A DNA stretch of 64,000 nt. Source: Gammaproteobacteria bacterium. GTDB lineage: Bacteria; Pseudomonadota; Gammaproteobacteria; Natronospirales; REEB76. The number at the start of each line of letters is the position of its first letter. The first letter of the stretch is position 1. Below the pieces are notes generated by a model. It was not told the DNA's origin, searched no databases, and was given only the letters and a program-made list of their open reading frames with translations. Positions 1-64,000 of this stretch are shown piece by piece. The stretch covers positions 531-64,530 of the forward strand of contig DATAHN010000085.1 in NCBI GenBank assembly GCA_036263155.1, in the 5' to 3' direction. The translations under genes and the position numbers were made by a program.

Positions 1-1
1 C

Positions 2-811
<810 letters not shown>

Positions 812-814
812 GCC

Positions 815-1807
815 ATGTTCGCCAAGGCGCGCGCGTATCTCCGCCGCCGCATCCGGGAATGGGCCAAGAGCCGCCAGGGCCCGGACGGGCGGCGCATCAC
901 CATCGTGCAGCGGCGGCTGTACATCCTGCCCACGCCGCAGGGTTTCCTGTTCGGCCTCACCCTGCTGGTGATGCTGCTCGGCTCCATGAACTACGCCAAC
1001 AGCATGGGCTTCATGCTGACCTTCCTGCTCGCCTCCCTCGCCGTCATCGCCATGCACGCGTCGCACTCCAACCTGCTGGGCCTGGAACTGGTGGCGGCCC
1101 ACGCCGAACCGGTGTTCGCGGGTGAGACCGCGCGCTTCCACGTGGCGGTGCACAACCCGGGCCGCCATGCGCGCATCGCCGTGACCCTGAGCGCCGAGCA
1201 GGACGAACGCACCATCACCAGCGACGTGCCGGCGGCGGGCCAGAACCTGGCGCCGGTGCCGCTCGCCACCAAACGGCGCGGCTGGCAGCCGCTGGGGCGC
1301 CTGGCGCTTGAGAGCAGCTATCCCTTCGGCCTGTTTCGTCCCTGGAGCTGGATCTACATGGACTGGAAGGTGCTGGTGTATCCCGCACCCGCGGAACAGG
1401 CGCCGCCGCTGCCGGTGCCGCTGGGCGGCCAGGGCCTGGGCAAGCCCAACGACCAGGGCGAGGACGACTTCAGCGGCCTGCGCCAGTACCAGCGCGGCGA
1501 TTCGCCGCGTCGCATCGCCTGGAAAGCCTCCAGCCGCCAGCAGGAACTCCTGACCAAGCGCTTCTCCGGCACGGGACAGCAGACCCGCTGGTTCGACTGG
1601 GCGGACCTCGCCGGACTCGAGGATGAGACCCGCCTCTCGGTGCTGTGCCGCTGGGTGCTGAACGCCCATGCGGCCGGCATGGCCTACGGGCTCAAGCTTC
1701 CGGGCGCGGTGTTCCCGCCGGCGGCGGGCGAGGAACAGCGCCTGCGCTGCCTGGAAGCGCTGGCGCTGCACGGCATCTCCATCGCCGACGAGGAGGCCGT
1801 GGCATGA
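815..1807 (+). CDS. DUF58 domain protein (MoxR partner)
   Basis: The ATG lies 4 nt after the MoxR stop. There are N-terminal TM helices and the DDFSGLRQYQRGDSPRRIAWKASSR signature typical of DUF58. Confidence 0.85.
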   Translation: MFAKARAYLRRRIREWAKSRQGPDGRRITIVQRRLYILPTPQGFLFGLTLLVMLLGSMNYANSMGFMLTFLLASLAVIAMHASHSNLLGLELVAAHAEPVFAGETARFHVAVHNPGRHARIAVTLSAEQDERTITSDVPAAGQNLAPVPLATKRRGWQPLGRLALESSYPFGLFRPWSWIYMDWKVLVYPAPAEQAPPLPVPLGGQGLGKPNDQGEDDFSGLRQYQRGDSPRRIAWKASSRQQELLTKRFSGTGQQTRWFDWADLAGLEDETRLSVLCRWVLNAHAAGMAYGLKLPGAVFPPAAGEEQRLRCLEALALHGISIADEEAVA

Positions 1808-3789
1808 GCGCCGTGATCATGCCCATCGAGGAGGAGCGCAGCCTGGAGCGCCAGCGCCTCGGCTGGTCGCTGCTGGCGCTGGCGGTGATGGCCGCGCCCC
1901 ACGCGTTGCACCTCGCGCCCTGGATCAGCATCTTTGCTCTGATGCTTGCGGTGTGGCGGGTGCTCGCGGAACAACGCGGCTGGCGGCTGCCGGGACGCTA
2001 CCCTCGCTATGCCCTGGCCCTGCTCTGCTTCGCCGGCGTGCTCGCCACCTTCCATACCCTCAACGGCCCGGAGGCCGGCACCGCGCTGCTGCTGCTGCTC
2101 GCCATGCTCAAGCTCATGGAAGCCAAGGGGCTGCGGGACTACTTCATGCTGGTAGTGATCGCCTACTTCCTGGGCATCGCGAACTTCCTCTACGACCAGA
2201 ACGTCGAGCTCGCGCTCTACATGCTGCCGGCGGTGTGGCTCGCCACCGTGGCGCTGCTCAACGTGGCGCACCCGGATCCGGAGCGCAGCTTCGCCACCGC
2301 GGTGCGCGGCGTGTCGCGCTTCCTCCTGCCCGCGCTGCCCATGGCGGCGGTGCTGTTCCTGCTGTTCCCGCGCATCTCAGGGCCGCTCTGGGGTTTCGGC
2401 TCCATCAAGCACGCCGGCCTCACCGGCCTCACCACCAGCATGTCGCCGGGGGACCTGAGCCAGCTCGCGCAGTCCGACGAGGTGGCGTTCCATGTGAAGT
2501 TCGACGGTCCGGCGCCGCCGCGCAACCAGCTCTACTGGCGCGCCCTGGTGCTGCACGAGTACGACGGCAAGACCTGGAGCAGCGGCAACCTGCCCTGGCG
2601 CGGCGAGCCCAGCGCCGTGAGCAGCGGCGCGCCCATCCACTACCAGGTGACGCTGGAACCGAACAACCTGCCGCTGCTCTACACCCTGGACCTGCCGGTG
2701 AAGCTGCCGCCCGAGACCCAGCTCTCCGCCAGCTATGAGGTGCAGGCCCGCGGCACCGTCACCGAGCGCAAGCTCTACGAGGTCACTTCCAGTACCCGCT
2801 CCCGCTATGGCGCCGAGACGCCGCGCTGGATGCTGCACCGGGACCTGGCGCTGCCCCGCGGCGGCGACCCCAAGACCCGCAGCCTGGCGGAGCAGTGGCG
2901 CGCCTCGGCTGCCTCTCCCGAAGAGGTGGTCCGCGACGCCCTCGCCATGTTCCACGACCAGCCGTTCCACTACACCCTGCAGCCCGGCCCGCTCACCAGC
3001 GGCAACCGCATGGACGAGTTCCTGTTCCAGACCCGCCGCGGCTTCTGCGAGCACTACGCCGGCGCGTTCGTGTTCCTGATGCGCGCCGCCGGTATCCCCG
3101 CCCACGTGGTGATCGGTTACCAGGGCGGCAGCCAGAACCCGCTGGACGAGTACTACGTGGTGCGCCAGCAGGAGGCTCATGCCTGGGCCGAGGTGTGGAT
3201 CGCGAAGAAAGGCTGGATCCGGGTGGACCCGACGGGCGCAGTGGACCCGGCACGGGTGGAGGAAGGCATCGCCGACTCGCTGGCGTCAGAGGATATCGCC
3301 GGCTCCATGTACCAGCGCTATCCCTGGCTCGGTGCGATGCGCAACAGCTGGGATGCGCTCAACAGCGGCTGGAACAACTGGGTGCTGGCCTACGGGCCGG
3401 AACTTCAGGCGAAGTTCTTCAACAAGGTGGGCTTGCACTACGGGGACTGGCTCGAACTCGCGCTGGTGCTCGGAGGCCTGGTGGGCGGCCTGATGGCGCT
3501 CTACTGGCTCTATCTCACCTGGGAGCGGCGCCCGCCGCCGCTGCCGCCGGTGGCCCGCGAGTACGCGCGCTTCTGTGCGCGCCTCGCACGGCTGGGGTTG
3601 CCCCGCGCCGCTTACGAGGGTCCGCTGGATTACGCGGCGCGGGTGACCGCGGCCCGCGCCGACCTCGCGGAAGAGGTGATGGCGATCATCGGCTGCTACG
3701 TGGAGCTGCGCTACGAGGACCGGGGCGACGCGCGTGGCTTGCGCCGCCTCGTACGCTCCTTCAAGCCGCCACGCCGGCCTTCCCACTAG
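1804..3789 (+). CDS. Transglutaminase-like membrane protein (TgpA/DUF3488 type)
   Basis: The ATG at 1804 overlaps the DUF58 stop (ATGA). The protein has a multi-TM N-terminus, a transglutaminase core RRGFCEHYAGAFVFLMRAAGIPAHVVIGY...EAHAWAEVW and a C-terminal TM. The track ORF start at 1645 was rejected. Confidence 0.85.
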   Translation: MSAVIMPIEEERSLERQRLGWSLLALAVMAAPHALHLAPWISIFALMLAVWRVLAEQRGWRLPGRYPRYALALLCFAGVLATFHTLNGPEAGTALLLLLAMLKLMEAKGLRDYFMLVVIAYFLGIANFLYDQNVELALYMLPAVWLATVALLNVAHPDPERSFATAVRGVSRFLLPALPMAAVLFLLFPRISGPLWGFGSIKHAGLTGLTTSMSPGDLSQLAQSDEVAFHVKFDGPAPPRNQLYWRALVLHEYDGKTWSSGNLPWRGEPSAVSSGAPIHYQVTLEPNNLPLLYTLDLPVKLPPETQLSASYEVQARGTVTERKLYEVTSSTRSRYGAETPRWMLHRDLALPRGGDPKTRSLAEQWRASAASPEEVVRDALAMFHDQPFHYTLQPGPLTSGNRMDEFLFQTRRGFCEHYAGAFVFLMRAAGIPAHVVIGYQGGSQNPLDEYYVVRQQEAHAWAEVWIAKKGWIRVDPTGAVDPARVEEGIADSLASEDIAGSMYQRYPWLGAMRNSWDALNSGWNNWVLAYGPELQAKFFNKVGLHYGDWLELALVLGGLVGGLMALYWLYLTWERRPPPLPPVAREYARFCARLARLGLPRAAYEGPLDYAARVTAARADLAEEVMAIIGCYVELRYEDRGDARGLRRLVRSFKPPRRPSH

Positions 3790-5029
3790 CAGGCTTCACC
3801 AGGGTCAGCAGCGCCGCGCCCACGGCGAACAGCAGGATCACCGACAGGATCGAGATCCGTGGGTTGTGAGTGGCGACGCTCACCACGCCGATCAGCACCG
3901 GCCCGATGATGGCGGCGAACTCGCCCAGCATGTTGTAGAAGCCGAAGAACTCGCCGGCCCGCTCCGGCGGCACCAGCCGCGCGTAGTAGGAACGGCTGAG
4001 GAGCTGCACCCCGCCCTGCACCAGCCCCACCATGGCCGCCAGCAGGTAGAACTGCCAGGCGGTGTGCATGAAGGCGGCGAACACCGAGACGAACACGTAG
4101 ACCGCGAGGCCGATGAAGATGCCGCGCTTGGGACCGATGCGCTCGCCGATGCGGCCGAACAGCATCGCCGCCGGCACACCCACGAACTGCACCAGCAGCA
4201 CCGCGAGGATGAGGTCGGCGGTGCTGAAGCCGATGGCCTTGCCGTAGTCCACCGCCATCTGGATGATGGTGTTGACGCCGTCGATGTAGACCCAGTAAGC
4301 CACGAGGAACATGAACACCGGCTTATAGCTGCGCACGTGGCGGAAGGTCTCGCCCAGTTGCGCAAAGCCCCGGCGCACCGAGAGCATGAAGGGCTCGCCC
4401 GAGGCGGCCGCAGCCGGTTCCGGCACCCAGAACCACATGGGCAGCGCGAACAGCAGCCACCACACCGAGACCAGCATGAGGATGAGCTTCACTGCCGCGG
4501 CCGCGTCCGGCAGGCCGAACAGCGCGGGCTTGAGGCTCATGGCCACGCCCACCAGCAGGAACAGGCCGCCGCCCAGGTAGCCGGCGAAATAGCCCACCGC
4601 GGAGGTCATGTCGAACTTGCCCGGCTCCGCCACGCTCACCAGCATGGAATCGCCGAATACGTTGCCCCACCAGTAGCAGACGTTCGCCGCCATGTAGAAG
4701 GCCATGGCGAGCTGCCACTGGCCGAGTCCTACGAAGTGCAGCAGGAACACCAGCACGGCGCCGATGACCGCGGAGGCCAGCAGGAACCGCTTCTTGTGGC
4801 CGCCCTTGTCGGCGATGGCCCCGAGGATGGGCGCCGAGAACGCCACGATCAGGCTGGAGAGGGAGTTCGCGAGGCCCAGCCGGAAGGTGCTGAGGCTGGG
4901 ATCGACGCCGTGGTTCCAGTAGTCCTTGAAGAAGATCGGGAAGAACACCGTGACGACGGCGGTGGTGAAGGCGTGGTTGCCCCAGTAGTAGAGCGCCCAG
5001 CCTTTCACCTTGCGGGTCAGTAGTGCCAT
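3761..5029 (-). CDS. MFS transporter (UMF1/Atg22-like family)
   Basis: 422 aa with about 12 TM segments. The N-terminal KGWALYYWGNHAF motif is typical of the UMF1 subfamily. The 3' end overlaps the convergent TgpA gene by 29 nt. Confidence 0.75.
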   Translation of the reverse strand: MALLTRKVKGWALYYWGNHAFTTAVVTVFFPIFFKDYWNHGVDPSLSTFRLGLANSLSSLIVAFSAPILGAIADKGGHKKRFLLASAVIGAVLVFLLHFVGLGQWQLAMAFYMAANVCYWWGNVFGDSMLVSVAEPGKFDMTSAVGYFAGYLGGGLFLLVGVAMSLKPALFGLPDAAAAVKLILMLVSVWWLLFALPMWFWVPEPAAAASGEPFMLSVRRGFAQLGETFRHVRSYKPVFMFLVAYWVYIDGVNTIIQMAVDYGKAIGFSTADLILAVLLVQFVGVPAAMLFGRIGERIGPKRGIFIGLAVYVFVSVFAAFMHTAWQFYLLAAMVGLVQGGVQLLSRSYYARLVPPERAGEFFGFYNMLGEFAAIIGPVLIGVVSVATHNPRISILSVILLFAVGAALLTLVKPASGKAGVAA

Positions 5030-5084
5030 GGTGCCGTCTCCCCGTTGTGAGCGGCTAGCCTAGCATGGCCTCGCGACAGAATGA

Positions 5085-6683
5085 CTATGCGGCGGCGGCG
5101 GTGTCCGTGCCGTGCTCGCGGGTCTTGCGGAAACGAAGCTCGGGCCAGCGTTCCTGGGTGAGCTGCAGGTTGACCATGGTCGGTGCGACGTACACCAGGC
5201 TGTTGGTGTGATCCAGCGCCAGGTTGTCGAAGGCCTTGTCCCGGAACTCCTGCAGGCGCTTGGCATCGTCGCCCTCGACCCAGCGGGCGGTGGCCACCGG
5301 TATGGAGTCGAACACGCACTCGACGCCGTATTCCTCCTTGAGCCGGAATGCCACCACGTCGAACTGCAGCAGGCCCACCGCGCCCAGGATCAGGTCGTTG
5401 TTGCGCATGGGCTTGAAGAGCTGGGTGGCGCCTTCCTCGCAGAGCTGCGCCAGGCCCTTGCTCAGGGCCTTGGACTTGAGCGGATCCTTGAGCACCACGC
5501 GGCGGAAGATCTCCGGCGCGAAGTTGGGGATACCGGTGAAGGTCAGGTTCTCGCCCTGGGTGAAGGTGTCGCCGATGGCGACGGTGCCGTGGTTGTGGAT
5601 GCCGATGATGTCGCCGGCATAGGCCGCCTCCACCCGCTCGCGCTCGGCGGCCATGAAGGTCAGGGCGTCGGCGATCTTCACCTCGCGGCCGATGCGCACG
5701 TGCTTGACGCGCATCCCCGGTGTGTAGCGCCCCGAGCACAGGCGCACGAAGGCGATACGGTCGTGGTGCTGGGGATCCATGTTGGCCTGGATCTTGAACA
5801 CGAAGCCGGTGAGCTTCTCCTCGACCGGGTTCACTTCGCGGCTCAGGGTGGCGCGGGCGCGGGGGCCCGGCGCGTTGGCGACGAAGCCGTCCAGGAGTTC
5901 GCGCACCCCGAAGTTGTTGATGGCGGAGCCGAAGAACACCGGCGTGAGCCGCCCCGCCAGGTACTCCTCGAGGTCGAAGGCATGGGAAGCGCCCTTCACC
6001 AGCTCCACCTCGGCGCGATAGCTCTCTGCGTCGTAGCCCAGGAGCTCGGTAGCCTCGGCGCTCATGAGGCCCTGGATCACGCGGGTCTCGCCCAGCCTGC
6101 CGCTCTTCTCGCCCTCGTAGATATGGATGCGGTCGGTACCGAAGTGGTAGATGCCCTTGAGGGCGCGGCCCATGCCGATGGGCCAGGTGATGGGCGCACA
6201 GCGGATCTTGAGCACCTGCTCCACCTCGTCCAGCAGCGACATGGGGTCGCGGGCCTCGCGGTCGAGCTTGTTGATGAAGGTCATGATGGGCGTGTCGCGC
6301 AGGCGGCACACCTCCATGAGCTTGATGGTGCGTTCCTCGACGCCCTTGGCGCAGTCGATGACCATGAGGGCTGAGTCCACCGCGGTGAGGGTGCGGTAGG
6401 TATCCTCGGAGAAGTCCTCGTGGCCGGGCGTGTCCAGCAGGTTCACGATGCAGTCGCCGTAGGGGAACTGCATCACCGATGAGGTGACGGAGATGCCGCG
6501 CTGCTGCTCCAGCTTCATCCAGTCGGAAGTGGCATGGCGCGAGGCCTTGCGGCCCTTGACCGCGCCGGCGAGCTGGATGGCGCCGCCGAACAGGAGCAGC
6601 TTCTCGGTGAGAGTGGTCTTGCCGGCGTCCGGGTGCGAGATGATCGCAAAAGTGCGGCGGCGCTGGATTTCCTGGTCGAACAT
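5085..6683 (-). CDS. prfC: Peptide chain release factor 3
   Basis: 532 aa. G-domain motifs [24 protein letters not shown] and NKLD are present, and the protein is RF3-like over its full length. Confidence 0.95.
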
Positions 6684-6738
6684 GGGCGGTCTGGCTGCTG
6701 GAAAAGGCGGCGTATTCTACCTGAAGCCGCCTGCCGAC

Positions 6739-7203
6739 CTATAGCTCGGTCGCCAGTATGAGAGCATCTTCCCGGCCGCTGACGCCCGGGTAGTAGTTCT
6801 TGCGCATGCCCACTTCGTTGAAGCCGCGATTGCGGTACAGGTTCAGGGCCACGGTGTTGGAGAGCCGGACCTCCAGGAACATCTGGCTCGCGCCCCGCTC
6901 ACGCGCCAGCTCCATGAAGTGCTCCAGCAGCATGTGGCCGTAGCCGCGCTGCTGCCACTCGGGCGCGATGCAGATGTTGAGCAGGTGCGCCTCGCCTACC
7001 ACCAGGGACATGATGCCGTAGCCGGCCACCGTGCCGTGCAGTTCCATGACCCAGCAGCAGTAGCCGACCCTGAGGCAGTCCCGGAAGATGCCCTCGGTCC
7101 AGTGGAACTCATAGGCGCGCCGCTCGATATCCATGACCGCCCGCACGTCGCCCTCGTGCATGGGCCTGCACAACGGCTCTTCGTTGACGGCCAGGGCGTT
7201 CAT
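6739..7203 (-). CDS. rimI: Ribosomal-protein-alanine N-acetyltransferase (GNAT)
   Basis: 154 aa GNAT with QQRGYGHMLLEHFMELARERG (acetyl-CoA site) and the LEVRLSNTVALNLYRNRGF motif of RimI. The stop overlaps the upstream UDG gene. Confidence 0.85.
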   Translation of the reverse strand: MNALAVNEEPLCRPMHEGDVRAVMDIERRAYEFHWTEGIFRDCLRVGYCCWVMELHGTVAGYGIMSLVVGEAHLLNICIAPEWQQRGYGHMLLEHFMELARERGASQMFLEVRLSNTVALNLYRNRGFNEVGMRKNYYPGVSGREDALILATEL

Positions 7204-7943
7204 GCGCCTCCCTGGGCGGCGGTGGCCACCGCGAGCTTGAGGTCGTCCCAGGCCTTGCGCTTCTCGCCGGGCGAGCGAAGCAGGTAAGCCGGATGGTAAG
7301 TCACCACCACCGGCGTACCGCCGAGCTGGTGCACGGTGCCCCGCAGGCGGCCGATGGTGGTCTCAGTGTGCAGGAGGTTCTGGGCGGCGATGCGGCCCAC
7401 CGCGAGGATGATCTTCGGCTTCACCAGTGCGATCTGGCGCTCGAGGTAGGGGCGGCAGAGCTCCGCCTCCGCGGGCTTGGGATCGCGATTGCCGGGCGGC
7501 CGGCACTTCAGGATGTTCGCGATGTACACCTGCTGGCGCTTCAGGCCGATGGCAGCCAGCATGGAGTTCAGGAGCTGCCCAGCGCGGCCCACGAAAGGCT
7601 CGCCTTGCTTGTCCTCGTCGGCACCGGGGGCCTCGCCCACCACCATCCAGCGTGCGGACTCGTCGCCCACGCCGAAAACGGTCTGGGTGCAGCCGGCCCG
7701 CAGGCCGCAGATCGTGCAGCCCTTCACCGCCGCCTTGAGGTCGGTCCAGTCCATGGCGGCGATGGCTGCATCCCGCTCGGCGGAAGGCGGCGGCGGCGTG
7801 AAATCCGCGCTGACAGGCTCGATACGCGGTGCGGCGGGGCGCGCGGCGGGTTGCATCGAACGCGCACCGCCTGATCGACCTGGGCGCGGCGCCCAGGCGG
7901 TCACGCCCAGGTCATGCAGCCGGCTGAGGCGCTTGGCATCCAT
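7200..7943 (-). CDS. Uracil-DNA glycosylase, family 4
   Basis: CTICGLRAGCTQTVFGVGDESARWMVVGEAPGADEDKQGEPFVGRAGQLL followed by ILKCRPPGNRDP match the family-4 UDG motifs and Fe-S cysteines. The N-terminal extension is low-complexity and the start is uncertain. Confidence 0.85.
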   Translation of the reverse strand: MDAKRLSRLHDLGVTAWAPRPGRSGGARSMQPAARPAAPRIEPVSADFTPPPPSAERDAAIAAMDWTDLKAAVKGCTICGLRAGCTQTVFGVGDESARWMVVGEAPGADEDKQGEPFVGRAGQLLNSMLAAIGLKRQQVYIANILKCRPPGNRDPKPAEAELCRPYLERQIALVKPKIILAVGRIAAQNLLHTETTIGRLRGTVHQLGGTPVVVTYHPAYLLRSPGEKRKAWDDLKLAVATAAQGGA

Positions 7944-7955
7944 GTCCGGTGGGGG

Positions 7956-8786
7956 TCAGGCCGGCTTGCGCTTGAGCCTGAGGTGCAGGCGCCACAGCGC
8001 CATGACCAGGCCCGAGACGGCGTAGAGCAGGAAGCCCAGGAACAGCACGTTCGGCGGCGACAGGAACACCACCACCAGGAGCAGCGGCACCAAGAGCAGC
8101 ACCGTGAACGGCACGCGGCCCTGGAGCTTGAGGTCCTTGAAACTGTAGTAACCGACACTGCTCACCATGAGCGCGCCGGCACCCACCGTGAGGATGAAGG
8201 CCGGCACTACGAAGGCAGAGCCCGGGATGTCGAAGTTTTCGGTGGAGCACCACACCGCGCCCGCGAGGATGCCGGCCGCGGCGGGACTCGGCAGGCCCTG
8301 GAAGTAGCGCTTGTCCACCACGCCGACCCGCACGTTGAAGCGCGCGAGTCGCAGCGCGGCGCAGGCGGCGTACAGGAACGCGGCCATCCATCCGAGCTTG
8401 CCCCAGGCCCAGCTGTAGTCGCCCATGGAGTGCAGCGACCACTCGTACATGACCAGGGAGGGCGCGAGACCGAAGGACACCATGTCGGCAAGGCTGTCGT
8501 ATTCCTTGCCGAAAGCACTCTCGGTGTGGGTCCAGCGGGCGACCCGTCCGTCGAGGCTGTCGAAGACCATGGCCACGAACACCGCGACTGCGGCCGGCTG
8601 GAAGCGGCCGGCCATGGCGGCGACGATGGCGTAGAACCCGGCGAACAGGCCGGCGGTGGTGAACAGGTTCGGCAGCAGGTAGATGCCGCGGCGGCGGGGG
8701 CCCTCGCCCTCGGCGGAACCGGGCTCGACCTCGTCCACCCCGATCTCGGTCTCTACGTCGTCATCGGGGGTCATGTGCTGCTGCAT
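7956..8786 (-). CDS. pssA: CDP-diacylglycerol--serine O-phosphatidyltransferase
   Basis: The CDP-alcohol phosphatidyltransferase motif DSLDGRVARWTHTESAFGKEYDSLADMV is present in a multi-TM protein of 276 aa. Confidence 0.9.
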   Translation of the reverse strand: MQQHMTPDDDVETEIGVDEVEPGSAEGEGPRRRGIYLLPNLFTTAGLFAGFYAIVAAMAGRFQPAAVAVFVAMVFDSLDGRVARWTHTESAFGKEYDSLADMVSFGLAPSLVMYEWSLHSMGDYSWAWGKLGWMAAFLYAACAALRLARFNVRVGVVDKRYFQGLPSPAAAGILAGAVWCSTENFDIPGSAFVVPAFILTVGAGALMVSSVGYYSFKDLKLQGRVPFTVLLLVPLLLVVVFLSPPNVLFLGFLLYAVSGLVMALWRLHLRLKRKPA

Positions 8787-8840
8787 GCCGACGGCCTCTT
8801 GGGTGCTGCATACATGATGCCATGAACGGCGCGGGCTGTC

Positions 8841-9827
8841 TTAGTCCCGTCGCTTCATGCCTTTACGTAACGTCTCCCCCACCTTGTCCAGCAGCGCTGC
8901 GCGGGCGGCGGCGCGGCCGGCCTTGATGACAGGCTTGCCGGATTCCATCTCATGGGCGAGCTCGGCGGCGAATTCGCCGCTCTGGATCTCCCCGAGCATG
9001 GCGCGCATGGCGGCGCGGCTCTCGGGACCGATGACGCGCGGGCCGCGGGTGTAGTCACCGAACTCGGCGGTGGAGGAGATGGACTCGCGCATGCCGGCGA
9101 TGCCGCGCGCGTAGATCATGTCCGCCATGAGCTTGATCTCGTGCAGACAGCAGAAGTAGGCGACCTCGGGCGCATAGCCCGCTTCCACCAGCGTCTCGAA
9201 GCCGGCGCTGATGAGGTGGGTGAGGCCGCCGGAGAGCACTGCCTGCTCGGCGAAGAGGTCGGTCTCGGTCTCCTCCCGGAAGCTGGACTCGGCGATGCCG
9301 GCGCGCCCCAGTCCCAGGGCCCAGGCGCAGGAGAGCGCCAGGGCGCGGGCGCCGCCGCTCGCGTCCTGGTGCACCGCCACGAGACCGGGGACGCCGTGGC
9401 CGGCCTGGTACTGCATCCGCACCTGCTCGCCGATGCCGTTGGGCGCCACCATGATGACATCCAGGTCCGCACGGGGCTGGATGCGCTTGAAGTGGATGTT
9501 GTAGCCGTGGGCGAAGACCAGCGCGCCGCCCGGCTTCAGGTTCGATCCCACCGTCTCGCGGTAGACGCCGGGCTGCGCCTCGTCCGGGATGAGCATCAGC
9601 ACCATATCGGCCCAGGCCACCGCATCGGCGGGCGCCAGGACCTCGAGGCCGGCGGCGACGGCGGCAGACAGGGACCGGGAGCCGGTACGCAGGCCCACGC
9701 GCACATCCACGCCGGAATCCTGCAGGTTCGCCGCCTGTGCCCGTCCTTGCGCGCCGAAGCCCAGCACCGCCACGCGGCGCGTGCGGATGAGCTTGGGATC
9801 GGTGTCGGCGTCGTAGGAGAGCTGCAT
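8841..9827 (-). CDS. Ketol-acid reductoisomerase family protein (class I, IlvC-like, non-canonical active site)
   Basis: 328 aa. It has the NADPH loop VLGFGAQGRAQAANLQDSGVDVRVGLRTGSRS plus ETDLFAEQAVLSGG and HEIKLMAD. However, the APK-PGH loop reads APNGIGEQ (N130) and FECLHE reads FCCLHE (C226). Confidence 0.8.
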   Translation of the reverse strand: MQLSYDADTDPKLIRTRRVAVLGFGAQGRAQAANLQDSGVDVRVGLRTGSRSLSAAVAAGLEVLAPADAVAWADMVLMLIPDEAQPGVYRETVGSNLKPGGALVFAHGYNIHFKRIQPRADLDVIMVAPNGIGEQVRMQYQAGHGVPGLVAVHQDASGGARALALSCAWALGLGRAGIAESSFREETETDLFAEQAVLSGGLTHLISAGFETLVEAGYAPEVAYFCCLHEIKLMADMIYARGIAGMRESISSTAEFGDYTRGPRVIGPESRAAMRAMLGEIQSGEFAAELAHEMESGKPVIKAGRAAARAALLDKVGETLRKGMKRRD

Positions 9828-9895
9828 GGTGCTAGGCCGGGCTGCCCGGGACCGTTAGAATACGGGCTTTCAGCCATAAAACCCACACTAAAATC

Positions 9896-11611
9896 ATGCG
9901 CGCCTCCCGCTTCCCCCTGAACACGGTCAAAGAGACCCCCGCCGACGCGGAGCTGGTCAGCCACAAGCTCATGCTCCGGGCCGGCATGCTGAAGAAGCTC
10001 GGGGCCGGCCTCTACACCTGGACGCCGCTGGGCCTCAGGGTCCTGCACAAGGTGGAAGGCATCGTGCGGGAGGAGATGGACAAGGCCGGCGCGCTCGAGA
10101 TGCTGATGCCCACGGTGCAGCCCAAGGAGCTGTGGGAGGAGACCGGCCGCTGGCAGAAGTTCGGCGGTCAACTGCTCAAGATCCGGGACCGCAAGGAGCA
10201 GGAGTTCTGCTTCGGCCCCACCGCCGAGGAGGTGGTGACGGACTGGGCGCGCGGCGAGCTCCGGAGCTACAAGCAACTGCCGCTCAACGTGTACCAGATC
10301 CAGACCAAGTTCCGGGACGAGATCCGCCCGCGCTTCGGCATCATGCGCGCCCGCGAGTTCCTGATGAAGGATGCCTACTCCTTCCACGTGGACATGGCGA
10401 GCCTGGAAGCCGAATACCAGAACATGTACGACACCTACGCGCGCATCTTCACGCGCCTGGGGCTGAAGTTCCGTGCCGTGAAGGCCGACACCGGCGCCAT
10501 CGGCGGCAATGCTTCCCATGAATTCCAAGTGCTGGCGGATTCCGGCGAGGACGCCATCGTGTTCTCGGACGGCTCCGACTACACCGCCAACATGGAGCTG
10601 GCGGAAGCGCTCGCTCCCAAGGATCCGCGCCCTGCTCCCTCGGCGGAGCTCACACTGGTGGACACGCCGACCCAGAAGACCATCGAGGAGGTCTCGAGCT
10701 TCCTGAAGGTGGATCCCAAGCAATGCGTGAAGACCATCCTGGTGCGCGGCGAGAAGGGCCTGGTGGCCCTGTGCCTGCGCGGCGACCATGAGATCAACGA
10801 GACCAAGGCAGCGAAGCTGCCTGAGCTGCCCGGCGAGTCGGTGCTGGCGGACGAGAGCGAGATCTGGAAGGCCACCCAGTGCAAGCCGGGCTTCATCGGC
10901 CCGGTGAAGCTGCCGGATACGGTGCCGGTGATCGTGGACCGGGATGCCGCCCAGCTTGCAGATTTCGTCTGCGGCGGCAACCAGGCGGGCAAGCACTACA
11001 CCGGCGCGAATTGGGAGCGGGATGCGCGAGTGACCCGCGTCGTTGACCTGCGCAAGGTGCAGGCGGGCGACCCCTCCCCCGACGGCAAGGGCAAGCTCGA
11101 CATCGCCCGCGGTATCGAGGTGGGCCACGTGTTCTCCCTGGGCGATAAGTACGCTAAGGCCATGGGCGCCTCGGTGCTGGACCGGGAAGGCAAGCAGGTG
11201 ACGCTGCAGATGGGCTGCTACGGCATCGGCGTGAGCCGCATCGTAGCCGCCGCCATCGAGCAGAACCACGACGAGCGCGGCATCATCTGGCCGCAGCCGC
11301 TGGCGCCCTTCGACATCGCCCTGCTGCCCCTCAACATGGCGAAGTCCGAGAAGCTCAAGGTCGCCGCCGAGAAGCTCTATGGTGAGCTCACCGCCGCGGG
11401 TTATGCGGTGTTCATGGATGACCGGGACCTGAGGCCCGGCCCCATGTTCGCTGACGCGGAGCTCATCGGCATCCCGCACCGCCTGGTGCTCTCGGACCGG
11501 GGCCTCGACGCCGGAACCGTCGAGTACAAGGGCCGCACGGACCTCGACAAACAGGATATCCAGGCGCCCCAGCTCATGGACTTCATCCGCCAGAAGCTCC
11601 AGGCCGCCTGA
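9896..11611 (+). CDS. proS: Proline--tRNA ligase (bacterial type with editing domain)
   Basis: 571 aa. Class II motifs [25 protein letters not shown] and [16 protein letters not shown] are present, with an inserted editing domain. Confidence 0.95.
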
Positions 11612-12180
11612 TGCGCGCCGCGGCGGCTCTCCTCTGCGCCACCGCATTGCTGGCTCCGGGTGCGAGTTGGGCCAAGCTCGCGAAGCCGGACCCGGAGCTC
11701 GTCGCGCTGGTGCAGCAGGCCGCCCAGGACAAGAGCGAATACCAGGACAAGTACGACGAACAGGTCTGGCTCGCGGACATGTCCCAGCGGCTCGCCGACG
11801 TGGTGCCTGATACGGACGAGCGCGCCCGGCTCCTGAAGATGATCCACGCGGAGGCGAGCCGCGCCGGCCTGCCACCGCAGCTGGTGCTGGCGCTGATCCA
11901 CGTGGAGAGCCGCTTCGATCCCTATGCCGTGTCCCGTGCCGGCGCGGTGGGGCTGATGCAGATCATGCCGTTCTGGCTCAGGCTCATCGGCCGCGAGCAC
12001 GACAGCCTGGTGCACCCCGAGACCAACCTGCGCATGGGCTGCACGATCCTCAAGTACTACCTGGGCAAGACCCACGGCGACATCCGTGCCGCGCTGCAAC
12101 GCTACAACGGGGCCACGGTGGGTATCGACTACTCGGACGCGGTACTGAAGTCGCTCAGCCGCAAGTGGTACTGGGACTGA
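11611..12180 (+). CDS. Lytic transglycosylase (SLT domain), secreted
   Basis: The ATG overlaps the proS stop. There is a signal peptide, and the SLT catalytic region is LIHVESRFDPYAVSRAGAVGLMQIMP. Confidence 0.8.
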   Translation: MRAAAALLCATALLAPGASWAKLAKPDPELVALVQQAAQDKSEYQDKYDEQVWLADMSQRLADVVPDTDERARLLKMIHAEASRAGLPPQLVLALIHVESRFDPYAVSRAGAVGLMQIMPFWLRLIGREHDSLVHPETNLRMGCTILKYYLGKTHGDIRAALQRYNGATVGIDYSDAVLKSLSRKWYWD

Positions 12181-12186
12181 TCCGCT

Positions 12187-12456
12187 TCAGCGCGTGCCGA
12201 AATCCGCAGGCACCGGTTCCGGCTTCACCTCTTCGATCTCCACGCTGTCCACTTTCGCCATGGGCGGACCCTGGTACAGCCAGGCGATGAGCTGCTGCAC
12301 GGTGCCCTCCTCGCCGCAGGCCAGCACCTCGACACGCCCGTCCGGCAGGTTCTTCGCGTAGCCCGTGAGACCGAGCGCCTTGGCACGCTCGGCGGTGCTG
12401 GCTCGGTAGAAGACGCCCTGAACCTTCCCCGATACGAAGCAGCGTTTTGCTATCAC
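12187..12456 (-). CDS. acyP: Acylphosphatase
   Basis: 89 aa. VSGKVQGVFYRASTAERAKALGLTGYAKNLPDGRVEV matches the acylphosphatase signature. Confidence 0.85.
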   Translation of the reverse strand: MIAKRCFVSGKVQGVFYRASTAERAKALGLTGYAKNLPDGRVEVLACGEEGTVQQLIAWLYQGPPMAKVDSVEIEEVKPEPVPADFGTR

Positions 12457-12469
12457 GCATCCATCCTAC

Positions 12470-12500
12470 AAAAGGAAAGGGCCCCTTCGGGGCCCTTTCC
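12470..12500 (-). terminator. Rho-independent terminator downstream of the LysM lipoprotein gene
   Basis: An 11-bp GC-rich stem GGAAAGGGCCC/GGGCCCTTTCC (12474-12500) is followed on the minus strand by TTTT (12470-12473). Confidence 0.7.
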
Positions 12501-12521
12501 GGATCACTCGATCGAGAAGGA

Positions 12522-13274
12522 TTACTTGCTGCCGCCAGCGGCGAACTTCTTGTCCTTCTTGTCCGCGCGGTGACCGCGCCAGGCACCGCGGTGCTTGGCG
12601 TAGTTCACGGCCGCGTCGGAGTCAGCCGCCGTCGGGTTCTTCACGATGTCGAACTGCTGGTCCGGCATGATGAGGTCGGCGTGCTTGATCTTGTCGGTGT
12701 TGGCCTTGTAGATCAGCGGCCACTGGTAGGGGTTGCCGTAGACGTCAGCCTTGCCGGCGATGCGCCACAGGCTGTCGCCGCGCACCACGCTGTAGGTCAT
12801 GTGGGCGGCCTGCAGCTCCGCCACGAGGGCGGCGAGCAGGTCATAGGCGGGCTTGCCCTGGTTGCTGGAGATGTAGGTCCCAGCCTGGGCCAGGCGCGCC
12901 TGCTGGTCGGCGTTCAGGTTCTTGTAGCCCTGGACCTGGGTCTGGAGCTCCTGGGCCTTGGCCAGGTAGCAGCCGTTGATGGCGTCGCCCGCCACCTGCT
13001 TCGCCTGGGCGGCGAGTTGCTGCGCCTTGGCGGCGTCGGTGGCCTGGGCGGCCTGGGCCTGGCTCAGCAGGTCAGCGGCGTTGCCGGTGTCGGTGCAGGG
13101 CGACTGGGCGCCCGCGATCACCGCCTGGGCATCGTTGATGGCCTGGGTGGCGGCGGCGCTGGCCTGGGCAGCGGCCGCGGCGGCCTGGTCGTTCTTGGCC
13201 TTGTTGTTGGCACAACCGGCGAGGGAGCCGGCGACCAGCAACAGCACCGCGGACAGCTTGAGGACGTTCTTCAT
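12522..13274 (-). CDS. LysM domain lipoprotein
   Basis: I placed the start at ATG 13274, which has a GGAGAA RBS upstream; the track start at 13319 was rejected. The lipobox is LVAGSLAGC, followed by an Ala/Gln-rich helical region and a C-terminal LysM domain YSVVRGDSLWRIAGKADVYGNPYQWPLIYKAN. Confidence 0.8.
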   Translation of the reverse strand: MKNVLKLSAVLLLVAGSLAGCANNKAKNDQAAAAAAQASAAATQAINDAQAVIAGAQSPCTDTGNAADLLSQAQAAQATDAAKAQQLAAQAKQVAGDAINGCYLAKAQELQTQVQGYKNLNADQQARLAQAGTYISSNQGKPAYDLLAALVAELQAAHMTYSVVRGDSLWRIAGKADVYGNPYQWPLIYKANTDKIKHADLIMPDQQFDIVKNPTAADSDAAVNYAKHRGAWRGHRADKKDKKFAAGGSK

Positions 13275-13443
13275 ATGGTTCTCCAAACCTCGATTGTTAT
13301 TGTGCGCACGCAGGTCCAAGCCCGCGGCACATCCCAGAAAAGACGCATGATGTGTCGCAAGGTTAACGTCCGGGCGCAGACGGTGTCAAGGAAGCGACAT
13401 CCTTAACATAAGGAAATATCGGGGAAAATGCCGCGAATTGCGA

Positions 13444-13713
13444 CTAGGAACGGCCCGGAACATCCGGTTTCACGCCCAGGGCACGCAACGCCAACTGACG
13501 GGCCAAGCGGGCATCCTCGCGGGCGGTGGAATAGTCCTGTGCGTCGAGGGCGGTCTGGGCCGCCTGCAGGTACTGGCGGGCGCGGATGAGGTCCGGCGAG
13601 GCCGGCTTGTCGGCGAGCGTCTGCTCCGCCGCCGCCACTGCCTGGCGGGCATCGCTCATCTCCTGTACCGGCGCGCCGGCACAGGCGAACAGCAGCAGGA
13701 TGGCGGCGAGCAT
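13444..13713 (-). CDS. DUF4398-like small lipoprotein
   Basis: 89 aa with a signal/lipobox LLLFACAG followed by a helical Ala/Gln-rich region (ARQAVAAAEQ...YLQAAQTALDAQDYSTAREDARLA), as in DUF4398. Confidence 0.6.
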   Translation of the reverse strand: MLAAILLLFACAGAPVQEMSDARQAVAAAEQTLADKPASPDLIRARQYLQAAQTALDAQDYSTAREDARLARQLALRALGVKPDVPGRS

Positions 13714-13892
13714 CGCCGTCAGGCGCAGGCCGCGAGCCGCGATGTGGTGTGCAGTCTCCAGGGGGCGGATACCGTGGTAACCGGAAAAATCGGCGTGAGG
13801 GACGCTATCAGCGCCCGCCGATGCCCGTCAAGCGAGACGGCTTGAGCTATAGTGTTGCCACTTCCGCATCTCGTCCTGCTCCATCCCTGCGT

Positions 13893-15172
<1,280 letters not shown>

Positions 15173-15192
<20 letters not shown>

Positions 15193-15886
15193 ACGCCTTG
15201 ACGAACGGGACGGTGACCTTGCGCTGTGCCACCAGTGAGGCGGTGTCGAGCGCATCCAGCGTGGCGCAGAGGGTGCTCATGTCCCGTTGCAGGCGGTTGA
15301 GCAGGAACACCGCGGTGTCCTCCGGCAGCTCGAAGCCGCGACGCTGCGCGCGCTGCTGCAGCGCAACGATCTTGTCTTCGTCCGACAGCGGCTCCAGGTG
15401 ATACACCGGGCCCCAGGACAGACGCGACACCAGGTCCGGCAGCAGGCGCTTGATGGCGGAGGGCGCGCTGCGGGCGCTGACGACGAAGGTCCCGCCCATT
15501 TGTTTGATGCCGTCGATGAGCGTCAGTAGCGCCCGCTGCCAGGGTTCGACGCCGGCGGTGCGCTGCACGTCGTCCACGCAGACGAAGGCGTAGCGCTCGA
15601 AGCCTTCCACCGCGGAAGGGTCCAGCAGCACCGCCTGGTCCATGGGGAGGTAGATGGCGCGCCGCTCGGCAGCGAGCGCGGCGCGGAACGCGGCCTGCAG
15701 CAGATGAGTCTTGCCGGTGCCGCCGGCGCCATGCAGGAAAAGCACGGGGGTACCCGACTTGAGCGCGGCCTCGCGCAGGGCCTGGATGGCCGCGGCATTG
15801 GGGCCGGCGAAGATGCCGTCGAAATCCGAGCCGCCCTCCAGCACCATGGGCAGCGGCAGCTGCCCCTCCAGCACCGGTCCGCTCAT
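15173..15886 (-). CDS. hda: DnaA regulatory inactivator Hda
   Basis: I placed the start at ATG 15886 (MSGPVLEGQLPLP), which overlaps the perM stop (ATGA). The AAA+ Walker A is LFLHGAGGTGKTHLLQA and the C-terminus is DnaA-like. The track ORF extension to 16396 was rejected. Confidence 0.85.
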
Positions 15887-16986
15887 CCGGATTCGCCGTC
15901 GCCGCCACCATCGCCGCGGTAGAGGTCGCTCTGGTCGCCGCGGTAGATGTCGCTCTGCAGGTAGCGCTCCTGGGCGTGGCGCACGAACACGGTGCCGGCG
16001 GCTGCCACCGGCAGCGCCAACAGCACGCCCACGAAGCCGAACAGCTCGCCGCCCGCGAGGATGGTGAAGATCACCAGCACCGGGTGCAAGCCGATGCGGC
16101 CGCCCACTAGGCGCGGCGTGAGCACGAAGCCTTCCATGCCATGGCCCACGGCGAACACGATCAGCACCCACAGGGGCAGCCAGCCGTCGCCGTCCTGCAG
16201 CACCGCCGAGGACAGGCCGAGCAACACGCCGATGCTGATGCCGAGATAGGGCACGAAGCTCAGGAGGCCCGCGATCACGCCCACCGCGATGCCGCCCTCC
16301 AGCCCCACCGCGGTGAGGCCGATGCTGTAGATGACCGCGAGCGAGGCCATGACCAGCAGCTGGCCGCGGAAGAACGCCGCCAGCACGCCCTCGCACTCCA
16401 CGGCGATGCTGCAGATAGCTTCCTTGTGGTCGCGCGGCAGGAGGCTCGCCACCCGCGCCTTGAAGATGTCCCAGTCACGCAGCCAGTAGAAGGTGATCAC
16501 CGGCACCAGCAGGATGCTGATGACGGCGGTGAAGATGAGCTTGCCGGAGTGGGTGATGGCGGTGAAGGTATTGCTGGCGAGCGCGCCGGCGTTGGCGAAG
16601 TTCTCGGTGGCGACGCCCGAGAGGCGCTCCAGGCGCAGGCGCGAGGGCTCCACGTGCAGGTGCGTAGCGAGCCAGGGGGTGGCGATGTCGGTGTACCAGG
16701 CATAGAACTTCGGCGCCCGGGTGGTGATGGCGGTGACCTCGTGGCCGATCATCGGGCCGACCAGCAGCACCAGCAACGCGATGATGATGAAGGTTGCGAA
16801 GAACACCATCGTCACCGCGAGGCCACGGGGGAACTTCCAGGCCTCGAGCCGGTCGGCCACCGGATCGCCGAGCCAGGCCAGCAGTGCGCTGATGATGAAT
16901 GGCGTGAGGATGGGCCCCAGGGTATAGAGCAACGCCAGCACGGCGATGACGCCGGCCAGGATCCAGAGGCGGCCTTCGGTGGTCAT
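15883..16986 (-). CDS. AI-2E family transporter (PerM/YhhT-like permease)
   Basis: 367 aa with about 8 TM segments. The architecture and conserved C-terminal region (GGELFGFVGVLLALP) are typical of AI-2E/PerM proteins. Confidence 0.85.
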   Translation of the reverse strand: MTTEGRLWILAGVIAVLALLYTLGPILTPFIISALLAWLGDPVADRLEAWKFPRGLAVTMVFFATFIIIALLVLLVGPMIGHEVTAITTRAPKFYAWYTDIATPWLATHLHVEPSRLRLERLSGVATENFANAGALASNTFTAITHSGKLIFTAVISILLVPVITFYWLRDWDIFKARVASLLPRDHKEAICSIAVECEGVLAAFFRGQLLVMASLAVIYSIGLTAVGLEGGIAVGVIAGLLSFVPYLGISIGVLLGLSSAVLQDGDGWLPLWVLIVFAVGHGMEGFVLTPRLVGGRIGLHPVLVIFTILAGGELFGFVGVLLALPVAAAGTVFVRHAQERYLQSDIYRGDQSDLYRGDGGGDGESG

Positions 16987-18098
16987 GGCACGTAGCTGTA
17001 GCGCAGCGCGGTGACGGATGCCGGCGCCATGCCGGTGGCGGCCACCGGTGCGGGCGCCGGGGCCGCGGCGAGCATGCCGCCCAGCGCCAGCGCGGACTGC
17101 AGGTTGGGTACGCTGCCGTGGATGTCCACGCTGTAGAACACGCTGCCTTGGGCTACGCGCTGCACGTGCACCGCGCGCACTGGCGTGAGGGTGTTGAGGT
17201 AGGCGAGCACTTTGGCGTAGGCGTCGAGGCTGGTTATGCCGTCCACCTCCAGTGCCACGCCGTCCTGGTCTTGGGCATTGGGCACGATGGCATAGCGCTC
17301 CGCGAAGCGGTCAGCCGCGGTCTGCACGCCGTCCACCGCCACCACCGCCTCGTCTCCAGGCGGCGAGTCCCAGGTCTCGGGATGGTCCGCCGGCATGAGC
17401 TGCCAGCGGCCGAGGTACTGGCCGCCGCCGGCCGAACCCAGGCTCCCTACCAGCAGCGCGTCGGCGCGGTAGCGGGTGGAGGCTTGGGCGAGGCGATCGG
17501 CATTGAAGCCCACCACGTCCGGCACGCCGACGGCGGCGCGGTCGGGCCCATCCATCTGCGGGAACACCAGCACGATACCGCGCTGCTCCGCGGCAGTGAG
17601 GAGCGCCTGCATGAGCGGGCTGCCGTCGCCCGCGGTGAGGATGCGGCCGCCGGGCGCATCCGGCAGCGCCAACCACACCAGCGTGCGCGGACGCTCGGCA
17701 CCCCAAAGCGGCGCGTGGGCCGCCTGCAGCGCCTTGGCGATCACGCCGGCGTCGAACTTGGCCCACAGCAGGAGGCCGGGGAGCGAGCCCGGCACGGCGG
17801 GATCCGCAGGCACCTGCTCGTAACGGTACTGCTGGATGTACTGGCTGGGACTGCCCAGGCTCGCGGCGAGGGAGTCCATGGCGGCCCGGTTGCCGGTGAC
17901 CTTCACCAGCACCGCGTCGAAGGCCTGCTGCAGCGCTGCATTGCGCTGCAGCGTGGACTGGTCCGTCACCGGCACGCGCGCCTCGTAGAGACCGCCCATC
18001 AGCGCGGCGCGCGCGGGCATGGCAGCGAGCCAGAGCGCGGCGGCGAGGAGGCAAGAGAGGACGCGGAGCGGGTTCTTCACGGGCATATTCTCGGGCAT
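16983..18098 (-). CDS. DUF2066 domain secreted protein
   Basis: 371 aa with a signal peptide (LLAAALWLAAMPARA). It is divergent from purM, which is the usual position of DUF2066 (from memory). Confidence 0.6.
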   Translation of the reverse strand: MPENMPVKNPLRVLSCLLAAALWLAAMPARAALMGGLYEARVPVTDQSTLQRNAALQQAFDAVLVKVTGNRAAMDSLAASLGSPSQYIQQYRYEQVPADPAVPGSLPGLLLWAKFDAGVIAKALQAAHAPLWGAERPRTLVWLALPDAPGGRILTAGDGSPLMQALLTAAEQRGIVLVFPQMDGPDRAAVGVPDVVGFNADRLAQASTRYRADALLVGSLGSAGGGQYLGRWQLMPADHPETWDSPPGDEAVVAVDGVQTAADRFAERYAIVPNAQDQDGVALEVDGITSLDAYAKVLAYLNTLTPVRAVHVQRVAQGSVFYSVDIHGSVPNLQSALALGGMLAAAPAPAPVAATGMAPASVTALRYSYVP

Positions 18099-18189
18099 CC
18101 AGCGGGTCGAATGAGGGCTCGTGTAGAATATACCGTCTCAAGCCGCCGTCCTGCGAGCGGTTTTACCGCCTGAAGACCCGGAAAGCCCC

Positions 18190-19218
18190 ATGACCGCGAA
18201 AAAACCCCTCACCTACCGTGATGCCGGCGTGGACATCGACGCGGGCGACGAGCTGGTGGAACGCATCAAGCCCGCCGCCAAGCGCACCCAGCGCCCCGAG
18301 GTGCTCGGGGGACTGGGCGGCTTCGGCGCCCTGGTGGAGCTGCCCGCCAAGTACAAGCAGCCGGTGCTGGTCTCGGGCACCGATGGCGTCGGTACCAAGC
18401 TCAAGCTCGCCATCGACAGCGGCCGCCACGGCACCATCGGCCAGGACCTGGTCGGCATGTGCGTAAACGACGTGGTGGTGCAGGGCGCGGAGCCCTTGTT
18501 CTTCCTCGACTACTACGCCACCGGCAAGCTCGACGTGGAGACCGCCGCCGACGTGATCAACGGCATCGCCAAAGGCTGCGAGCTCGCGGGCTGCGCGCTG
18601 GTGGGCGGTGAGACGGCGGAGTTGCCCGGCATGTACCAGGGCGAGGACTACGACCTCGCCGGCTTCGCCGTGGGCGTGGTGGAGAAGGCGAAGATCATCG
18701 ACGGCACGAAGGTCAAGGACGGCGATGCGCTCATCGGCCTCGCCTCCTCCGGACCCCACTCCAACGGTTACTCGCTGATCCGCAAGGTGCTGGCGGTGTC
18801 CGGCGCGAGCTTCGAGCAGCGCATCGATGGCCGCTCGCTCATCGACCGGCTCATGGAGCCGACCCGCATCTACGTGAAGCCCCTGCTCAAGCTGCTGGAC
18901 GAGGTGCCGGTGCACGCCTTCGCCCACATCACCGGCGGCGGGCTCACCGAGAATATCCCGCGCGTGCTGCCGGAGGGCCTGGGCGTCGAGATCGACGCGA
19001 AGAGCTGGCCGCGGCCGGCGCTGTTCGAGTGGCTCATGCAGGAAGGCAACATCGCGCTCCCGGAGATGCACCGCACCTTCAACATGGGTCTGGGCATGGT
19101 GGCAGTGGTGGACGCGGCCGATGCGGACCGCACCCTGGCCGCACTCAAGGCCGCCGGCGAGGAAGCCTGGCGCATCGGCCGCGTGGCCCGCGGCACCGAC
19201 GGCGTCGTCATCCGCTGA
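18190..19218 (+). CDS. purM: Phosphoribosylformylglycinamidine cyclo-ligase (AIR synthase)
   Basis: 342 aa. [10 protein letters not shown] and [12 protein letters not shown] are present and the protein is PurM-like over its full length. Confidence 0.95.
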
Positions 19219-19868
19219 TGTCCTCCCTGCCGGTGGTGGTGCTGGCCTCGGGCCACGGCAGCAACCTCCAGGCGATCCTCGACCAATCCAGCCGGTTCGG
19301 TTATGAGGTGCGCGCGGTGCTGAGCGACCGCGCCCGTGCCACCGCGCTCGAGCGCGCCCGCGCCGCCGGCGTGGCGGCGGAGACGGTGCTGGCGAAGGAA
19401 TATCCGGACCGCGCCACCTACGACGCCGCGCTGGCGGAACGCATAGACCGCCATTCTCCCGGCCTCCTGGTGCTAGCCGGGTTCATGCGCATCCTGACTC
19501 CCGCGTTCGTGCAGCGCTACCAGGACCGGATGCTCAACATCCACCCTTCCCTGCTGCCCAAATACCGGGGCCTCGACACCCACCGCCGGGCGCTGGCGGC
19601 GGGAGAAACGTCGCATGGCTGCAGCGTGCACTTCGTCACAGAGGAGTTGGACGCCGGGGCGGTGGTGGCCCAGGCGCCGGTACCGGTCAGGAAAGATGAC
19701 GACGAGGTGACATTGCGTGTACGCGTCCAGGCCCGGGAGCACGTTATATACCCCGAGGTAATCGGCTGGTACGCCAGCGGGCGGCTGCGGCTCGCCGGCG
19801 GACATGTCATGTTTGACGGTGCGCCGCTCAGCGTGCCAAAAATATTCTCCTGGCAGGAACAGGAATAG
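19218..19868 (+). CDS. purN: Phosphoribosylglycinamide formyltransferase
   Basis: The ATG at 19218 overlaps the purM stop. VVLASGHGSNLQAI, LAGFMRILTP and NIHPSLLPKYRGL are present. The track ORF start at 19029 was rejected. Confidence 0.9.
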   Translation: MSSLPVVVLASGHGSNLQAILDQSSRFGYEVRAVLSDRARATALERARAAGVAAETVLAKEYPDRATYDAALAERIDRHSPGLLVLAGFMRILTPAFVQRYQDRMLNIHPSLLPKYRGLDTHRRALAAGETSHGCSVHFVTEELDAGAVVAQAPVPVRKDDDEVTLRVRVQAREHVIYPEVIGWYASGRLRLAGGHVMFDGAPLSVPKIFSWQEQE

Positions 19869-19878
19869 AGAGACGGCC

Positions 19879-20613
19879 ATGAACAAGCTTTCCGTGACGC
19901 TTCTGGCGATGGGCCTGACGGCGGCAGGCGCCGCGCTCGCCGATGAGAACGTGCTGACACCGTTCCGCGCCGATTACTCGCTGCAACGCAACAGCCTGGG
20001 GCTCGGCACGTCCAGCTTCACCCTCAGCCGCGACGGCGACGGCTATCTCTACAAGTCCGCCGCCCACGCCAGCGGGCTCGCCTCGCTGTTCTCGAGCTCG
20101 ACCATCACCCAGGAGAGCCGCTTCACGCTGGTGGACGGGCGGCCCCGCGCCGCCTCCTACCGTTACGAGGACAGCGGCAAGTCCCAGGACGCGGAATCCA
20201 TCCGTTTCGACTGGGACAAGCGCAGCGCCACCACCGAGGAAAACGGCCAGCAGAAGGCCAAGCCGCTGACGCCGGACACCAGCGATGTGCAGCTCATCCA
20301 GCTGATGCTTGCAGCGGACGTGGCCGCAGGAAAGGTGGAGGACGATTACCGGCTGCTGGACCACGGACAGATCACGGGCTATACGGCGAAGCCGCTGCCG
20401 GACGCGGCCCTCAAGGCGGCCGGGAAGACCTATTCGACCAAGGTGGTGCAGCTGAACAACGCCGAGCGGGGCCGCACCATCACCGTGTGGCTGGCGCCGG
20501 AGCTGCACTACCTGCCGGTGCAGATCCAGCAGGCCCAGACCGGCAAGGCCACCATCACGCTCACGCTGCAGAAGGCGACGTTCGACGCCGGATCCCTTTC
20601 CGCCAGAAACTGA
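19879..20613 (+). CDS. DUF3108 domain secreted protein
   Basis: I placed the start at ATG 19879, which gives a signal peptide MNKLSVTLLAMGLTAAGAALA. The protein is beta-rich and follows purN, as DUF3108 commonly does (from memory). Confidence 0.6.
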   Translation: MNKLSVTLLAMGLTAAGAALADENVLTPFRADYSLQRNSLGLGTSSFTLSRDGDGYLYKSAAHASGLASLFSSSTITQESRFTLVDGRPRAASYRYEDSGKSQDAESIRFDWDKRSATTEENGQQKAKPLTPDTSDVQLIQLMLAADVAAGKVEDDYRLLDHGQITGYTAKPLPDAALKAAGKTYSTKVVQLNNAERGRTITVWLAPELHYLPVQIQQAQTGKATITLTLQKATFDAGSLSARN

Positions 20614-21177
20614 TCAGGTTTTTGGAAGCGTGACGCCCTGCTGGCCCTGATATTTGCCGCCCCTGTCCTTGTAAGAGGTCTCGCAGACCTCATCCGACTC
20701 GAAGAACAGCATCTGCGCCACGCCCTCGTTGGCGTAGATCTTCGCGGGCAGCGGCGTGGTATTCGAGAACTCCAGCGTCACGTGCCCCTCCCACTCCGGC
20801 TCCAACGGCGTGACGTTCACGATGATGCCGCAGCGGGCATAGGTGGACTTGCCCAGGCAGACCGTGAGCACGCTACGCGGGATGCGGAAGAACTCCACGG
20901 TGCGGGCCAGCGCGAAGGAGTTGGGCGGGATCACGCAGCAGTCGCCCTTGAAGTCCACGAAGCTGCGTGCGTCGAAGGCCTTGGGGTCGACGATGGTGCT
21001 GTTGATGTTCGTGAAGATCTTGAACTCGTCGGCGCAGCGCACGTCGTAGCCGTAGCTGGAGGTGCCGTAGGAGACGATCTTGCCGCCCTTGGCCTCACGC
21101 ACCTGGCCGGCCTCGAAGGGCTCGATCATGCCCTTGGTGGCCATGCGGCGGATCCACTTGTCTGCTTTGATGCTCAT
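20614..21177 (-). CDS. dcd: dCTP deaminase
   Basis: 187 aa. [24 protein letters not shown] and [14 protein letters not shown] are classic Dcd motifs. Confidence 0.95.
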
Positions 21178-21210
21178 CCCTTGGCTCTCTCTATCAATAT
21201 ATGAGTGAGT

Positions 21211-22281
21211 TCAATCTTCGATGACGATCTTGGGGAAAGCCCCGGCGTAGTCCTTCCCCGCCAGCGCCAGCTGGGCCGCAGTACGGCGCGCTATCTCCCT
21301 ATAGCGGGTGGCGATTGTACCCCGGGGCTCGGCCGCCACGGTGGGGTTGCCGGCGTCCGCCTGCTCGCGGATGGAGAGGTCCAGGGGCAGGCTGCCCAGG
21401 AACGGCACCTGGTACTGGGCCGCAAGGCTCTCGCCGCCGCCGCTGCCGAAGATGTGCTCCTCGTGGCCGCAGTTCGTGCACACGTGGGTGCTCATGTTCT
21501 CCACCACGCCGAGGATGCTCACCTCGACTTTCTGGAACATCTTCAGGCCCTTGCGGGCATCCAGCAGCGCGATCTCCTGCGGCGTGGTGACGATGACGGC
21601 GCCGGAGACCGGCACGTGCTGGGAGAGGGTGAGTTGGATATCGCCGGTGCCGGGCGGCATGTCCACGATGAGGTAATCGAGCTCGCCCCACAGGGTGTCG
21701 CGGATGAGCTGCACCAGCGCCTGGGTGACCATAGGGCCGCGCCAGACCATGGGTTGTTCCGCGTCGATCAGGAAGCCGATGGACATGCATCTCACGCCGT
21801 GGCCGATGAGGGGCTCGATGTGCTTGCCATCCCTGCTGGTGGGCCGCCCGGAGAGACCGAGCATGCGCGGCTGGCTGGGGCCGTAGATGTCCGCGTCCAG
21901 CATGCCCACCGCGGCGCCGTCCGCCGCGAGCGCCAGGGCGAGGTTCACGGCCACGGTGGACTTGCCGACGCCGCCCTTGCCCGAGGCTACGGCGATGACG
22001 TTCTTCACGCCCTTGAGCGGGGTGAGGTTGCGCTGCACGGCGTGGGAGAGGATGGCGCTCGTGACCCGCACCTCGGCGTCGATGCCTGCCTTGGACAGGA
22101 GTTCCCGCACGGTGGCAGCGAGCTCGTCGCGGTAGCTGCCCAGGGGGAAACCCAGCTCCAGCTCGATCCGGCCGCCTTCGACGGCGCGCAAGGCGCCGGC
22201 GGACACCAAATCCGTGCCCAAGTGGGGTTCGGTCCAGCCTTTGAGGGCCGCTTCGACGCGGTCCCGGGTGACGGTGCTCAT
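21211..22281 (-). CDS. apbC: Iron-sulfur cluster carrier ATPase ApbC/Mrp
   Basis: I chose the start at ATG 22281 (MSTVTRDRVEAAL). The deviant Walker A is VASGKGGVGKST and the CxxC motif is HVCTNCGHEEHIFG. It is divergent from metG, as in enterics. Confidence 0.9.
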   Translation of the reverse strand: MSTVTRDRVEAALKGWTEPHLGTDLVSAGALRAVEGGRIELELGFPLGSYRDELAATVRELLSKAGIDAEVRVTSAILSHAVQRNLTPLKGVKNVIAVASGKGGVGKSTVAVNLALALAADGAAVGMLDADIYGPSQPRMLGLSGRPTSRDGKHIEPLIGHGVRCMSIGFLIDAEQPMVWRGPMVTQALVQLIRDTLWGELDYLIVDMPPGTGDIQLTLSQHVPVSGAVIVTTPQEIALLDARKGLKMFQKVEVSILGVVENMSTHVCTNCGHEEHIFGSGGGESLAAQYQVPFLGSLPLDLSIREQADAGNPTVAAEPRGTIATRYREIARRTAAQLALAGKDYAGAFPKIVIED

Positions 22282-22404
22282 GGATGATCGCGCGGGTTCG
22301 ATGGCGGCGCATTCTAGCACTTAGCTTCCGGGCCCCAAGGCTGGCGCGGGGCCTATGGCATAATTGCTTTTCAGCCCCAAGAAGACCGCCAAAAGCACCC
22401 GTCC

Positions 22405-24438
22405 ATGCCGCAGAAACCGCGCGACATCCTGGTCACCTACGCCCTCACCTACGCCAATGGCCCGCTGCACCTGGGGCACATGGTGGGCAACATCCAGACC
22501 GACATCTGGGTGCGCTATCAGAACATGGCCGGCAACCGCTGCCTGTTCGTCTCGGCGGACGACGCGCATGGCACCCCCATCATGCTCAAGGCGCGCGAGC
22601 AGGGCATCACGCCCGAGCAGCTCATCGCCGGCGTGGGCGTGGACCACCAGCGGGACTTCAAGGACTTCCACGTCCACTTCGAGAACTACCACAGCACCCA
22701 TTCGGACGAGAACCGGGAGCTGTCAACGCTCATCTACAAGAACCTGCGGGACGCCAAGCCCAGCCACATCGACGTGCGCACCATCCAGCAGATGTATGAC
22801 GAGCAGGCCAAGATGTTCTTGCCGGACCGCTTCATCAAGGGCGAGTGCCCGCGCTGCGGCACCGCGGACCAGTACGGTGACTCCTGCGAGAACTGCGGCG
22901 CCACCTACTCGCCCTCGGACCTCAAGAATCCAGTGTCGGTCATCTCGGGCACCCGGCCGGTGCCGCGCGAGTCACAGCACTATTTCTTCAAGCTCGGGGA
23001 CTTCGAGAAGCTGCTGCGGGACTGGACCCGCGCGCCGGGCCACCTGCACGAGGCGGTGACCCGCAAGCTGGACGAGTGGTTCGCCGCCGGACTGCAGGAC
23101 TGGGACATCTCCCGCGACGCGCCCTACTTCGGCTTCGAGATCCCCGACGCGCCGGGCAAGTACTTCTACGTGTGGCTGGACGCGCCCATCGGCTACATGG
23201 CGAGCTTCAAGAACCTCTGCGGCAAGCGCAAGGACCTGAAGTTCGACGAGTTCTGGGGCAAGGACAGCCAGGCCGAGGTGTACCACTTCATCGGCAAGGA
23301 CATCATCTACTTCCACTCGCTGTTCTGGCCGGCGATGCTGGCCGGAGCCGGCTTCCGCACGCCCTCGGCGGTGTACGCCCACGGCTTCCTGACGGTGAAC
23401 GGCCAGAAGATGTCCAAGTCCCGCGGCACCTTCATCAAGGCGCGCACCTACCTGGACGCGGGCCTCGACCCCGAGTACCTGCGCTACTACTTTGCCGCCA
23501 AGCTCGGACCCGGCATCGACGACATCGACCTGAACCTGGACGACTTCCTGCAGCGGGTGAACTCGGACCTGGTGGGCAAGCTCGTGAACATCGCGAGCCG
23601 CTGCGCCGGCTTCATCGAGACCCACTACCAGGGCAAGCTGGCGAAGACGCTCACGGACGACGAGCTGCTGAAGAAGGCCATGGCCGCCAAGGACAGCATC
23701 GCCTCCGCCTACGAGAACCGGGAGTACTCCCGCGCCATCCGCGAGGTGATGGAGATCGCCGACCGGGTGAACGAATACATCGATGCCAAGAAACCCTGGT
23801 CACTGGCCAAGCAGCAGCCGGTGCCGGCCGAGGTGCAGCAGATCTGCAGCCTGGGTATCAACCTGTTCCGGGTGATGATGGCGTACCTGAAGCCCGTGCT
23901 GCCCGAGCTCGCGGTGAAGACCGAGGCCTTCCTCGGCGTGGCGCCCCTGAGCTGGAAAGATATCGAGCAGCCGCTGCTGGACCACAAGATCAACGCCTTC
24001 AAGCCGATGATGGCGCGGGTGGAGAAGGCCCGCATCGATTCCATGGTGGAGTCCTCGAAGGAGGACCTCGGCAAGAACAACAGCAAGGCATCCAACATGG
24101 ACCCCATCGCCGCCGAGATCAGCTACGACGACTTCGCCAAGGTGGACCTGCGCATCGTGCGCATCGCCAAGGCCGAGCACGTGGAGGGCGCGGACAAGCT
24201 GCTGCGCCTGACCTTGGACCTGGGGGACGGCACCCGCAACGTGTTCGCCGGCATCAAGAGCGCCTACGCGCCGGAGCAGCTCGAGGGCAAGCTCACGGTG
24301 ATGGTGGCGAACCTGGCGCCGCGCAAGATGAAGTTCGGCATGTCCGAGGGCATGGTGCTGGCGGCCGGCCCGGGCGGCAAGGATCTGTGGATCCTCGAAC
24401 CCCATCAGGGCGCGCAGCCTGGCATGCGGGTGAAATAA
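22405..24438 (+). CDS. metG: Methionine--tRNA ligase
   Basis: 677 aa. It has the HIGH-type motif PLHLGHMVG, the zinc knuckle [25 protein letters not shown] and a C-terminal tRNA-binding domain. Confidence 0.95.
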
Positions 24439-24443
24439 GCTCC

Positions 24444-25079
24444 GTGCAGAGCGCGCCCGCTCTCGCCGATCAGATAGACGCGCTCCTCCCCCAGACGCAG
24501 TGCCAGCGTTGCGGCTACCCCGACTGCCGAAGCTACGCCGAAGCCATATCAAGGCACGAGACCGATATCGACCGCTGCCCGCCCGGCGGCGAGGCGACCC
24601 TCGCCGCGCTCGCAGGACTCCTGCATCAACCCCCGAAACCCCTCGCAACGGATGTGGGTACGTTCGCGTCCGGCACCGTCGCGGTCATCGAAGAACCCTT
24701 CTGCATCGGCTGCACCAAGTGCATCCAGGCCTGCCCGGTGGACGCCATCACCGGCGCGGCGAAACAGATGCACACGGTGATCGAGGCGCTCTGCACCGGC
24801 TGCGGGCTGTGCCTGCCGCCCTGCCCCGTGGATTGCATCCAGCTCGAACCCGCACAGGGCGTGACGGAAGGCCTGGAAGGCTGGCAGTTCCCCATGTCCG
24901 GTAAGGAACGGGCCGATGCGCTGCGGGAGCGCTACATCATCTATAAGCGGCGCCAAACCGAGCGGAAGGCTGCGAAGGACGCGCCCGCGGAAGCGCCACT
25001 GGACCTGAAGGCTCATCACCAGGCGGAGATCGCCGCGGCAGTGGCGCGGGTGCGGGCCCGTCGGGGGCAGAAGCCATGA
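24444..25079 (+). CDS. RnfB/RsxB-like ferredoxin (soluble, no membrane anchor)
   Basis: A GTG at 24444 lies 6 nt after the metG stop. It has the RnfB-type N-terminal cluster [15 protein letters not shown]...CPPGG plus two 4Fe-4S motifs [12 protein letters not shown] and [12 protein letters not shown]. Only the last ~211 codons of track ORF 23076-25079 are considered real. Confidence 0.8.
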
Positions 25080-25780
25080 CCCCCGCGAAGCGCCGGAAGA
25101 TCTTCGAGCGGCTAAAGGCTGCGAACCCGAAGCCCACAACGGAGCTACATTACTCCACGCCCTACGAACTCCTGGTGGCGGTGTCGCTCTCGGCCCAGGC
25201 CACGGACAAGAGCGTTAACCTCGCCACCGCCAAGCTGTTTCCTGCCGCCAACACGCCCGCAGCGATGCTGGCGCTCGGGGAGAACGGGCTCAAGGATTAC
25301 ATCAAGACCATCGGGCTCTACAACACCAAGGCCAAGAACGTGATCGCCGCCGCGCGCCTCCTGCTGGAGAGGCACGGCGGCGAGGTGCCCCGCACCCGCG
25401 AGGAGCTGGAGGCACTGCCGGGCGTGGGCCGCAAGACGGCGAACGTGGTGCTGAACACCGCCTTCGGCGAAGCCACCATCGCGGTGGATACCCACATCTT
25501 CCGGGTCGCGAATCGCACCGGCCTCGCCCCCGGCAAGAACGAGCGGCAGGTGGAGGACGGGCTCACCAAGACCACGCCGGACGAGTTCAAGCACGACGCG
25601 CACCACTGGCTGATCCTGCACGGGCGCTACGTGTGCGTGGCGCGCAAGCCCAAGTGCCCGGAGTGCGTGATCCGGGATCTCTGCGAGTACAAGCAGAAGA
25701 CCAAGCCGGAGCTGAAGGTACCGCTCAAGCTCGGCAAGCCCGTGAAGAAGAAAAGCAGGAAGAAGGTCCGCAAACCATGA
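25076..25780 (+). CDS. nth: Endonuclease III
   Basis: 234 aa. The HhH-GPD motif is [13 protein letters not shown] and the C-terminal Fe-S loop is [17 protein letters not shown]. The start overlaps the ferredoxin stop. Confidence 0.95.
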
Positions 25781-26217
25781 GCATCCACGGCGAGAGCCGC
25801 AGCGACACGCGCCAGGCGTTCTTCGACGTCTGGAAGAAGATGCAGGCTGGCACACCCATGACGGCGCTGGAGATCCTCATCGCCGACGTGATCCGCCTGC
25901 ACCCGGAATACCACACGCTGCTGGACCAGGGGATCGAGGTGCTGGACAAGGACTGGCTGCCGGAAGGCGGCGAGACCAACCCCTTCCTGCACATGGGCAT
26001 GCACATCGCGGTCCGCGAGCAGCTCTCCATAGACCGGCCGCCCGGCATCAAGGCCGCCTACGAGGCGCTGCTGGCCAAGACCCGCGACGTGATGGGGGCG
26101 GAGCACCTGATGCTGGAATGCCTGGGAGAGACCCTGTGGCGGGCGCAGAGGAAGAACCGCATGCCGGACGAGCAGCTTTACCTTAGCCTTGTCCGGGAGC
26201 GCGCCGGACTGGCCTGA
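25777..26217 (+). CDS. DUF1841 family protein
   Basis: The ATG at 25777 overlaps the nth stop (ATGA). HPEYHTLLD...NPFLHMGMHIAVREQ is typical of DUF1841 (from memory). Confidence 0.6.
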   Translation: MSIHGESRSDTRQAFFDVWKKMQAGTPMTALEILIADVIRLHPEYHTLLDQGIEVLDKDWLPEGGETNPFLHMGMHIAVREQLSIDRPPGIKAAYEALLAKTRDVMGAEHLMLECLGETLWRAQRKNRMPDEQLYLSLVRERAGLA

Positions 26218-26220
26218 CGA

Positions 26221-26517
26221 CTATTCCGCCGGCTTGGCCAGGAGCATCAACAAGGCGACGGCGATGGGCCCCTCCGGCGCCTTGTCGATGCGTTTCCTGA
26301 AATCCTCGATGCGGCCCACGCGGTTGTTGCTGGAACTGTAGACGTCCAGCTCCTTGATGTAGGCCATGCGCCGGTTGGTGGCGTCGTAGATGTCGTTGCC
26401 GCGCAGGTAGCCCACGCGGCGGTTCACGGCGTCGAACACCGTGCTCTCGCGCGCGTAGCCCATCCGGTTCTTGTTCCGGTCGTAGAGAGCCGCTCCCTCC
26501 ATGCGGAACTCAGCCAC
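26221..26517 (-). CDS. Small protein with four tandem 16-aa repeats and a hydrophobic C-terminal tail
   Basis: 98 aa. The repeats are ALYDRNKNRMGYARES / TVFDAVNRRVGYLRGN / DIYDATNRRMAYIKEL / DVYSSSNNRVGRIEDF, followed by the tail GPIAVALLMLLAKPAE. The start lies 9 nt downstream of the DsbA-like stop. Confidence 0.6.
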   Translation of the reverse strand: MAEFRMEGAALYDRNKNRMGYARESTVFDAVNRRVGYLRGNDIYDATNRRMAYIKELDVYSSSNNRVGRIEDFRKRIDKAPEGPIAVALLMLLAKPAE

Positions 26518-26526
26518 CCACGGTCC

Positions 26527-27288
26527 TCACTGCTTGGCGCCGGCAGCGAGCTGCGCGTCGATGAGCGCCTTGAGGTCCGTGTAGGTGGCGCCGCCGATGT
26601 GGCCCTGGCTGTTCACGGCGAACGTGGGCGTGGCGTGCAGGCCCAGCGCCTCGCCGTAACCCTGGCTCAGTACCACCGCCTGGTGGGTGGAGCCGGTACG
26701 GATGCAGCTCAGGATCTTGCCGTGGTCGAGGCCCAGGCTGTCGGTATAGCCGAGGAAGGTATCCACCGCGTTCTTCGAGTCGGCCCACTCGGCCTGCTTG
26801 GCGTAGAGCAGGTCGTGCATCTGCCAGTACTGGTCCTGGTAGCCAGCGCAGCGCGCCACCTGGGCCGCCATCATGGCGTTGTGGTGCTGCTCCTCCAGCG
26901 GCATGTCGAAGAACACGAAGCGCACCTTGCCGGTGTCCACGTACTCCTTGCGCATCTGCTGGATCACGGGCTCGAAGCCTCCGCAGGCGGGGCACTGGAA
27001 GTCGGCGAACTCGCGCACCACCACCGGTGCGTTGCGGTCGCCCACCGCCATGCCCTTCTCGTCATGGCCGGTGTCGAAGGGTATCTGCACCAGGTCGAGA
27101 TTGCTGCCGGAGGCGGCCTTGGTGCGGGAGTGCATGAGCAGGACGCCGCTGTAGACGAGCGCCACGATGAGCAGGGCGATGCCGCCGACCAGCCACAGGC
27201 GCGAGCCCCCCTCGTCCTTCTCGTAGTGCTGGGCATGGACATGCACGTGTTCACGCTCATGGCCGTGTTGCTGGTGCTTCTGCTGCAT
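26527..27288 (-). CDS. DsbA-family thiol:disulfide oxidoreductase, membrane-anchored, His-rich N-terminus
   Basis: 253 aa. There are 7 His in the first 21 residues, one TM helix (LWLVGGIALLIVALVYSGVLL) and a thioredoxin fold with CPAC (EFADFQCPACGGFEP). The RBS AGGGGGA sits just upstream. Confidence 0.8.
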   Translation of the reverse strand: MQQKHQQHGHEREHVHVHAQHYEKDEGGSRLWLVGGIALLIVALVYSGVLLMHSRTKAASGSNLDLVQIPFDTGHDEKGMAVGDRNAPVVVREFADFQCPACGGFEPVIQQMRKEYVDTGKVRFVFFDMPLEEQHHNAMMAAQVARCAGYQDQYWQMHDLLYAKQAEWADSKNAVDTFLGYTDSLGLDHGKILSCIRTGSTHQAVVLSQGYGEALGLHATPTFAVNSQGHIGGATYTDLKALIDAQLAAGAKQ

Positions 27289-27658
27289 GGGATCCCCCTG
27301 GTTCTATTCAGAGTAAATCACTCTGGTATTGGACGCCCCGGCCCTATGGCCTCCACTAGACTATAGCCCGGTCCGCGATATGTCGTCTCGGCGTGGCGCC
27401 GTCCGGCCGGCCCATGTAATAAATAGCGTCCCGCGGGGTCTTTGGACCAGGGGTTACGAGGGGGTGGCGCAAAGGTGCCTCCGATCTCCCCACTAGTCCG
27501 TATCCAGTGCGGGACCGGCTTTGCCGGGACCTCCCTGTGATGGGGAACACGGGCAACTTGTCTCCCGACAGGGGATCGGGTTTTCCGGCCGGGATGGAGC
27601 AATCCGCCCCGGGTGTATCTGGGTAATGAACAACCTACTCCATAGAAGGATTGCAACC

Positions 27659-27922
27659 ATGAACACGACCAAAGTCTCCGGTATCGCCATCGCCGCCGTC
27701 GCCGCCAGCCTGTTCGTGCTGGCCCCGCTCGCCACCGCCGCCGACAGCGCCGCTGCCACCGGCAAGTGCGTGGGTGGCAACGCCTGCAAGGGCGAGAGCG
27801 CCTGCAAGTCCGCCGACCATGCCTGCAAGGGTCAGAACTCCTGCAAGGGCAAGGGCTTCACGGTGGTGACCAAGGCCGAGTGCGACAAGGCCGGCGGCAA
27901 GTTCGAAGGCGACAAGGGCTGA
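27659..27922 (+). CDS. bufA: Bufferin-type RiPP precursor, 6-Cys class (Sec signal + Cys-rich core)
   Basis: 87 aa starting at ATG 27659, with an AAGGA RBS upstream. The signal peptide ends ...LAPLATA|ADS. The core GKCVGGNACKGESACKSADHACKGQNSCKGKGFTVVTKAECDKAGGKF has 6 Cys with C-x5/6-C spacing. It lies directly upstream of the DUF692/DUF2063 genes. Confidence 0.8.
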   Translation: MNTTKVSGIAIAAVAASLFVLAPLATAADSAAATGKCVGGNACKGESACKSADHACKGQNSCKGKGFTVVTKAECDKAGGKFEGDKG

Positions 27923-27953
27923 TCAGCCCTTCCAGTCTCAAGCTTGATGTGAC

Positions 27954-27990
27954 GACCCGGCCGCTCCTTGGCGGCCGGGTCTTCCTTTTA
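27954..27990 (+). terminator. Intrinsic-terminator-like hairpin between the precursor gene and the MNIO gene
   Basis: An 11-bp stem GACCCGGCCGC/GCGGCCGGGTC with a 6-nt loop is followed by TTCCTTTTA. It lies 32 nt after the bufA stop and 19 nt before the bufB GTG. Confidence 0.55.
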
Positions 27991-28008
27991 GAGGGGTAGA
28001 ATCCCGGC

Positions 28009-28908
28009 GTGAGCAAGCAAGACCCCAAGACGCGTCCCTACCTCGGGTTCGGCCTCGGGCTGCGCACCGACCATTACGACGCGATCCTCGCCGAGAAGCC
28101 GGCCCTGGACTGGCTGGAGATCATCTCCGAGAACTACATGGTGGACGGCGGCAAGCCGCTCCACTACCTCGACCGCATCCGTGCGCTCTATCCCATGGTG
28201 ATGCACGGCGTGTCGCTGTCCATCGGCAGCGCCGACCCGCTGGATCGCGAGTATCTGAAGCGCCTGAAGGCGCTGGCGGCGCGGGTCGAACCCCAGTGGA
28301 TATCCGACCACCTGTGCTGGACCGGCGTCGCCGGAAAGAACCTGCATGACCTGATGCCCCTGCCCTACACCGAGGAAGCGGTCGCCCACGTGGCGGCGCG
28401 GGTGCGGGAGGTGCAGGACTTCCTGGGCCGGCAGATCCTGCTGGAGAACGTGTCCAGCTACGTGACCTACACCCAGTCCGCCATGAGCGAGTGGGAGTTC
28501 CTGGCGGCAGTGGCTGAGGCGGCCGACTGCCTGATATTGCTTGATGTGAACAACATCTACGTGAGCAGCCACAACCACGAGTTCGACCCGCGCGACTACC
28601 TGCGCGGTATCCCGGCGGCGCGGGTGCGCCAGTTCCACCTGGCGGGCCACACCCACAACGGCAACATCATCGTGGATACCCACGACCATCCGGTGATCGG
28701 CGACGTGTGGCAGCTCTACGCCGAGGCGTTGCGCGCCTACGGTCCGGTCTCCACCATGATCGAGCGCGATGCCGATATCCCGCCACTCGCGGAGCTGATG
28801 GCGGAACTGGACCAGGCGAGACGCATCGCAGCTCCCATCCTCAAAGGGGCGGTAGCACAAAGTGGAGTGCGGCCGCGACAGGACGTCGCGCTGGAATTGA
28901 CACCATGA
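28009..28908 (+). CDS. bufB: MNIO family (DUF692, MbnB/BufB-like) multinuclear non-heme iron oxidase
   Basis: 299 aa. DUF692 landmarks are present: [58 protein letters not shown] and IERD. Confidence 0.9.
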
Positions 28909-29681
28909 CGCTGCTCAAGCTCGAGCAGGATTTCAAGGACTGCATGCTCGCCAATCGCCTGGACATGGGCGGGCACGTGGTGGGCACGGCGCGAGCCTCC
29001 GCGGAGGAGCGGGTCAAGGTCTACGTGGAAGGCTATCGCCTGCGCCTGCTGGAAGTGCTGCAGGACAACTTCACGGGACTGCACGGTCTCCTGGGAGACG
29101 CGCAGTTCGATGAGATGGGCCGCGCCTACATCGACGTGCATCCTTCCACTCATCCCTCGGTGCGCTGGTTCGGACGGCAGCTCGCCGCGTTCCTGCGCGA
29201 CACTGCTCCCTACTCCGCTCACCCGCATCTCGCGGAGATGGCGGCCTTCGAGTGGGCCCAAGGGCTGGTGTTCGACTCGGCCGACATCGCTTCCCTGGAC
29301 ATGCAGGCGTTGGCGGCGGTGCCGCCCGAGGACTGGGCGCGGGTGGGCTTCGGCTTCCATCCTTCCGTGCAGCGGCTGGACCTCGCCTGGAACGTGCCCA
29401 AGCTGTGGCAGGCGCTGGAAGCGGAGGAAGTCCCACCGGAACCGGATGCTTCCAAGCCCGGCTCATGGCTGCTGTGGCGCAAGGACCTCACCACCCACTG
29501 GCGCTCCTTAGGGCCCGACGAGGCCTGGATGCTGGACGCAGCCCGTGAGGACCGGCGCTTCGGCGAGCTCTGCGAGGGTTTATGCGAATGGCACGCGGCC
29601 GATTCTGTGGCCTTGCAGGCAGCGAGCTATCTCAAACTGTGGTTGAGTGATGGTCTCGTGACTGCCGTCGTGCTGGATTGA
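28905..29681 (+). CDS. bufC: DUF2063 (MbnC/BufC-like) MNIO partner protein
   Basis: The ATG at 28905 overlaps the bufB stop (ATGA). The DUF2063-like N-terminal region is [46 protein letters not shown]. The track ORF start at 28707 was rejected. Confidence 0.8.
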
Positions 29682-30556
29682 ACCTCAAGCCCTTCGCCTT
29701 CCTCGCGCTGATCCCCGCCCTGGCCATGGCTGCCGCAACGCCAGTGCACGTGGATTTCCGGGCCACCGGACTCACGGTGACGGAACCCCAAGTGTTGAAG
29801 TGGATCGGCACGGCCGAGAAAGCCGTCACACGCTACTACGGCCGTTATCCCGTGTCGCAGGTGGACATCGAGGTACGTGCCCATGCCGGCGGCGGCGAGC
29901 CCTCCGGGACCACCTATGGCGACGCGAACGGCGCGCTCATCAGGCTGGGCATCGGCCGGGACATGACGGATGAGGAACTGCAAGCGAGCTGGGTGATGAC
30001 CCACGAGATGGTGCATCTGGCGTTCCCGCGGGTGTCGGACAACCAGCACTGGGCCGAAGAAGGCCAAGCCACCTGGCTGGAGCCCATCGCCCGCGCGCAG
30101 GTCGGCGACCTCAGCGTGGATTACCTGTGGAAGGAGACCCTGCAGGGCATGCCCAAGGGCCTGCCGCAGGCGGACGACCAGGGCCTCGACCACACCGGCA
30201 CCTGGGCGCGCACCTACTGGGGCGGCGCACTCTTCTATCTCATCGCGGACGTCACCATCCGTGAGCGTACCCACAACAAGTTCGGGCTGCAGGATGCGCT
30301 GGCGGCGGTGGTGGCAGCCGGCGGGACCGTGGAGGTCTCCTGGCCGCTGGAGCGTGCTTTCGCCGTGGGCGACAAGGCGGTGGATGTGCCGGTGCTGGAG
30401 GAACTCTACGCCGGGTGGAAGGATAAGCCGGTACCGGTGGACCTGCCGGCGCTGTGGACGAAGTTGGGCGTGGCCTTGAAGGACGGCAAGGTGGTCTACG
30501 ACGACTCGGCGCCGGACGCCGCCATAAGAAAAGCCATCACCGCGCCCCCTCCCTGA
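29678..30556 (+). CDS. Secreted HExxH (gluzincin-like) putative metallopeptidase
   Basis: The TTG at 29678 overlaps the bufC stop (TTGA). The signal peptide is [18 protein letters not shown]|AATP. The zinc motif is MTHEMVHLAFP...HWAEEGQATWLE. The next in-frame ATG would delete the signal peptide. Confidence 0.6.
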   Translation: MNLKPFAFLALIPALAMAAATPVHVDFRATGLTVTEPQVLKWIGTAEKAVTRYYGRYPVSQVDIEVRAHAGGGEPSGTTYGDANGALIRLGIGRDMTDEELQASWVMTHEMVHLAFPRVSDNQHWAEEGQATWLEPIARAQVGDLSVDYLWKETLQGMPKGLPQADDQGLDHTGTWARTYWGGALFYLIADVTIRERTHNKFGLQDALAAVVAAGGTVEVSWPLERAFAVGDKAVDVPVLEELYAGWKDKPVPVDLPALWTKLGVALKDGKVVYDDSAPDAAIRKAITAPPP

Positions 30557-30574
30557 GACGGGGCCTGCACCCCG

Positions 30575-30883
30575 TCAGCTCCGTTGCTTGAGCATGGCAT
30601 GCAGGAGCTTGCCACCCCGGTACAGCGCGAGCCCCCTCGTCCACCAGATCCGCGACGGCGTGAAGCGCAGCGCAACCGTCGCCAACAGGGTGATCAGGAC
30701 CGAGACACCCGTGGCCCGCGGATGAGCCCGCACCACGCCGGTGACGCGCAGACCCATCATCAGCGTGCCGATCGGGCCTTGCAGGTCCCGATGGATCGCT
30801 GCGAGCTCGCGGCGCTGCTGCGCAGCCTGGGCGACGAGCCGCTCGCGTCTCAGCGCCAGCTCCCGCTCTCTGGCGTCCATCAT
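30575..30883 (-). CDS. yqjK: YqjK-like protein
   Basis: The ATG at 30883 overlaps the yqjE-like stop (ATGA). The protein is 102 aa with an Arg/Gln-rich helix followed by a hydrophobic segment, as in E. coli YqjK. The longer track ORF (to 31090) was rejected. Confidence 0.5.
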   Translation of the reverse strand: MMDARERELALRRERLVAQAAQQRRELAAIHRDLQGPIGTLMMGLRVTGVVRAHPRATGVSVLITLLATVALRFTPSRIWWTRGLALYRGGKLLHAMLKQRS

Positions 30884-31320
30884 CTCCTGCCGCCGGCGGC
30901 CCCCAGCGCGGCTCCGCCCGGAGGCGCGGTGTTGAGCGCGAACCGGTCCTTGTGCAACTCCTCGAGGCTGGCGGAAAACAGGCGGGATTTCCTGCCGAGC
31001 TGGCGATACAGCAGCAAGCCGGTACCCGCACCCAGCGCGGCGTGGAAAATCACGACCCCCAGCAGGGCCGCGACCCGGTGGCCGTCCCAATTGACGGCCA
31101 CCACCAGGAAGGAAAGGAAGACCAGGGCGAGACCGGCAAAGAAAACAGTGAGGGCGCTCCAGAGCAGTATCTTCGCCAGCCGGAGGCGCTCCTCCGCCAA
31201 CTCGACCGTCAATATCTCCACACGCGTGGCGACCACCGAGATGAAGGTGGCCGCCAGCGTCCGCAGCGACCCCAACAACTCGACCGGGCCCCGGGACGCA
31301 CCCTGGCCCCCCTCGTCCAT
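30880..31320 (-). CDS. yqjE: YqjE-like membrane protein (DUF1469 / holin 3-6 family)
   Basis: 146 aa. VATRVEILTVELAEERLRL is followed by two TM helices and ...RKSRLFSASLEELHKDR, collinear with E. coli YqjE. Confidence 0.65.
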   Translation of the reverse strand: MDEGGQGASRGPVELLGSLRTLAATFISVVATRVEILTVELAEERLRLAKILLWSALTVFFAGLALVFLSFLVVAVNWDGHRVAALLGVVIFHAALGAGTGLLLYRQLGRKSRLFSASLEELHKDRFALNTAPPGGAALGAAGGRR

Positions 31321-31322
31321 GG

Positions 31323-31661
31323 TCAGACCTTGGAAGGCGTCAGCGCGCGCGTTACGACGAGGCCGATCAGGAAGCTGATGCCGCTGGCGATGAGCAGGGA
31401 CCGCCAGGGGTTCTCCTGGACGTAGGCATCCGTGGCCCGCGCCGTAGCCCTGCTTTTCTCGACGACGAACCGCTCGGCCGAAGCCAGCCGCTCAGCCACC
31501 TTGGCGCTGACGGCAGTCATGTTCTCGCTGCCCTGGGCGGCGGCCTCTCCCAGCAAGCGCTCGCCACCGGAGACGACGGACTTGAAATCCGAGGATAGCT
31601 GTTCCTTGCCGGCGGAGATGCGATCCCTGCTGGACTGCTGTGAAGGGGTATTGCTGCTCAT
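31323..31661 (-). CDS. yqjD: YqjD/ElaB family (DUF883) tail-anchored protein
   Basis: I placed the start at ATG 31661 (MSSNTPSQ). The C-terminal region YVQENPWRSLLIASGISFLIGLVVTR matches the DUF883 signature ENPW plus a TM helix. Confidence 0.7.
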   Translation of the reverse strand: MSSNTPSQQSSRDRISAGKEQLSSDFKSVVSGGERLLGEAAAQGSENMTAVSAKVAERLASAERFVVEKSRATARATDAYVQENPWRSLLIASGISFLIGLVVTRALTPSKV

Positions 31662-31918
31662 TGATATGTACTCCTGGTGACTTGAGTGGTTCCGAAGGCC
31701 GGATCTCACTTCAGCGACGATGCCGTGAAGCCGGCTCAGATGACCATACAGCATGGAAGGAGCACTCTTTAGTGCACTGGTCCTCAGAACGGACGCGACA
31801 CGAAAGAAATCCTCCGCGCGATCCGCGCGAGCATGAAGCGGGAGCGGCACAAGATGGGTCGCGCCGTCACGACATGGGCGACGCAGGGATGCAACGGCCG
31901 GCTCAGTCTGCCGGAAAG

Positions 31919-31944
31919 AGGACGGGGCCTCACGGCCCCGTCCT
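31919..31944 (-). terminator. GC-rich hairpin downstream of the bufABCD operon (possible terminator)
   Basis: The stem is GACGGGGCC/GGCCCCGTC with loop TCAC. On the minus strand it is followed only by CTTTCC, a weak U-tract. It lies 150 nt after the doxX stop. Confidence 0.4.
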
Positions 31945-32093
31945 TGTCACAGCTCTCAGGCTGGGCGCAGCTTGAGGAACAATTTCATCAGCAAATAGTC
32001 CACCGAGTGCTGCCCCGGGTCCGCCGCATGCGGCGGACACCCCGCCAGGGATGGCGGGGCGGGGAGGTGCTCCATGGATGGGTTATTTCACAA

Positions 32094-32594
32094 CTACCAG
32101 CCAGATGGCCGGAGTTTCGGAAACCAACGCATCAGCAAGTAATCAAGAGACAACTTGCCCGGACCGTACACGAAGGTCACCAGCAACATCAGACCCCAGA
32201 TCTTGTGGTCATTGAAGCCGTCGCCGAAGAGGCCGGTCCAGAAGCCATCCGGCCACAGGTCCGGGTAGGACACCACGCAGATGATGTTATAGACGAACAT
32301 GAACCCCGCCGAGAGGCGGCCGAACAGGCCGATGGCGAGCAGCACCGGCACCGTGAGCTCGATGCCGGTGCCGAGGTAGGCGGCGAAGTCCGGCGGCAGC
32401 AGCGGCACGTGGTACTCGTTCTCGAAGATGGCGATGGTCGAATCCATGTTGTGGATCTTCACCAGGCCGGCGCGGAAGAACGCGTCCGCCACCCACAGGC
32501 GCAGCGCCAGGTCCACCAGCGGCCTGAGGTACTGCAACCAGCCCACACCCTTGTAGTAATAGTCATGCGCTCGCGCGAAAGCCTTCATCCCCAT
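32094..32594 (-). CDS. bufD: DoxX family membrane protein (BufD position)
   Basis: 166 aa with 4 TM segments. LALRLWVADAFFRAGLVK is DoxX-like. It is the last gene of the DUF2282-DUF692-DUF2063 operon. Confidence 0.8.
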   Translation of the reverse strand: MGMKAFARAHDYYYKGVGWLQYLRPLVDLALRLWVADAFFRAGLVKIHNMDSTIAIFENEYHVPLLPPDFAAYLGTGIELTVPVLLAIGLFGRLSAGFMFVYNIICVVSYPDLWPDGFWTGLFGDGFNDHKIWGLMLLVTFVYGPGKLSLDYLLMRWFPKLRPSGW

Positions 32595-32610
32595 CCTCCC
32601 CTCGCTTGTT

Positions 32611-33369
32611 TCAGAAATAGAAGCTGGTCAGGATCTCGTCCCGCACCAGCGCCGCGAACTTCTCCTGCACGTCGAAATGCGGTTCCTGCTGCAGTGCCGC
32701 GCCGCAGGCATCCTCGAAGGTCCCACCCCGGCACAGCCGCCTCAGGAAGGCATATTCCCCCGGCGTGAGCAGGCGCATCTCCACGTCCAGCCTGGGCCGC
32801 GAGAGCAGCACGCATTCGCCGCCACGCGTGAAGTCCAGCTCTCCCTCGGGCTCCGCCTGCTGGCAGAACTGCCAGATGCTGAGGATGGGGAAGCGCGAAT
32901 CCAGGGCCCGCGCCGCGGGCTGATGATGGAAGCACAGTTCAGGCAGTCGCTCCTCGGGCACCTGTGCCAGGGAGTGCAGGTCCATGGGCAGGTGCGGCGC
33001 CGCGATGGCGGTCTGCAGGCGGCGCCATTCCAGCGCCGCCACGTCGCCGAGATACGGCAGCGACGCGGCAGGGGCGTAGCCCTGCAGGAACACCGGGAAG
33101 GCGCCGCCGTAGTCCTGCACGTTGCCGCTATGGGAAGGGTTGTGCGCGATGTACTCAGCCGCCGCGGCGGCGAAGAACGCCTCCCCTACCAGCCGCTCGG
33201 TCACGGGATAGGTCGCCCGCAGGGCGCCCTGCAAGGCGCTGAGATGGTTGTGGCGGTAGACCTGCAGGCGGCGCGCACCCGGCAGGCCGCGCTCACGCAG
33301 CGGCAGCGCCGCGTCTCCGCCACGCAGGGCATGGGCGAACCGGCGTTGCAGTTCAGGCAGCGGCTGCAT
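32611..33369 (-). CDS. bufC: DUF2063 (BufC) MNIO partner protein
   Basis: 252 aa. QRRFAHALRGGD...RRLQVYRHNHLSALQGALRATYPVTERLVGEAFFAAAAAEYIAHNPS is a typical DUF2063 N-terminal domain. It overlaps the bufB 3' end by 17 nt. Confidence 0.8.
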   Translation of the reverse strand: MQPLPELQRRFAHALRGGDAALPLRERGLPGARRLQVYRHNHLSALQGALRATYPVTERLVGEAFFAAAAAEYIAHNPSHSGNVQDYGGAFPVFLQGYAPAASLPYLGDVAALEWRRLQTAIAAPHLPMDLHSLAQVPEERLPELCFHHQPAARALDSRFPILSIWQFCQQAEPEGELDFTRGGECVLLSRPRLDVEMRLLTPGEYAFLRRLCRGGTFEDACGAALQQEPHFDVQEKFAALVRDEILTSFYF

Positions 33370-34213
33370 GGCACCGTCCGAGGTGGCTCTCGGCCTTGGC
33401 GGCCTCGGTCATGAGCGTGCCGAACGACGGCAGATCGTTGTCCCATTCGATGAGCGTGGGCTTGGGGCCCATGAGCTCGAGGGCGTGGACGTACAGCGCC
33501 CACACCGGGTCCGCCACCGGTCGGCTGTGGCTGTCTATTAGAAGAGCACCCGGCTCCAGCTCCCTGCGCAGGTGGCCGGCGAGGTGGATCTCCTCCACGT
33601 CACGGGCCGGGATGGACGCGAGGTAGCGTCGCGCATCGAAGCCGTGGTTCTCGGCGCTCACGTAGATGTTGTTCACGTCGAGCAGGATGCCGCAGCCGGA
33701 ACGGGCAGCCACCTCCCGCAGGAAGTCCCATTCCGGGATCGTCGAGTGCTCGAACTCGAGATAGCTTGAGACATTTTCGACCAGCAAGCGCCGGCCGAGC
33801 CGGTCCTGGGCCTCGGCGATGCGCGCGGTCACGTGCGCGAGCGCTTCCTCGGTGTAGGGCAACGGCAGGAGGTCATGCAGGTGGGAACCGGCGGCGGTCC
33901 AGCACAGGTGCTCGGAGACGAGCGCGGGACTGAAACGCGCGATGGCCTGCTTGAGGTGCTGCAGGTGCGCCGCGTCCAAGGGATCGCAGCCGCCCAGGGA
34001 CAGGCCCACGCCGTGCAGGCTCAGGGCATAGTCGCGGCGCACGGCATCCAGTTCGGCGACCGCGCGGCCGCCGGGCGCGAAGTAGTTCTCGCTGTGGACT
34101 TCGAACCAGGCGACGGCGGGCTTGTGCTCGAGCACTTCCCGCACGTGGGGCGCCCGGAGGCCGATCCCCGCGCGTGCGGGGACCGGGTCCGGACGGGATA
34201 CCGTGGTATCCAT
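33353..34213 (-). CDS. bufB: MNIO family (DUF692, BufB) oxidase
   Basis: I placed the start at ATG 34213 (MDTTVSRPDP). It carries [56 protein letters not shown] and IEWD. The track ORF extension to 34606 runs through bufA and was rejected. Confidence 0.9.
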   Translation of the reverse strand: MDTTVSRPDPVPARAGIGLRAPHVREVLEHKPAVAWFEVHSENYFAPGGRAVAELDAVRRDYALSLHGVGLSLGGCDPLDAAHLQHLKQAIARFSPALVSEHLCWTAAGSHLHDLLPLPYTEEALAHVTARIAEAQDRLGRRLLVENVSSYLEFEHSTIPEWDFLREVAARSGCGILLDVNNIYVSAENHGFDARRYLASIPARDVEEIHLAGHLRRELEPGALLIDSHSRPVADPVWALYVHALELMGPKPTLIEWDNDLPSFGTLMTEAAKAESHLGRCHAAAA

Positions 34214-34233
34214 GGCGAATCCCCTGTCGGGAC

Positions 34234-34503
34234 TCAGCCCTTCTTGGCGGGAGCGGTAGTGGTGCCGCCGGCCAGCTTCTCGCACAGCCCCTTCGGCAGG
34301 TACACGAAGGCATCCGCCTGGCGGTCCTTGGTAGCGCTGCCGGCGCAGGAGTTGGTGGCGGTGGCGCAGTCGTTCTGGTGAGCGGCGGCCACGCCGAAGC
34401 ACTTCTCCTGGGCGGGCTTGTCGGCCGCCATGGCGGACGCGGCGGCGAGGGTCGCGACACCCGCCACGGCGGCGGTGATGGCGAGCTTGATGTCTCTGTT
34501 CAT
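34234..34503 (-). CDS. bufA: Bufferin precursor, DUF2282 (4-Cys) class
   Basis: 89 aa with a GGAGGA RBS. The signal peptide ends ...AAASAMA|ADK. The core EKCFGVAAAHQNDCATATNSCAGSATKDRQADAFVYLPKGLCEKLAGG matches the DUF2282 pattern. Confidence 0.85.
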   Translation of the reverse strand: MNRDIKLAITAAVAGVATLAAASAMAADKPAQEKCFGVAAAHQNDCATATNSCAGSATKDRQADAFVYLPKGLCEKLAGGTTTAPAKKG

Positions 34504-34844
34504 GGGTCCAATCCTCCACTTGGGTTTTGAAGATTTTTCGCGGGAATCCCCGCATCCAGACTACTCGAAAGCCGCCCGGATGGAGGCACCCGCCTCTGCC
34601 TCCCAAGACCGCCGCCCCCCCCGATTTGTTACGCCGGAGGCGGTTTCCTGACTGATTTCATTAGGTAATCCGGGCCGGGGCCTGTATAATGCCCCCCGAG
34701 TTTGACGTGGCACGATCCGGTCTCAAGTCCCCGCAAACCTGTCGCGGCGTACCTTCCAAAGTATCCCCGATCCTTAAGTAACCCATCCATGCCTGGACCG
34801 GCAGTGCGCCTCAAGTGCGCCAGCAGGCTTCTCCAGGAGCAAAA

Positions 34845-36158
34845 ATGTCATTCGATTCCCTCGGCCTTTCGGCCGAACTGCTGCGTGCTGTCAAGGAACA
34901 GGGCTACACCGAGCCCACCCCGGTACAGGCGCGCGCCATCCCGGTGGTCATCTCCGGCCGCGACCTGCAGGCCGCCGCCCAGACGGGCACCGGTAAGACC
35001 GCAGGCTTCACCCTGCCCCTGCTGCAGCGGCTGCATACCGTCGCCGCCCCCGCCGGGGGACACAAGTATCCGGTGCGGGCGCTGATCCTCACCCCCACCC
35101 GCGAACTCGCCGCCCAGGTGGCCGAGAGCGTCTCCGCCTACGGCAAGTACCTGCGCTTCTCGAGCGCGGTGATCTTCGGCGGCGTGAACATCAACCCCCA
35201 GATCGACAAGCTGCGCCGCGGCGTGGACATCGTGATCGCCACCCCGGGCCGGCTGCTGGACCACGTCGAGCAGCGAACCATCGACCTCTCAAGGGTCGAG
35301 ATCCTGGTGCTGGACGAGGCGGACCGCATGCTGGACATGGGCTTCATCCGCGACATCCGCCGGGTGCTGGCGCTGCTGCCGGTGAACCGGCAGAACCTCA
35401 TGTTCTCCGCCACCTTCTCCGACGAGATCCGCGCGCTCGCCGCCGGCATCTTGCGCGCGCCCGAGACCATCGACGTGGCGCCGCGCAACTCCACCGCGGA
35501 GCGCGTCAGCCAGCGCATCTACCCCGTGGACCAGGGCAAGAAGCGCGCGCTGCTCTCCAAGCTCATCACCGAGGGCGACTGGAAGCAGGTGCTGGTGTTC
35601 ACCCGCACCAAGCACGGCGCCAACCGCCTGGCCGAGCAGCTCGGCAAGGACGGCATCCATTCCGCCGCCATCCACGGCAACAAGAGCCAGGGTGCGCGCA
35701 CGCGCGCGCTGGCGGACTTCAAGTCCAACCGGGTGCGGGTGCTGGTGGCGACCGACATCGCCGCGCGCGGGCTGGACATCGACCAGCTGCCGCACGTCGT
35801 CAACTACGAGCTGCCGAACGTGCCGGAGGATTACGTGCACCGTATCGGCCGCACCGGCCGTGCCGGCAGCTCTGGCGAGGCCATCTCGCTGGTGGCGGGC
35901 GCCGAGCGCAGTCTGCTGCGGGACATCGAGCGGCTGCTGCGGGCCGAGCTGCCGCGCACGGTAGTGCCAGGCTTCGAGCCGGGCAGCGGCGGTGGCGAGG
36001 AACCTGACAACCGTCCGCCGCGCCAGCACCATGGACAGCGCCGCCACTCCGGCGGCGGCCAGCGCCAAGGCGGTGGACATCACCATGGCCACGGGCGTGG
36101 CCAGGGTCGCGGCAATGGCCAGCGCCGCAACGGCAACAGCGGCAGCGGCAATCGCTAG
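34845..36158 (+). CDS. rhlE: ATP-dependent DEAD-box RNA helicase RhlE
   Basis: I placed the start at ATG 34845, with an AGGAG RBS. It has the Q motif, [34 protein letters not shown] and a basic Gly/Arg/His-rich tail. Confidence 0.9.
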
Positions 36159-36178
36159 AGATTGACGGGGGACGTCGA

Positions 36179-36208
36179 AGCCCGCGGTGCGAGCCGCGGG
36201 CTTTTTTT
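36179..36208 (+). terminator. Rho-independent terminator after rhlE
   Basis: The stem AGCCCGCGG/CCGCGGGCT is followed by T7 (36202-36208). Confidence 0.75.
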
Positions 36209-36797
36209 ATGCGCGCCTGAGTCTGGCTTCAAGACCTGACTTCACGCCGGGCCATTCGTCGTCCAGGATGCTGAAGTAGACCGTATCCCGGATACGGCCT
36301 GAGTAGGTCATGGTGTGCCTGCGCAGGATGCCGTCCTGCTTCGCGCCGAGCCGCAGGATGGCGGCACGGGATCTCTCGTTCAGACCATCTGTCTTCAGTT
36401 CCACCCGGGTGCAACCCAGCACCTCGAAGGCGTGGCGCAGCATCAGGTACTTGGCCTCGGTGTTCACGGCACTGCGCTGCCAGGGCTTGCCGATCCAGGT
36501 CCAGCCGATCTCCAGGCGCCCGTCCGGCACGCTGATGTTGGCGTAGCGGGTGCAGCCCACGACCTGGCCCGTATCTTTCAGCGTGGTGGTGAACGGCACG
36601 GACATGCCGCGGCGCTGCTCATCCAGCGCGAGCTCCACGTATGCCTGCATCTGCTGCCGGTCCAGCACCCGCGTGGGTATCCACCGCCACAGCTCTGGGT
36701 CCAGGCCCACGGCGCAGAGGCCCTCCAGGTGGCCGAGACCCAGGGGTACGAGGCGCACCTGGGTACCCTCGAGGGTGACGGGCGCGGGCTTGATCAC
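36207..36797 (-). CDS. GNAT family N-acetyltransferase (RimJ/RimL-like)
   Basis: I chose the GTG at 36797 (VIKPAPVTLEGTQVRLVPL), which overlaps the stop of the upstream membrane gene. IGWTWIGKPWQRSAVNTEAKYLMLRHAFEVLGCTRVELKTD is typical. The N-terminal 226 codons of track ORF 36207-37475 were rejected. Confidence 0.7.
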   Translation of the reverse strand: MIKPAPVTLEGTQVRLVPLGLGHLEGLCAVGLDPELWRWIPTRVLDRQQMQAYVELALDEQRRGMSVPFTTTLKDTGQVVGCTRYANISVPDGRLEIGWTWIGKPWQRSAVNTEAKYLMLRHAFEVLGCTRVELKTDGLNERSRAAILRLGAKQDGILRRHTMTYSGRIRDTVYFSILDDEWPGVKSGLEARLRRA

Positions 36798-37336
36798 GTG
36801 GGGGCGTTGCGGCGCACGAACACGCGCATCGAGTAGACGCTGAGGATGCACACGCCCACGCCGATGCTGGACTCCACGAAGCGCAGGAACGCGTTCAGGA
36901 ACGGCGGCACGCCCGGCGAGGACTGGCTCAGGGCGGCGATGATGACCACCGTGGCGGCGGCGAGGCGCGCGTACTCGAAGATGTCCACCAGGTAGCAGAT
37001 GGCGAGCGTCAGGCCGGCGCAGAGTGCCATGCCGACCATGCTGAAGCCGAACAGCGTGAGGTAGAGTCCGGCGATGAGCGCGCCGATGAAGGTGCCGATG
37101 CTGCGCAGCAGCGAGGACTTCAGGGTCTCGCGGATGGTACTCTGCAGGACCACCAGGCCGGAGATCACCGACCACACCCCGCCCACCTCCGCCGAGGGGC
37201 CGTGGAAGATGGCGGTGAAGCGCGAGCCCAGGTAGTAGGCCAGCAGCGTGATGAGCACGCCCTCGGCCGCGATGACCAGGGTCATGCGCCGCGGCTTGCG
37301 GAAGATGGTACGGGACCGCCAGGCGATGGGGCGCAT
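36794..37336 (-). CDS. Small integral membrane protein (FUSC/aromatic acid exporter-like)
   Basis: 180 aa starting at ATG 37336, which overlaps the can stop by 1 nt. It has about 5 TM helices. The family call is from memory only. Confidence 0.45.
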   Translation of the reverse strand: MRPIAWRSRTIFRKPRRMTLVIAAEGVLITLLAYYLGSRFTAIFHGPSAEVGGVWSVISGLVVLQSTIRETLKSSLLRSIGTFIGALIAGLYLTLFGFSMVGMALCAGLTLAICYLVDIFEYARLAAATVVIIAALSQSSPGVPPFLNAFLRFVESSIGVGVCILSVYSMRVFVRRNAPT

Positions 37337-37992
37337 CAGAACGTGGCGCCGGGCATGACCTTCTGGGCCAGGAACGTCTCCAGCTCCTTGGCGCCGCTGA
37401 TGTCCACGCCGATCTCCTTGAGCAGCCCGCTCTGCAGGCGGTAGACCCAGCCGTGCACGTTGAGCGGCTGGCCACGCGCCCAGGCGTCCAGCACGATGGT
37501 GGTGCGGCAGACGTGCAGCACCTGCTCGATGACGTTGAGCTCGCAGAGCCGGTCGAGGCGCGTCTCCTGGGTGGGACGGATGCCGATATCGGATTCGTAC
37601 TTCTCGGCGACGTCCTTCACATGCCGGAGCCAGTTGTCGATGAGGCCCAGGGAGGCGTTGCCGTAGGCGGCCTGCACGCCGCCGCAGCCGTAGTGACCGC
37701 AGACGATCACGTGCTCGACCTTGAGCACGTCCACCGCGTACTGCAGCACCGAGAGGCAGTTGAGGTCGGTGTGCACCACCACGTTCGCCACGTTGCGGTG
37801 CACGAACACTTCGCCCGGCATGAGGCCGATGATCTCGTTGGCGGGCACGCGGCTGTCGGCGCAGCCGATCCACAGGTACTTGGGGTTCTGCTGGGCGGAG
37901 AGCCGCCGGAAGAAGTCCGGCTTTTCCTTGACGATACCTTCTGCCCACGCCCGATTGTTGGCGAAGAGTTCCGGAAGCTTGTTCTTGTTCAT
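37336..37992 (-). CDS. can: Beta-class carbonic anhydrase
   Basis: 218 aa. CADSRVPANEI and VCGHYGCGGV (zinc ligands) are present and the protein is collinear with E. coli Can. Confidence 0.9.
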   Translation of the reverse strand: MNKNKLPELFANNRAWAEGIVKEKPDFFRRLSAQQNPKYLWIGCADSRVPANEIIGLMPGEVFVHRNVANVVVHTDLNCLSVLQYAVDVLKVEHVIVCGHYGCGGVQAAYGNASLGLIDNWLRHVKDVAEKYESDIGIRPTQETRLDRLCELNVIEQVLHVCRTTIVLDAWARGQPLNVHGWVYRLQSGLLKEIGVDISGAKELETFLAQKVMPGATF

Positions 37993-38034
37993 GCCATCTG
38001 CCCCTCGATGATCATGGTTGCTCTCTCCTGCCGT

Positions 38035-38739
38035 TCAATCGCCGCCGAAGCGGAAGGAATCCAGGAACGCGGCGGCGCGTCCGTCCGCCGCCAGGGCCTT
38101 GTCTATCGCGTCATCCCCCGCGGCCGGCGGCCCGGGCGGCGGCGCGACGCAGGCCTTGCAGCCCATGGGCCACTCCATCCACAGCACCGCGACCTTGCCC
38201 TCGCGGGCGGCCGTGTACATCAGTATATAGGCGGTGTAATCCTCGGCCATCCACTGCGGATCCTGGGTCAGTGTGGTCATCGGCGTGCGCTCGGTGTAGA
38301 GCCGCAGCAGGCCCTCGGTGGCGGCGGTGTGCCAGGGCCGTTCCTCCACCAGTCGCATGGGCTCGACCCGCGCCGCCACCATCTGGCGGGCGAAGAACCG
38401 CATGGCGCCATCCGCCACGCGGCCGATGTCCGGCGCGGAGCGACCGTCGCTGGAGAACTCCTCCGCGTAGGCACGGTAGTACTCTCCCGGCCTGTCGAGC
38501 GGCATGAAGCTCGCATAGCTCAGGTTCGGGTGGTACTCCTCCGTGAGGCTGAGGTTGCGGTAGGCCGGGTCCGAGGGTGCAACGGGCGTAGTCACGCCGA
38601 ACCAGTCGCGCATGTCATGGTAGCGGCCCTGGTCCAGGTGGCCGTACAGCACGCCCTTGACCAGCACCGGGCCAGGCGCAGGTGCGGGTGCGCCGGCGCA
38701 ACCGGCCAGCAGCAGCGGCAGCAGGAGGCGCAGCCTCAA
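38035..38739 (-). CDS. Hypothetical lipoprotein
   Basis: I propose a TTG start at 38739, overlapping the DUF1272 stop (TTGA), which gives MRLRLLLPLLLAGC (lipobox). There is no ATG between this point and the lipobox. No family was recognised. Confidence 0.5.
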   Translation of the reverse strand: MRLRLLLPLLLAGCAGAPAPAPGPVLVKGVLYGHLDQGRYHDMRDWFGVTTPVAPSDPAYRNLSLTEEYHPNLSYASFMPLDRPGEYYRAYAEEFSSDGRSAPDIGRVADGAMRFFARQMVAARVEPMRLVEERPWHTAATEGLLRLYTERTPMTTLTQDPQWMAEDYTAYILMYTAAREGKVAVLWMEWPMGCKACVAPPPGPPAAGDDAIDKALAADGRAAAFLDSFRFGGD

Positions 38740-38975
38740 GCGGCGCAGTCGGGGTTGTGCACCCGCCGAGTGGAAGCGGGATATTTCTGCAGCCAGCGCG
38801 CGGGACGCATAGGCCGGGGCTTCAAGTCGCCGCCGCAGTTGGGGCAGATACCCTTGAGGCGCTCGCTGGCGCAGGCGGCGCAGTAGGTGCACTCGATGGT
38901 GCAGATCATGGCTTCGGCGGAATCCGGCGGCAGGTCCTTGTCGCAGCATTCGCAGTTGGGGCGCATCTCGAGCAT
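38736..38975 (-). CDS. DUF1272 Cys-rich (zinc-ribbon-like) protein
   Basis: 79 aa starting at ATG 38975, with a GGAGAG RBS. MRPNCECCDKDLPPDSAEAMICTIECTYCAACASERLKGICPNCGGDL matches the DUF1272 pattern. The longer track ORF (to 39245) was rejected. Confidence 0.7.
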   Translation of the reverse strand: MLEMRPNCECCDKDLPPDSAEAMICTIECTYCAACASERLKGICPNCGGDLKPRPMRPARWLQKYPASTRRVHNPDCAA

Positions 38976-38985
38976 GGCTCTCTCC

Positions 38986-39600
38986 TCAGAACGGATGGGA
39001 CGCGGGCGGCGCGAGGGTGACCGGCGCCGGCGGCGCGATGGCCGGCAGCGTGGAAGTGGCGGCGGGCGGCGGAGCATCCAGCCCCAGGCCGTAGCGCGCG
39101 TTGAAGCACAGGAGGTGCGCGGTGGGATACGGCAGGAATGCGTTCCGGGCGTAGTCGTAGGCCCAGGCGGATTCGAAGCGGTCGAACCACTGCTTGTCCG
39201 GGTCGTAATCCACCACCGCCACCACGCGGGAGTTGGGCGCACCATCGTCCATGCAGTTGCCCAGGGCGAACATCTGCCCTGCCTTCAGCAGCGGCACGTC
39301 CTGTACCGCCACTACCTGCCAGACCTGGGTGAGTTGCTTGGGCGTGGTGTTCTGGTCCGCGCTCAGCAGGTAATGGTCACCCTGCCACACCAGGGACATG
39401 CCCCAGTCCACGCCGGGATGGGACTCGTCGAACTGCATGGTGTCCTGGTCCACCAGGTACTTGGGTCCGTATACCTGTTTCGGATCCTTGCCTAGGTAGC
39501 GGTTGATCTCCTTGGGCACACAGGCGCAGGCCAGGAGCGCCGCCAGGGCAACCAGGAACATGCGGCAGGGGATGCGCTGTAAAAAGACCCGAGACTGCAT
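38986..39600 (-). CDS. Hypothetical lipoprotein
   Basis: 204 aa. The signal/lipobox is FLVALAALLACAC and the C-terminal tail is Pro/Ala-rich. It ends 10 nt upstream of the DUF1272 start. No family was recognised. Confidence 0.5.
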   Translation of the reverse strand: MQSRVFLQRIPCRMFLVALAALLACACVPKEINRYLGKDPKQVYGPKYLVDQDTMQFDESHPGVDWGMSLVWQGDHYLLSADQNTTPKQLTQVWQVVAVQDVPLLKAGQMFALGNCMDDGAPNSRVVAVVDYDPDKQWFDRFESAWAYDYARNAFLPYPTAHLLCFNARYGLGLDAPPPAATSTLPAIAPPAPVTLAPPASHPF

Positions 39601-39646
39601 GGGCCCATTCTAACGTGGCGCGCCACGCGGGTCTTGGACCAGATGC

Positions 39647-39674
39647 TTGACAGGGAGCGGGCCAGCCCTAAGAT
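39647..39674 (+). promoter_or_regulatory. Sigma-70-like promoter (TTGACA-16 nt-TAAGAT)
   Basis: A perfect -35 TTGACA sits at 39647-39652, followed by a 16-nt spacer and TAAGAT at 39669-39674. It stands out in an otherwise GC-rich context. Confidence 0.5.
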
Positions 39675-39779
39675 AGCCGCCCCATGAAGACCACCCGCCT
39701 CCACCGCACGGTGCAGCAAGCGAGCCGACAACCCTAAGGTCCGGCACTGGGCAGTCCTGCCCGCATGTTTTCCTTAAGA

Positions 39780-39808
39780 AAACCGCCGGATAGGCGGTTT
39801 CTTTTTTT
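39780..39808 (+). terminator. Rho-independent terminator in the leader of the LysE-family gene
   Basis: The stem AAACCGCC/GGCGGTTT has loop GGATA and is followed by C then T7 (39802-39808). No plus-strand CDS of 60 aa or more (the track cutoff) ends upstream of it. Confidence 0.75.
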
Positions 39809-39834
39809 GAGCTTCTGTTCGGAGGATGGGGAAA

Positions 39835-40452
39835 ATGGGTATCGAATTATTCGCACGGGGACTCGTCATCGGTTTCGCCATCGCGGCACCCGTGGGGCCC
39901 ATCGGCCTCCTGGTGATCCGCCGCACCCTCACGGAGGGGCGCCTGCTGGGGCTGCTCACGGGCCTGGGCGCCGCCGTGGCGGACGCGCTCTATGGCTGCG
40001 TGGGCGCCTTCGGCCTCACCTTCATCTCGGGCTTCCTCATGGGCTACGCCTTCTGGACCAAGCTGATCGGCGGGACTTTCCTGGTGTACCTCGGCATCAG
40101 CACCTTCCGGGCCAAGCCGCGGGAAGAGAGCACAGGCGCCTCCAACGTGCGCTACGTGACCGCCTTTCTCTCAACCCTGGCGCTGACGCTGACGAACCCC
40201 GCCACCATCCTCTCGTTCATGGCGGTGTTCGCAGGTTTGGGACTTGGGACGACGGCGGGAGACTACGGCGCTGCGGGGATCGTGGTGGCGGGCGTGTTCA
40301 TCGGCTCGGCCATCTGGTGGCTGCTGCTCTCGGGCGGCGTGGCGCTACTCCGCCACAAGTTAGATCCACGGACGATGGGATGGATCAACTACGGCTCGGG
40401 CGCTTTCCTGTCCGCCTTCGGCCTCTACGCGCTGGTGAGCCTCGCGGTCTAG
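39835..40452 (+). CDS. LysE/RhtB family amino-acid exporter
   Basis: I prefer the ATG at 39835, which is 9 nt after GGAGG; the track ATG at 39826 abuts the RBS. GFAIAAPVGPIGLLVIRRTL is the LysE-family N-terminal motif. The protein has 6 TM segments. Confidence 0.8.
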   Translation: MGIELFARGLVIGFAIAAPVGPIGLLVIRRTLTEGRLLGLLTGLGAAVADALYGCVGAFGLTFISGFLMGYAFWTKLIGGTFLVYLGISTFRAKPREESTGASNVRYVTAFLSTLALTLTNPATILSFMAVFAGLGLGTTAGDYGAAGIVVAGVFIGSAIWWLLLSGGVALLRHKLDPRTMGWINYGSGAFLSAFGLYALVSLAV

Positions 40453-42227
40453 TGCTTCTTGGGTGCGTAGAGGTCCGTGATGGTGCCCTCGAAGACCTCC
40501 GCTGCCAGCATCACGCTCTCGTTGAGGGTCGGATGCGGGTGGATGGTGAGGCCGATGTCTTCGGCATTGGCGCCCATCTCGATGGCGAGGGCGAACTCGC
40601 CCGTGAGCTCCCCGGCGTTGACGCCGGTGGCGGCGGCGCCGATCAACCGGCCCGTGCTCTCCTCGAAGATGAGCTTTGTCTGGCCGTCGGTGCGGTCGAT
40701 GGAGCGGGCGCGGCCCGAGGCGGCCCAGGGGAACACGCCCTTGCCGTAGGCGATGCCCTTCTCCTTGGCCTCGGTCTCGGTCATGCCGACCCAGGCCACT
40801 TCGGGGTCGGTGTAGGCGACGGACGGGATCACGCGCGCATCGAAGAAGCGCTTGTGGCCCGCGGCGACCTCGGCGGCCACGTGGGCCTCGTGGCTGGCCT
40901 TGTGGGCCAGCATGGGATTGCCGATGACGTCGCCGATCGCGAAGACGTTCGGCGCGCTGGTGCGCATCTGGCGGTCCACGGGGATGAAGCCGCGCTCGTC
41001 CACCGTGACGCCCGCTTTCTCCGCATCCAATAATTTGCCGTTGGGACGGCGGCCCACCGCCACCAGGACGCGGCCGTAGGTCTGGGGTTCCGGCGCTCCC
41101 TCGCCCTCGAAGCTGGCCTTGATGCCCTGCTTCGTCGCTTCCAGTTTCGCCACCTTCACGCCCAGCAGGATCGATTCGTAGCGCTTCTTGATGCGCTGCT
41201 CCAGGGGGCGCACCACATCCCGGTCCGCGCCGGGAATGAGCGTCTCGGTGAGTTCCACCACGGTGACCTTCACGCCGAGGGCGTCGTATACGCAGGCCAT
41301 CTCCAGGCCGATGATGCCGCCGCCCACCACCAGCATGCGCTCCGGCAGGTCCTTCAGCTCCAATGCGCCGGTGGAGTCCATGATGCGCGGATCGTCCGGC
41401 AGGCCCGGGATCTTCGTCACGGAACTGCCGGCGGCGACGATGCACTGCTCGAACTTGATGACGGTCTGCTTGCCCTCGTGCTCCGCGGCGAGATGGTGCG
41501 GACCCAGGAACTTGCCGGTGCCGGTGACCACCTGCACCTTGCGCTGCTTCGCCAGCATGGCGAGGCCGTCGGTGGACTTCTTGACGACCTTCTCCTTGAA
41601 GCCGCGCAGCTTGTCGAGATCGATCTTGGGCTCGCCGAACACCACACCGTTCTCGGCCATGGCTTCCGCGTCCTCGATGACCTTGGCGGCGTGCAGCAGC
41701 GCCTTGGAGGGGATGCAGCCCACGTTGGTGCAGACGCCGCCCAGCGCCGCGTAGCGCTCCACCATCACGGTGTTGAGGCCGAGGTCCGAGGCGCGATAGG
41801 CAGCGCTGTAGCCACCCGGCCCGGAACCGATGACCACGAGCTGGCATTCGATGTCGTGCTTGCCGGAGTACTCGGGCACGTTAGCCGCCGCAGGCGAGGG
41901 CTTGGGCGCTTCTGCCTTGGGAGCAGCCGCAGCGGGTGCAGGGGCAGCAGGTCTGGATGCGGCGGGCTTTGCCGTGGCGGCAGCTTCGTCCACTTCCAGC
42001 ACGGCGACCAAGGTGCCTTGCGAGGCCTTGTCACCCTTCTTGAGCTTCACTTCCTTCACCACGCCCGCGGCGGGGGAAGGGATGTCCATGGCGGCCTTGT
42101 CGGTCTCCAGGGTCACGAGCCCCTGCTCCTTCGCGACCTGCTCGCCCACCTTCACCAGCACGTCGATCACGTCGACGTCCTTGAAGTTGCCGATGTCCGG
42201 GACTTTGACTTCGAGAGTCTTAGGCAT
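40449..42227 (-). CDS. lpdA: Dihydrolipoyl dehydrogenase (E3) with N-terminal lipoyl domain
   Basis: 592 aa. The lipoyl domain is VTLETDKAAMDIPSPAAGVV. The protein also has GSGPGGYSAA, the redox-active GGVCTNVGCIPSK and a C-terminal HPHPTLNE. Confidence 0.92.
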   Translation of the reverse strand: MPKTLEVKVPDIGNFKDVDVIDVLVKVGEQVAKEQGLVTLETDKAAMDIPSPAAGVVKEVKLKKGDKASQGTLVAVLEVDEAAATAKPAASRPAAPAPAAAAPKAEAPKPSPAAANVPEYSGKHDIECQLVVIGSGPGGYSAAYRASDLGLNTVMVERYAALGGVCTNVGCIPSKALLHAAKVIEDAEAMAENGVVFGEPKIDLDKLRGFKEKVVKKSTDGLAMLAKQRKVQVVTGTGKFLGPHHLAAEHEGKQTVIKFEQCIVAAGSSVTKIPGLPDDPRIMDSTGALELKDLPERMLVVGGGIIGLEMACVYDALGVKVTVVELTETLIPGADRDVVRPLEQRIKKRYESILLGVKVAKLEATKQGIKASFEGEGAPEPQTYGRVLVAVGRRPNGKLLDAEKAGVTVDERGFIPVDRQMRTSAPNVFAIGDVIGNPMLAHKASHEAHVAAEVAAGHKRFFDARVIPSVAYTDPEVAWVGMTETEAKEKGIAYGKGVFPWAASGRARSIDRTDGQTKLIFEESTGRLIGAAATGVNAGELTGEFALAIEMGANAEDIGLTIHPHPTLNESVMLAAEVFEGTITDLYAPKKH

Positions 42228-42257
42228 GTGTCAACCTTTGGTTCGGAAGCCGGGGCT

Positions 42258-42638
42258 TTAATCCCAGCGGTTGGCGTTCTTGGGGAATCCGGGTCTCTGC
42301 ACGCGCACCACGCAGAAGCGCTGTCCGCTGGGAGCCTGCATCACCACCCAGCGGGGCAGCTCCGCCACCACCGTGGCGCCCAGCTTCTGCAGGCGCTTCA
42401 CCTCGGCGGGGATGTCGTCGGTCTCGATGTCGATGTGCACGCGGCTCTCGTGCTCCACCTTCTGGATCTCGACGATGGGCTCGTCCGGCGGGGTCTCCAG
42501 CATGCGGTAGTTGCCGCGGCTGCCGGGGTGCTTCGGATCCACCGGCCAGCCGAGGGCGGCGCCCCAGAACTCGGCGGCCGCATCAACGTCGTCGGTCTTG
42601 CAGTCGATCAGCAGGGCACACAGACGGGAATGATGCAT
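42258..42638 (-). CDS. VOC/glyoxalase-like domain protein
   Basis: 126 aa. LLIDCKTDDVDAAAEFWGAALGW...VHIDIETDDIPAEVKRLQKLGA resembles glyoxalase-like (VOC) domains. It lies between aceF and lpdA. Confidence 0.65.
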   Translation of the reverse strand: MHHSRLCALLIDCKTDDVDAAAEFWGAALGWPVDPKHPGSRGNYRMLETPPDEPIVEIQKVEHESRVHIDIETDDIPAEVKRLQKLGATVVAELPRWVVMQAPSGQRFCVVRVQRPGFPKNANRWD

Positions 42639-42655
42639 TTGCTATCCCTTGCGCC

Positions 42656-43942
42656 TTAGAGCACGAGCCCCCGGGCTTCCGACAGGATCTTGGAGAGGAA
42701 GGTGGTAAAGCGCGCCGCCGACGCACCATCGATGACCCGGTGGTCATAGGAAAGCGACAGTGGCAGCATGAGCCGCGGCTGGAAGGCCTTGCCGTCCCAC
42801 ACCGGCTTCATCTGGGACTTGGAGACGCCGAGGATGGCCACCTCCGGCGCGTTCACGATGGGGGTGAAGGCAGTGCCGCCGATGCCGCCCAGGCTCGAGA
42901 TGCTGAAGCAGCCGCCCATCATGTCGTCAGCCTTGAGCTTGCCATCGCGGGCCTTGGCGGCGAGCTCACCCAGTTCCTTCGCCACCTCGAAGACGTTCTT
43001 CCTGTCGGCATCGCGGATCACCGGCACCACCAGGCCGTTGGGGGTGTCCGCCGCGAAACCGATGTGGATGTACTTCTTCATCACCTGGTTCTGGCCCGTG
43101 GGATCCAGGGAGGAGTTGAAGTCCGGATACTCCTTGAGCGCGGCGACGCTGGCCTTCACCAGGAAGGCGAGCGGCGTGAGCTTGGCGCCGATCTTCTCGG
43201 CGTCGGACTTGAGTTCCTTGCGCAGGTTCTCGAGATCGGTGATGTCCGCCTCGTCGTGCTGTGTGACGTGGGGCACGTTGACCCAGGCGGCCTGCAGGCG
43301 CGGCCCGGAGATCTTCTTGATGCGGGAGAGCGGCTTGATTTCCACCGCGCCGAAGCGCGCGAAGTCCACCTCCGGCACCTTGGGCAGTCCACCGCCGCCG
43401 GCCATGGCGCCGCCCTGCATGACAGCCTTTACGAAGGCCTTCACGTCATCGGGCGTGATGCGTCCCTTGCGGCCGGAGCCGTTGACACGGGAGAGGTCCA
43501 CGCCCAGTTCGCGGGCGAACTTGCGCACCGAGGGACCGGCATGGGCCTTGCCGAAACCGGATTCGTTAATGGGCGGCAAGGAAGTGGGCGCAGCTGCGCG
43601 CGAGGCCTGAGGTGCAGGCGCAGGAGCGGCTTTCGGCGCTTCCTTCGTGGGTGCCGGGGCCTTGGCCGGAGCGGCAGCGGCAGCGGCAGGCTTGGATGCC
43701 TCCGCCTCCGCGTCCATGACGAGTACCAGGGTGCCTTCTGAGACCTTGTCACCCTTCTTCACCGCCACGCTCTTGACGGTACCTGCGTACGGCGCGGGCA
43801 CGTCCATAGCGGCCTTGTCGGTCTCGAGGGTGATGAGGCCCTGTTCCTTGGCGACCTTGTCGCCGGCCTTGACCATGACCTCGATGACCTCGACGCCCTG
43901 GAAGTTGCCGATGTCCGGGACTTTGATTTCTTTTTCCGCCAC
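42656..43942 (-). CDS. aceF: Dihydrolipoyllysine-residue acetyltransferase (PDH E2)
   Basis: 428 aa. It has a single lipoyl domain (ITLETDKAAMDVPAPYAGTV), Ala/Pro linkers, a PSBD (AGPSVRKFARELGVDL) and a catalytic domain ending LSLSYDHRVIDGA. Confidence 0.92.
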   Translation of the reverse strand: MAEKEIKVPDIGNFQGVEVIEVMVKAGDKVAKEQGLITLETDKAAMDVPAPYAGTVKSVAVKKGDKVSEGTLVLVMDAEAEASKPAAAAAAPAKAPAPTKEAPKAAPAPAPQASRAAAPTSLPPINESGFGKAHAGPSVRKFARELGVDLSRVNGSGRKGRITPDDVKAFVKAVMQGGAMAGGGGLPKVPEVDFARFGAVEIKPLSRIKKISGPRLQAAWVNVPHVTQHDEADITDLENLRKELKSDAEKIGAKLTPLAFLVKASVAALKEYPDFNSSLDPTGQNQVMKKYIHIGFAADTPNGLVVPVIRDADRKNVFEVAKELGELAAKARDGKLKADDMMGGCFSISSLGGIGGTAFTPIVNAPEVAILGVSKSQMKPVWDGKAFQPRLMLPLSLSYDHRVIDGASAARFTTFLSKILSEARGLVL

Positions 43943-43953
43943 GGCGCTTCTCC

Positions 43954-46620
43954 TTACACCGTGACCGGGTTGGGCTTGTTCGGATCGATGCCGTATTTCT
44001 TCATGGCCTCGACCACCTTCTTGGCATCCAGCTGACCTTCGTCCGCCAGGGACTTAAGCGCGGCGACCGTGACGTAGCGGCGGTCCACCTCGAAGAAGTG
44101 GCGCAATCCGGTGCGGGTGTCGCTGCGGCCATAGCCGTCGGTACCCAGCACCGTATAGCGGCGCGGAACGTACTCGCGCACCTGGTCGGCGAAGAGCTTC
44201 ATGTAGTCGGTGGCGGCGATCACCGGGCCAGCATGCTTCTCCAGCATCTGGGTCACGTAAGGGATGCGGGGCTTCTCCCCGGCATGGAACAGGTTCCAAC
44301 GGCTGCAGTCCTGGCCCTCGCGGCGCAGCTCCGTGAAGCTGGTGGCGCTCCATACGTCCGCCGACACGCCCCACTCCTTCTCGAGCATCTCGGCGGCGGC
44401 CTCCACCTCGCGCAGGATGGTGCCGGAGCCCATGAGCTGCACGCGCAGCTTGTTCTTTCCGCCTTCCTTCAAGAGGTACAGGCCCTTGAGGATGCCCTGC
44501 TCAGCGCCCGCCGGCATGGCCGGCTGCGCATAGTTCTCGTTCATGCAGGTCAGGTAGTAGAAGACATTCTCCTGCTCCTGGAACATCCGGCGCATGCCGT
44601 CCTGCACGATCACCGCCACCTCATAGGCATAGGTGGGATCGTAGGACACGCAGTTGGGGATGGTGGAGGACATGATGTGGCTGTGGCCGTCCTCGTGCTG
44701 CAGGCCCTCGCCCTCCAGCGTGGTTCTTCCTGCGGTACCTCCGATGAGGAAGCCGCGAGCCTGGATGTCCCCAGCCGCCCAGGCCAGGTCGCCGATGCGC
44801 TGGAAGCCGAACATGGAGTAGTAGATGTAGAACGGGACCATCTGCACGCCGTGGTTGCTGTAGGCGGTGGCCGCGGAAATCCAGGAGGACATGGAGCCGG
44901 CCTCGGTGATGCCCTCTTCGAGGATCTGGCCGGACTTGTCTTCCTTGTAGAACATGAGCTGGTCGGCGTCGGCGGGCTCGTAGAGCTGGCCCACGGAGGA
45001 GTAGATGCCGATCTGGCGGAACAGGCCTTCCATGCCGAAGGTGCGTGCCTCGTCCGGAACGATGGGCACGACGTGCCTGCCGATGCCCTTGTCCTTCACC
45101 AGCGCGGTGATGATGCGCACGATCGCCATGGTGGTGGAGATCTCGCGGTCGCCGGTGCTCTCGAGGAAGGTCTTGAAGAAGTCCAGCGCCGGCACCGGCA
45201 GCGCCTTCGCCTTGCGGCGGCGCTGCGGCAGGTAGCCGCCCAGCTTCTCGCGGCGGGCCTTGAGGTACTTCACCTCGTCGCTGTCCGCCGGCGGACGGGC
45301 GAACGGGACCTTGCCGATCTCCTCGTTACTGACCGGGATGTTGAAGGTGTCGCGGAAGGCCTTGAGTGCGTCCTCGTCCAGCTTCTTCTGCTGGTGCGCG
45401 CCCATGGCGCCTTGGCCTGACTTGCCCATGCCGAAGCCCTTGACGGTCTTCGCCAGGATCACTGTGGGCTGGCCCTTGTGGGTGACCGCCGCCTGGTAGG
45501 CCGCGTGCACCTTGCGCGCGTCGTGGCCGCCGCGGTTCAGGTTCCAGATCTCCTCGTCGCTCATGTTGGCGACCATCTCCAGGAGTTCCGGGTACTTGCC
45601 GAAGAACTTCTCGCGGACGAACTTGCCGTCCTTGGACTTGAAGTTCTGGTACTCGCCGTCCACGCACTCCATCATGAGGCGCTTCAGGAGGTCATCCTTG
45701 TCGCGCTCAAGCAGCGGATCCCAGCGCGAGCCCCACAGCACCTTGATCACGTTCCAGCCGCTGCCGCGGAAGTTCGCCTCCAGTTCCTGGATGATCTTGC
45801 CGTTGCCGCGTACCGGGCCGTCCAGGCGCTGCAGATTGCAGTTGACCACGAAGATGAGGTTGTCGAGCTTCTCGCGCGAGGCGAGGGAGATGGCGCCGAG
45901 CGACTCCGGCTCGTCCATCTCGCCGTCGCCCAGGAACGCCCATACCTTGCGGTCGCTCTCGGGGATGAAGCCGCGATGCTCCATGTAGCGCATGAAGCGC
46001 GCCTGGTAGATGGCCTGCAGGGGTCCCAGGCCCATGGACACCGTCGGGAACTGCCAGTAGTCCGGCATCAGCCAGGGATGCGGATAGGAGGTGAGGCCGT
46101 CCCGCTCCACCTCTCGGCGGAAGTTCAGGAGCTGCTCCTCGGTGAAGCGCCCCTCCAGGAAGGAACGGGCATAGATGCCGGGCGAGGAGTGGCCCTGGAT
46201 GTAGATCATGTCGCCGCCGTTGTCCTGGGTCGGCGCGCGCCAGAAGTGATTGAAGCCCACCTCATATAAGGTGCCGGAGGAGGCATAGGTGGCGATGTGG
46301 CCGCCGATGCCTGAGTTCGCCTTGTTGGCATGCACCACCATGGCCATGGCGTTCCAGCGCAGGTAAGCCTCGATGCGCTTCTCGATGGCGCGGTCGCCGG
46401 GATAGGCCGGTTGCTGGTTGGCGTTGATGGTGTTGACGTAGGCAGTGTTCGGGCTGTACGGCAGGTAGGCGCCGCTGCGGCGCGCTTTATCTATCAGCTG
46501 TTCGATGAGGAAGTGGGCGCGCTCGGCACCCTCCACGTCCAGCACCGACGCCAGGGCATCGAGCCACTCGTGGGTCTCGGCCGGATCCAGGTCCTCGATG
46601 TTCGTCATGTCGTTCGCCAT
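43954..46620 (-). CDS. aceE: Pyruvate dehydrogenase E1 component (homodimeric type)
   Basis: I placed the start at ATG 46620 (MANDMTNIEDLDPAETHEWLDAL...), giving 888 aa that are collinear with AceE. The additional ~530 N-terminal codons of track ORF 43954-48204 are antisense to the M17 peptidase gene and were rejected. Confidence 0.95.
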   Translation of the reverse strand: MANDMTNIEDLDPAETHEWLDALASVLDVEGAERAHFLIEQLIDKARRSGAYLPYSPNTAYVNTINANQQPAYPGDRAIEKRIEAYLRWNAMAMVVHANKANSGIGGHIATYASSGTLYEVGFNHFWRAPTQDNGGDMIYIQGHSSPGIYARSFLEGRFTEEQLLNFRREVERDGLTSYPHPWLMPDYWQFPTVSMGLGPLQAIYQARFMRYMEHRGFIPESDRKVWAFLGDGEMDEPESLGAISLASREKLDNLIFVVNCNLQRLDGPVRGNGKIIQELEANFRGSGWNVIKVLWGSRWDPLLERDKDDLLKRLMMECVDGEYQNFKSKDGKFVREKFFGKYPELLEMVANMSDEEIWNLNRGGHDARKVHAAYQAAVTHKGQPTVILAKTVKGFGMGKSGQGAMGAHQQKKLDEDALKAFRDTFNIPVSNEEIGKVPFARPPADSDEVKYLKARREKLGGYLPQRRRKAKALPVPALDFFKTFLESTGDREISTTMAIVRIITALVKDKGIGRHVVPIVPDEARTFGMEGLFRQIGIYSSVGQLYEPADADQLMFYKEDKSGQILEEGITEAGSMSSWISAATAYSNHGVQMVPFYIYYSMFGFQRIGDLAWAAGDIQARGFLIGGTAGRTTLEGEGLQHEDGHSHIMSSTIPNCVSYDPTYAYEVAVIVQDGMRRMFQEQENVFYYLTCMNENYAQPAMPAGAEQGILKGLYLLKEGGKNKLRVQLMGSGTILREVEAAAEMLEKEWGVSADVWSATSFTELRREGQDCSRWNLFHAGEKPRIPYVTQMLEKHAGPVIAATDYMKLFADQVREYVPRRYTVLGTDGYGRSDTRTGLRHFFEVDRRYVTVAALKSLADEGQLDAKKVVEAMKKYGIDPNKPNPVTV

Positions 46621-46657
46621 GGCAAGGCATGCCCTGTGGTTATCGCGTCGTACGGGG

Positions 46658-46682
46658 AATAAAAACCCCGCCGCCGCGGGGT
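46658..46682 (-). terminator. Terminator-like hairpin within the aceE 5' leader
   Basis: On the minus strand, a 7-bp stem ACCCCGC/GCGGGGT with loop GGCG is followed by TTTTATT (46664-46658). It ends 37 nt upstream of the aceE ATG. Confidence 0.4.
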
Positions 46683-46785
46683 GTACGGCCGACTTAAGGC
46701 CGTCCCGATGCTGGTCTCGCGCTTTCGGCAGGGCCGGAAGCCCTATATCATCACTCCCGGAAATCCCACCGGTCCGGACCACCCG

Positions 46786-48279
46786 ATGCCCGCCAAGCTG
46801 CCGCGTCTTCCCAGGTTCGAGATACGCCAGCTGGCCGTGGATGCCGCCCGGGTGGATGCCCTGGACGCGGTCATTATACTGCTGCCGGAAAGCGCGCTCC
46901 AAAAGCGCTGGCCGGAATTTGCCCACTCTGAACGGCTGCAGAAACGCCTGGACGGCAAGAAGACGCTCGCCCCGACGCGCGTGGACCTGGCCAATGGCCG
47001 CGGCACGGTCGCGGTCCTGGCCGGCTACAAGCCGGACGCCTCCACGTTCGATCTCCTCACCCTCGCCCGCCGCTGCATCGCCAAGGTGCGTGAGAGCGAG
47101 GCGGCGGATGTGGGAGTGATGCTGCCGGCAGTGGACGAGACCCGTCGGCCGGCGCTGCTGGACGCGGTGGTATCCGCGGCGGCGGCCTCGAACTTCGATG
47201 CACCGAGCTTCAAGGCCGAGCCGGCCGGGATCCGCCACATCCGCAACCTGGTGCTGCTCCATGGCAGCAAACCGCTGGACTTCAGCCGGCGCCTGGCGGA
47301 GGCGGAAGGCAATGCCCTCGCCCGCTGGCTCACGCTGCTGCCGGCGAACTACCTCACGCCCGGCCTCTACCTGAGCTACGTGAAGGAACTCGCCCGGCGC
47401 GAGGGTTGGAAGCTCGAGTTCCTGGATGAGAAGAAATTGCATAAGGCAGGCGCCGGCGCATTTCTGGCGGTGAGCCGGGGCAGCGCCGAACGTGATGCCG
47501 GCATCGTGCACCTCACGTACAAGCCAGCCAAACTGGCGAAGGGTGCCAAGCCTCTCGCGCTGGTGGGCAAGGGCATCTGCTACGACACCGGCGGCGTGAA
47601 CCTGAAGTCCGCCAAGTCCATGTTCGGCATGCACGGTGACATGCAGGGCTCGGCGGTGGCGCTGGGCACGCTGCTCGCCCTCACCCGCCTCAAGGCGCCA
47701 TTCCCGGTGGATGCCTGGCTCGCGCTCTCGCGCAACGAGATCGGCCCACGGGCCTATACCCAGAACGAGGTGGTGCGCGCCTCCAACGGCGTCACCATCG
47801 AGATCGTGCACACGGATGCGGAAGGCCGCATGGTGCTGTCGGACACCCTGGCCCTGGCGAGCCGCAGCGCGCCGGGCCTGATGCTGGACTACGCGACGCT
47901 CACCGGAAGCTGCATCGTGGCGCTCGGCAGCCGCTATGCCGGCGCCTTCACCCGTGATGGCGAACTCGGCAAGGCGGTCATCGCCGCGGGCGTCGCGAGC
48001 GGCGAGCGGGTCTGGCCCCTGCCGGTGGACGCGGACTACGACGAAGCCATCGAGAGCCAGGTGGCGGACGTCAAACAGTGCATCATCGAGAGTGAGGCGG
48101 ACCACATCCTCGCGGCACGCTTCCTGGGCCGCTTCGTGCCGGACTCGGTACCCTGGGTGCACGTGGACCTGTCCTGCGCGGAGCACAAGGGCGGCCTCGC
48201 CCATGTGCCCACCGACACCACTGGTTTCGGCGTACGCTTCACCCTGCAGCTGCTGCAGGACCAGGGCATGGTGGCATGA
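46786..48279 (+). CDS. M17 family leucyl aminopeptidase
   Basis: [24 protein letters not shown] and [12 protein letters not shown] are M17 metal-site motifs. The start is uncertain: I prefer ATG 46786 over the track GTG at 46681, which would leave almost no divergent promoter region. Confidence 0.8.
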
Positions 48280-49307
48280 ACCAGCTCACCCTCATCCGTC
48301 CTGACGACTGGCACCTGCACCTCAGGGATGGCGCGCTGCTGAAGGACATACTGCCCCACACGGCGGCGCGCTTCGGCCGCGCCATCGTGATGCCCAACCT
48401 CAAGCCGCCCGTGACCACCCTGGAGCTGGCGCTGCAATACCGCGAGCGCATCATGGCGGTGATGCCGAAAGGCTCCGACTTCACGCCCCTCATGACGCTC
48501 TACCTCACGGAGAGCACCTCGCCGGAAGAGATCCACAGGGCGAAGGCCAATGGCCACGTGCACGCGGTGAAGTATTACCCGGCCGGCGCCACCACCAACG
48601 CGGATTCCGGCGTGCGCGACATCCTGCGCTGCCAGAAGGTGCTGGAGACCATGGCTGACGTGGGCCTGCCGCTCCTGATCCATGGCGAGGTGACGGACCC
48701 GGCGGTGGACGTGTTCGACCGGGAGGCGGTGTTCATAGACAAGGTACTCGCGCCCCTGGCGCAGCGCCTGCCTAACCTCAAGGTGGTGCTGGAGCACATC
48801 ACCACCAAGACCGCTGTGGATTTCGTGCGCGCGGCGCCGGCGAACGTGGGCGCCACCCTCACGCCACAGCACCTGCTGCACAACCGTAACGCCATCTTCA
48901 AGGGCGGCATCCGCCCGCACCTGTATTGCCTCCCGATCCTGAAACGCGAGCGGGACCGGGAAGCGCTGGTGCAGGCGGCAGTGAGCGGCGATCCCAAGTT
49001 CTTCCTGGGTACCGACAGCGCGCCTCACGCCCAATACCTCAAGGAGAATGCCTGCGGCTGCGCCGGCATTTACACCGCCCACGCCGCCATCGAGCTCTAT
49101 GCCGAGGTGTTCGAAGCGGCAGGCCGGCTCGACCGACTGGAGGGTTTCGCCAGCTTCCACGGCGCGGACTTCTACGGCCTGCCCCGCAACCGCGACCGCA
49201 TCACTCTCGTGAGGAAGCCCTGGACGCCGCCCGAGAGCTATGCCTTCGGCGAGCACCGGCTGGTACCGTTCCGAGCCGGCGAGGAAGTGAGCTGGACCCT
49301 GGGTTGA
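48276..49307 (+). CDS. pyrC: Dihydroorotase (class II, homodimeric type)
   Basis: 343 aa. The N-terminus is [13 protein letters not shown] and the protein is collinear with E. coli PyrC. The start overlaps the peptidase stop. Confidence 0.9.
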
Positions 49308-49347
49308 GCGTATCTTCCCCCGTACGCTTCCTTTATCCTGCTCCCCC

Positions 49348-49983
49348 ATGGACCACTCAACCCACCCGCACCCTTTCTCCCAGCGCTTCCGCGGCTTCCT
49401 GCCGGTGGTGGTGGACGTGGAGACCGGCGGCTTCAACGCGCAGACCGACGCACTGCTGGAGATCGCGGGTGTGCTGCTGGAGATGGACGACTCCGGCCGG
49501 ATCCGGCGGGGCTCTACCCACAGCTTCCACGTGCAGCCCTTCGAGGGCGCGAACATGGAGCCGGCGGCGCTCGCCATCACCGGCATCGACCCCTACCACC
49601 CGCTGCGTCCGGCGCTGCCGGAGCGCGAAGCCCTGCGGCGCCTGTTCCGCGAGGTGCGCAACGAGCTGGACAAGTACGGCTGCACCCGGGCGGTGCTGGT
49701 GGGACACAACTCCTTCTTCGACCTGAACTTCCTTAATGCCGCCGTGGCGCGCAGCGGCGTCAAGCGCAACCCGTTCCACCCCTTCTCGAGCTTCGACACC
49801 GCCACCCTGGGCGGCGTGGCGGTCGGACAGACGGTGCTGGCGCGGGCGGCGGAGGCCATGGGCCTGGCCTGGGACAGCGCCGCGGCCCATTCCGCCTCTT
49901 ACGATGCGGAGAAGACCGCCGACCTCTTCTGCGAGATCGTCAACCGCTTCCAGGACATCTACCTGGCTTCTCTGAAGCGCTGA
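49348..49983 (+). CDS. rnt: Ribonuclease T
   Basis: 211 aa. The DEDDh motifs LPVVVDVETGGF, LVGHNSFFDLNFL and HSASYDAEKTADLF are present. Confidence 0.9.
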   Translation: MDHSTHPHPFSQRFRGFLPVVVDVETGGFNAQTDALLEIAGVLLEMDDSGRIRRGSTHSFHVQPFEGANMEPAALAITGIDPYHPLRPALPEREALRRLFREVRNELDKYGCTRAVLVGHNSFFDLNFLNAAVARSGVKRNPFHPFSSFDTATLGGVAVGQTVLARAAEAMGLAWDSAAAHSASYDAEKTADLFCEIVNRFQDIYLASLKR

Positions 49984-49988
49984 AAAAG

Positions 49989-50019
49989 AAACGGGGCCGC
50001 AAGGCCCCGTTTCCTTGTT
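49989..50019. terminator. Bidirectional intrinsic terminator between rnt and grxD
   Basis: The stem AAACGGGGCC/GGCCCCGTTT has loop GCAA. It is A-rich on the 5' side and T-rich on the 3' side, and sits between convergent genes. Confidence 0.75.
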
Positions 50020-50034
50020 GCCGCCGCGGCGGCT

Positions 50035-50361
50035 TCAGGCGTGATTTATGCCTTTGTCGTCCAGCAGCTTCTTCAGCTCGCCGGACTCGAACATCTCGAC
50101 GGTGATGTCGCAACCGCCGATGAGCTCGCCCTTCACGAACAGCTGCGGGAAGGTCGGCCAGTTGGAGTAGCGCGGCAAGTTGGCGCGCACCTCCGGCTCG
50201 GCCAGCACGTTGACGTGCCCGAACTCCACACCCAGTGCCTTCAGCACCTGGGAGGTGCGGGCCGAGAAGCCGCACTGCGGGAAGTCCGGGGTGCCCTTCA
50301 TGAAGAGCACCACCGGCCGGCTCTCGATCTCGCGCTTGATGCGTTCCACCACCTCGTCCAT
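50035..50361 (-). CDS. grxD: Monothiol glutaredoxin (Grx4 family)
   Basis: 108 aa. VVLFMKGTPDFPQCGFS (CGFS active site) and WPTFPQLFVKGELIGGCD are present. Confidence 0.92.
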   Translation of the reverse strand: MDEVVERIKREIESRPVVLFMKGTPDFPQCGFSARTSQVLKALGVEFGHVNVLAEPEVRANLPRYSNWPTFPQLFVKGELIGGCDITVEMFESGELKKLLDDKGINHA

Positions 50362-50390
50362 CGTCTCCCTCCGGGAATCGCCCTGTTGCG

Positions 50391-50723
50391 TCAGTCGGAT
50401 TTCACTTCGATATTGTTGACCACATCCTTCACGCCGTCCACGCTCTTGGCCACGGTCTCGGCCTGGTCCTTCAGCGCCTGGGTCGGCAGGGTGCCGCTCA
50501 GCGCGACCACCTGATGGGTGGTCTCGACATGGATGTCGAAGGACTTCAGGCCCGTGTCACCCAGGAGCTTGGTCTTCACGGCCGTGGTGAGGTAGGAGTC
50601 ATCCACGAAAGTCCCGGCCCGCTGGGCCGGCATGGGCTTGTCGCTGGCACAGCCGGTGACGACGGCAGTGACGGACACTGTCGACAGCAAGGCGACGATC
50701 AAAGCGCTTCTCTTCATGTTCAT
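50391..50723 (-). CDS. BON domain lipoprotein (OsmY-like)
   Basis: 110 aa with the lipobox VVTGCAS. The BON domain pattern is DSYLTTAVKTKLLGDTGLKSFDIHVETTHQVVALSGTLPT...VDGVKDVVNNIEV. Confidence 0.75.
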   Translation of the reverse strand: MNMKRSALIVALLSTVSVTAVVTGCASDKPMPAQRAGTFVDDSYLTTAVKTKLLGDTGLKSFDIHVETTHQVVALSGTLPTQALKDQAETVAKSVDGVKDVVNNIEVKSD

Positions 50724-50741
50724 TCTTCTATCTCCTCGATT

Positions 50742-50939
50742 TCATTGCCGCGCGGACGCCACCTTGGCATGCCGCAGCGGGAGTTCATCGAGTATACGAC
50801 GCCGTTCTTCCTCAGATAGCCGCATCCAGCCCGCGATCTCGTTTATGTGACGCCTGCACCCCTGACAATAGTTCGCGTCGTCCAGCATGCAGACCCCTAT
50901 GCAGGGGGAAGTGACCGTGGAGAGTGCCGGGCTGGACAT
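50742..50939 (-). CDS. DUF1289 (YdhL-like) Cys-rich protein
   Basis: 65 aa. SPCIGVCMLDDANYCQGCRRHINEIAGW matches the DUF1289 motif. Confidence 0.7.
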   Translation of the reverse strand: MSSPALSTVTSPCIGVCMLDDANYCQGCRRHINEIAGWMRLSEEERRRILDELPLRHAKVASARQ

Positions 50940-51061
50940 TTGGGGATGCGATGGCGTGGCCTATGGGAAAGATTATACTAGAGCGCATAATGCGATTGGA
51001 CGTAACGCGTCCCGCCGCGTCCCCCTAGGGTCCCGCGAGAATTCAAACAGAGGAGTATGCG

Positions 51062-51676
51062 ATGAACCCCCTGAACAGCATCAAAGGCACTCTCACCCTG
51101 GGCTTCGTGCTCGCCATCGTGGTGGCGCTGATAGCCAGCATGGGCGTGGGCAGCCTGAACTGGCTGGTCCTGGTCCGCTGGTTCCATATCCTGGCCGGCA
51201 TCACCTGGATCGGCCTGCTCTACTACTTCAACTTCGTGCAGACCCCGGCCATGGCCGACGCGGCCGCGGACAAGGGTGGCCCGGGCGGGGCCGGCATCTC
51301 CAAGTACGTGGCGCCACGCGCCCTGCTGTGGTTCCGCATGTCGGCGGCGGTCACCTGGGTACTGGGCTTCATCTACCTGGCCTGGACCGGCAACCTGGGC
51401 GCCTTCGCCTTCGGCATGCTGGGCGAGGCAGTGAACACCTACCAGCTCACCATCGGCATCGGCGCCTGGCTCGGCACCATCATGCTGTTCAACGTGTGGG
51501 TGCTGATCTGGCCGAACCAGAAGAAGATCCTCGGCATCGTCGCCGCCAGCGACGAGGAGAAGGCCAAGGCCCGCAAGGTGGCGGCCATGGCCTCACGCAC
51601 CAACACCATGCTCTCCATCCCCATGCTGCTGTGCATGGCCTCCGCGTTCCACGGCATGCCCTTGATCCATGGCTGA
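51062..51676 (+). CDS. Integral membrane protein, PuuD N-terminal-domain-like
   Basis: 204 aa with about 4-5 TM segments. The HILAGITWIGLLYYFNFVQ motif resembles the membrane domain of proteins annotated as urate hydroxylase PuuD (from memory, unverified). Confidence 0.45.
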   Translation: MNPLNSIKGTLTLGFVLAIVVALIASMGVGSLNWLVLVRWFHILAGITWIGLLYYFNFVQTPAMADAAADKGGPGGAGISKYVAPRALLWFRMSAAVTWVLGFIYLAWTGNLGAFAFGMLGEAVNTYQLTIGIGAWLGTIMLFNVWVLIWPNQKKILGIVAASDEEKAKARKVAAMASRTNTMLSIPMLLCMASAFHGMPLIHG

Positions 51677-51703
51677 GCCCCCGAGCCCAGCGCTCCAAGA
51701 CAC

Positions 51704-51733
51704 AAAGCCCGGCCGCAAGGCCGGGCTTTTTTT
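51704..51733 (+). terminator. Rho-independent terminator
   Basis: The stem GCCCGGCC/GGCCGGGC has loop GCAA and is followed by T7 (51727-51733). Confidence 0.8.
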
Positions 51734-51793
51734 GCCCCTGGGACAGCTGTGCCGCATTTATAATAGACAGTTTATCAGCCAGGCTGCGCCCTA

Positions 51794-52639
51794 ATGTCCA
51801 CTGCTCTTCCTACAGACATCTCTGTCACGGTGAGCCGTGCGCTCACCGAAGATATCGGTGGTGGCGACCTCACCGCCGCGCTAGTGCCGGAAGCGGCGCA
51901 GGCGAAGGGAAGAGTCATCTCGCGCCAGGAAGCCGTGATCTGCGGCACCGCTTGGTTCGACGAGGTTTTCCGCCAGGTGGACGCCGACATCCACATCCAT
52001 TGGGAAGTACGCGACGGCGACGTCGCGCACAAGGATCAGGTGCTGTGCCGCCTGGAAGGCCCGGCCCGCGGATTGCTGACCGGCGAGCGCAGCGCCCTCA
52101 ACTTCCTGCAGACCCTCTCCGGCACCGCCACCGCGGCACGCCGTTACACGGAAGCCGTGAAAGGCACCCGTGCCACCATCCTGGACACCCGCAAGACCTT
52201 GCCGGGCCTGCGCTTGGCCCAGAAATATGCGGTGCGCTGCGGCGGCGCCAGCAATTACCGCATAGGCCTGTATGACGGTATCCTTATCAAGGAGAACCAC
52301 ATCATGGCGGCGGGCGGCATCGCGCCGGCAGTCAAGGCGGCTCGCGCCGGCGGCGCACAGGTGCCGGTGGAAGTGGAGGTGGAGACCCTGGAGCAGCTGC
52401 AGGAGGGTCTCGCTGCTGGCGCGGATATCCTGTTACTGGACAATTTCGACCTGGCGGGGATGCGCCAGGCCGTAGCCATTACAGCGGGCCGCGCGAAGCT
52501 GGAGGCCTCCGGCGGCATCGGCATCGATGCCGTGCGCCAGGTGGCGGAGACGGGGGTGGATTACATCTCGGTGGGCTCGCTCACCAAGCATGTGCAGGCG
52601 GTGGACCTGTCGCTGCGTTTCGAATTCGGGAAGGGTTGA
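51794..52639 (+). CDS. nadC: Nicotinate-nucleotide pyrophosphorylase (carboxylating)
   Basis: 281 aa. [31 protein letters not shown] and LLDNF motifs are present. Confidence 0.92.
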
Positions 52640-52689
52640 TCACGTACCGGCCGGCCGCACCGCGTCCGCGCCGCCACTGAGGGACAAGC

Positions 52690-55104
52690 ATGTCGGGACT
52701 CCTCTTCGCGCTCATCGTCATCGCCACGCTGTGGGCGCTGGCCTACTTCGCCGCCCCGCTGTGGGCCTGGACCGCGGCCATCGCGCTGATGCTGGTGGCG
52801 GATGGCTGGCTCTGCCATCTGGCCCCCACAGCCGCGTGGATCGTGTTCCTCATCGCAGCCGTGGTGCTCAATGTGGTTCCGCTGCGGCGCCTGCTCATCA
52901 GCGACCACCTCTTGGGCTGGTTCCGCAAGGTGCTGCCACCCATCTCCGAGACCGAGCGCATCGCCATCGATGCCGGCAACACCTGGTGGGACGCAGACCT
53001 TTTCACCGGCCGGCCGGACTGGAACAAGCTGCTCGCCACCCCGCCCGCGGCGCTCAGCGATGAGGAGCAGGCGTTCCTGGACGGTCCGGTGGAGGAGTTC
53101 TGCAAGTCGCTGGACGACTGGCACATCACCCACGACCTGCAGGACCTGCCGCCCCAGGCCTGGGAGCAGATCCGCAAGCACCGCTTCTTCGGCATGATCA
53201 TCCCCAAGCAGTACGGAGGCCTGGGCTTCTCGGCCCTGGCGCACTCCACGGTGGTGATGAAGATCGGCACCCGCAGCACCAGCGCTGCCGTCACCGTGAT
53301 GGTGCCGAACTCGCTCGGCCCTGGCGAGTTGCTTCTGCACTACGGCACCGAGGAACAGAAGCAGCACTACCTGCCGCGCCTCGCGCGTGCCGAGGAGATT
53401 CCCTGCTTCGCCCTCACCGGTCCCTACGTGGGCTCCGATGCAGGCGCGCTTCCGGATACCGGCGTCGTCTGCAAGGGCAGCTATCAAGGCAAGGAGACGC
53501 TGGGCTTCCGCGTGAGCTGGGACAAGCGCTATATCACCCTCGCCCCCATCTCGACGCTGCTGGGCGTGGCCTTCAAGGCATACGACCCGGACCACCTCCT
53601 GGGCGACAAGGTGGATCTCGGCATCACCCTTGCGCTGATCCCCACCAACCTGCCCGGCATCGAGATCGGCACGCGCCACAATCCGCTGAACGCGGCCTTC
53701 ATGAACGGCCCGACCCGTGGCAAGGACGTGTTCATCCCCTTCGACTGCCTGATCGGCGGCACCCAGTACATCGGCAAGGGTTGGATGATGCTGATGAACT
53801 GCCTGTCGGTGGGCCGCGCGATCTCGCTGCCTGCCCTCGGTACCGGCGCCGGCAAGCACGCCAGCCGCGTGGCCGGAGCCTACGCGCGGGTGCGCAAGCA
53901 GTTCCGCGTGCCCATCGGCAAGTTCGAGGGCGTGGAGGAGGCGCTGGCACGCATCGCCGGCATCACCTACCGCATGGAAGCGGCTCGCAAGCTCACCGCC
54001 GGTGCTCTGGACCGGGGCGAGAAGCCTTCGGTACTGTCGGCCATCCTCAAGTACCACTGCACCGAGGGCATGCGCCAGGTGCTGGCGGACGCCATGGACG
54101 TGCACGGCGGACGCGGCGTGATGATGGGGCCGCGCAACTACCTCGCCCGCGGCTACCAGGCGGTACCAGTGAGCATCACCGTCGAGGGCGCGAACATCCT
54201 CACTCGCAGCATGATCATATTCGGCCAGGGCGCGATCCGCGCCCATCCTTATCTCCTCAAGGAGATGGAAGCGGCCTCAAGCGCCGACCAGGCCAGGGCG
54301 GCGCTGGACTTCGACAAGGCCCTGTTCGCGCATATCGGCTTCACCATCAGCAATGCCGCGCGGTCCCTGTTCCTGGGCCTCACCGGTGCACTGTTCGCCG
54401 TCGCTCCGGGCACCGGCCGCACCCGCCGCTACTTCCGTCAACTCTCGCGCATGAGCGCCGCGTTCACCTTCACGGCGGATGTGGGCCTGCTGATGCTGGG
54501 CGGCGAGATGAAGCGCAAGGAGAAGCTCTCGGCCCGCTACGGCGACATGCTGAGCCACCTGTATCTCACTTCGGCGGTGCTGAAGCAGTACGAGGACCAG
54601 GGCCGGCCGGAGACGGACCTGCCGCTGGTGGAATGGGCCTGCCAGGATTCCTTTTACGCCATGCAACAGGCGCTCGAGGGCATCCTGCGCAACTTCCCCT
54701 CCCGCCTGGCCGCTTGGCTGATGCGGTTGATCGTGTTGCCGGTGGGAAGGCCTTATGCTCCGCCCACCGACAGGCTGGGCCACAAGGCCGCGAGCCTGCT
54801 GCTGCAGCCCTCGGACGCCCGCGACCGCCTGACGCGCTACGCCTTCACTTCCACCGACCCCAAGGATCCGGTGGGCAGGATGGAGCACGCGCTCAAGCAG
54901 ACCCTGGCGGCGGAACCGGTGGAAGAGAAGCTGCAGGCGGGCCTCAAGAAGCGCCTGGCACCGGCCAACTACCTCAAGCTGGTGGACGAAGCCGTAGCGA
55001 AGAACGTGCTGAGCACGGACGAAGCCCGGCTGCTGCGGGACGCCCACGCAGTAGCCCGCGATGCCATCGACGTGGACGAGTTCGGAACGATGCGGGGCGA
55101 ATGA
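52690..55104 (+). CDS. fadE: Acyl-CoA dehydrogenase, long FadE type
   Basis: 804 aa. It has N-terminal TM helices, an ACAD core (FALTGPYVGSDAG, VEGANILTRS) and a C-terminal DUF1974-like extension, as in E. coli FadE. Confidence 0.9.
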   Translation: MSGLLFALIVIATLWALAYFAAPLWAWTAAIALMLVADGWLCHLAPTAAWIVFLIAAVVLNVVPLRRLLISDHLLGWFRKVLPPISETERIAIDAGNTWWDADLFTGRPDWNKLLATPPAALSDEEQAFLDGPVEEFCKSLDDWHITHDLQDLPPQAWEQIRKHRFFGMIIPKQYGGLGFSALAHSTVVMKIGTRSTSAAVTVMVPNSLGPGELLLHYGTEEQKQHYLPRLARAEEIPCFALTGPYVGSDAGALPDTGVVCKGSYQGKETLGFRVSWDKRYITLAPISTLLGVAFKAYDPDHLLGDKVDLGITLALIPTNLPGIEIGTRHNPLNAAFMNGPTRGKDVFIPFDCLIGGTQYIGKGWMMLMNCLSVGRAISLPALGTGAGKHASRVAGAYARVRKQFRVPIGKFEGVEEALARIAGITYRMEAARKLTAGALDRGEKPSVLSAILKYHCTEGMRQVLADAMDVHGGRGVMMGPRNYLARGYQAVPVSITVEGANILTRSMIIFGQGAIRAHPYLLKEMEAASSADQARAALDFDKALFAHIGFTISNAARSLFLGLTGALFAVAPGTGRTRRYFRQLSRMSAAFTFTADVGLLMLGGEMKRKEKLSARYGDMLSHLYLTSAVLKQYEDQGRPETDLPLVEWACQDSFYAMQQALEGILRNFPSRLAAWLMRLIVLPVGRPYAPPTDRLGHKAASLLLQPSDARDRLTRYAFTSTDPKDPVGRMEHALKQTLAAEPVEEKLQAGLKKRLAPANYLKLVDEAVAKNVLSTDEARLLRDAHAVARDAIDVDEFGTMRGE

Positions 55105-55119
55105 CCCGGAATGGTGGGA

Positions 55120-55150
55120 AGCCCGCTCCTGCAAAGGGGCGGGCTTTTTT
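55120..55150 (+). terminator. Rho-independent terminator after fadE
   Basis: The stem AGCCCGC(T)CC/GG(G)GCGGGCT is followed by T6 (55145-55150). Confidence 0.75.
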
Positions 55151-55155
55151 ATCGC

Positions 55156-57681
55156 TTAAATCTCCAGGTCGGGTGCACCGCGCAGCAGGCGGTCGCACTG
55201 GTCGGCGGGCAACGGCGGACTGAACAGGAAGCCCTGCATCAGGTGGCAGCCCTCCGCCGCCAGCTGCTTCATCTGCTCCACCGTCTCCACACCTTCGGCG
55301 ATGACACGGAACTTGAGCCGGTCCGCCAGGGTCAGGATCACCCGCGCGATGGCGGCGTCGTACTCGTTGGTGGCGATGCCCTGCACGAAGGCGCGGTCGA
55401 TCTTGATGATGTCTACCGGCAGGTGCTTGATGTACATCAGCGAGGAATGGCCGGTGCCGAAGTCGTCGAGGGCGATGCGCACGCCCAGGGACTTCAGGTC
55501 CTCAAGGATGCGGATGCTGGCCTTCACGTCCTGCATGATCAGGCTTTCGGTGATCTCGAACTGCAGTGCCGAGGGCGGCAAGCCCGAAGCCATGAGCGCG
55601 TCCTCCACCACCCGCTTGAGGTTCTGCATGGTGAACTGGCGCACCGAGAGGTTCACCGCCACGTGCAGGCGCTTGGCGCGCGAGGACTTATACCACAGGC
55701 CAACCTGGCGGCAGGCCTCCTCCAATACCCACTGGCCGAGGGGCACGATCAGTCCGGTCTCTTCCGCGAGCTGGATGAACTCGCCTGGCGGCACCAGGCC
55801 GATCTCAGGATCCTGCCAGCGCACCAGCGCTTCCACGCCCACCACGCCGCCTTCCCGGATGTCGAACTGCGGCTGGTAGTGCAGCACCATCTCGTTATGC
55901 TTGAGGGCGCGGCGCAGTGCGTTCTCGCTGGAGAGGCGCTGCATCGCCTTGGCGTGCATGTCCTGGGTGAAGAACTGGTAGTTGTTGCGACCACGCTCCT
56001 TGGCCTTGTACATGGCGCTGTCGGCGTTCTGCAGCAGCGCCTGCACCGTGGTGCCATCGCCCGGATACATGCTCACGCCGATGCTGGCGCCGAGATTCAC
56101 CTCGGTGCCCTCCAGCAGCATGGACTCGGACAGGGACGTCAGAATGCGCTCGCAGGTCAGCGTGACCGACTGGGGCTCGTTGCAGTCTTCGATGATCACT
56201 GTGAACTCATCCCCGCCAAGGCGGGCCACCGTATCTGAAGTACGCACGCACTCCAGCAGGCGCTGGCCGATCTGGTAGAGCATCTGGTCGCCCACGTTGT
56301 GGCCGAGCGAGTCGTTCACGCTCTTGAAGCGGTCCACGTCGATGAACAGCAGGGCCATGGGCTTGCGCGAGCGGCGGGCACGGGCCAGCGACTGTTCCAT
56401 GCGGTCCAGGAACAGGGTGCGGTTTGGCAGTCCGGTGAGATGATCATAGTTCGCCAGCCGCCGCATCTCCTCCTCTGCCTGCTTGCGATCAGCAGCCGAG
56501 AGGGCCAACGCCATGAAGTCAGCCAGCGCGCTTGCGTAGTTCATCTCCTCGGCGGTCCAGGGGCGCACGCCCCCGGTCCACTCATGGAATACCACGCCGC
56601 GCACCTTGTATCCGTGGCGGAACGGCACGAACAGCACCGCGCTGGTGTTGTGCGGCTTGAAGTAGTGGTGCCAGACCTTGGCAAGGCCCGCGTCGCGCTC
56701 GATGTCAGGCACCGGCACCGCTCGGCTCTGCTGCAGGTCCTCGAAGAGCTGCGGGCACTCATCCTTCTCGATGTTCGCGCGGGACTGGGTGGAATGCTCA
56801 CCGCGCTCGTAGATGTGCACGCAGCGCATGGCGGTGCCGATGGAGTTCATCAGCCAGATGCTGATGCGCTCGCACTGGGTGGCCTGGGTCGAGCGCGAGC
56901 TGATCACCTCGAAGGCGGCCCGCAGGTCGCCGGTGGAGATGCTGGGGTCGCGGGTGAGCTCGTAGAGCTGGGAATCCTTGTGGCGGGTCTTCTCTTCCTC
57001 GCGCTTGAGCCGGGTCTCGAGCCGGGTGCGCTGGTTGACCTCGTTGTCCAGCTCCTCGGTCATGCCCTCGTACGAGAGCTTCAGCCGCAGCCGTTCCGCG
57101 ATCTCGCCCTGCTGGGCGCGGGCGATCAGGCACAGGGTGACCATGACCACCGCGCTCACGAACGCCACCAGCAGGCCCGCCGAACCCGGCTCCATCGCCA
57201 AGCGTACGTCGATGGGCAGGAACAGCATGGTGAGATAGGCGATGTAGAACATCACGTTACCGGCGAACATCATGGCCGGCAGCGAGCCCATGGCCACCAG
57301 CAGCACCAGCAGTGTGACCTGGTGCTGCATCGAACCCGGCGTGAACATCATCCAGCCGGCGCCGCCCCAAGCGATGCCTAGCAGTGCGGTGAGCACCAGG
57401 AAGAGCTTCTGCCAGTGTGTTGCGGTGGTGATGGACTCGATGTCGCCGTCGGCGCGCCAGCTCAGCCAGATGCGGATGCCGCTGACCAGCACCATGCAGG
57501 CGAGCCAGGACAGCATCACCACATGGTTGATCTCAGGCCAGAATGCCACCGCCGCCAGCAGCGCGGCGCAGATCACCGCTACATCGGTCCAGCGACCGAA
57601 TTTACGAAGCGCATTGACCCGAGCCAGCTGCACATGCTGGTCGAAGGACATGAATTTACGAACTGGCTGCTCTGCCGCCAC
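55156..57681 (-). CDS. Membrane sensor GAF-GGDEF-EAL protein (c-di-GMP turnover)
   Basis: 841 aa. It has an N-terminal ~6-TM domain, a coiled coil, a GAF-like region, GGDEF (RLGGDEFTVII), EAL (VEALVRW) and DDFGTGHSSL. Confidence 0.9.
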   Translation of the reverse strand: MAAEQPVRKFMSFDQHVQLARVNALRKFGRWTDVAVICAALLAAVAFWPEINHVVMLSWLACMVLVSGIRIWLSWRADGDIESITTATHWQKLFLVLTALLGIAWGGAGWMMFTPGSMQHQVTLLVLLVAMGSLPAMMFAGNVMFYIAYLTMLFLPIDVRLAMEPGSAGLLVAFVSAVVMVTLCLIARAQQGEIAERLRLKLSYEGMTEELDNEVNQRTRLETRLKREEEKTRHKDSQLYELTRDPSISTGDLRAAFEVISSRSTQATQCERISIWLMNSIGTAMRCVHIYERGEHSTQSRANIEKDECPQLFEDLQQSRAVPVPDIERDAGLAKVWHHYFKPHNTSAVLFVPFRHGYKVRGVVFHEWTGGVRPWTAEEMNYASALADFMALALSAADRKQAEEEMRRLANYDHLTGLPNRTLFLDRMEQSLARARRSRKPMALLFIDVDRFKSVNDSLGHNVGDQMLYQIGQRLLECVRTSDTVARLGGDEFTVIIEDCNEPQSVTLTCERILTSLSESMLLEGTEVNLGASIGVSMYPGDGTTVQALLQNADSAMYKAKERGRNNYQFFTQDMHAKAMQRLSSENALRRALKHNEMVLHYQPQFDIREGGVVGVEALVRWQDPEIGLVPPGEFIQLAEETGLIVPLGQWVLEEACRQVGLWYKSSRAKRLHVAVNLSVRQFTMQNLKRVVEDALMASGLPPSALQFEITESLIMQDVKASIRILEDLKSLGVRIALDDFGTGHSSLMYIKHLPVDIIKIDRAFVQGIATNEYDAAIARVILTLADRLKFRVIAEGVETVEQMKQLAAEGCHLMQGFLFSPPLPADQCDRLLRGAPDLEI

Positions 57682-57742
57682 GCTCCAACCCCTGAAGCGC
57701 TAGTTTGCCGGATGCCCAAGCTCCCTCCCAGGAGATTTGAGC

Positions 57743-57765
57743 ACATAATCTATAAAAGATTATGT
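57743..57765. promoter_or_regulatory. Perfect 9-bp inverted repeat in an AT-rich intergenic spacer (candidate operator)
   Basis: ACATAATCT-ataaa-AGATTATGT lies 62-84 nt upstream of the start at 57681. There is no U-tract, so it is unlikely to be a terminator. Confidence 0.4.
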
Positions 57766-57812
57766 CATATTGAAGCGATAAATCCAGCTTAAATGCTCAC
57801 TTAGTGTGCGAA

Positions 57813-60347
57813 CTAGACGGCGAGATCAACTATTCCACGCAACAGCCGGTCGCAATCCTCCTCTTCCAGGGGCGGACTGAAGAGATAACCTTGCATCAAA
57901 TGGCAGCCCTGAGCATGCAGACTCTGCATCTGGGCCACACTCTCCACCCCCTCGGCGATCACCGAAAGTTTCAGGCTATCCCCAAGGGCGATGACGGTCC
58001 GGGCGATGGCGGCGTCATATTGGCTCTTGTGGATGACATCCACGAACTCGCGGTCGATCTTGAGCACGTCCACCGGCAAGCGCTTGAGGTAAAGCAGCGA
58101 GGAATGGCCGGTGCCGAAATCGTCCAGGGCGATGCGCACCCCCAGTACCTTGAGCTGCTCCAGCACCCCGATGCTGTTCTCCACGTCCCGCATGATCAGG
58201 CTCTCGGTGATCTCGAGCTGCAGTGCCGCCGGCGGCAACCCCGAATCCTGCAAAGCGCCTCGCACAACCTCCACCAGGTTCTTCATGCCAAACTGGCGCA
58301 CCGACAGGTTCACCGCGATGTGGAACGGACGGCCGTTGGCGGCATCATGCCATTGCCGCGCCCGCTTGCAGGCCTGCTCAAGGACCCACTGGCCTAGCGG
58401 CACGATCAGCCCGGTCTCCTCTGCCAGGGGTATGAACTCCCCCGGCCAGATGAGACCTAGCTCGGGGTCGTGCCAGCGCACCAACGCCTCTAGGCCCACG
58501 ATGCCACCCTTCTCCACGTCGAATTGCGGCTGGTAGTGCAGCACCATCTCAGTGCGCTGCAGGGCCTTGCGCAGGGCATTCTCACGGGAGAGGTGCAGCA
58601 TCGCCCGCGCATGCATGTCCTGGGTGAAGAACTGGTAGTTGTTGCGGCCGCGCTCCTTGGCCTTGTACATGGCACTGTCGGCGTTCTGCAGCAGCATGTC
58701 GCCGTCCTCGCCGTCGCCGGGGAACAGGCTGATGCCGATGCTGCAGGTGAGGTTCACATCGGTCTGGCCGAGGGAGATGGGTTCCACCACCGCGGACAGG
58801 ATGCGTTCGCAGACCATGGTGATGTACTCGGCATCCTGGCAGTTCTCCAGGATCACGGTGAACTCGTCGCCGCCGAGGCGGGCCACGGTATCCGAGGCGC
58901 GCACGCAGGCCAGGAGGCGCTTGCCGATGGAACGCAGCACCAGGTCGCCGGCGTGATGCCCCAGGGAATCGTTGATGCTCTTGAAACGGTCCACGTCTAT
59001 GAACAGCAGCGCGGTGCGCTGGCGGGCACGGCGTGCCTTGGCCAGCCCCTGGGCCAGGCGGTCCAGGAACAGCGAGCGGTTCGGCAGGCCCGTGAGCCGG
59101 TCGTAGTTGGCCATCTCGCGCAACTTATCCTCGGCCGCGCGCCGGTCGTTGGAAGTGAGCCCCAAGGCCACGAAATCCGCCAGTGAACTCGCGAAGCTTG
59201 CTTCGTCGCGGGTCCACTCCCGCGTGCCGCCCTGGTACTCGTGAGTGATGATGCCGCGCACCTTGTGGCCTTGCCGGAATGGCGCCACCAGCAGCGCGGT
59301 GATGCCGTTGGGCTTGAGATACTCCTGGCGCAACTCGCTGATGCGGGCGTCGCCGGCCACGTCGCTTACCGCATAGGTGCGTGTCTCCTGGATCGAGTGG
59401 AACAGGGAAGGACTGCGGCGCTTGTCTATGAGTTCCCCGCCGCCGTTGCCGTGCTCGCCGCCACTGTAGACATGCACGCAGCGCAGGGTGGATCCGCTGT
59501 CATCCAGGAACCATATGCCGATGCGCCTGCAGTTCATGGCCTGCGCGGCCTTCTCGCTGATGACGGTGAGGGCGCCCTTGAGATCGCCGCCCGAGATGGT
59601 GGATTCGCGCGCCAAGTCCAGCAGCGACTGGCTCTGACGTCGCATCCGCTCCTCTCCCTCGCGTAGCTTGGTCTCGATGCGGGTGCGCTCCGACACCTGG
59701 CCGGTGAGCTCTTCCACGATGGTGGCGTAGGAGAAGCGCAGGTTGAGCCCTTCCACGAGCCGCTCGTTAGCGATGCTCGCCACCGCGCACATCAGGGCCG
59801 CGGCGGCGGCGGCCAGCACCAGGATCAACAAAGAGACACGGTCGGCGCCCATGATCAGCCGCGAGGCCGCGGGCACCAGCACCAGCGCCAGGAACGGGAA
59901 ATAATGCAGCACGCTGGCACTGAGCAAGGGGACCGCGAGCGCCGCCACGCAGGCCATGAGCAGCATCCCCGGTGCGGCGGTGCTCCAGTAGCCAGGCAGC
60001 ACCAGTCCGGCGCCGAGGGCGCCCCAGCTTGCGGCAAGCAGCAGTGTAAGGGCGAGGTAGCCGCGCTGCCAGGGCTGCGCCTCCTCCACCGGGATGGTGC
60101 GCCGCCGGAACAGGATTCCAAAGCAGGCCCGCAGCAGTGCACTCAGGGCGAGCGCCACCGCGCACCCTGCAGGATAGCTACCGCCCTCCTCGCCCCAATA
60201 CACCCAGAAGAAGACTGCGGCGGCAGCCAGGCTCGGCCAGTCTGCCGCCCAGCCGAAGCGATACAGCAGGTTGGTCTGTTCGGCCCGGACCTGCCGCGCG
60301 ACCTCTTCGTTATGTATCTCGGGACAGACCGCAGTGGTAATGGGCAC
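57813..60347 (-). CDS. Membrane sensor GAF-GGDEF-EAL protein, tandem paralog of 55156-57681
   Basis: 844 aa with the same architecture as its neighbour. It has RLGGDEFTVIL, LEALVRW and DDFGTGHSSL, and shares long identical stretches with the neighbour (e.g. LLQNADSAMYKAKERGRNNYQFFTQDMHA). Confidence 0.9.
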   Translation of the reverse strand: MPITTAVCPEIHNEEVARQVRAEQTNLLYRFGWAADWPSLAAAAVFFWVYWGEEGGSYPAGCAVALALSALLRACFGILFRRRTIPVEEAQPWQRGYLALTLLLAASWGALGAGLVLPGYWSTAAPGMLLMACVAALAVPLLSASVLHYFPFLALVLVPAASRLIMGADRVSLLILVLAAAAAALMCAVASIANERLVEGLNLRFSYATIVEELTGQVSERTRIETKLREGEERMRRQSQSLLDLARESTISGGDLKGALTVISEKAAQAMNCRRIGIWFLDDSGSTLRCVHVYSGGEHGNGGGELIDKRRSPSLFHSIQETRTYAVSDVAGDARISELRQEYLKPNGITALLVAPFRQGHKVRGIITHEYQGGTREWTRDEASFASSLADFVALGLTSNDRRAAEDKLREMANYDRLTGLPNRSLFLDRLAQGLAKARRARQRTALLFIDVDRFKSINDSLGHHAGDLVLRSIGKRLLACVRASDTVARLGGDEFTVILENCQDAEYITMVCERILSAVVEPISLGQTDVNLTCSIGISLFPGDGEDGDMLLQNADSAMYKAKERGRNNYQFFTQDMHARAMLHLSRENALRKALQRTEMVLHYQPQFDVEKGGIVGLEALVRWHDPELGLIWPGEFIPLAEETGLIVPLGQWVLEQACKRARQWHDAANGRPFHIAVNLSVRQFGMKNLVEVVRGALQDSGLPPAALQLEITESLIMRDVENSIGVLEQLKVLGVRIALDDFGTGHSSLLYLKRLPVDVLKIDREFVDVIHKSQYDAAIARTVIALGDSLKLSVIAEGVESVAQMQSLHAQGCHLMQGYLFSPPLEEEDCDRLLRGIVDLAV

Positions 60348-60612
60348 GCTCGGAGCCTCTCCACGCCTTGCGGAAAATCAGGTTCGTTTGGAACCCACCC
60401 TTCTTGACGCGCCAAACCCTGGCCTTGAGACGAACGCTCCCCGTAGAAGGATATTAGTTAACTTAAATTCACTATACCAGCGCCGGCTTTCCCCGGGTGA
60501 ATACCCTAGGAATGCACCATATCGCGCATGGATTTGAGCAAAACATCACAAACCCCTCATGACCGGCAAGGCAGGATGCGCTTGCCAGATTACTAAAAGA
60601 AGGGACTCTTAC

Positions 60613-62499
60613 ATGTTTCTCCAAAGCATAACTCCACGCGCGCTGCAGTTCGCGGTGCTCTCCACACTGCTCGCGCTCGCCGCCTGCGGCGGCTCCGGCT
60701 CGAACCTCGCCTCCAACGGTGGTGGTGGCGGAAGCGGTGGCGGTGGTGGCGGGATCACGGACTCCAACGTGGACTGCACCCAACCCAAGTCGACGGATGA
60801 CGACGGCTGTGTCTATGTATCCATGACGGATGAGGCCGGCGACTTCCTCACCTATACCGTCAGTATCACCCGCTTCACCATCACCAAGCGCGACGGCACC
60901 GAAGTCAACGTCCTGCCTCATCCCATCACAGTGGATTTCGCGCAGTACAATGACCTCAGCGAGTACCTGGCGCTGGGAGGCATCTCGACCGGCGACTACC
61001 AGGGCGGCAAGATCACGCTCGACTTCACCCACGCGGATATCCAGGAACAGAGTGCTTCCGGGACGGCCGTGCAGCTGACGCCGGTGGATGGCAGCGGCAA
61101 GACCCTCACGACCCAGGATGTCACCTTCACCCTGGATTCGGACCACCCGTTCGATCCGGCGGCAGGCGTGCCACACGTCCTCGGCGTGGACTTCGACCTC
61201 GACGCCTCCAATAGCATCAACAACACCAGCAAGACCGTCACCGTGCGGCCCTTCCTGGTCGCCACGGTGGACCCGAGCGACGGCAAACTGCAACGGATCC
61301 AGGGATCGCTGGACAGCGTGGACACCGGCAGCAGCGACTTCACGCTTGAGCTGCATCCATTCCGCGCCACCAGCGGAGACTATGGCAAGCTGGCAGCGCA
61401 CGGCATGGCATCCACCGTCTATGTGGTGGACGGCAAGATGTCTCTGGGCAGCACCGGCCTGGCGGCCTTGAAATCCGCGGGTAGCGGCACGGCCGTGCTG
61501 GCTCGGGGCCAGTTCGACTTCAGCAGCCACCGCTTCGTCGCTGACCGGGTGTTCGCAGGTTCCTCGACCCCCGGCGGCACCTCCGACACAGTCGAGGGTC
61601 TCGTGACGAAGCGCAGTGGCAACACCCTCACCCTGCGTGGCGCCAACATCTATCGTGCCGGCGGCAGCGCGAGCTTCCACGATACCGTGACCGTGGTCGT
61701 CGATACGGCGACCGTGGTGCGTGAGGCTGAGCGACCCAAGACCACCTTCCACAGCGACGACATCTCGGTGGGACAGAAGCTGTTGGTTTTCGGTGACCTG
61801 ACGGCCGCTACCCGCCTGGATGCGACCGGCGGTTTTGCCTTGCTCGAAGAGACCCCTCTTGACGGCTCGGTGCTGACCATCAGCAGCGGCGGCAGCGGCA
61901 CCCAGGCCAGCATCAACCTGGATGTGCAGGCCATCGGCGGTCGCGACGTGAGCACGTTCGACTTCTCGGGTACCAATAGCGACAGCGCGAACTACGAAGT
62001 GCGCCTGCCCTGCAGCTGCCTGAGCACCGGCGTGAACACCAGCGATCCAGTGCGGGTCACCGGCTTCGTGACGCCCTTCGGTTCGGCCCAGCCTGACTTC
62101 AAGGCGCAGACGCTGGTGGACTATGACGTCGGCGGCTCGACCGTGATCGCCACCTGGCCGGGCACTGGTACCGCAAGCGCCTTCACGGACATCGATGTCA
62201 ACAGCGGCATCGTGCTGGACCTGGATGGCTCATCGCACCACAGCCTGCGCCGGGGCGGCGCGACGCTGGACCTCAAGAGCCTGGCGACCGCCCCCACCAT
62301 CAAGGGCGCGGACATCGGCAGCTACTCGCTGCTCCAGGGAGGGGAAGTGCATGGCTACGTGCGCTACAGCGACTTCGTGGCAGCCTTGCAGGACGCTCTC
62401 TCCGGCGGAGCCAAGGTACGCGGCTTCTTCGCCCGCGGTGGGTTCAGCATCACGACGGATACATTGGATTCGAATGATATCCTCGTATCGCTGGACTGA
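60613..62499 (+). CDS. Large beta-rich lipoprotein (DUF4382/DUF5666-like)
   Basis: I placed the start at ATG 60613. The lipobox LLALAACGG is followed by a Gly/Ser linker (GGGGGSGGGGGG). The VYVSMTDEAGDFLTYTVSITRFTITKRDGTEVNV region resembles DUF4382 (from memory). Confidence 0.55.
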   Translation: MFLQSITPRALQFAVLSTLLALAACGGSGSNLASNGGGGGSGGGGGGITDSNVDCTQPKSTDDDGCVYVSMTDEAGDFLTYTVSITRFTITKRDGTEVNVLPHPITVDFAQYNDLSEYLALGGISTGDYQGGKITLDFTHADIQEQSASGTAVQLTPVDGSGKTLTTQDVTFTLDSDHPFDPAAGVPHVLGVDFDLDASNSINNTSKTVTVRPFLVATVDPSDGKLQRIQGSLDSVDTGSSDFTLELHPFRATSGDYGKLAAHGMASTVYVVDGKMSLGSTGLAALKSAGSGTAVLARGQFDFSSHRFVADRVFAGSSTPGGTSDTVEGLVTKRSGNTLTLRGANIYRAGGSASFHDTVTVVVDTATVVREAERPKTTFHSDDISVGQKLLVFGDLTAATRLDATGGFALLEETPLDGSVLTISSGGSGTQASINLDVQAIGGRDVSTFDFSGTNSDSANYEVRLPCSCLSTGVNTSDPVRVTGFVTPFGSAQPDFKAQTLVDYDVGGSTVIATWPGTGTASAFTDIDVNSGIVLDLDGSSHHSLRRGGATLDLKSLATAPTIKGADIGSYSLLQGGEVHGYVRYSDFVAALQDALSGGAKVRGFFARGGFSITTDTLDSNDILVSLD

Positions 62500-62522
62500 A
62501 ATCGAAGACGAGATCGGACGTG

Positions 62523-62546
62523 GACGGCCCGCGCGAGCGGGCCGTC
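62523..62546. terminator. GC-rich hairpin between convergent genes
   Basis: The stem GACGGCCCGC/GCGGGCCGTC has loop GCGA and only weak T-tracts on either side. Confidence 0.45.
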
Positions 62547-62549
62547 TGC

Positions 62550-64000
62550 TTAGGGGGAGTCGTTGAACATCGCGAGGCCGCTGTGTAGCAACGCCTCGAT
62601 GTGGTGCGCGGCCTGGGGATGGGCGAACAGGTAACCTTGTCCTTGCTCACATTCCAGGGTCTTCAGGAACTCCCACTGGGCGGCAGTCTCGACGCCTTCC
62701 GCGATCACCTGGATACCCAGGCTCTTGGCCATGGCTACGATCGCCCGCACGATCGCCTGCTGGTGCTCGTCATGGGGCAGGTTGCTCACGAAGGCCCGGT
62801 CCACCTTGAGGTAGTCCACCCGGTACTGGCGCAGGTAGTTCAGCGAGGAATAGCCGGTGCCGAAGTCGTCGATGGCGATGCCGACACCGAGGTCATGCAA
62901 GGCCGCCAGCACCTCGCGCGTCCGCTCGGGGTTCTCCATCATGCTGCTCTCGGTGAGCTCCAGTACCAGACCGCCGGGCAATAGCCCTGTCTCATCCAGG
63001 ATCGCCACGAGCCGATCCAGGAAATCGGGCTGGCGCAACTGGCGCGCGGAGATGTTCACCGCCATGTGCATGTCCTGCAGCCCTGCCTCCTGCCATGCCC
63101 GCATCTGCAGGCAGGCGCTCCTCAGCACCCACTCGCCAAGACGCACGATGTGACCGGTCTCTTCCGCCATCGGGATGAATCGCGACGGCGGTATCAAGCC
63201 GAGCTCCGGATGGTTCCAGCGCAACAGGGCCTCTGCGCCGCTGATGCGGCCGGTGTAGAGGTCGAAATAAGGCTGGTAGTGCAGGAACAACTCGCCGTGC
63301 TCCACCGCATGCCTGAGGCCGGTGGTGAGCCGAAGCGACTCTGCCGCATCGGTCTCCACGCCGGAGAAGCTCTCGATGCTGCCGGCGCCGCGGCGCATGG
63401 CGGCATGCATCGCATGCCCCGCATGCCGGAACAGCGTCTGTGCGTCCTGGTCCGGCGGCGAGAGGGCGATACCGATGCTCGCCGATAGCGTCAGGCTGTG
63501 TCCCTGGCTGTCCAGTGGCGCTTCGAAGCTGGCGAGGATGTTGCGCGCCATGTCACGCGCCTCGGCCTCTGAAGCGGTCTGGGTAAGCAGCACACCGAAG
63601 CCGTCACTACCGAGGTGGAATGCCTCGCCCCAGCCCGCCACCGTCTCCGCCAAGCGCCTCGCCAGCTTGCGTAGCGCATCATCCCCCACGGCGGTGCCGA
63701 AGGAGCGGTTAACCAGGCTGAAGTTGTCTATGTCGAGGTAGAGCAGCGCCATGAGCCGGTCGTCCCGGCCCGGATGCTCCACCGCCTGGGCCAGGCGGCG
63801 CATCAGCATGAAGCGGTTGGGCAGGCCGCTCAGGGCGTCATGGCTGGAGAGGAACGCCATGCGGTCCTCATATTTGTGCACCTGCGTCGCGTCCGTCACC
63901 ACCGCCACGTAGCGCCCGGGATGACCCTGCCTGCCGCGCAGATTGCTCAGGCTCACCAGCTCCGGGAAAGTGCTGCCATCGTTGCGCCGGTCCGTGAGCT
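62550..64000 (-). CDS. PAS-(degenerate GGDEF)-EAL protein, 5' end beyond window
   Basis: The frame stays open to the window edge (..LTDRRNDGSTFPELVSLSNLRGR is PAS-like). The GGDEF site reads GSDGF. EAL (AEALLRW) and DDFGTGYSSL are intact. Confidence 0.85.
   Translation of the reverse strand, partial: LTDRRNDGSTFPELVSLSNLRGRQGHPGRYVAVVTDATQVHKYEDRMAFLSSHDALSGLPNRFMLMRRLAQAVEHPGRDDRLMALLYLDIDNFSLVNRSFGTAVGDDALRKLARRLAETVAGWGEAFHLGSDGFGVLLTQTASEAEARDMARNILASFEAPLDSQGHSLTLSASIGIALSPPDQDAQTLFRHAGHAMHAAMRRGAGSIESFSGVETDAAESLRLTTGLRHAVEHGELFLHYQPYFDLYTGRISGAEALLRWNHPELGLIPPSRFIPMAEETGHIVRLGEWVLRSACLQMRAWQEAGLQDMHMAVNISARQLRQPDFLDRLVAILDETGLLPGGLVLELTESSMMENPERTREVLAALHDLGVGIAIDDFGTGYSSLNYLRQYRVDYLKVDRAFVSNLPHDEHQQAIVRAIVAMAKSLGIQVIAEGVETAAQWEFLKTLECEQGQGYLFAHPQAAHHIEALLHSGLAMFNDSP

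Follow-up and report, generated by a model that had tools for sequence, protein, structure and literature searches.

Bufferins are small exported copper-binding peptides, and the operon type that encodes them was first described in 2024. In the published bufABCD architecture, a DUF2282 precursor with a Sec signal peptide and four cysteines is encoded together with an MNIO enzyme, a DUF2063 partner, and a DoxX protein (PMC11626156, PMC12452194). The Caulobacter bufferin carries two thiooxazoles and one disulfide bond (-10 Da), is periplasmic, binds copper, and confers a growth benefit under copper; the modification requires BufB and BufC, which also suffice for it, and DoxX is dispensable (PMC11626156). 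Before the bufferin work, expression and genetics were the only sources of knowledge on the gig (gold-induced genes) operons (PMC11626156). Oxazolin, fontiphorin, and gonophorin are likewise derived from Sec-exported, Cys-rich precursors, which are converted into copper-binding 5-thiooxazole products (PMC11252979, PMC13097082).

We analysed a 64-kb stretch of DNA (64,000 nucleotides, hereafter the window) from an uncultured soil gammaproteobacterium. One locus within it, buf1, is best read as a Buf1-type bufferin biosynthetic operon, bufA1B1C1D1, with a copper-buffering mechanism assigned by homology; we put the probability of this reading at roughly 0.85. The operon is real, intact, and of an already-known kind rather than new: it is one more Buf1 cluster beside the thousands catalogued (PMC12452194).

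Gene content and layout of buf1

Four co-directional genes occupy positions 32094-34503 of the minus strand. Each open reading frame lies, to the base, where an earlier note on this DNA had placed it. The genes, and a structured element that follows them, are:

34234..34503, minus strand: bufA1, 89-aa bufferin-1 precursor; PF10048 (DUF2282/BufA1), 79.2 bits, E 2.2e-22, cut-off 22.4
33353..34213, minus strand: bufB1, 286-aa MNIO (formerly DUF692) maturase; PF05114, 361 bits, cut-off 25
32611..33369, minus strand: bufC1, 252-aa DUF2063-type partner; PF09836, 87 bits over residues 6-95, cut-off 27.2
32094..32594, minus strand: bufD1, 166-aa DoxX-family membrane protein; PF07681 DoxX, 56.8 bits (cut-off 23.6), DoxD, 24.8
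31999..32078, minus strand: GC-rich twin hairpin, starting 16 nt past the bufD1 stop; MFE -55 kcal/mol, z = -3.2 versus shuffles

The junctions between the genes measured +20, -17, and +16 nt, in agreement with the small gaps and overlaps reported earlier: bufB1 starts 20 nt past the bufA1 stop, the ATG of bufC1 lies 17 nt inside the 3' end of bufB1, to which it is translationally coupled, and bufD1 begins 16 nt past the bufC1 stop. All four reading frames are intact and have good ribosome-binding sites; a second bufD1 ATG, at 32588, would give a 164-aa product and has better Shine-Dalgarno spacing. The hairpin downstream of bufD1 may mark the end of the operon. A terminator scan returned only chance-level matches and did not call it, because it has no T-run (U-tract).

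The earlier note had made its reading depend on the DUF2282, DUF692, DUF2063, and DoxX assignments, and profile HMMs back all four, above the curated Pfam cut-offs. Its likening of the locus to published bufABCD holds for the families, their order, the signal peptide, the four-Cys core, and the compactness of the operon (PMC11626156, PMC12452194). The operon had also been called not novel in itself, and an identical precursor is indeed already deposited and annotated in NCBI, as 'DUF2282 domain-containing protein [Gammaproteobacteria bacterium]' from a gammaproteobacterial MAG; farther homologues are named there 'BufA1 family periplasmic bufferin-type metallophore'. The identical precursor is also found on soil metagenome contigs, where its Pfam label is PF10048:BufA1 and independent gene calls agree on all four products (89, 286, 252, and 166 aa). 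ABCD is the commonest gene order among related loci with complete flanks (46/66).

The bufA1 gene starts with an ATG preceded, 7 nt upstream, by a GGAGGA Shine-Dalgarno sequence. Residues 1-26 of BufA1 form a signal peptide, judged by rule of thumb to be of the Sec type (SPase I), with R3 and K6 in the n-region, a hydrophobic stretch at 7-22, and the sequence A24-M-A26 before a cleavage site at A27; there is no lipobox Cys. The peptide strings quoted earlier are exact: ASAMA, cut before ADK, then EKCFGV, NDC, NSCAG, and LPKGLCEKLAGG. The predicted core is 63 aa long, with CysI-IV at precursor positions 35, 46, 53, and 74; among 62 homologues, C35, C53, and C74 never vary, and conservation of C46 is at least 90%. 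With two 5-thiooxazoles and one disulfide, the mature peptide would have a predicted mass of 6342.99 Da. An AlphaFold2 model based on the 62 homologues (pLDDT 63, low confidence) can be reconciled with the two-strand plus short-helix fold described in the literature; it provides no independent support for that fold and is too weak for the CysI-CysIV geometry to be read from it.

BufB1 passes the NCBIfam bufferin maturase equivalog model, NF050167 MNIO_BufB (386.6 bits, cut-off 310), and scores under the NCBIfam cut-offs for HvfB (252, cut-off 360), MbnB (61, cut-off 325), ApyH, and ChrH. The most similar solved structure is that of the DUF692 protein 3BWW (E 3e-45). In HMMER alignments, BufB1 residues H102, E146, D179, and N182 match MbnB H90, E133, D163, and N166, and H210, D227, and H229 match MbnB H192, D208, and H210. 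We take these MbnB residues, from the MbnB structures, to be iron ligands. H67 and E256 were assigned as iron ligands by motif, so that all nine MNIO iron-ligand positions are occupied in BufB1, seven by alignment and two by motif.

BufC1 consists of an N-terminal DUF2063/HvfC_N domain and a C-terminal RRE-like part, and a PDB sequence search returned no relative. The NCBIfam HvfC model spans its residues 7-235, but the score of 51.8 is below the cut-off of 142; BufC1 thus belongs to a related family and is not an HvfC equivalog. BufD1 scored 55.8 against the NCBIfam HvfX model, under the cut-off of 80.

Upstream motif and genomic neighbourhood

A bipartite motif, GTAAYAAAT-N12/13-GGTCTT, precedes both bufA1 and bufA2, the precursor gene of a second bufferin cluster:

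34605..34632, minus strand: candidate ECF-type promoter of buf1, GTAACAAAT-N13-GGTCTT; 3' end ~100 nt upstream of the bufA1 ATG
27416..27442, plus strand: second copy of the motif, GTAATAAAT-N12-GGTCTT; 217 nt upstream of bufA2

These are the two matches to the motif in the 64 kb, compared with 0 in 100 shuffles. In a relative at 75% identity (locus L005), conservation extends to both boxes but not to the spacer. Loci L009, L012, L067, and L087 also have the motif ahead of bufA1 or bufA2, the last of them at the same position relative to bufA2 as in the window. Across 74 related loci, related motifs upstream of bufA1 are enriched ~12-fold over background; a recognisable sigma-F-like motif is present in only 7/74, which makes it a lineage-restricted element rather than one general to Buf1 operons. 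ECF sigma or NrsF genes adjoin motif-bearing operons in L053, L067, and L081.

Metal-stress induction through an ECF sigma factor (SigF/NrsF) is known for a subset of Buf1 gene clusters. In Caulobacter, buf1 and buf2 are both under the control of sigma-F (PMC3511200, PMC11626156) through the site GTAACC-N16-CGAA, whose -35 box equals the first half of our motif (PMC3511200); the -10 box is CGAA in Caulobacter, whereas the one proposed for buf1 is GGTC. The motif pair suggests that an ECF sigma factor, with its gene outside the window, co-regulates buf1 and buf2. A Pfam search of the window, short uncalled stretches aside (about 11.6-12.2, 13.9-15.9, and 51.7-52.7 kb), found no ECF sigma, NrsF, copA, cueO, cus, or other metal gene. 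A sigma-70 promoter scan of 31300-34900 returned nothing, and an Rfam search of the whole window yielded no RNA family. A conserved block at 34640-34760 was considered as the buf1 promoter and rejected: a perfect TATAAT occurs at 34685-34690 of the plus strand, and the block is therefore likely the 5' leader of a divergent DEAD-box helicase gene.

Housekeeping genes surround buf1 in the window (among them metG, nth, the PDH complex, proS, ilvC, and prfC). The variant cluster said to lie 2 kb away is real: buf2 (27659-30556, plus strand) converges on buf1, ends 1.5 kb from the bufD1 stop, and carries an extra gene for an M61/M1-like peptidase. With that gene, buf2 is the more interesting object of the two, and buf1 can be used as a clean internal reference for judging it. 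The same ECF-type promoter motif can be recognised in both clusters even with no sigF-nrsF pair nearby, and this motif offers a handle for tracing, in an uncultured soil lineage, the regulator and the other members of its regulon.

A wider and more speculative arrangement may be considered, which we regard as possible and rather doubtful. A His-rich DsbA-like oxidoreductase, bufA2B2C2 with the M61/M1-like peptidase, and bufA1B1C1D1 might form a lineage-specific, co-regulated 'bufferin island' served by one sigma-F-like ECF promoter type, the sigma factor being encoded elsewhere and the peptidase trimming or recycling a bufferin. If so, the periplasmic zinc peptidase of the island would add a kind of processing that has not been described in this RiPP class.

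Proposed mechanism and alternatives

By homology to Caulobacter vibrioides, BufA1 would be synthesised with its Sec signal peptide. The iron enzyme BufB1, aided by the DUF2063/RRE-type BufC1, is predicted to act on it in the cytoplasm and to oxidise Cys46 and Cys53, converting them into 5-thiooxazole rings. Sec would then export the precursor, cleavage would follow Ala26, and a disulfide would join Cys35 and Cys74. The folded 63-residue peptide would be periplasmic, with its thiooxazoles binding excess Cu(I)/Cu(II) and thereby buffering copper stress. BufD1 would be an accessory membrane protein, dispensable for modification. Transcription of buf1 probably proceeds from the ECF-sigma (sigma-F-like) promoter ~100 nt upstream of bufA1; since buf2 bears the same motif, it would be switched on with buf1, by a sigma/anti-sigma pair encoded outside the window.

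The part of this scheme most open to another reading is the role of the product. The same thiooxazole peptide might serve against Au, Cd, Hg, chromate, reactive chlorine, or oxidants instead of buffering copper. Homologous operons entered the literature as gold-induced genes, and chromate and cadmium induce the Caulobacter operons via sigma-F (PMC3511200, PMC11626156); a SigF/NrsF pair of Azospira is reported to respond to hypochlorite (PMC4436054); fusions of MerC to bufferins suggest other metals, and DoxX has been tied to oxidative and sulphur stress (PMC12452194). The lack of copper genes around buf1 within the 64-kb window points the same way. However, the sole direct functional data on the DUF2282 class concern copper binding and protection (PMC11626156), and in the wider class all characterised relatives bind Cu (PMC13097082). 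We thus consider a role other than copper buffering improbable.

As regards the chemistry, BufB1 could in principle install methanobactin-like oxazolone/thioamide pairs rather than 5-thiooxazoles, in which case the metal-binding chemistry would differ. The two modifications are isomeric, with O/S exchange the only difference, and the closely related MNIO products oxazolin and MovA were so assigned at first (PMC11252979, PMC13097082). Both were later reassigned to 5-thiooxazole, which is also reported to be the product of all characterised clusters with an MNIO and a DUF2063 partner (PMC13097082; 10.64898/2025.12.15.693703, 10.64898/2026.07.17.739211). Moreover, at 61 bits BufB1 is far from the MbnB cut-off of 325. 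This makes methanobactin-like groups very unlikely, and 5-thiooxazoles remain the predicted modification.

That buf1 is a silent or decaying copy, with buf2 doing its job and no mature Buf1 made, is hardly credible: two bufferin clusters do lie 1.5 kb apart, and the landscape paper leaves open whether all of the multiple gene clusters per genome function (PMC12452194), but the four intact frames, their good ribosome-binding sites, the conserved cysteines and iron ligands, and the retention of the locus, along with the motif upstream of it, in relatives with protein identities of 75% and about 64% all argue against decay.

Comparison with known systems

Methanobactin biosynthesis by MbnABC resembles the predicted buf1 pathway in that an MNIO turns a ribosomal peptide into a copper ligand by modifying its Cys residues, and MbnB and BufB1 have their iron-ligand residues in common; the partner is MbnC, and not a DUF2063 protein as here. 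Methanobactin itself is a small secreted chalkophore for copper acquisition that carries oxazolone/thioamide groups, and is not a periplasmic copper buffer. Membership of this group was rejected on the MbnB score, the DUF2063 partner, and the DUF2282 precursor.

In the HvfABCX/oxazolin system of Haemophilus influenzae, and for fontiphorin and gonophorin, an MNIO, a DUF2063-type partner, and DoxX also occur (PMC11252979, PMC13097082). The precursors of these 'captophorins' are mostly unstructured and contain EGKCG repeats; BufA1, by contrast, is a DUF2282 mini-protein with four Cys. Hvf/oxazolin membership was rejected: BufA1 has no EGKCG repeats, and the HvfB, HvfC, and HvfX cut-offs were failed.

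The gig operon of Cupriavidus metallidurans and other 'gig-like' operons, likened here by description, are also metal-induced and have the order DUF2282 - DUF692 - DUF2063 - DoxX (cited in PMC11626156). The closest counterpart is buf1ABCD of Caulobacter vibrioides (CCNA_03363-03366), which, compared by its published description, contains these four families in an identical arrangement (PMC11626156). Unlike Caulobacter, the window comes from an uncultured gammaproteobacterial host and has no adjacent sigF-nrsF; its buf2 lies at a distance of only 1.5 kb, converges on buf1, and is accompanied by the peptidase-like gene. In both organisms, a paralogous buf2 without DoxX is present in the same genome, and the divergence of the paralogues is similar (B1/B2 51% and C1/C2 28% here, versus 43% and 23% in Caulobacter; PMC3511200). 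The GTAAC -35-like box upstream of the genes analysed here also matches the Caulobacter sigma-F site.

Gene content and family assignment of buf1

Four open reading frames, all in the same direction, occupy 32094-34503 on the minus strand and constitute buf1:

34234-34503, minus strand: bufA1, precursor (89 aa), Shine-Dalgarno GGAGGA 7 nt 5' of the ATG; PF10048 DUF2282/BufA1, 79.2 bits
33353-34213, minus strand: bufB1, MNIO maturase (286 aa), start 20 nt past the bufA1 stop; PF05114 MNIO, 361 bits
32611-33369, minus strand: bufC1, partner protein (252 aa), ATG 17 nt within the 3' end of bufB1; PF09836 DUF2063/HvfC_N, 87 bits
32094-32594, minus strand: bufD1 (166 aa), 16 nt past the bufC1 stop; PF07681 DoxX, 56.8 bits

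The four frames, proposed in an earlier note, are borne out by their coordinates and by independent gene calls on JGI and Logan metagenome contigs with an identical precursor, which yield the same four products. In the case of bufD1, the Shine-Dalgarno spacing is better for the second ATG (32588). The peptide strings quoted in that note match BufA1 exactly, and its DUF2282, DUF692, DUF2063 and DoxX assignments hold in Pfam, where all four scores are well over the curated cut-offs.

BufB1 passes the NCBIfam equivalog "MNIO family bufferin maturase" (386.6 bits vs a cut-off of 310), and is below the equivalog cut-offs for HvfB (252 < 360), MbnB (61 < 325), ApyH and ChrH. BufC1 and BufD1 are similar to HvfC and HvfX at scores under those NCBIfam equivalog cut-offs, which is what one would expect of proteins from the Buf branch and not from Hvf. 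In a HMMER alignment, BufB1 residues H102, E146, D179, N182, H210, D227 and H229 correspond to MbnB H90, E133, D163, N166, H192, D208 and H210, which we take to be the iron ligands in MbnB structures; H67 (HGV) and E256 (TLIEWD), assigned by motif, complete the ligand set.

Scanning a single genome for each species returned 577 BufB1 relatives, the nearest being from a gammaproteobacterial MAG (75% identity). Homologues of the four proteins were placed by phmmer in the best 80 of the 577 loci, and gene order was counted in the 66 of these 80 with sufficient flank. The order ABCD was found in 46/66 loci (two AABCD and one ABCCD counted in), ABC in 12, BCAD in three, and other orders in five; buf1 therefore has the modal architecture. 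This agrees with the reported core of bufferin gene clusters, which consists of precursor, MNIO, DUF2063 and DoxX genes (PMC12452194). The locus L087, from a related gammaproteobacterium, has two tandem bufA1 genes (9103-9828, minus strand), each with its own promoter-like motif, and a hairpin between them.

The BufA1 precursor and its predicted modification

The BufA1 N-terminus (basic R3 and K6, hydrophobic residues 7-22, then A-M-A|A) is compatible with a signal-peptidase-I substrate, with a predicted core of 63 residues. The cysteines are at positions 35, 46, 53 and 74. In an alignment of 62 homologues, E33, C35, G37, N44, D45, S52, C53, D60, D64, G72 and C74 are invariant, and C46 is at least 90% conserved. 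AlphaFold2 gave a weak model (pLDDT 63) in which a signal helix precedes two strands (32-36 and 66-70) and, past residue 74, a short helix; it is compatible with the published fold (PMC11626156) and provides no independent support for it.

In Caulobacter buf1, the precursor loses its signal peptide, BufB and BufC are both required and together suffice for modification, DoxX is dispensable, and the product, which carries a -10 Da shift corresponding to two thiooxazoles and one disulfide, binds copper as Cu(I) and as Cu(II) and protects against it (PMC11626156). In bufferins, the central cysteines are modified while the outer ones form the disulfide (PMC12452194). By homology, Cys46 and Cys53 of BufA1 would be converted to 5-thiooxazoles and Cys35 and Cys74 would be joined by a disulfide; the predicted monoisotopic mass of mature BufA1 is 6342.99 Da. 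Later work on thiooxazole vs oxazolone/thioamide favours the 5-thiooxazole for all clusters of an MNIO and a DUF2063 partner, and puts forward "captophorins" as a class name (PMC13097082).

Upstream motif and neighbouring genes

No promoter was called by a sigma-70 scan upstream of buf1. Comparison with L005, the 75%-identity relative, revealed two conserved boxes upstream of bufA1, GTAACAAAT and GGTCT, with a spacer between them that is not conserved. The pattern GTAAYAAAT-N11-14-GGTCTT has exactly two matches in the 64 kb vs none in 100 shuffles, with spacers of 12 or 13 nt:

34605-34632, minus strand: copy ca. 100 nt 5' of bufA1
27416-27442, plus strand: copy 217 nt 5' of bufA2, in the neighbouring buf2 cluster

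A relaxed pattern (GTAAYA-N15-17-GGTC) has four matches in L087 vs 0.06 expected; three of them contain the full GTAAYAAAT and lie 5' of bufA2 and of each tandem bufA1. Similar sites precede bufA1 in L009, L012 and L067, and in L005, L009, L067 and L087 the motif is conserved 5' of genes for buf precursors. Its first box equals the -35 element of the Caulobacter sigma-F site, GTAACC-N16-CGAA (PMC3511200), the likeness being to the -35 half. Exact sigma-F-type sites are present 5' of bufA1 in L053, L069, L081 and L084, and sigma-F-like sites occur in 7/74 loci vs ~0.6 expected from the background rate. NrsF genes adjoin the operons of L053 and L081, and two ECF sigma genes are located 1.3-2.5 kb upstream in L067. 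From the recurring motif, its likeness to sigma-F sites and these neighbours in relatives, we infer that one type of ECF-sigma promoter is common to buf1 and buf2, with the regulator gene outside the window; no sigma, NrsF or copper genes were found in its 64 kb. If the motif is the promoter, the bufA2 leader (27443-27658, plus strand) would be ~215 nt, vs ~100 nt for bufA1. The motif-to-bufA2 spacing is equally long in L087, and Rfam gave no family match in this leader.

A strongly conserved block shared by the window, L005 and L087 separates bufA1 from a divergent gene:

34640-34814: conserved block
34815-36158, plus strand: DEAD-box helicase gene

Because TATAAT is present on the plus strand inside the block (34685-34690), the helicase mRNA probably has this block as a long, conserved 5' leader, and the stretch 34640-34760 more likely belongs to the helicase gene than to buf1. 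Past the bufD1 stop lies a twin hairpin that is rich in GC (z = -3.2). Between the convergent buf1 and buf2, 30575-31680 (minus strand) holds three small genes, for a DUF883_C/YqjD-like protein, a Phage_holin_3_6/YqjE-like protein and a 102-aa protein of no family; these genes are absent from L087, where the clusters abut directly, and thus represent a lineage-specific insertion or deletion. Farther away, three large GGDEF-EAL proteins are encoded in a stretch of 9 kb (55156-63998). Two are paralogues that adjoin each other and have GAF domains; a 646-aa frame between these genes (60538-62499) has no Pfam match.

Any novelty nearby sits in the fourth gene of buf2 and a DsbA-like neighbour, not in buf1:

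26527-27288, minus strand: DsbA-like Thioredoxin_4 protein
27659-27922, plus strand: bufA2
28009-28908, plus strand: bufB2
28905-29681, plus strand: bufC2
29678-30556, plus strand: fourth gene, translationally coupled (4-nt overlap with the bufC2 stop)

The fourth product (292 aa, with a signal peptide and an HEMVH...EE motif) had no match in Pfam, NCBIfam or PDB sequences. It belongs to a large, unnamed family of "hypothetical proteins", in which E110, H113 and E127/E128 are invariant and H109 nearly so. Its confident AlphaFold model (pLDDT 93.5) resembles catalytic domains of M61/M1 gluzincin aminopeptidases (Foldseek E 4e-7, TM 0.55-0.62). Homologues are part of the bufferin clusters of L087 and of L085, an Acidobacteriia contig, but not of L086. 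The MNIO landscape survey nowhere mentions a peptidase (PMC12452194). The DsbA-like protein has a CPAC active site, a membrane anchor and a His-rich N-terminus, MQQKHQQHGHEREHVHVHAQHYEKD, and its gene diverges from bufA2 in this window as well as in L087. The protein may oxidise the disulfides of bufferins, or could act like ScsC proteins, which are copper-linked.

Relation to known systems

Judged by its sequence, buf1 has all the sequence-testable defining features of a Buf1 bufferin gene cluster and differs from Hvf and Mbn clusters, whose equivalog tests it does not pass; the earlier interpretation as a canonical bufferin operon is thus supported. NCBI already holds an identical BufA1 ([quoted passage not shown]), and names remoter homologues "BufA1 family periplasmic bufferin-type metallophore". 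The buf1 operon is of an already known kind, which was described in 2024 and covered by a survey in 2025, and its precursor is deposited and annotated.
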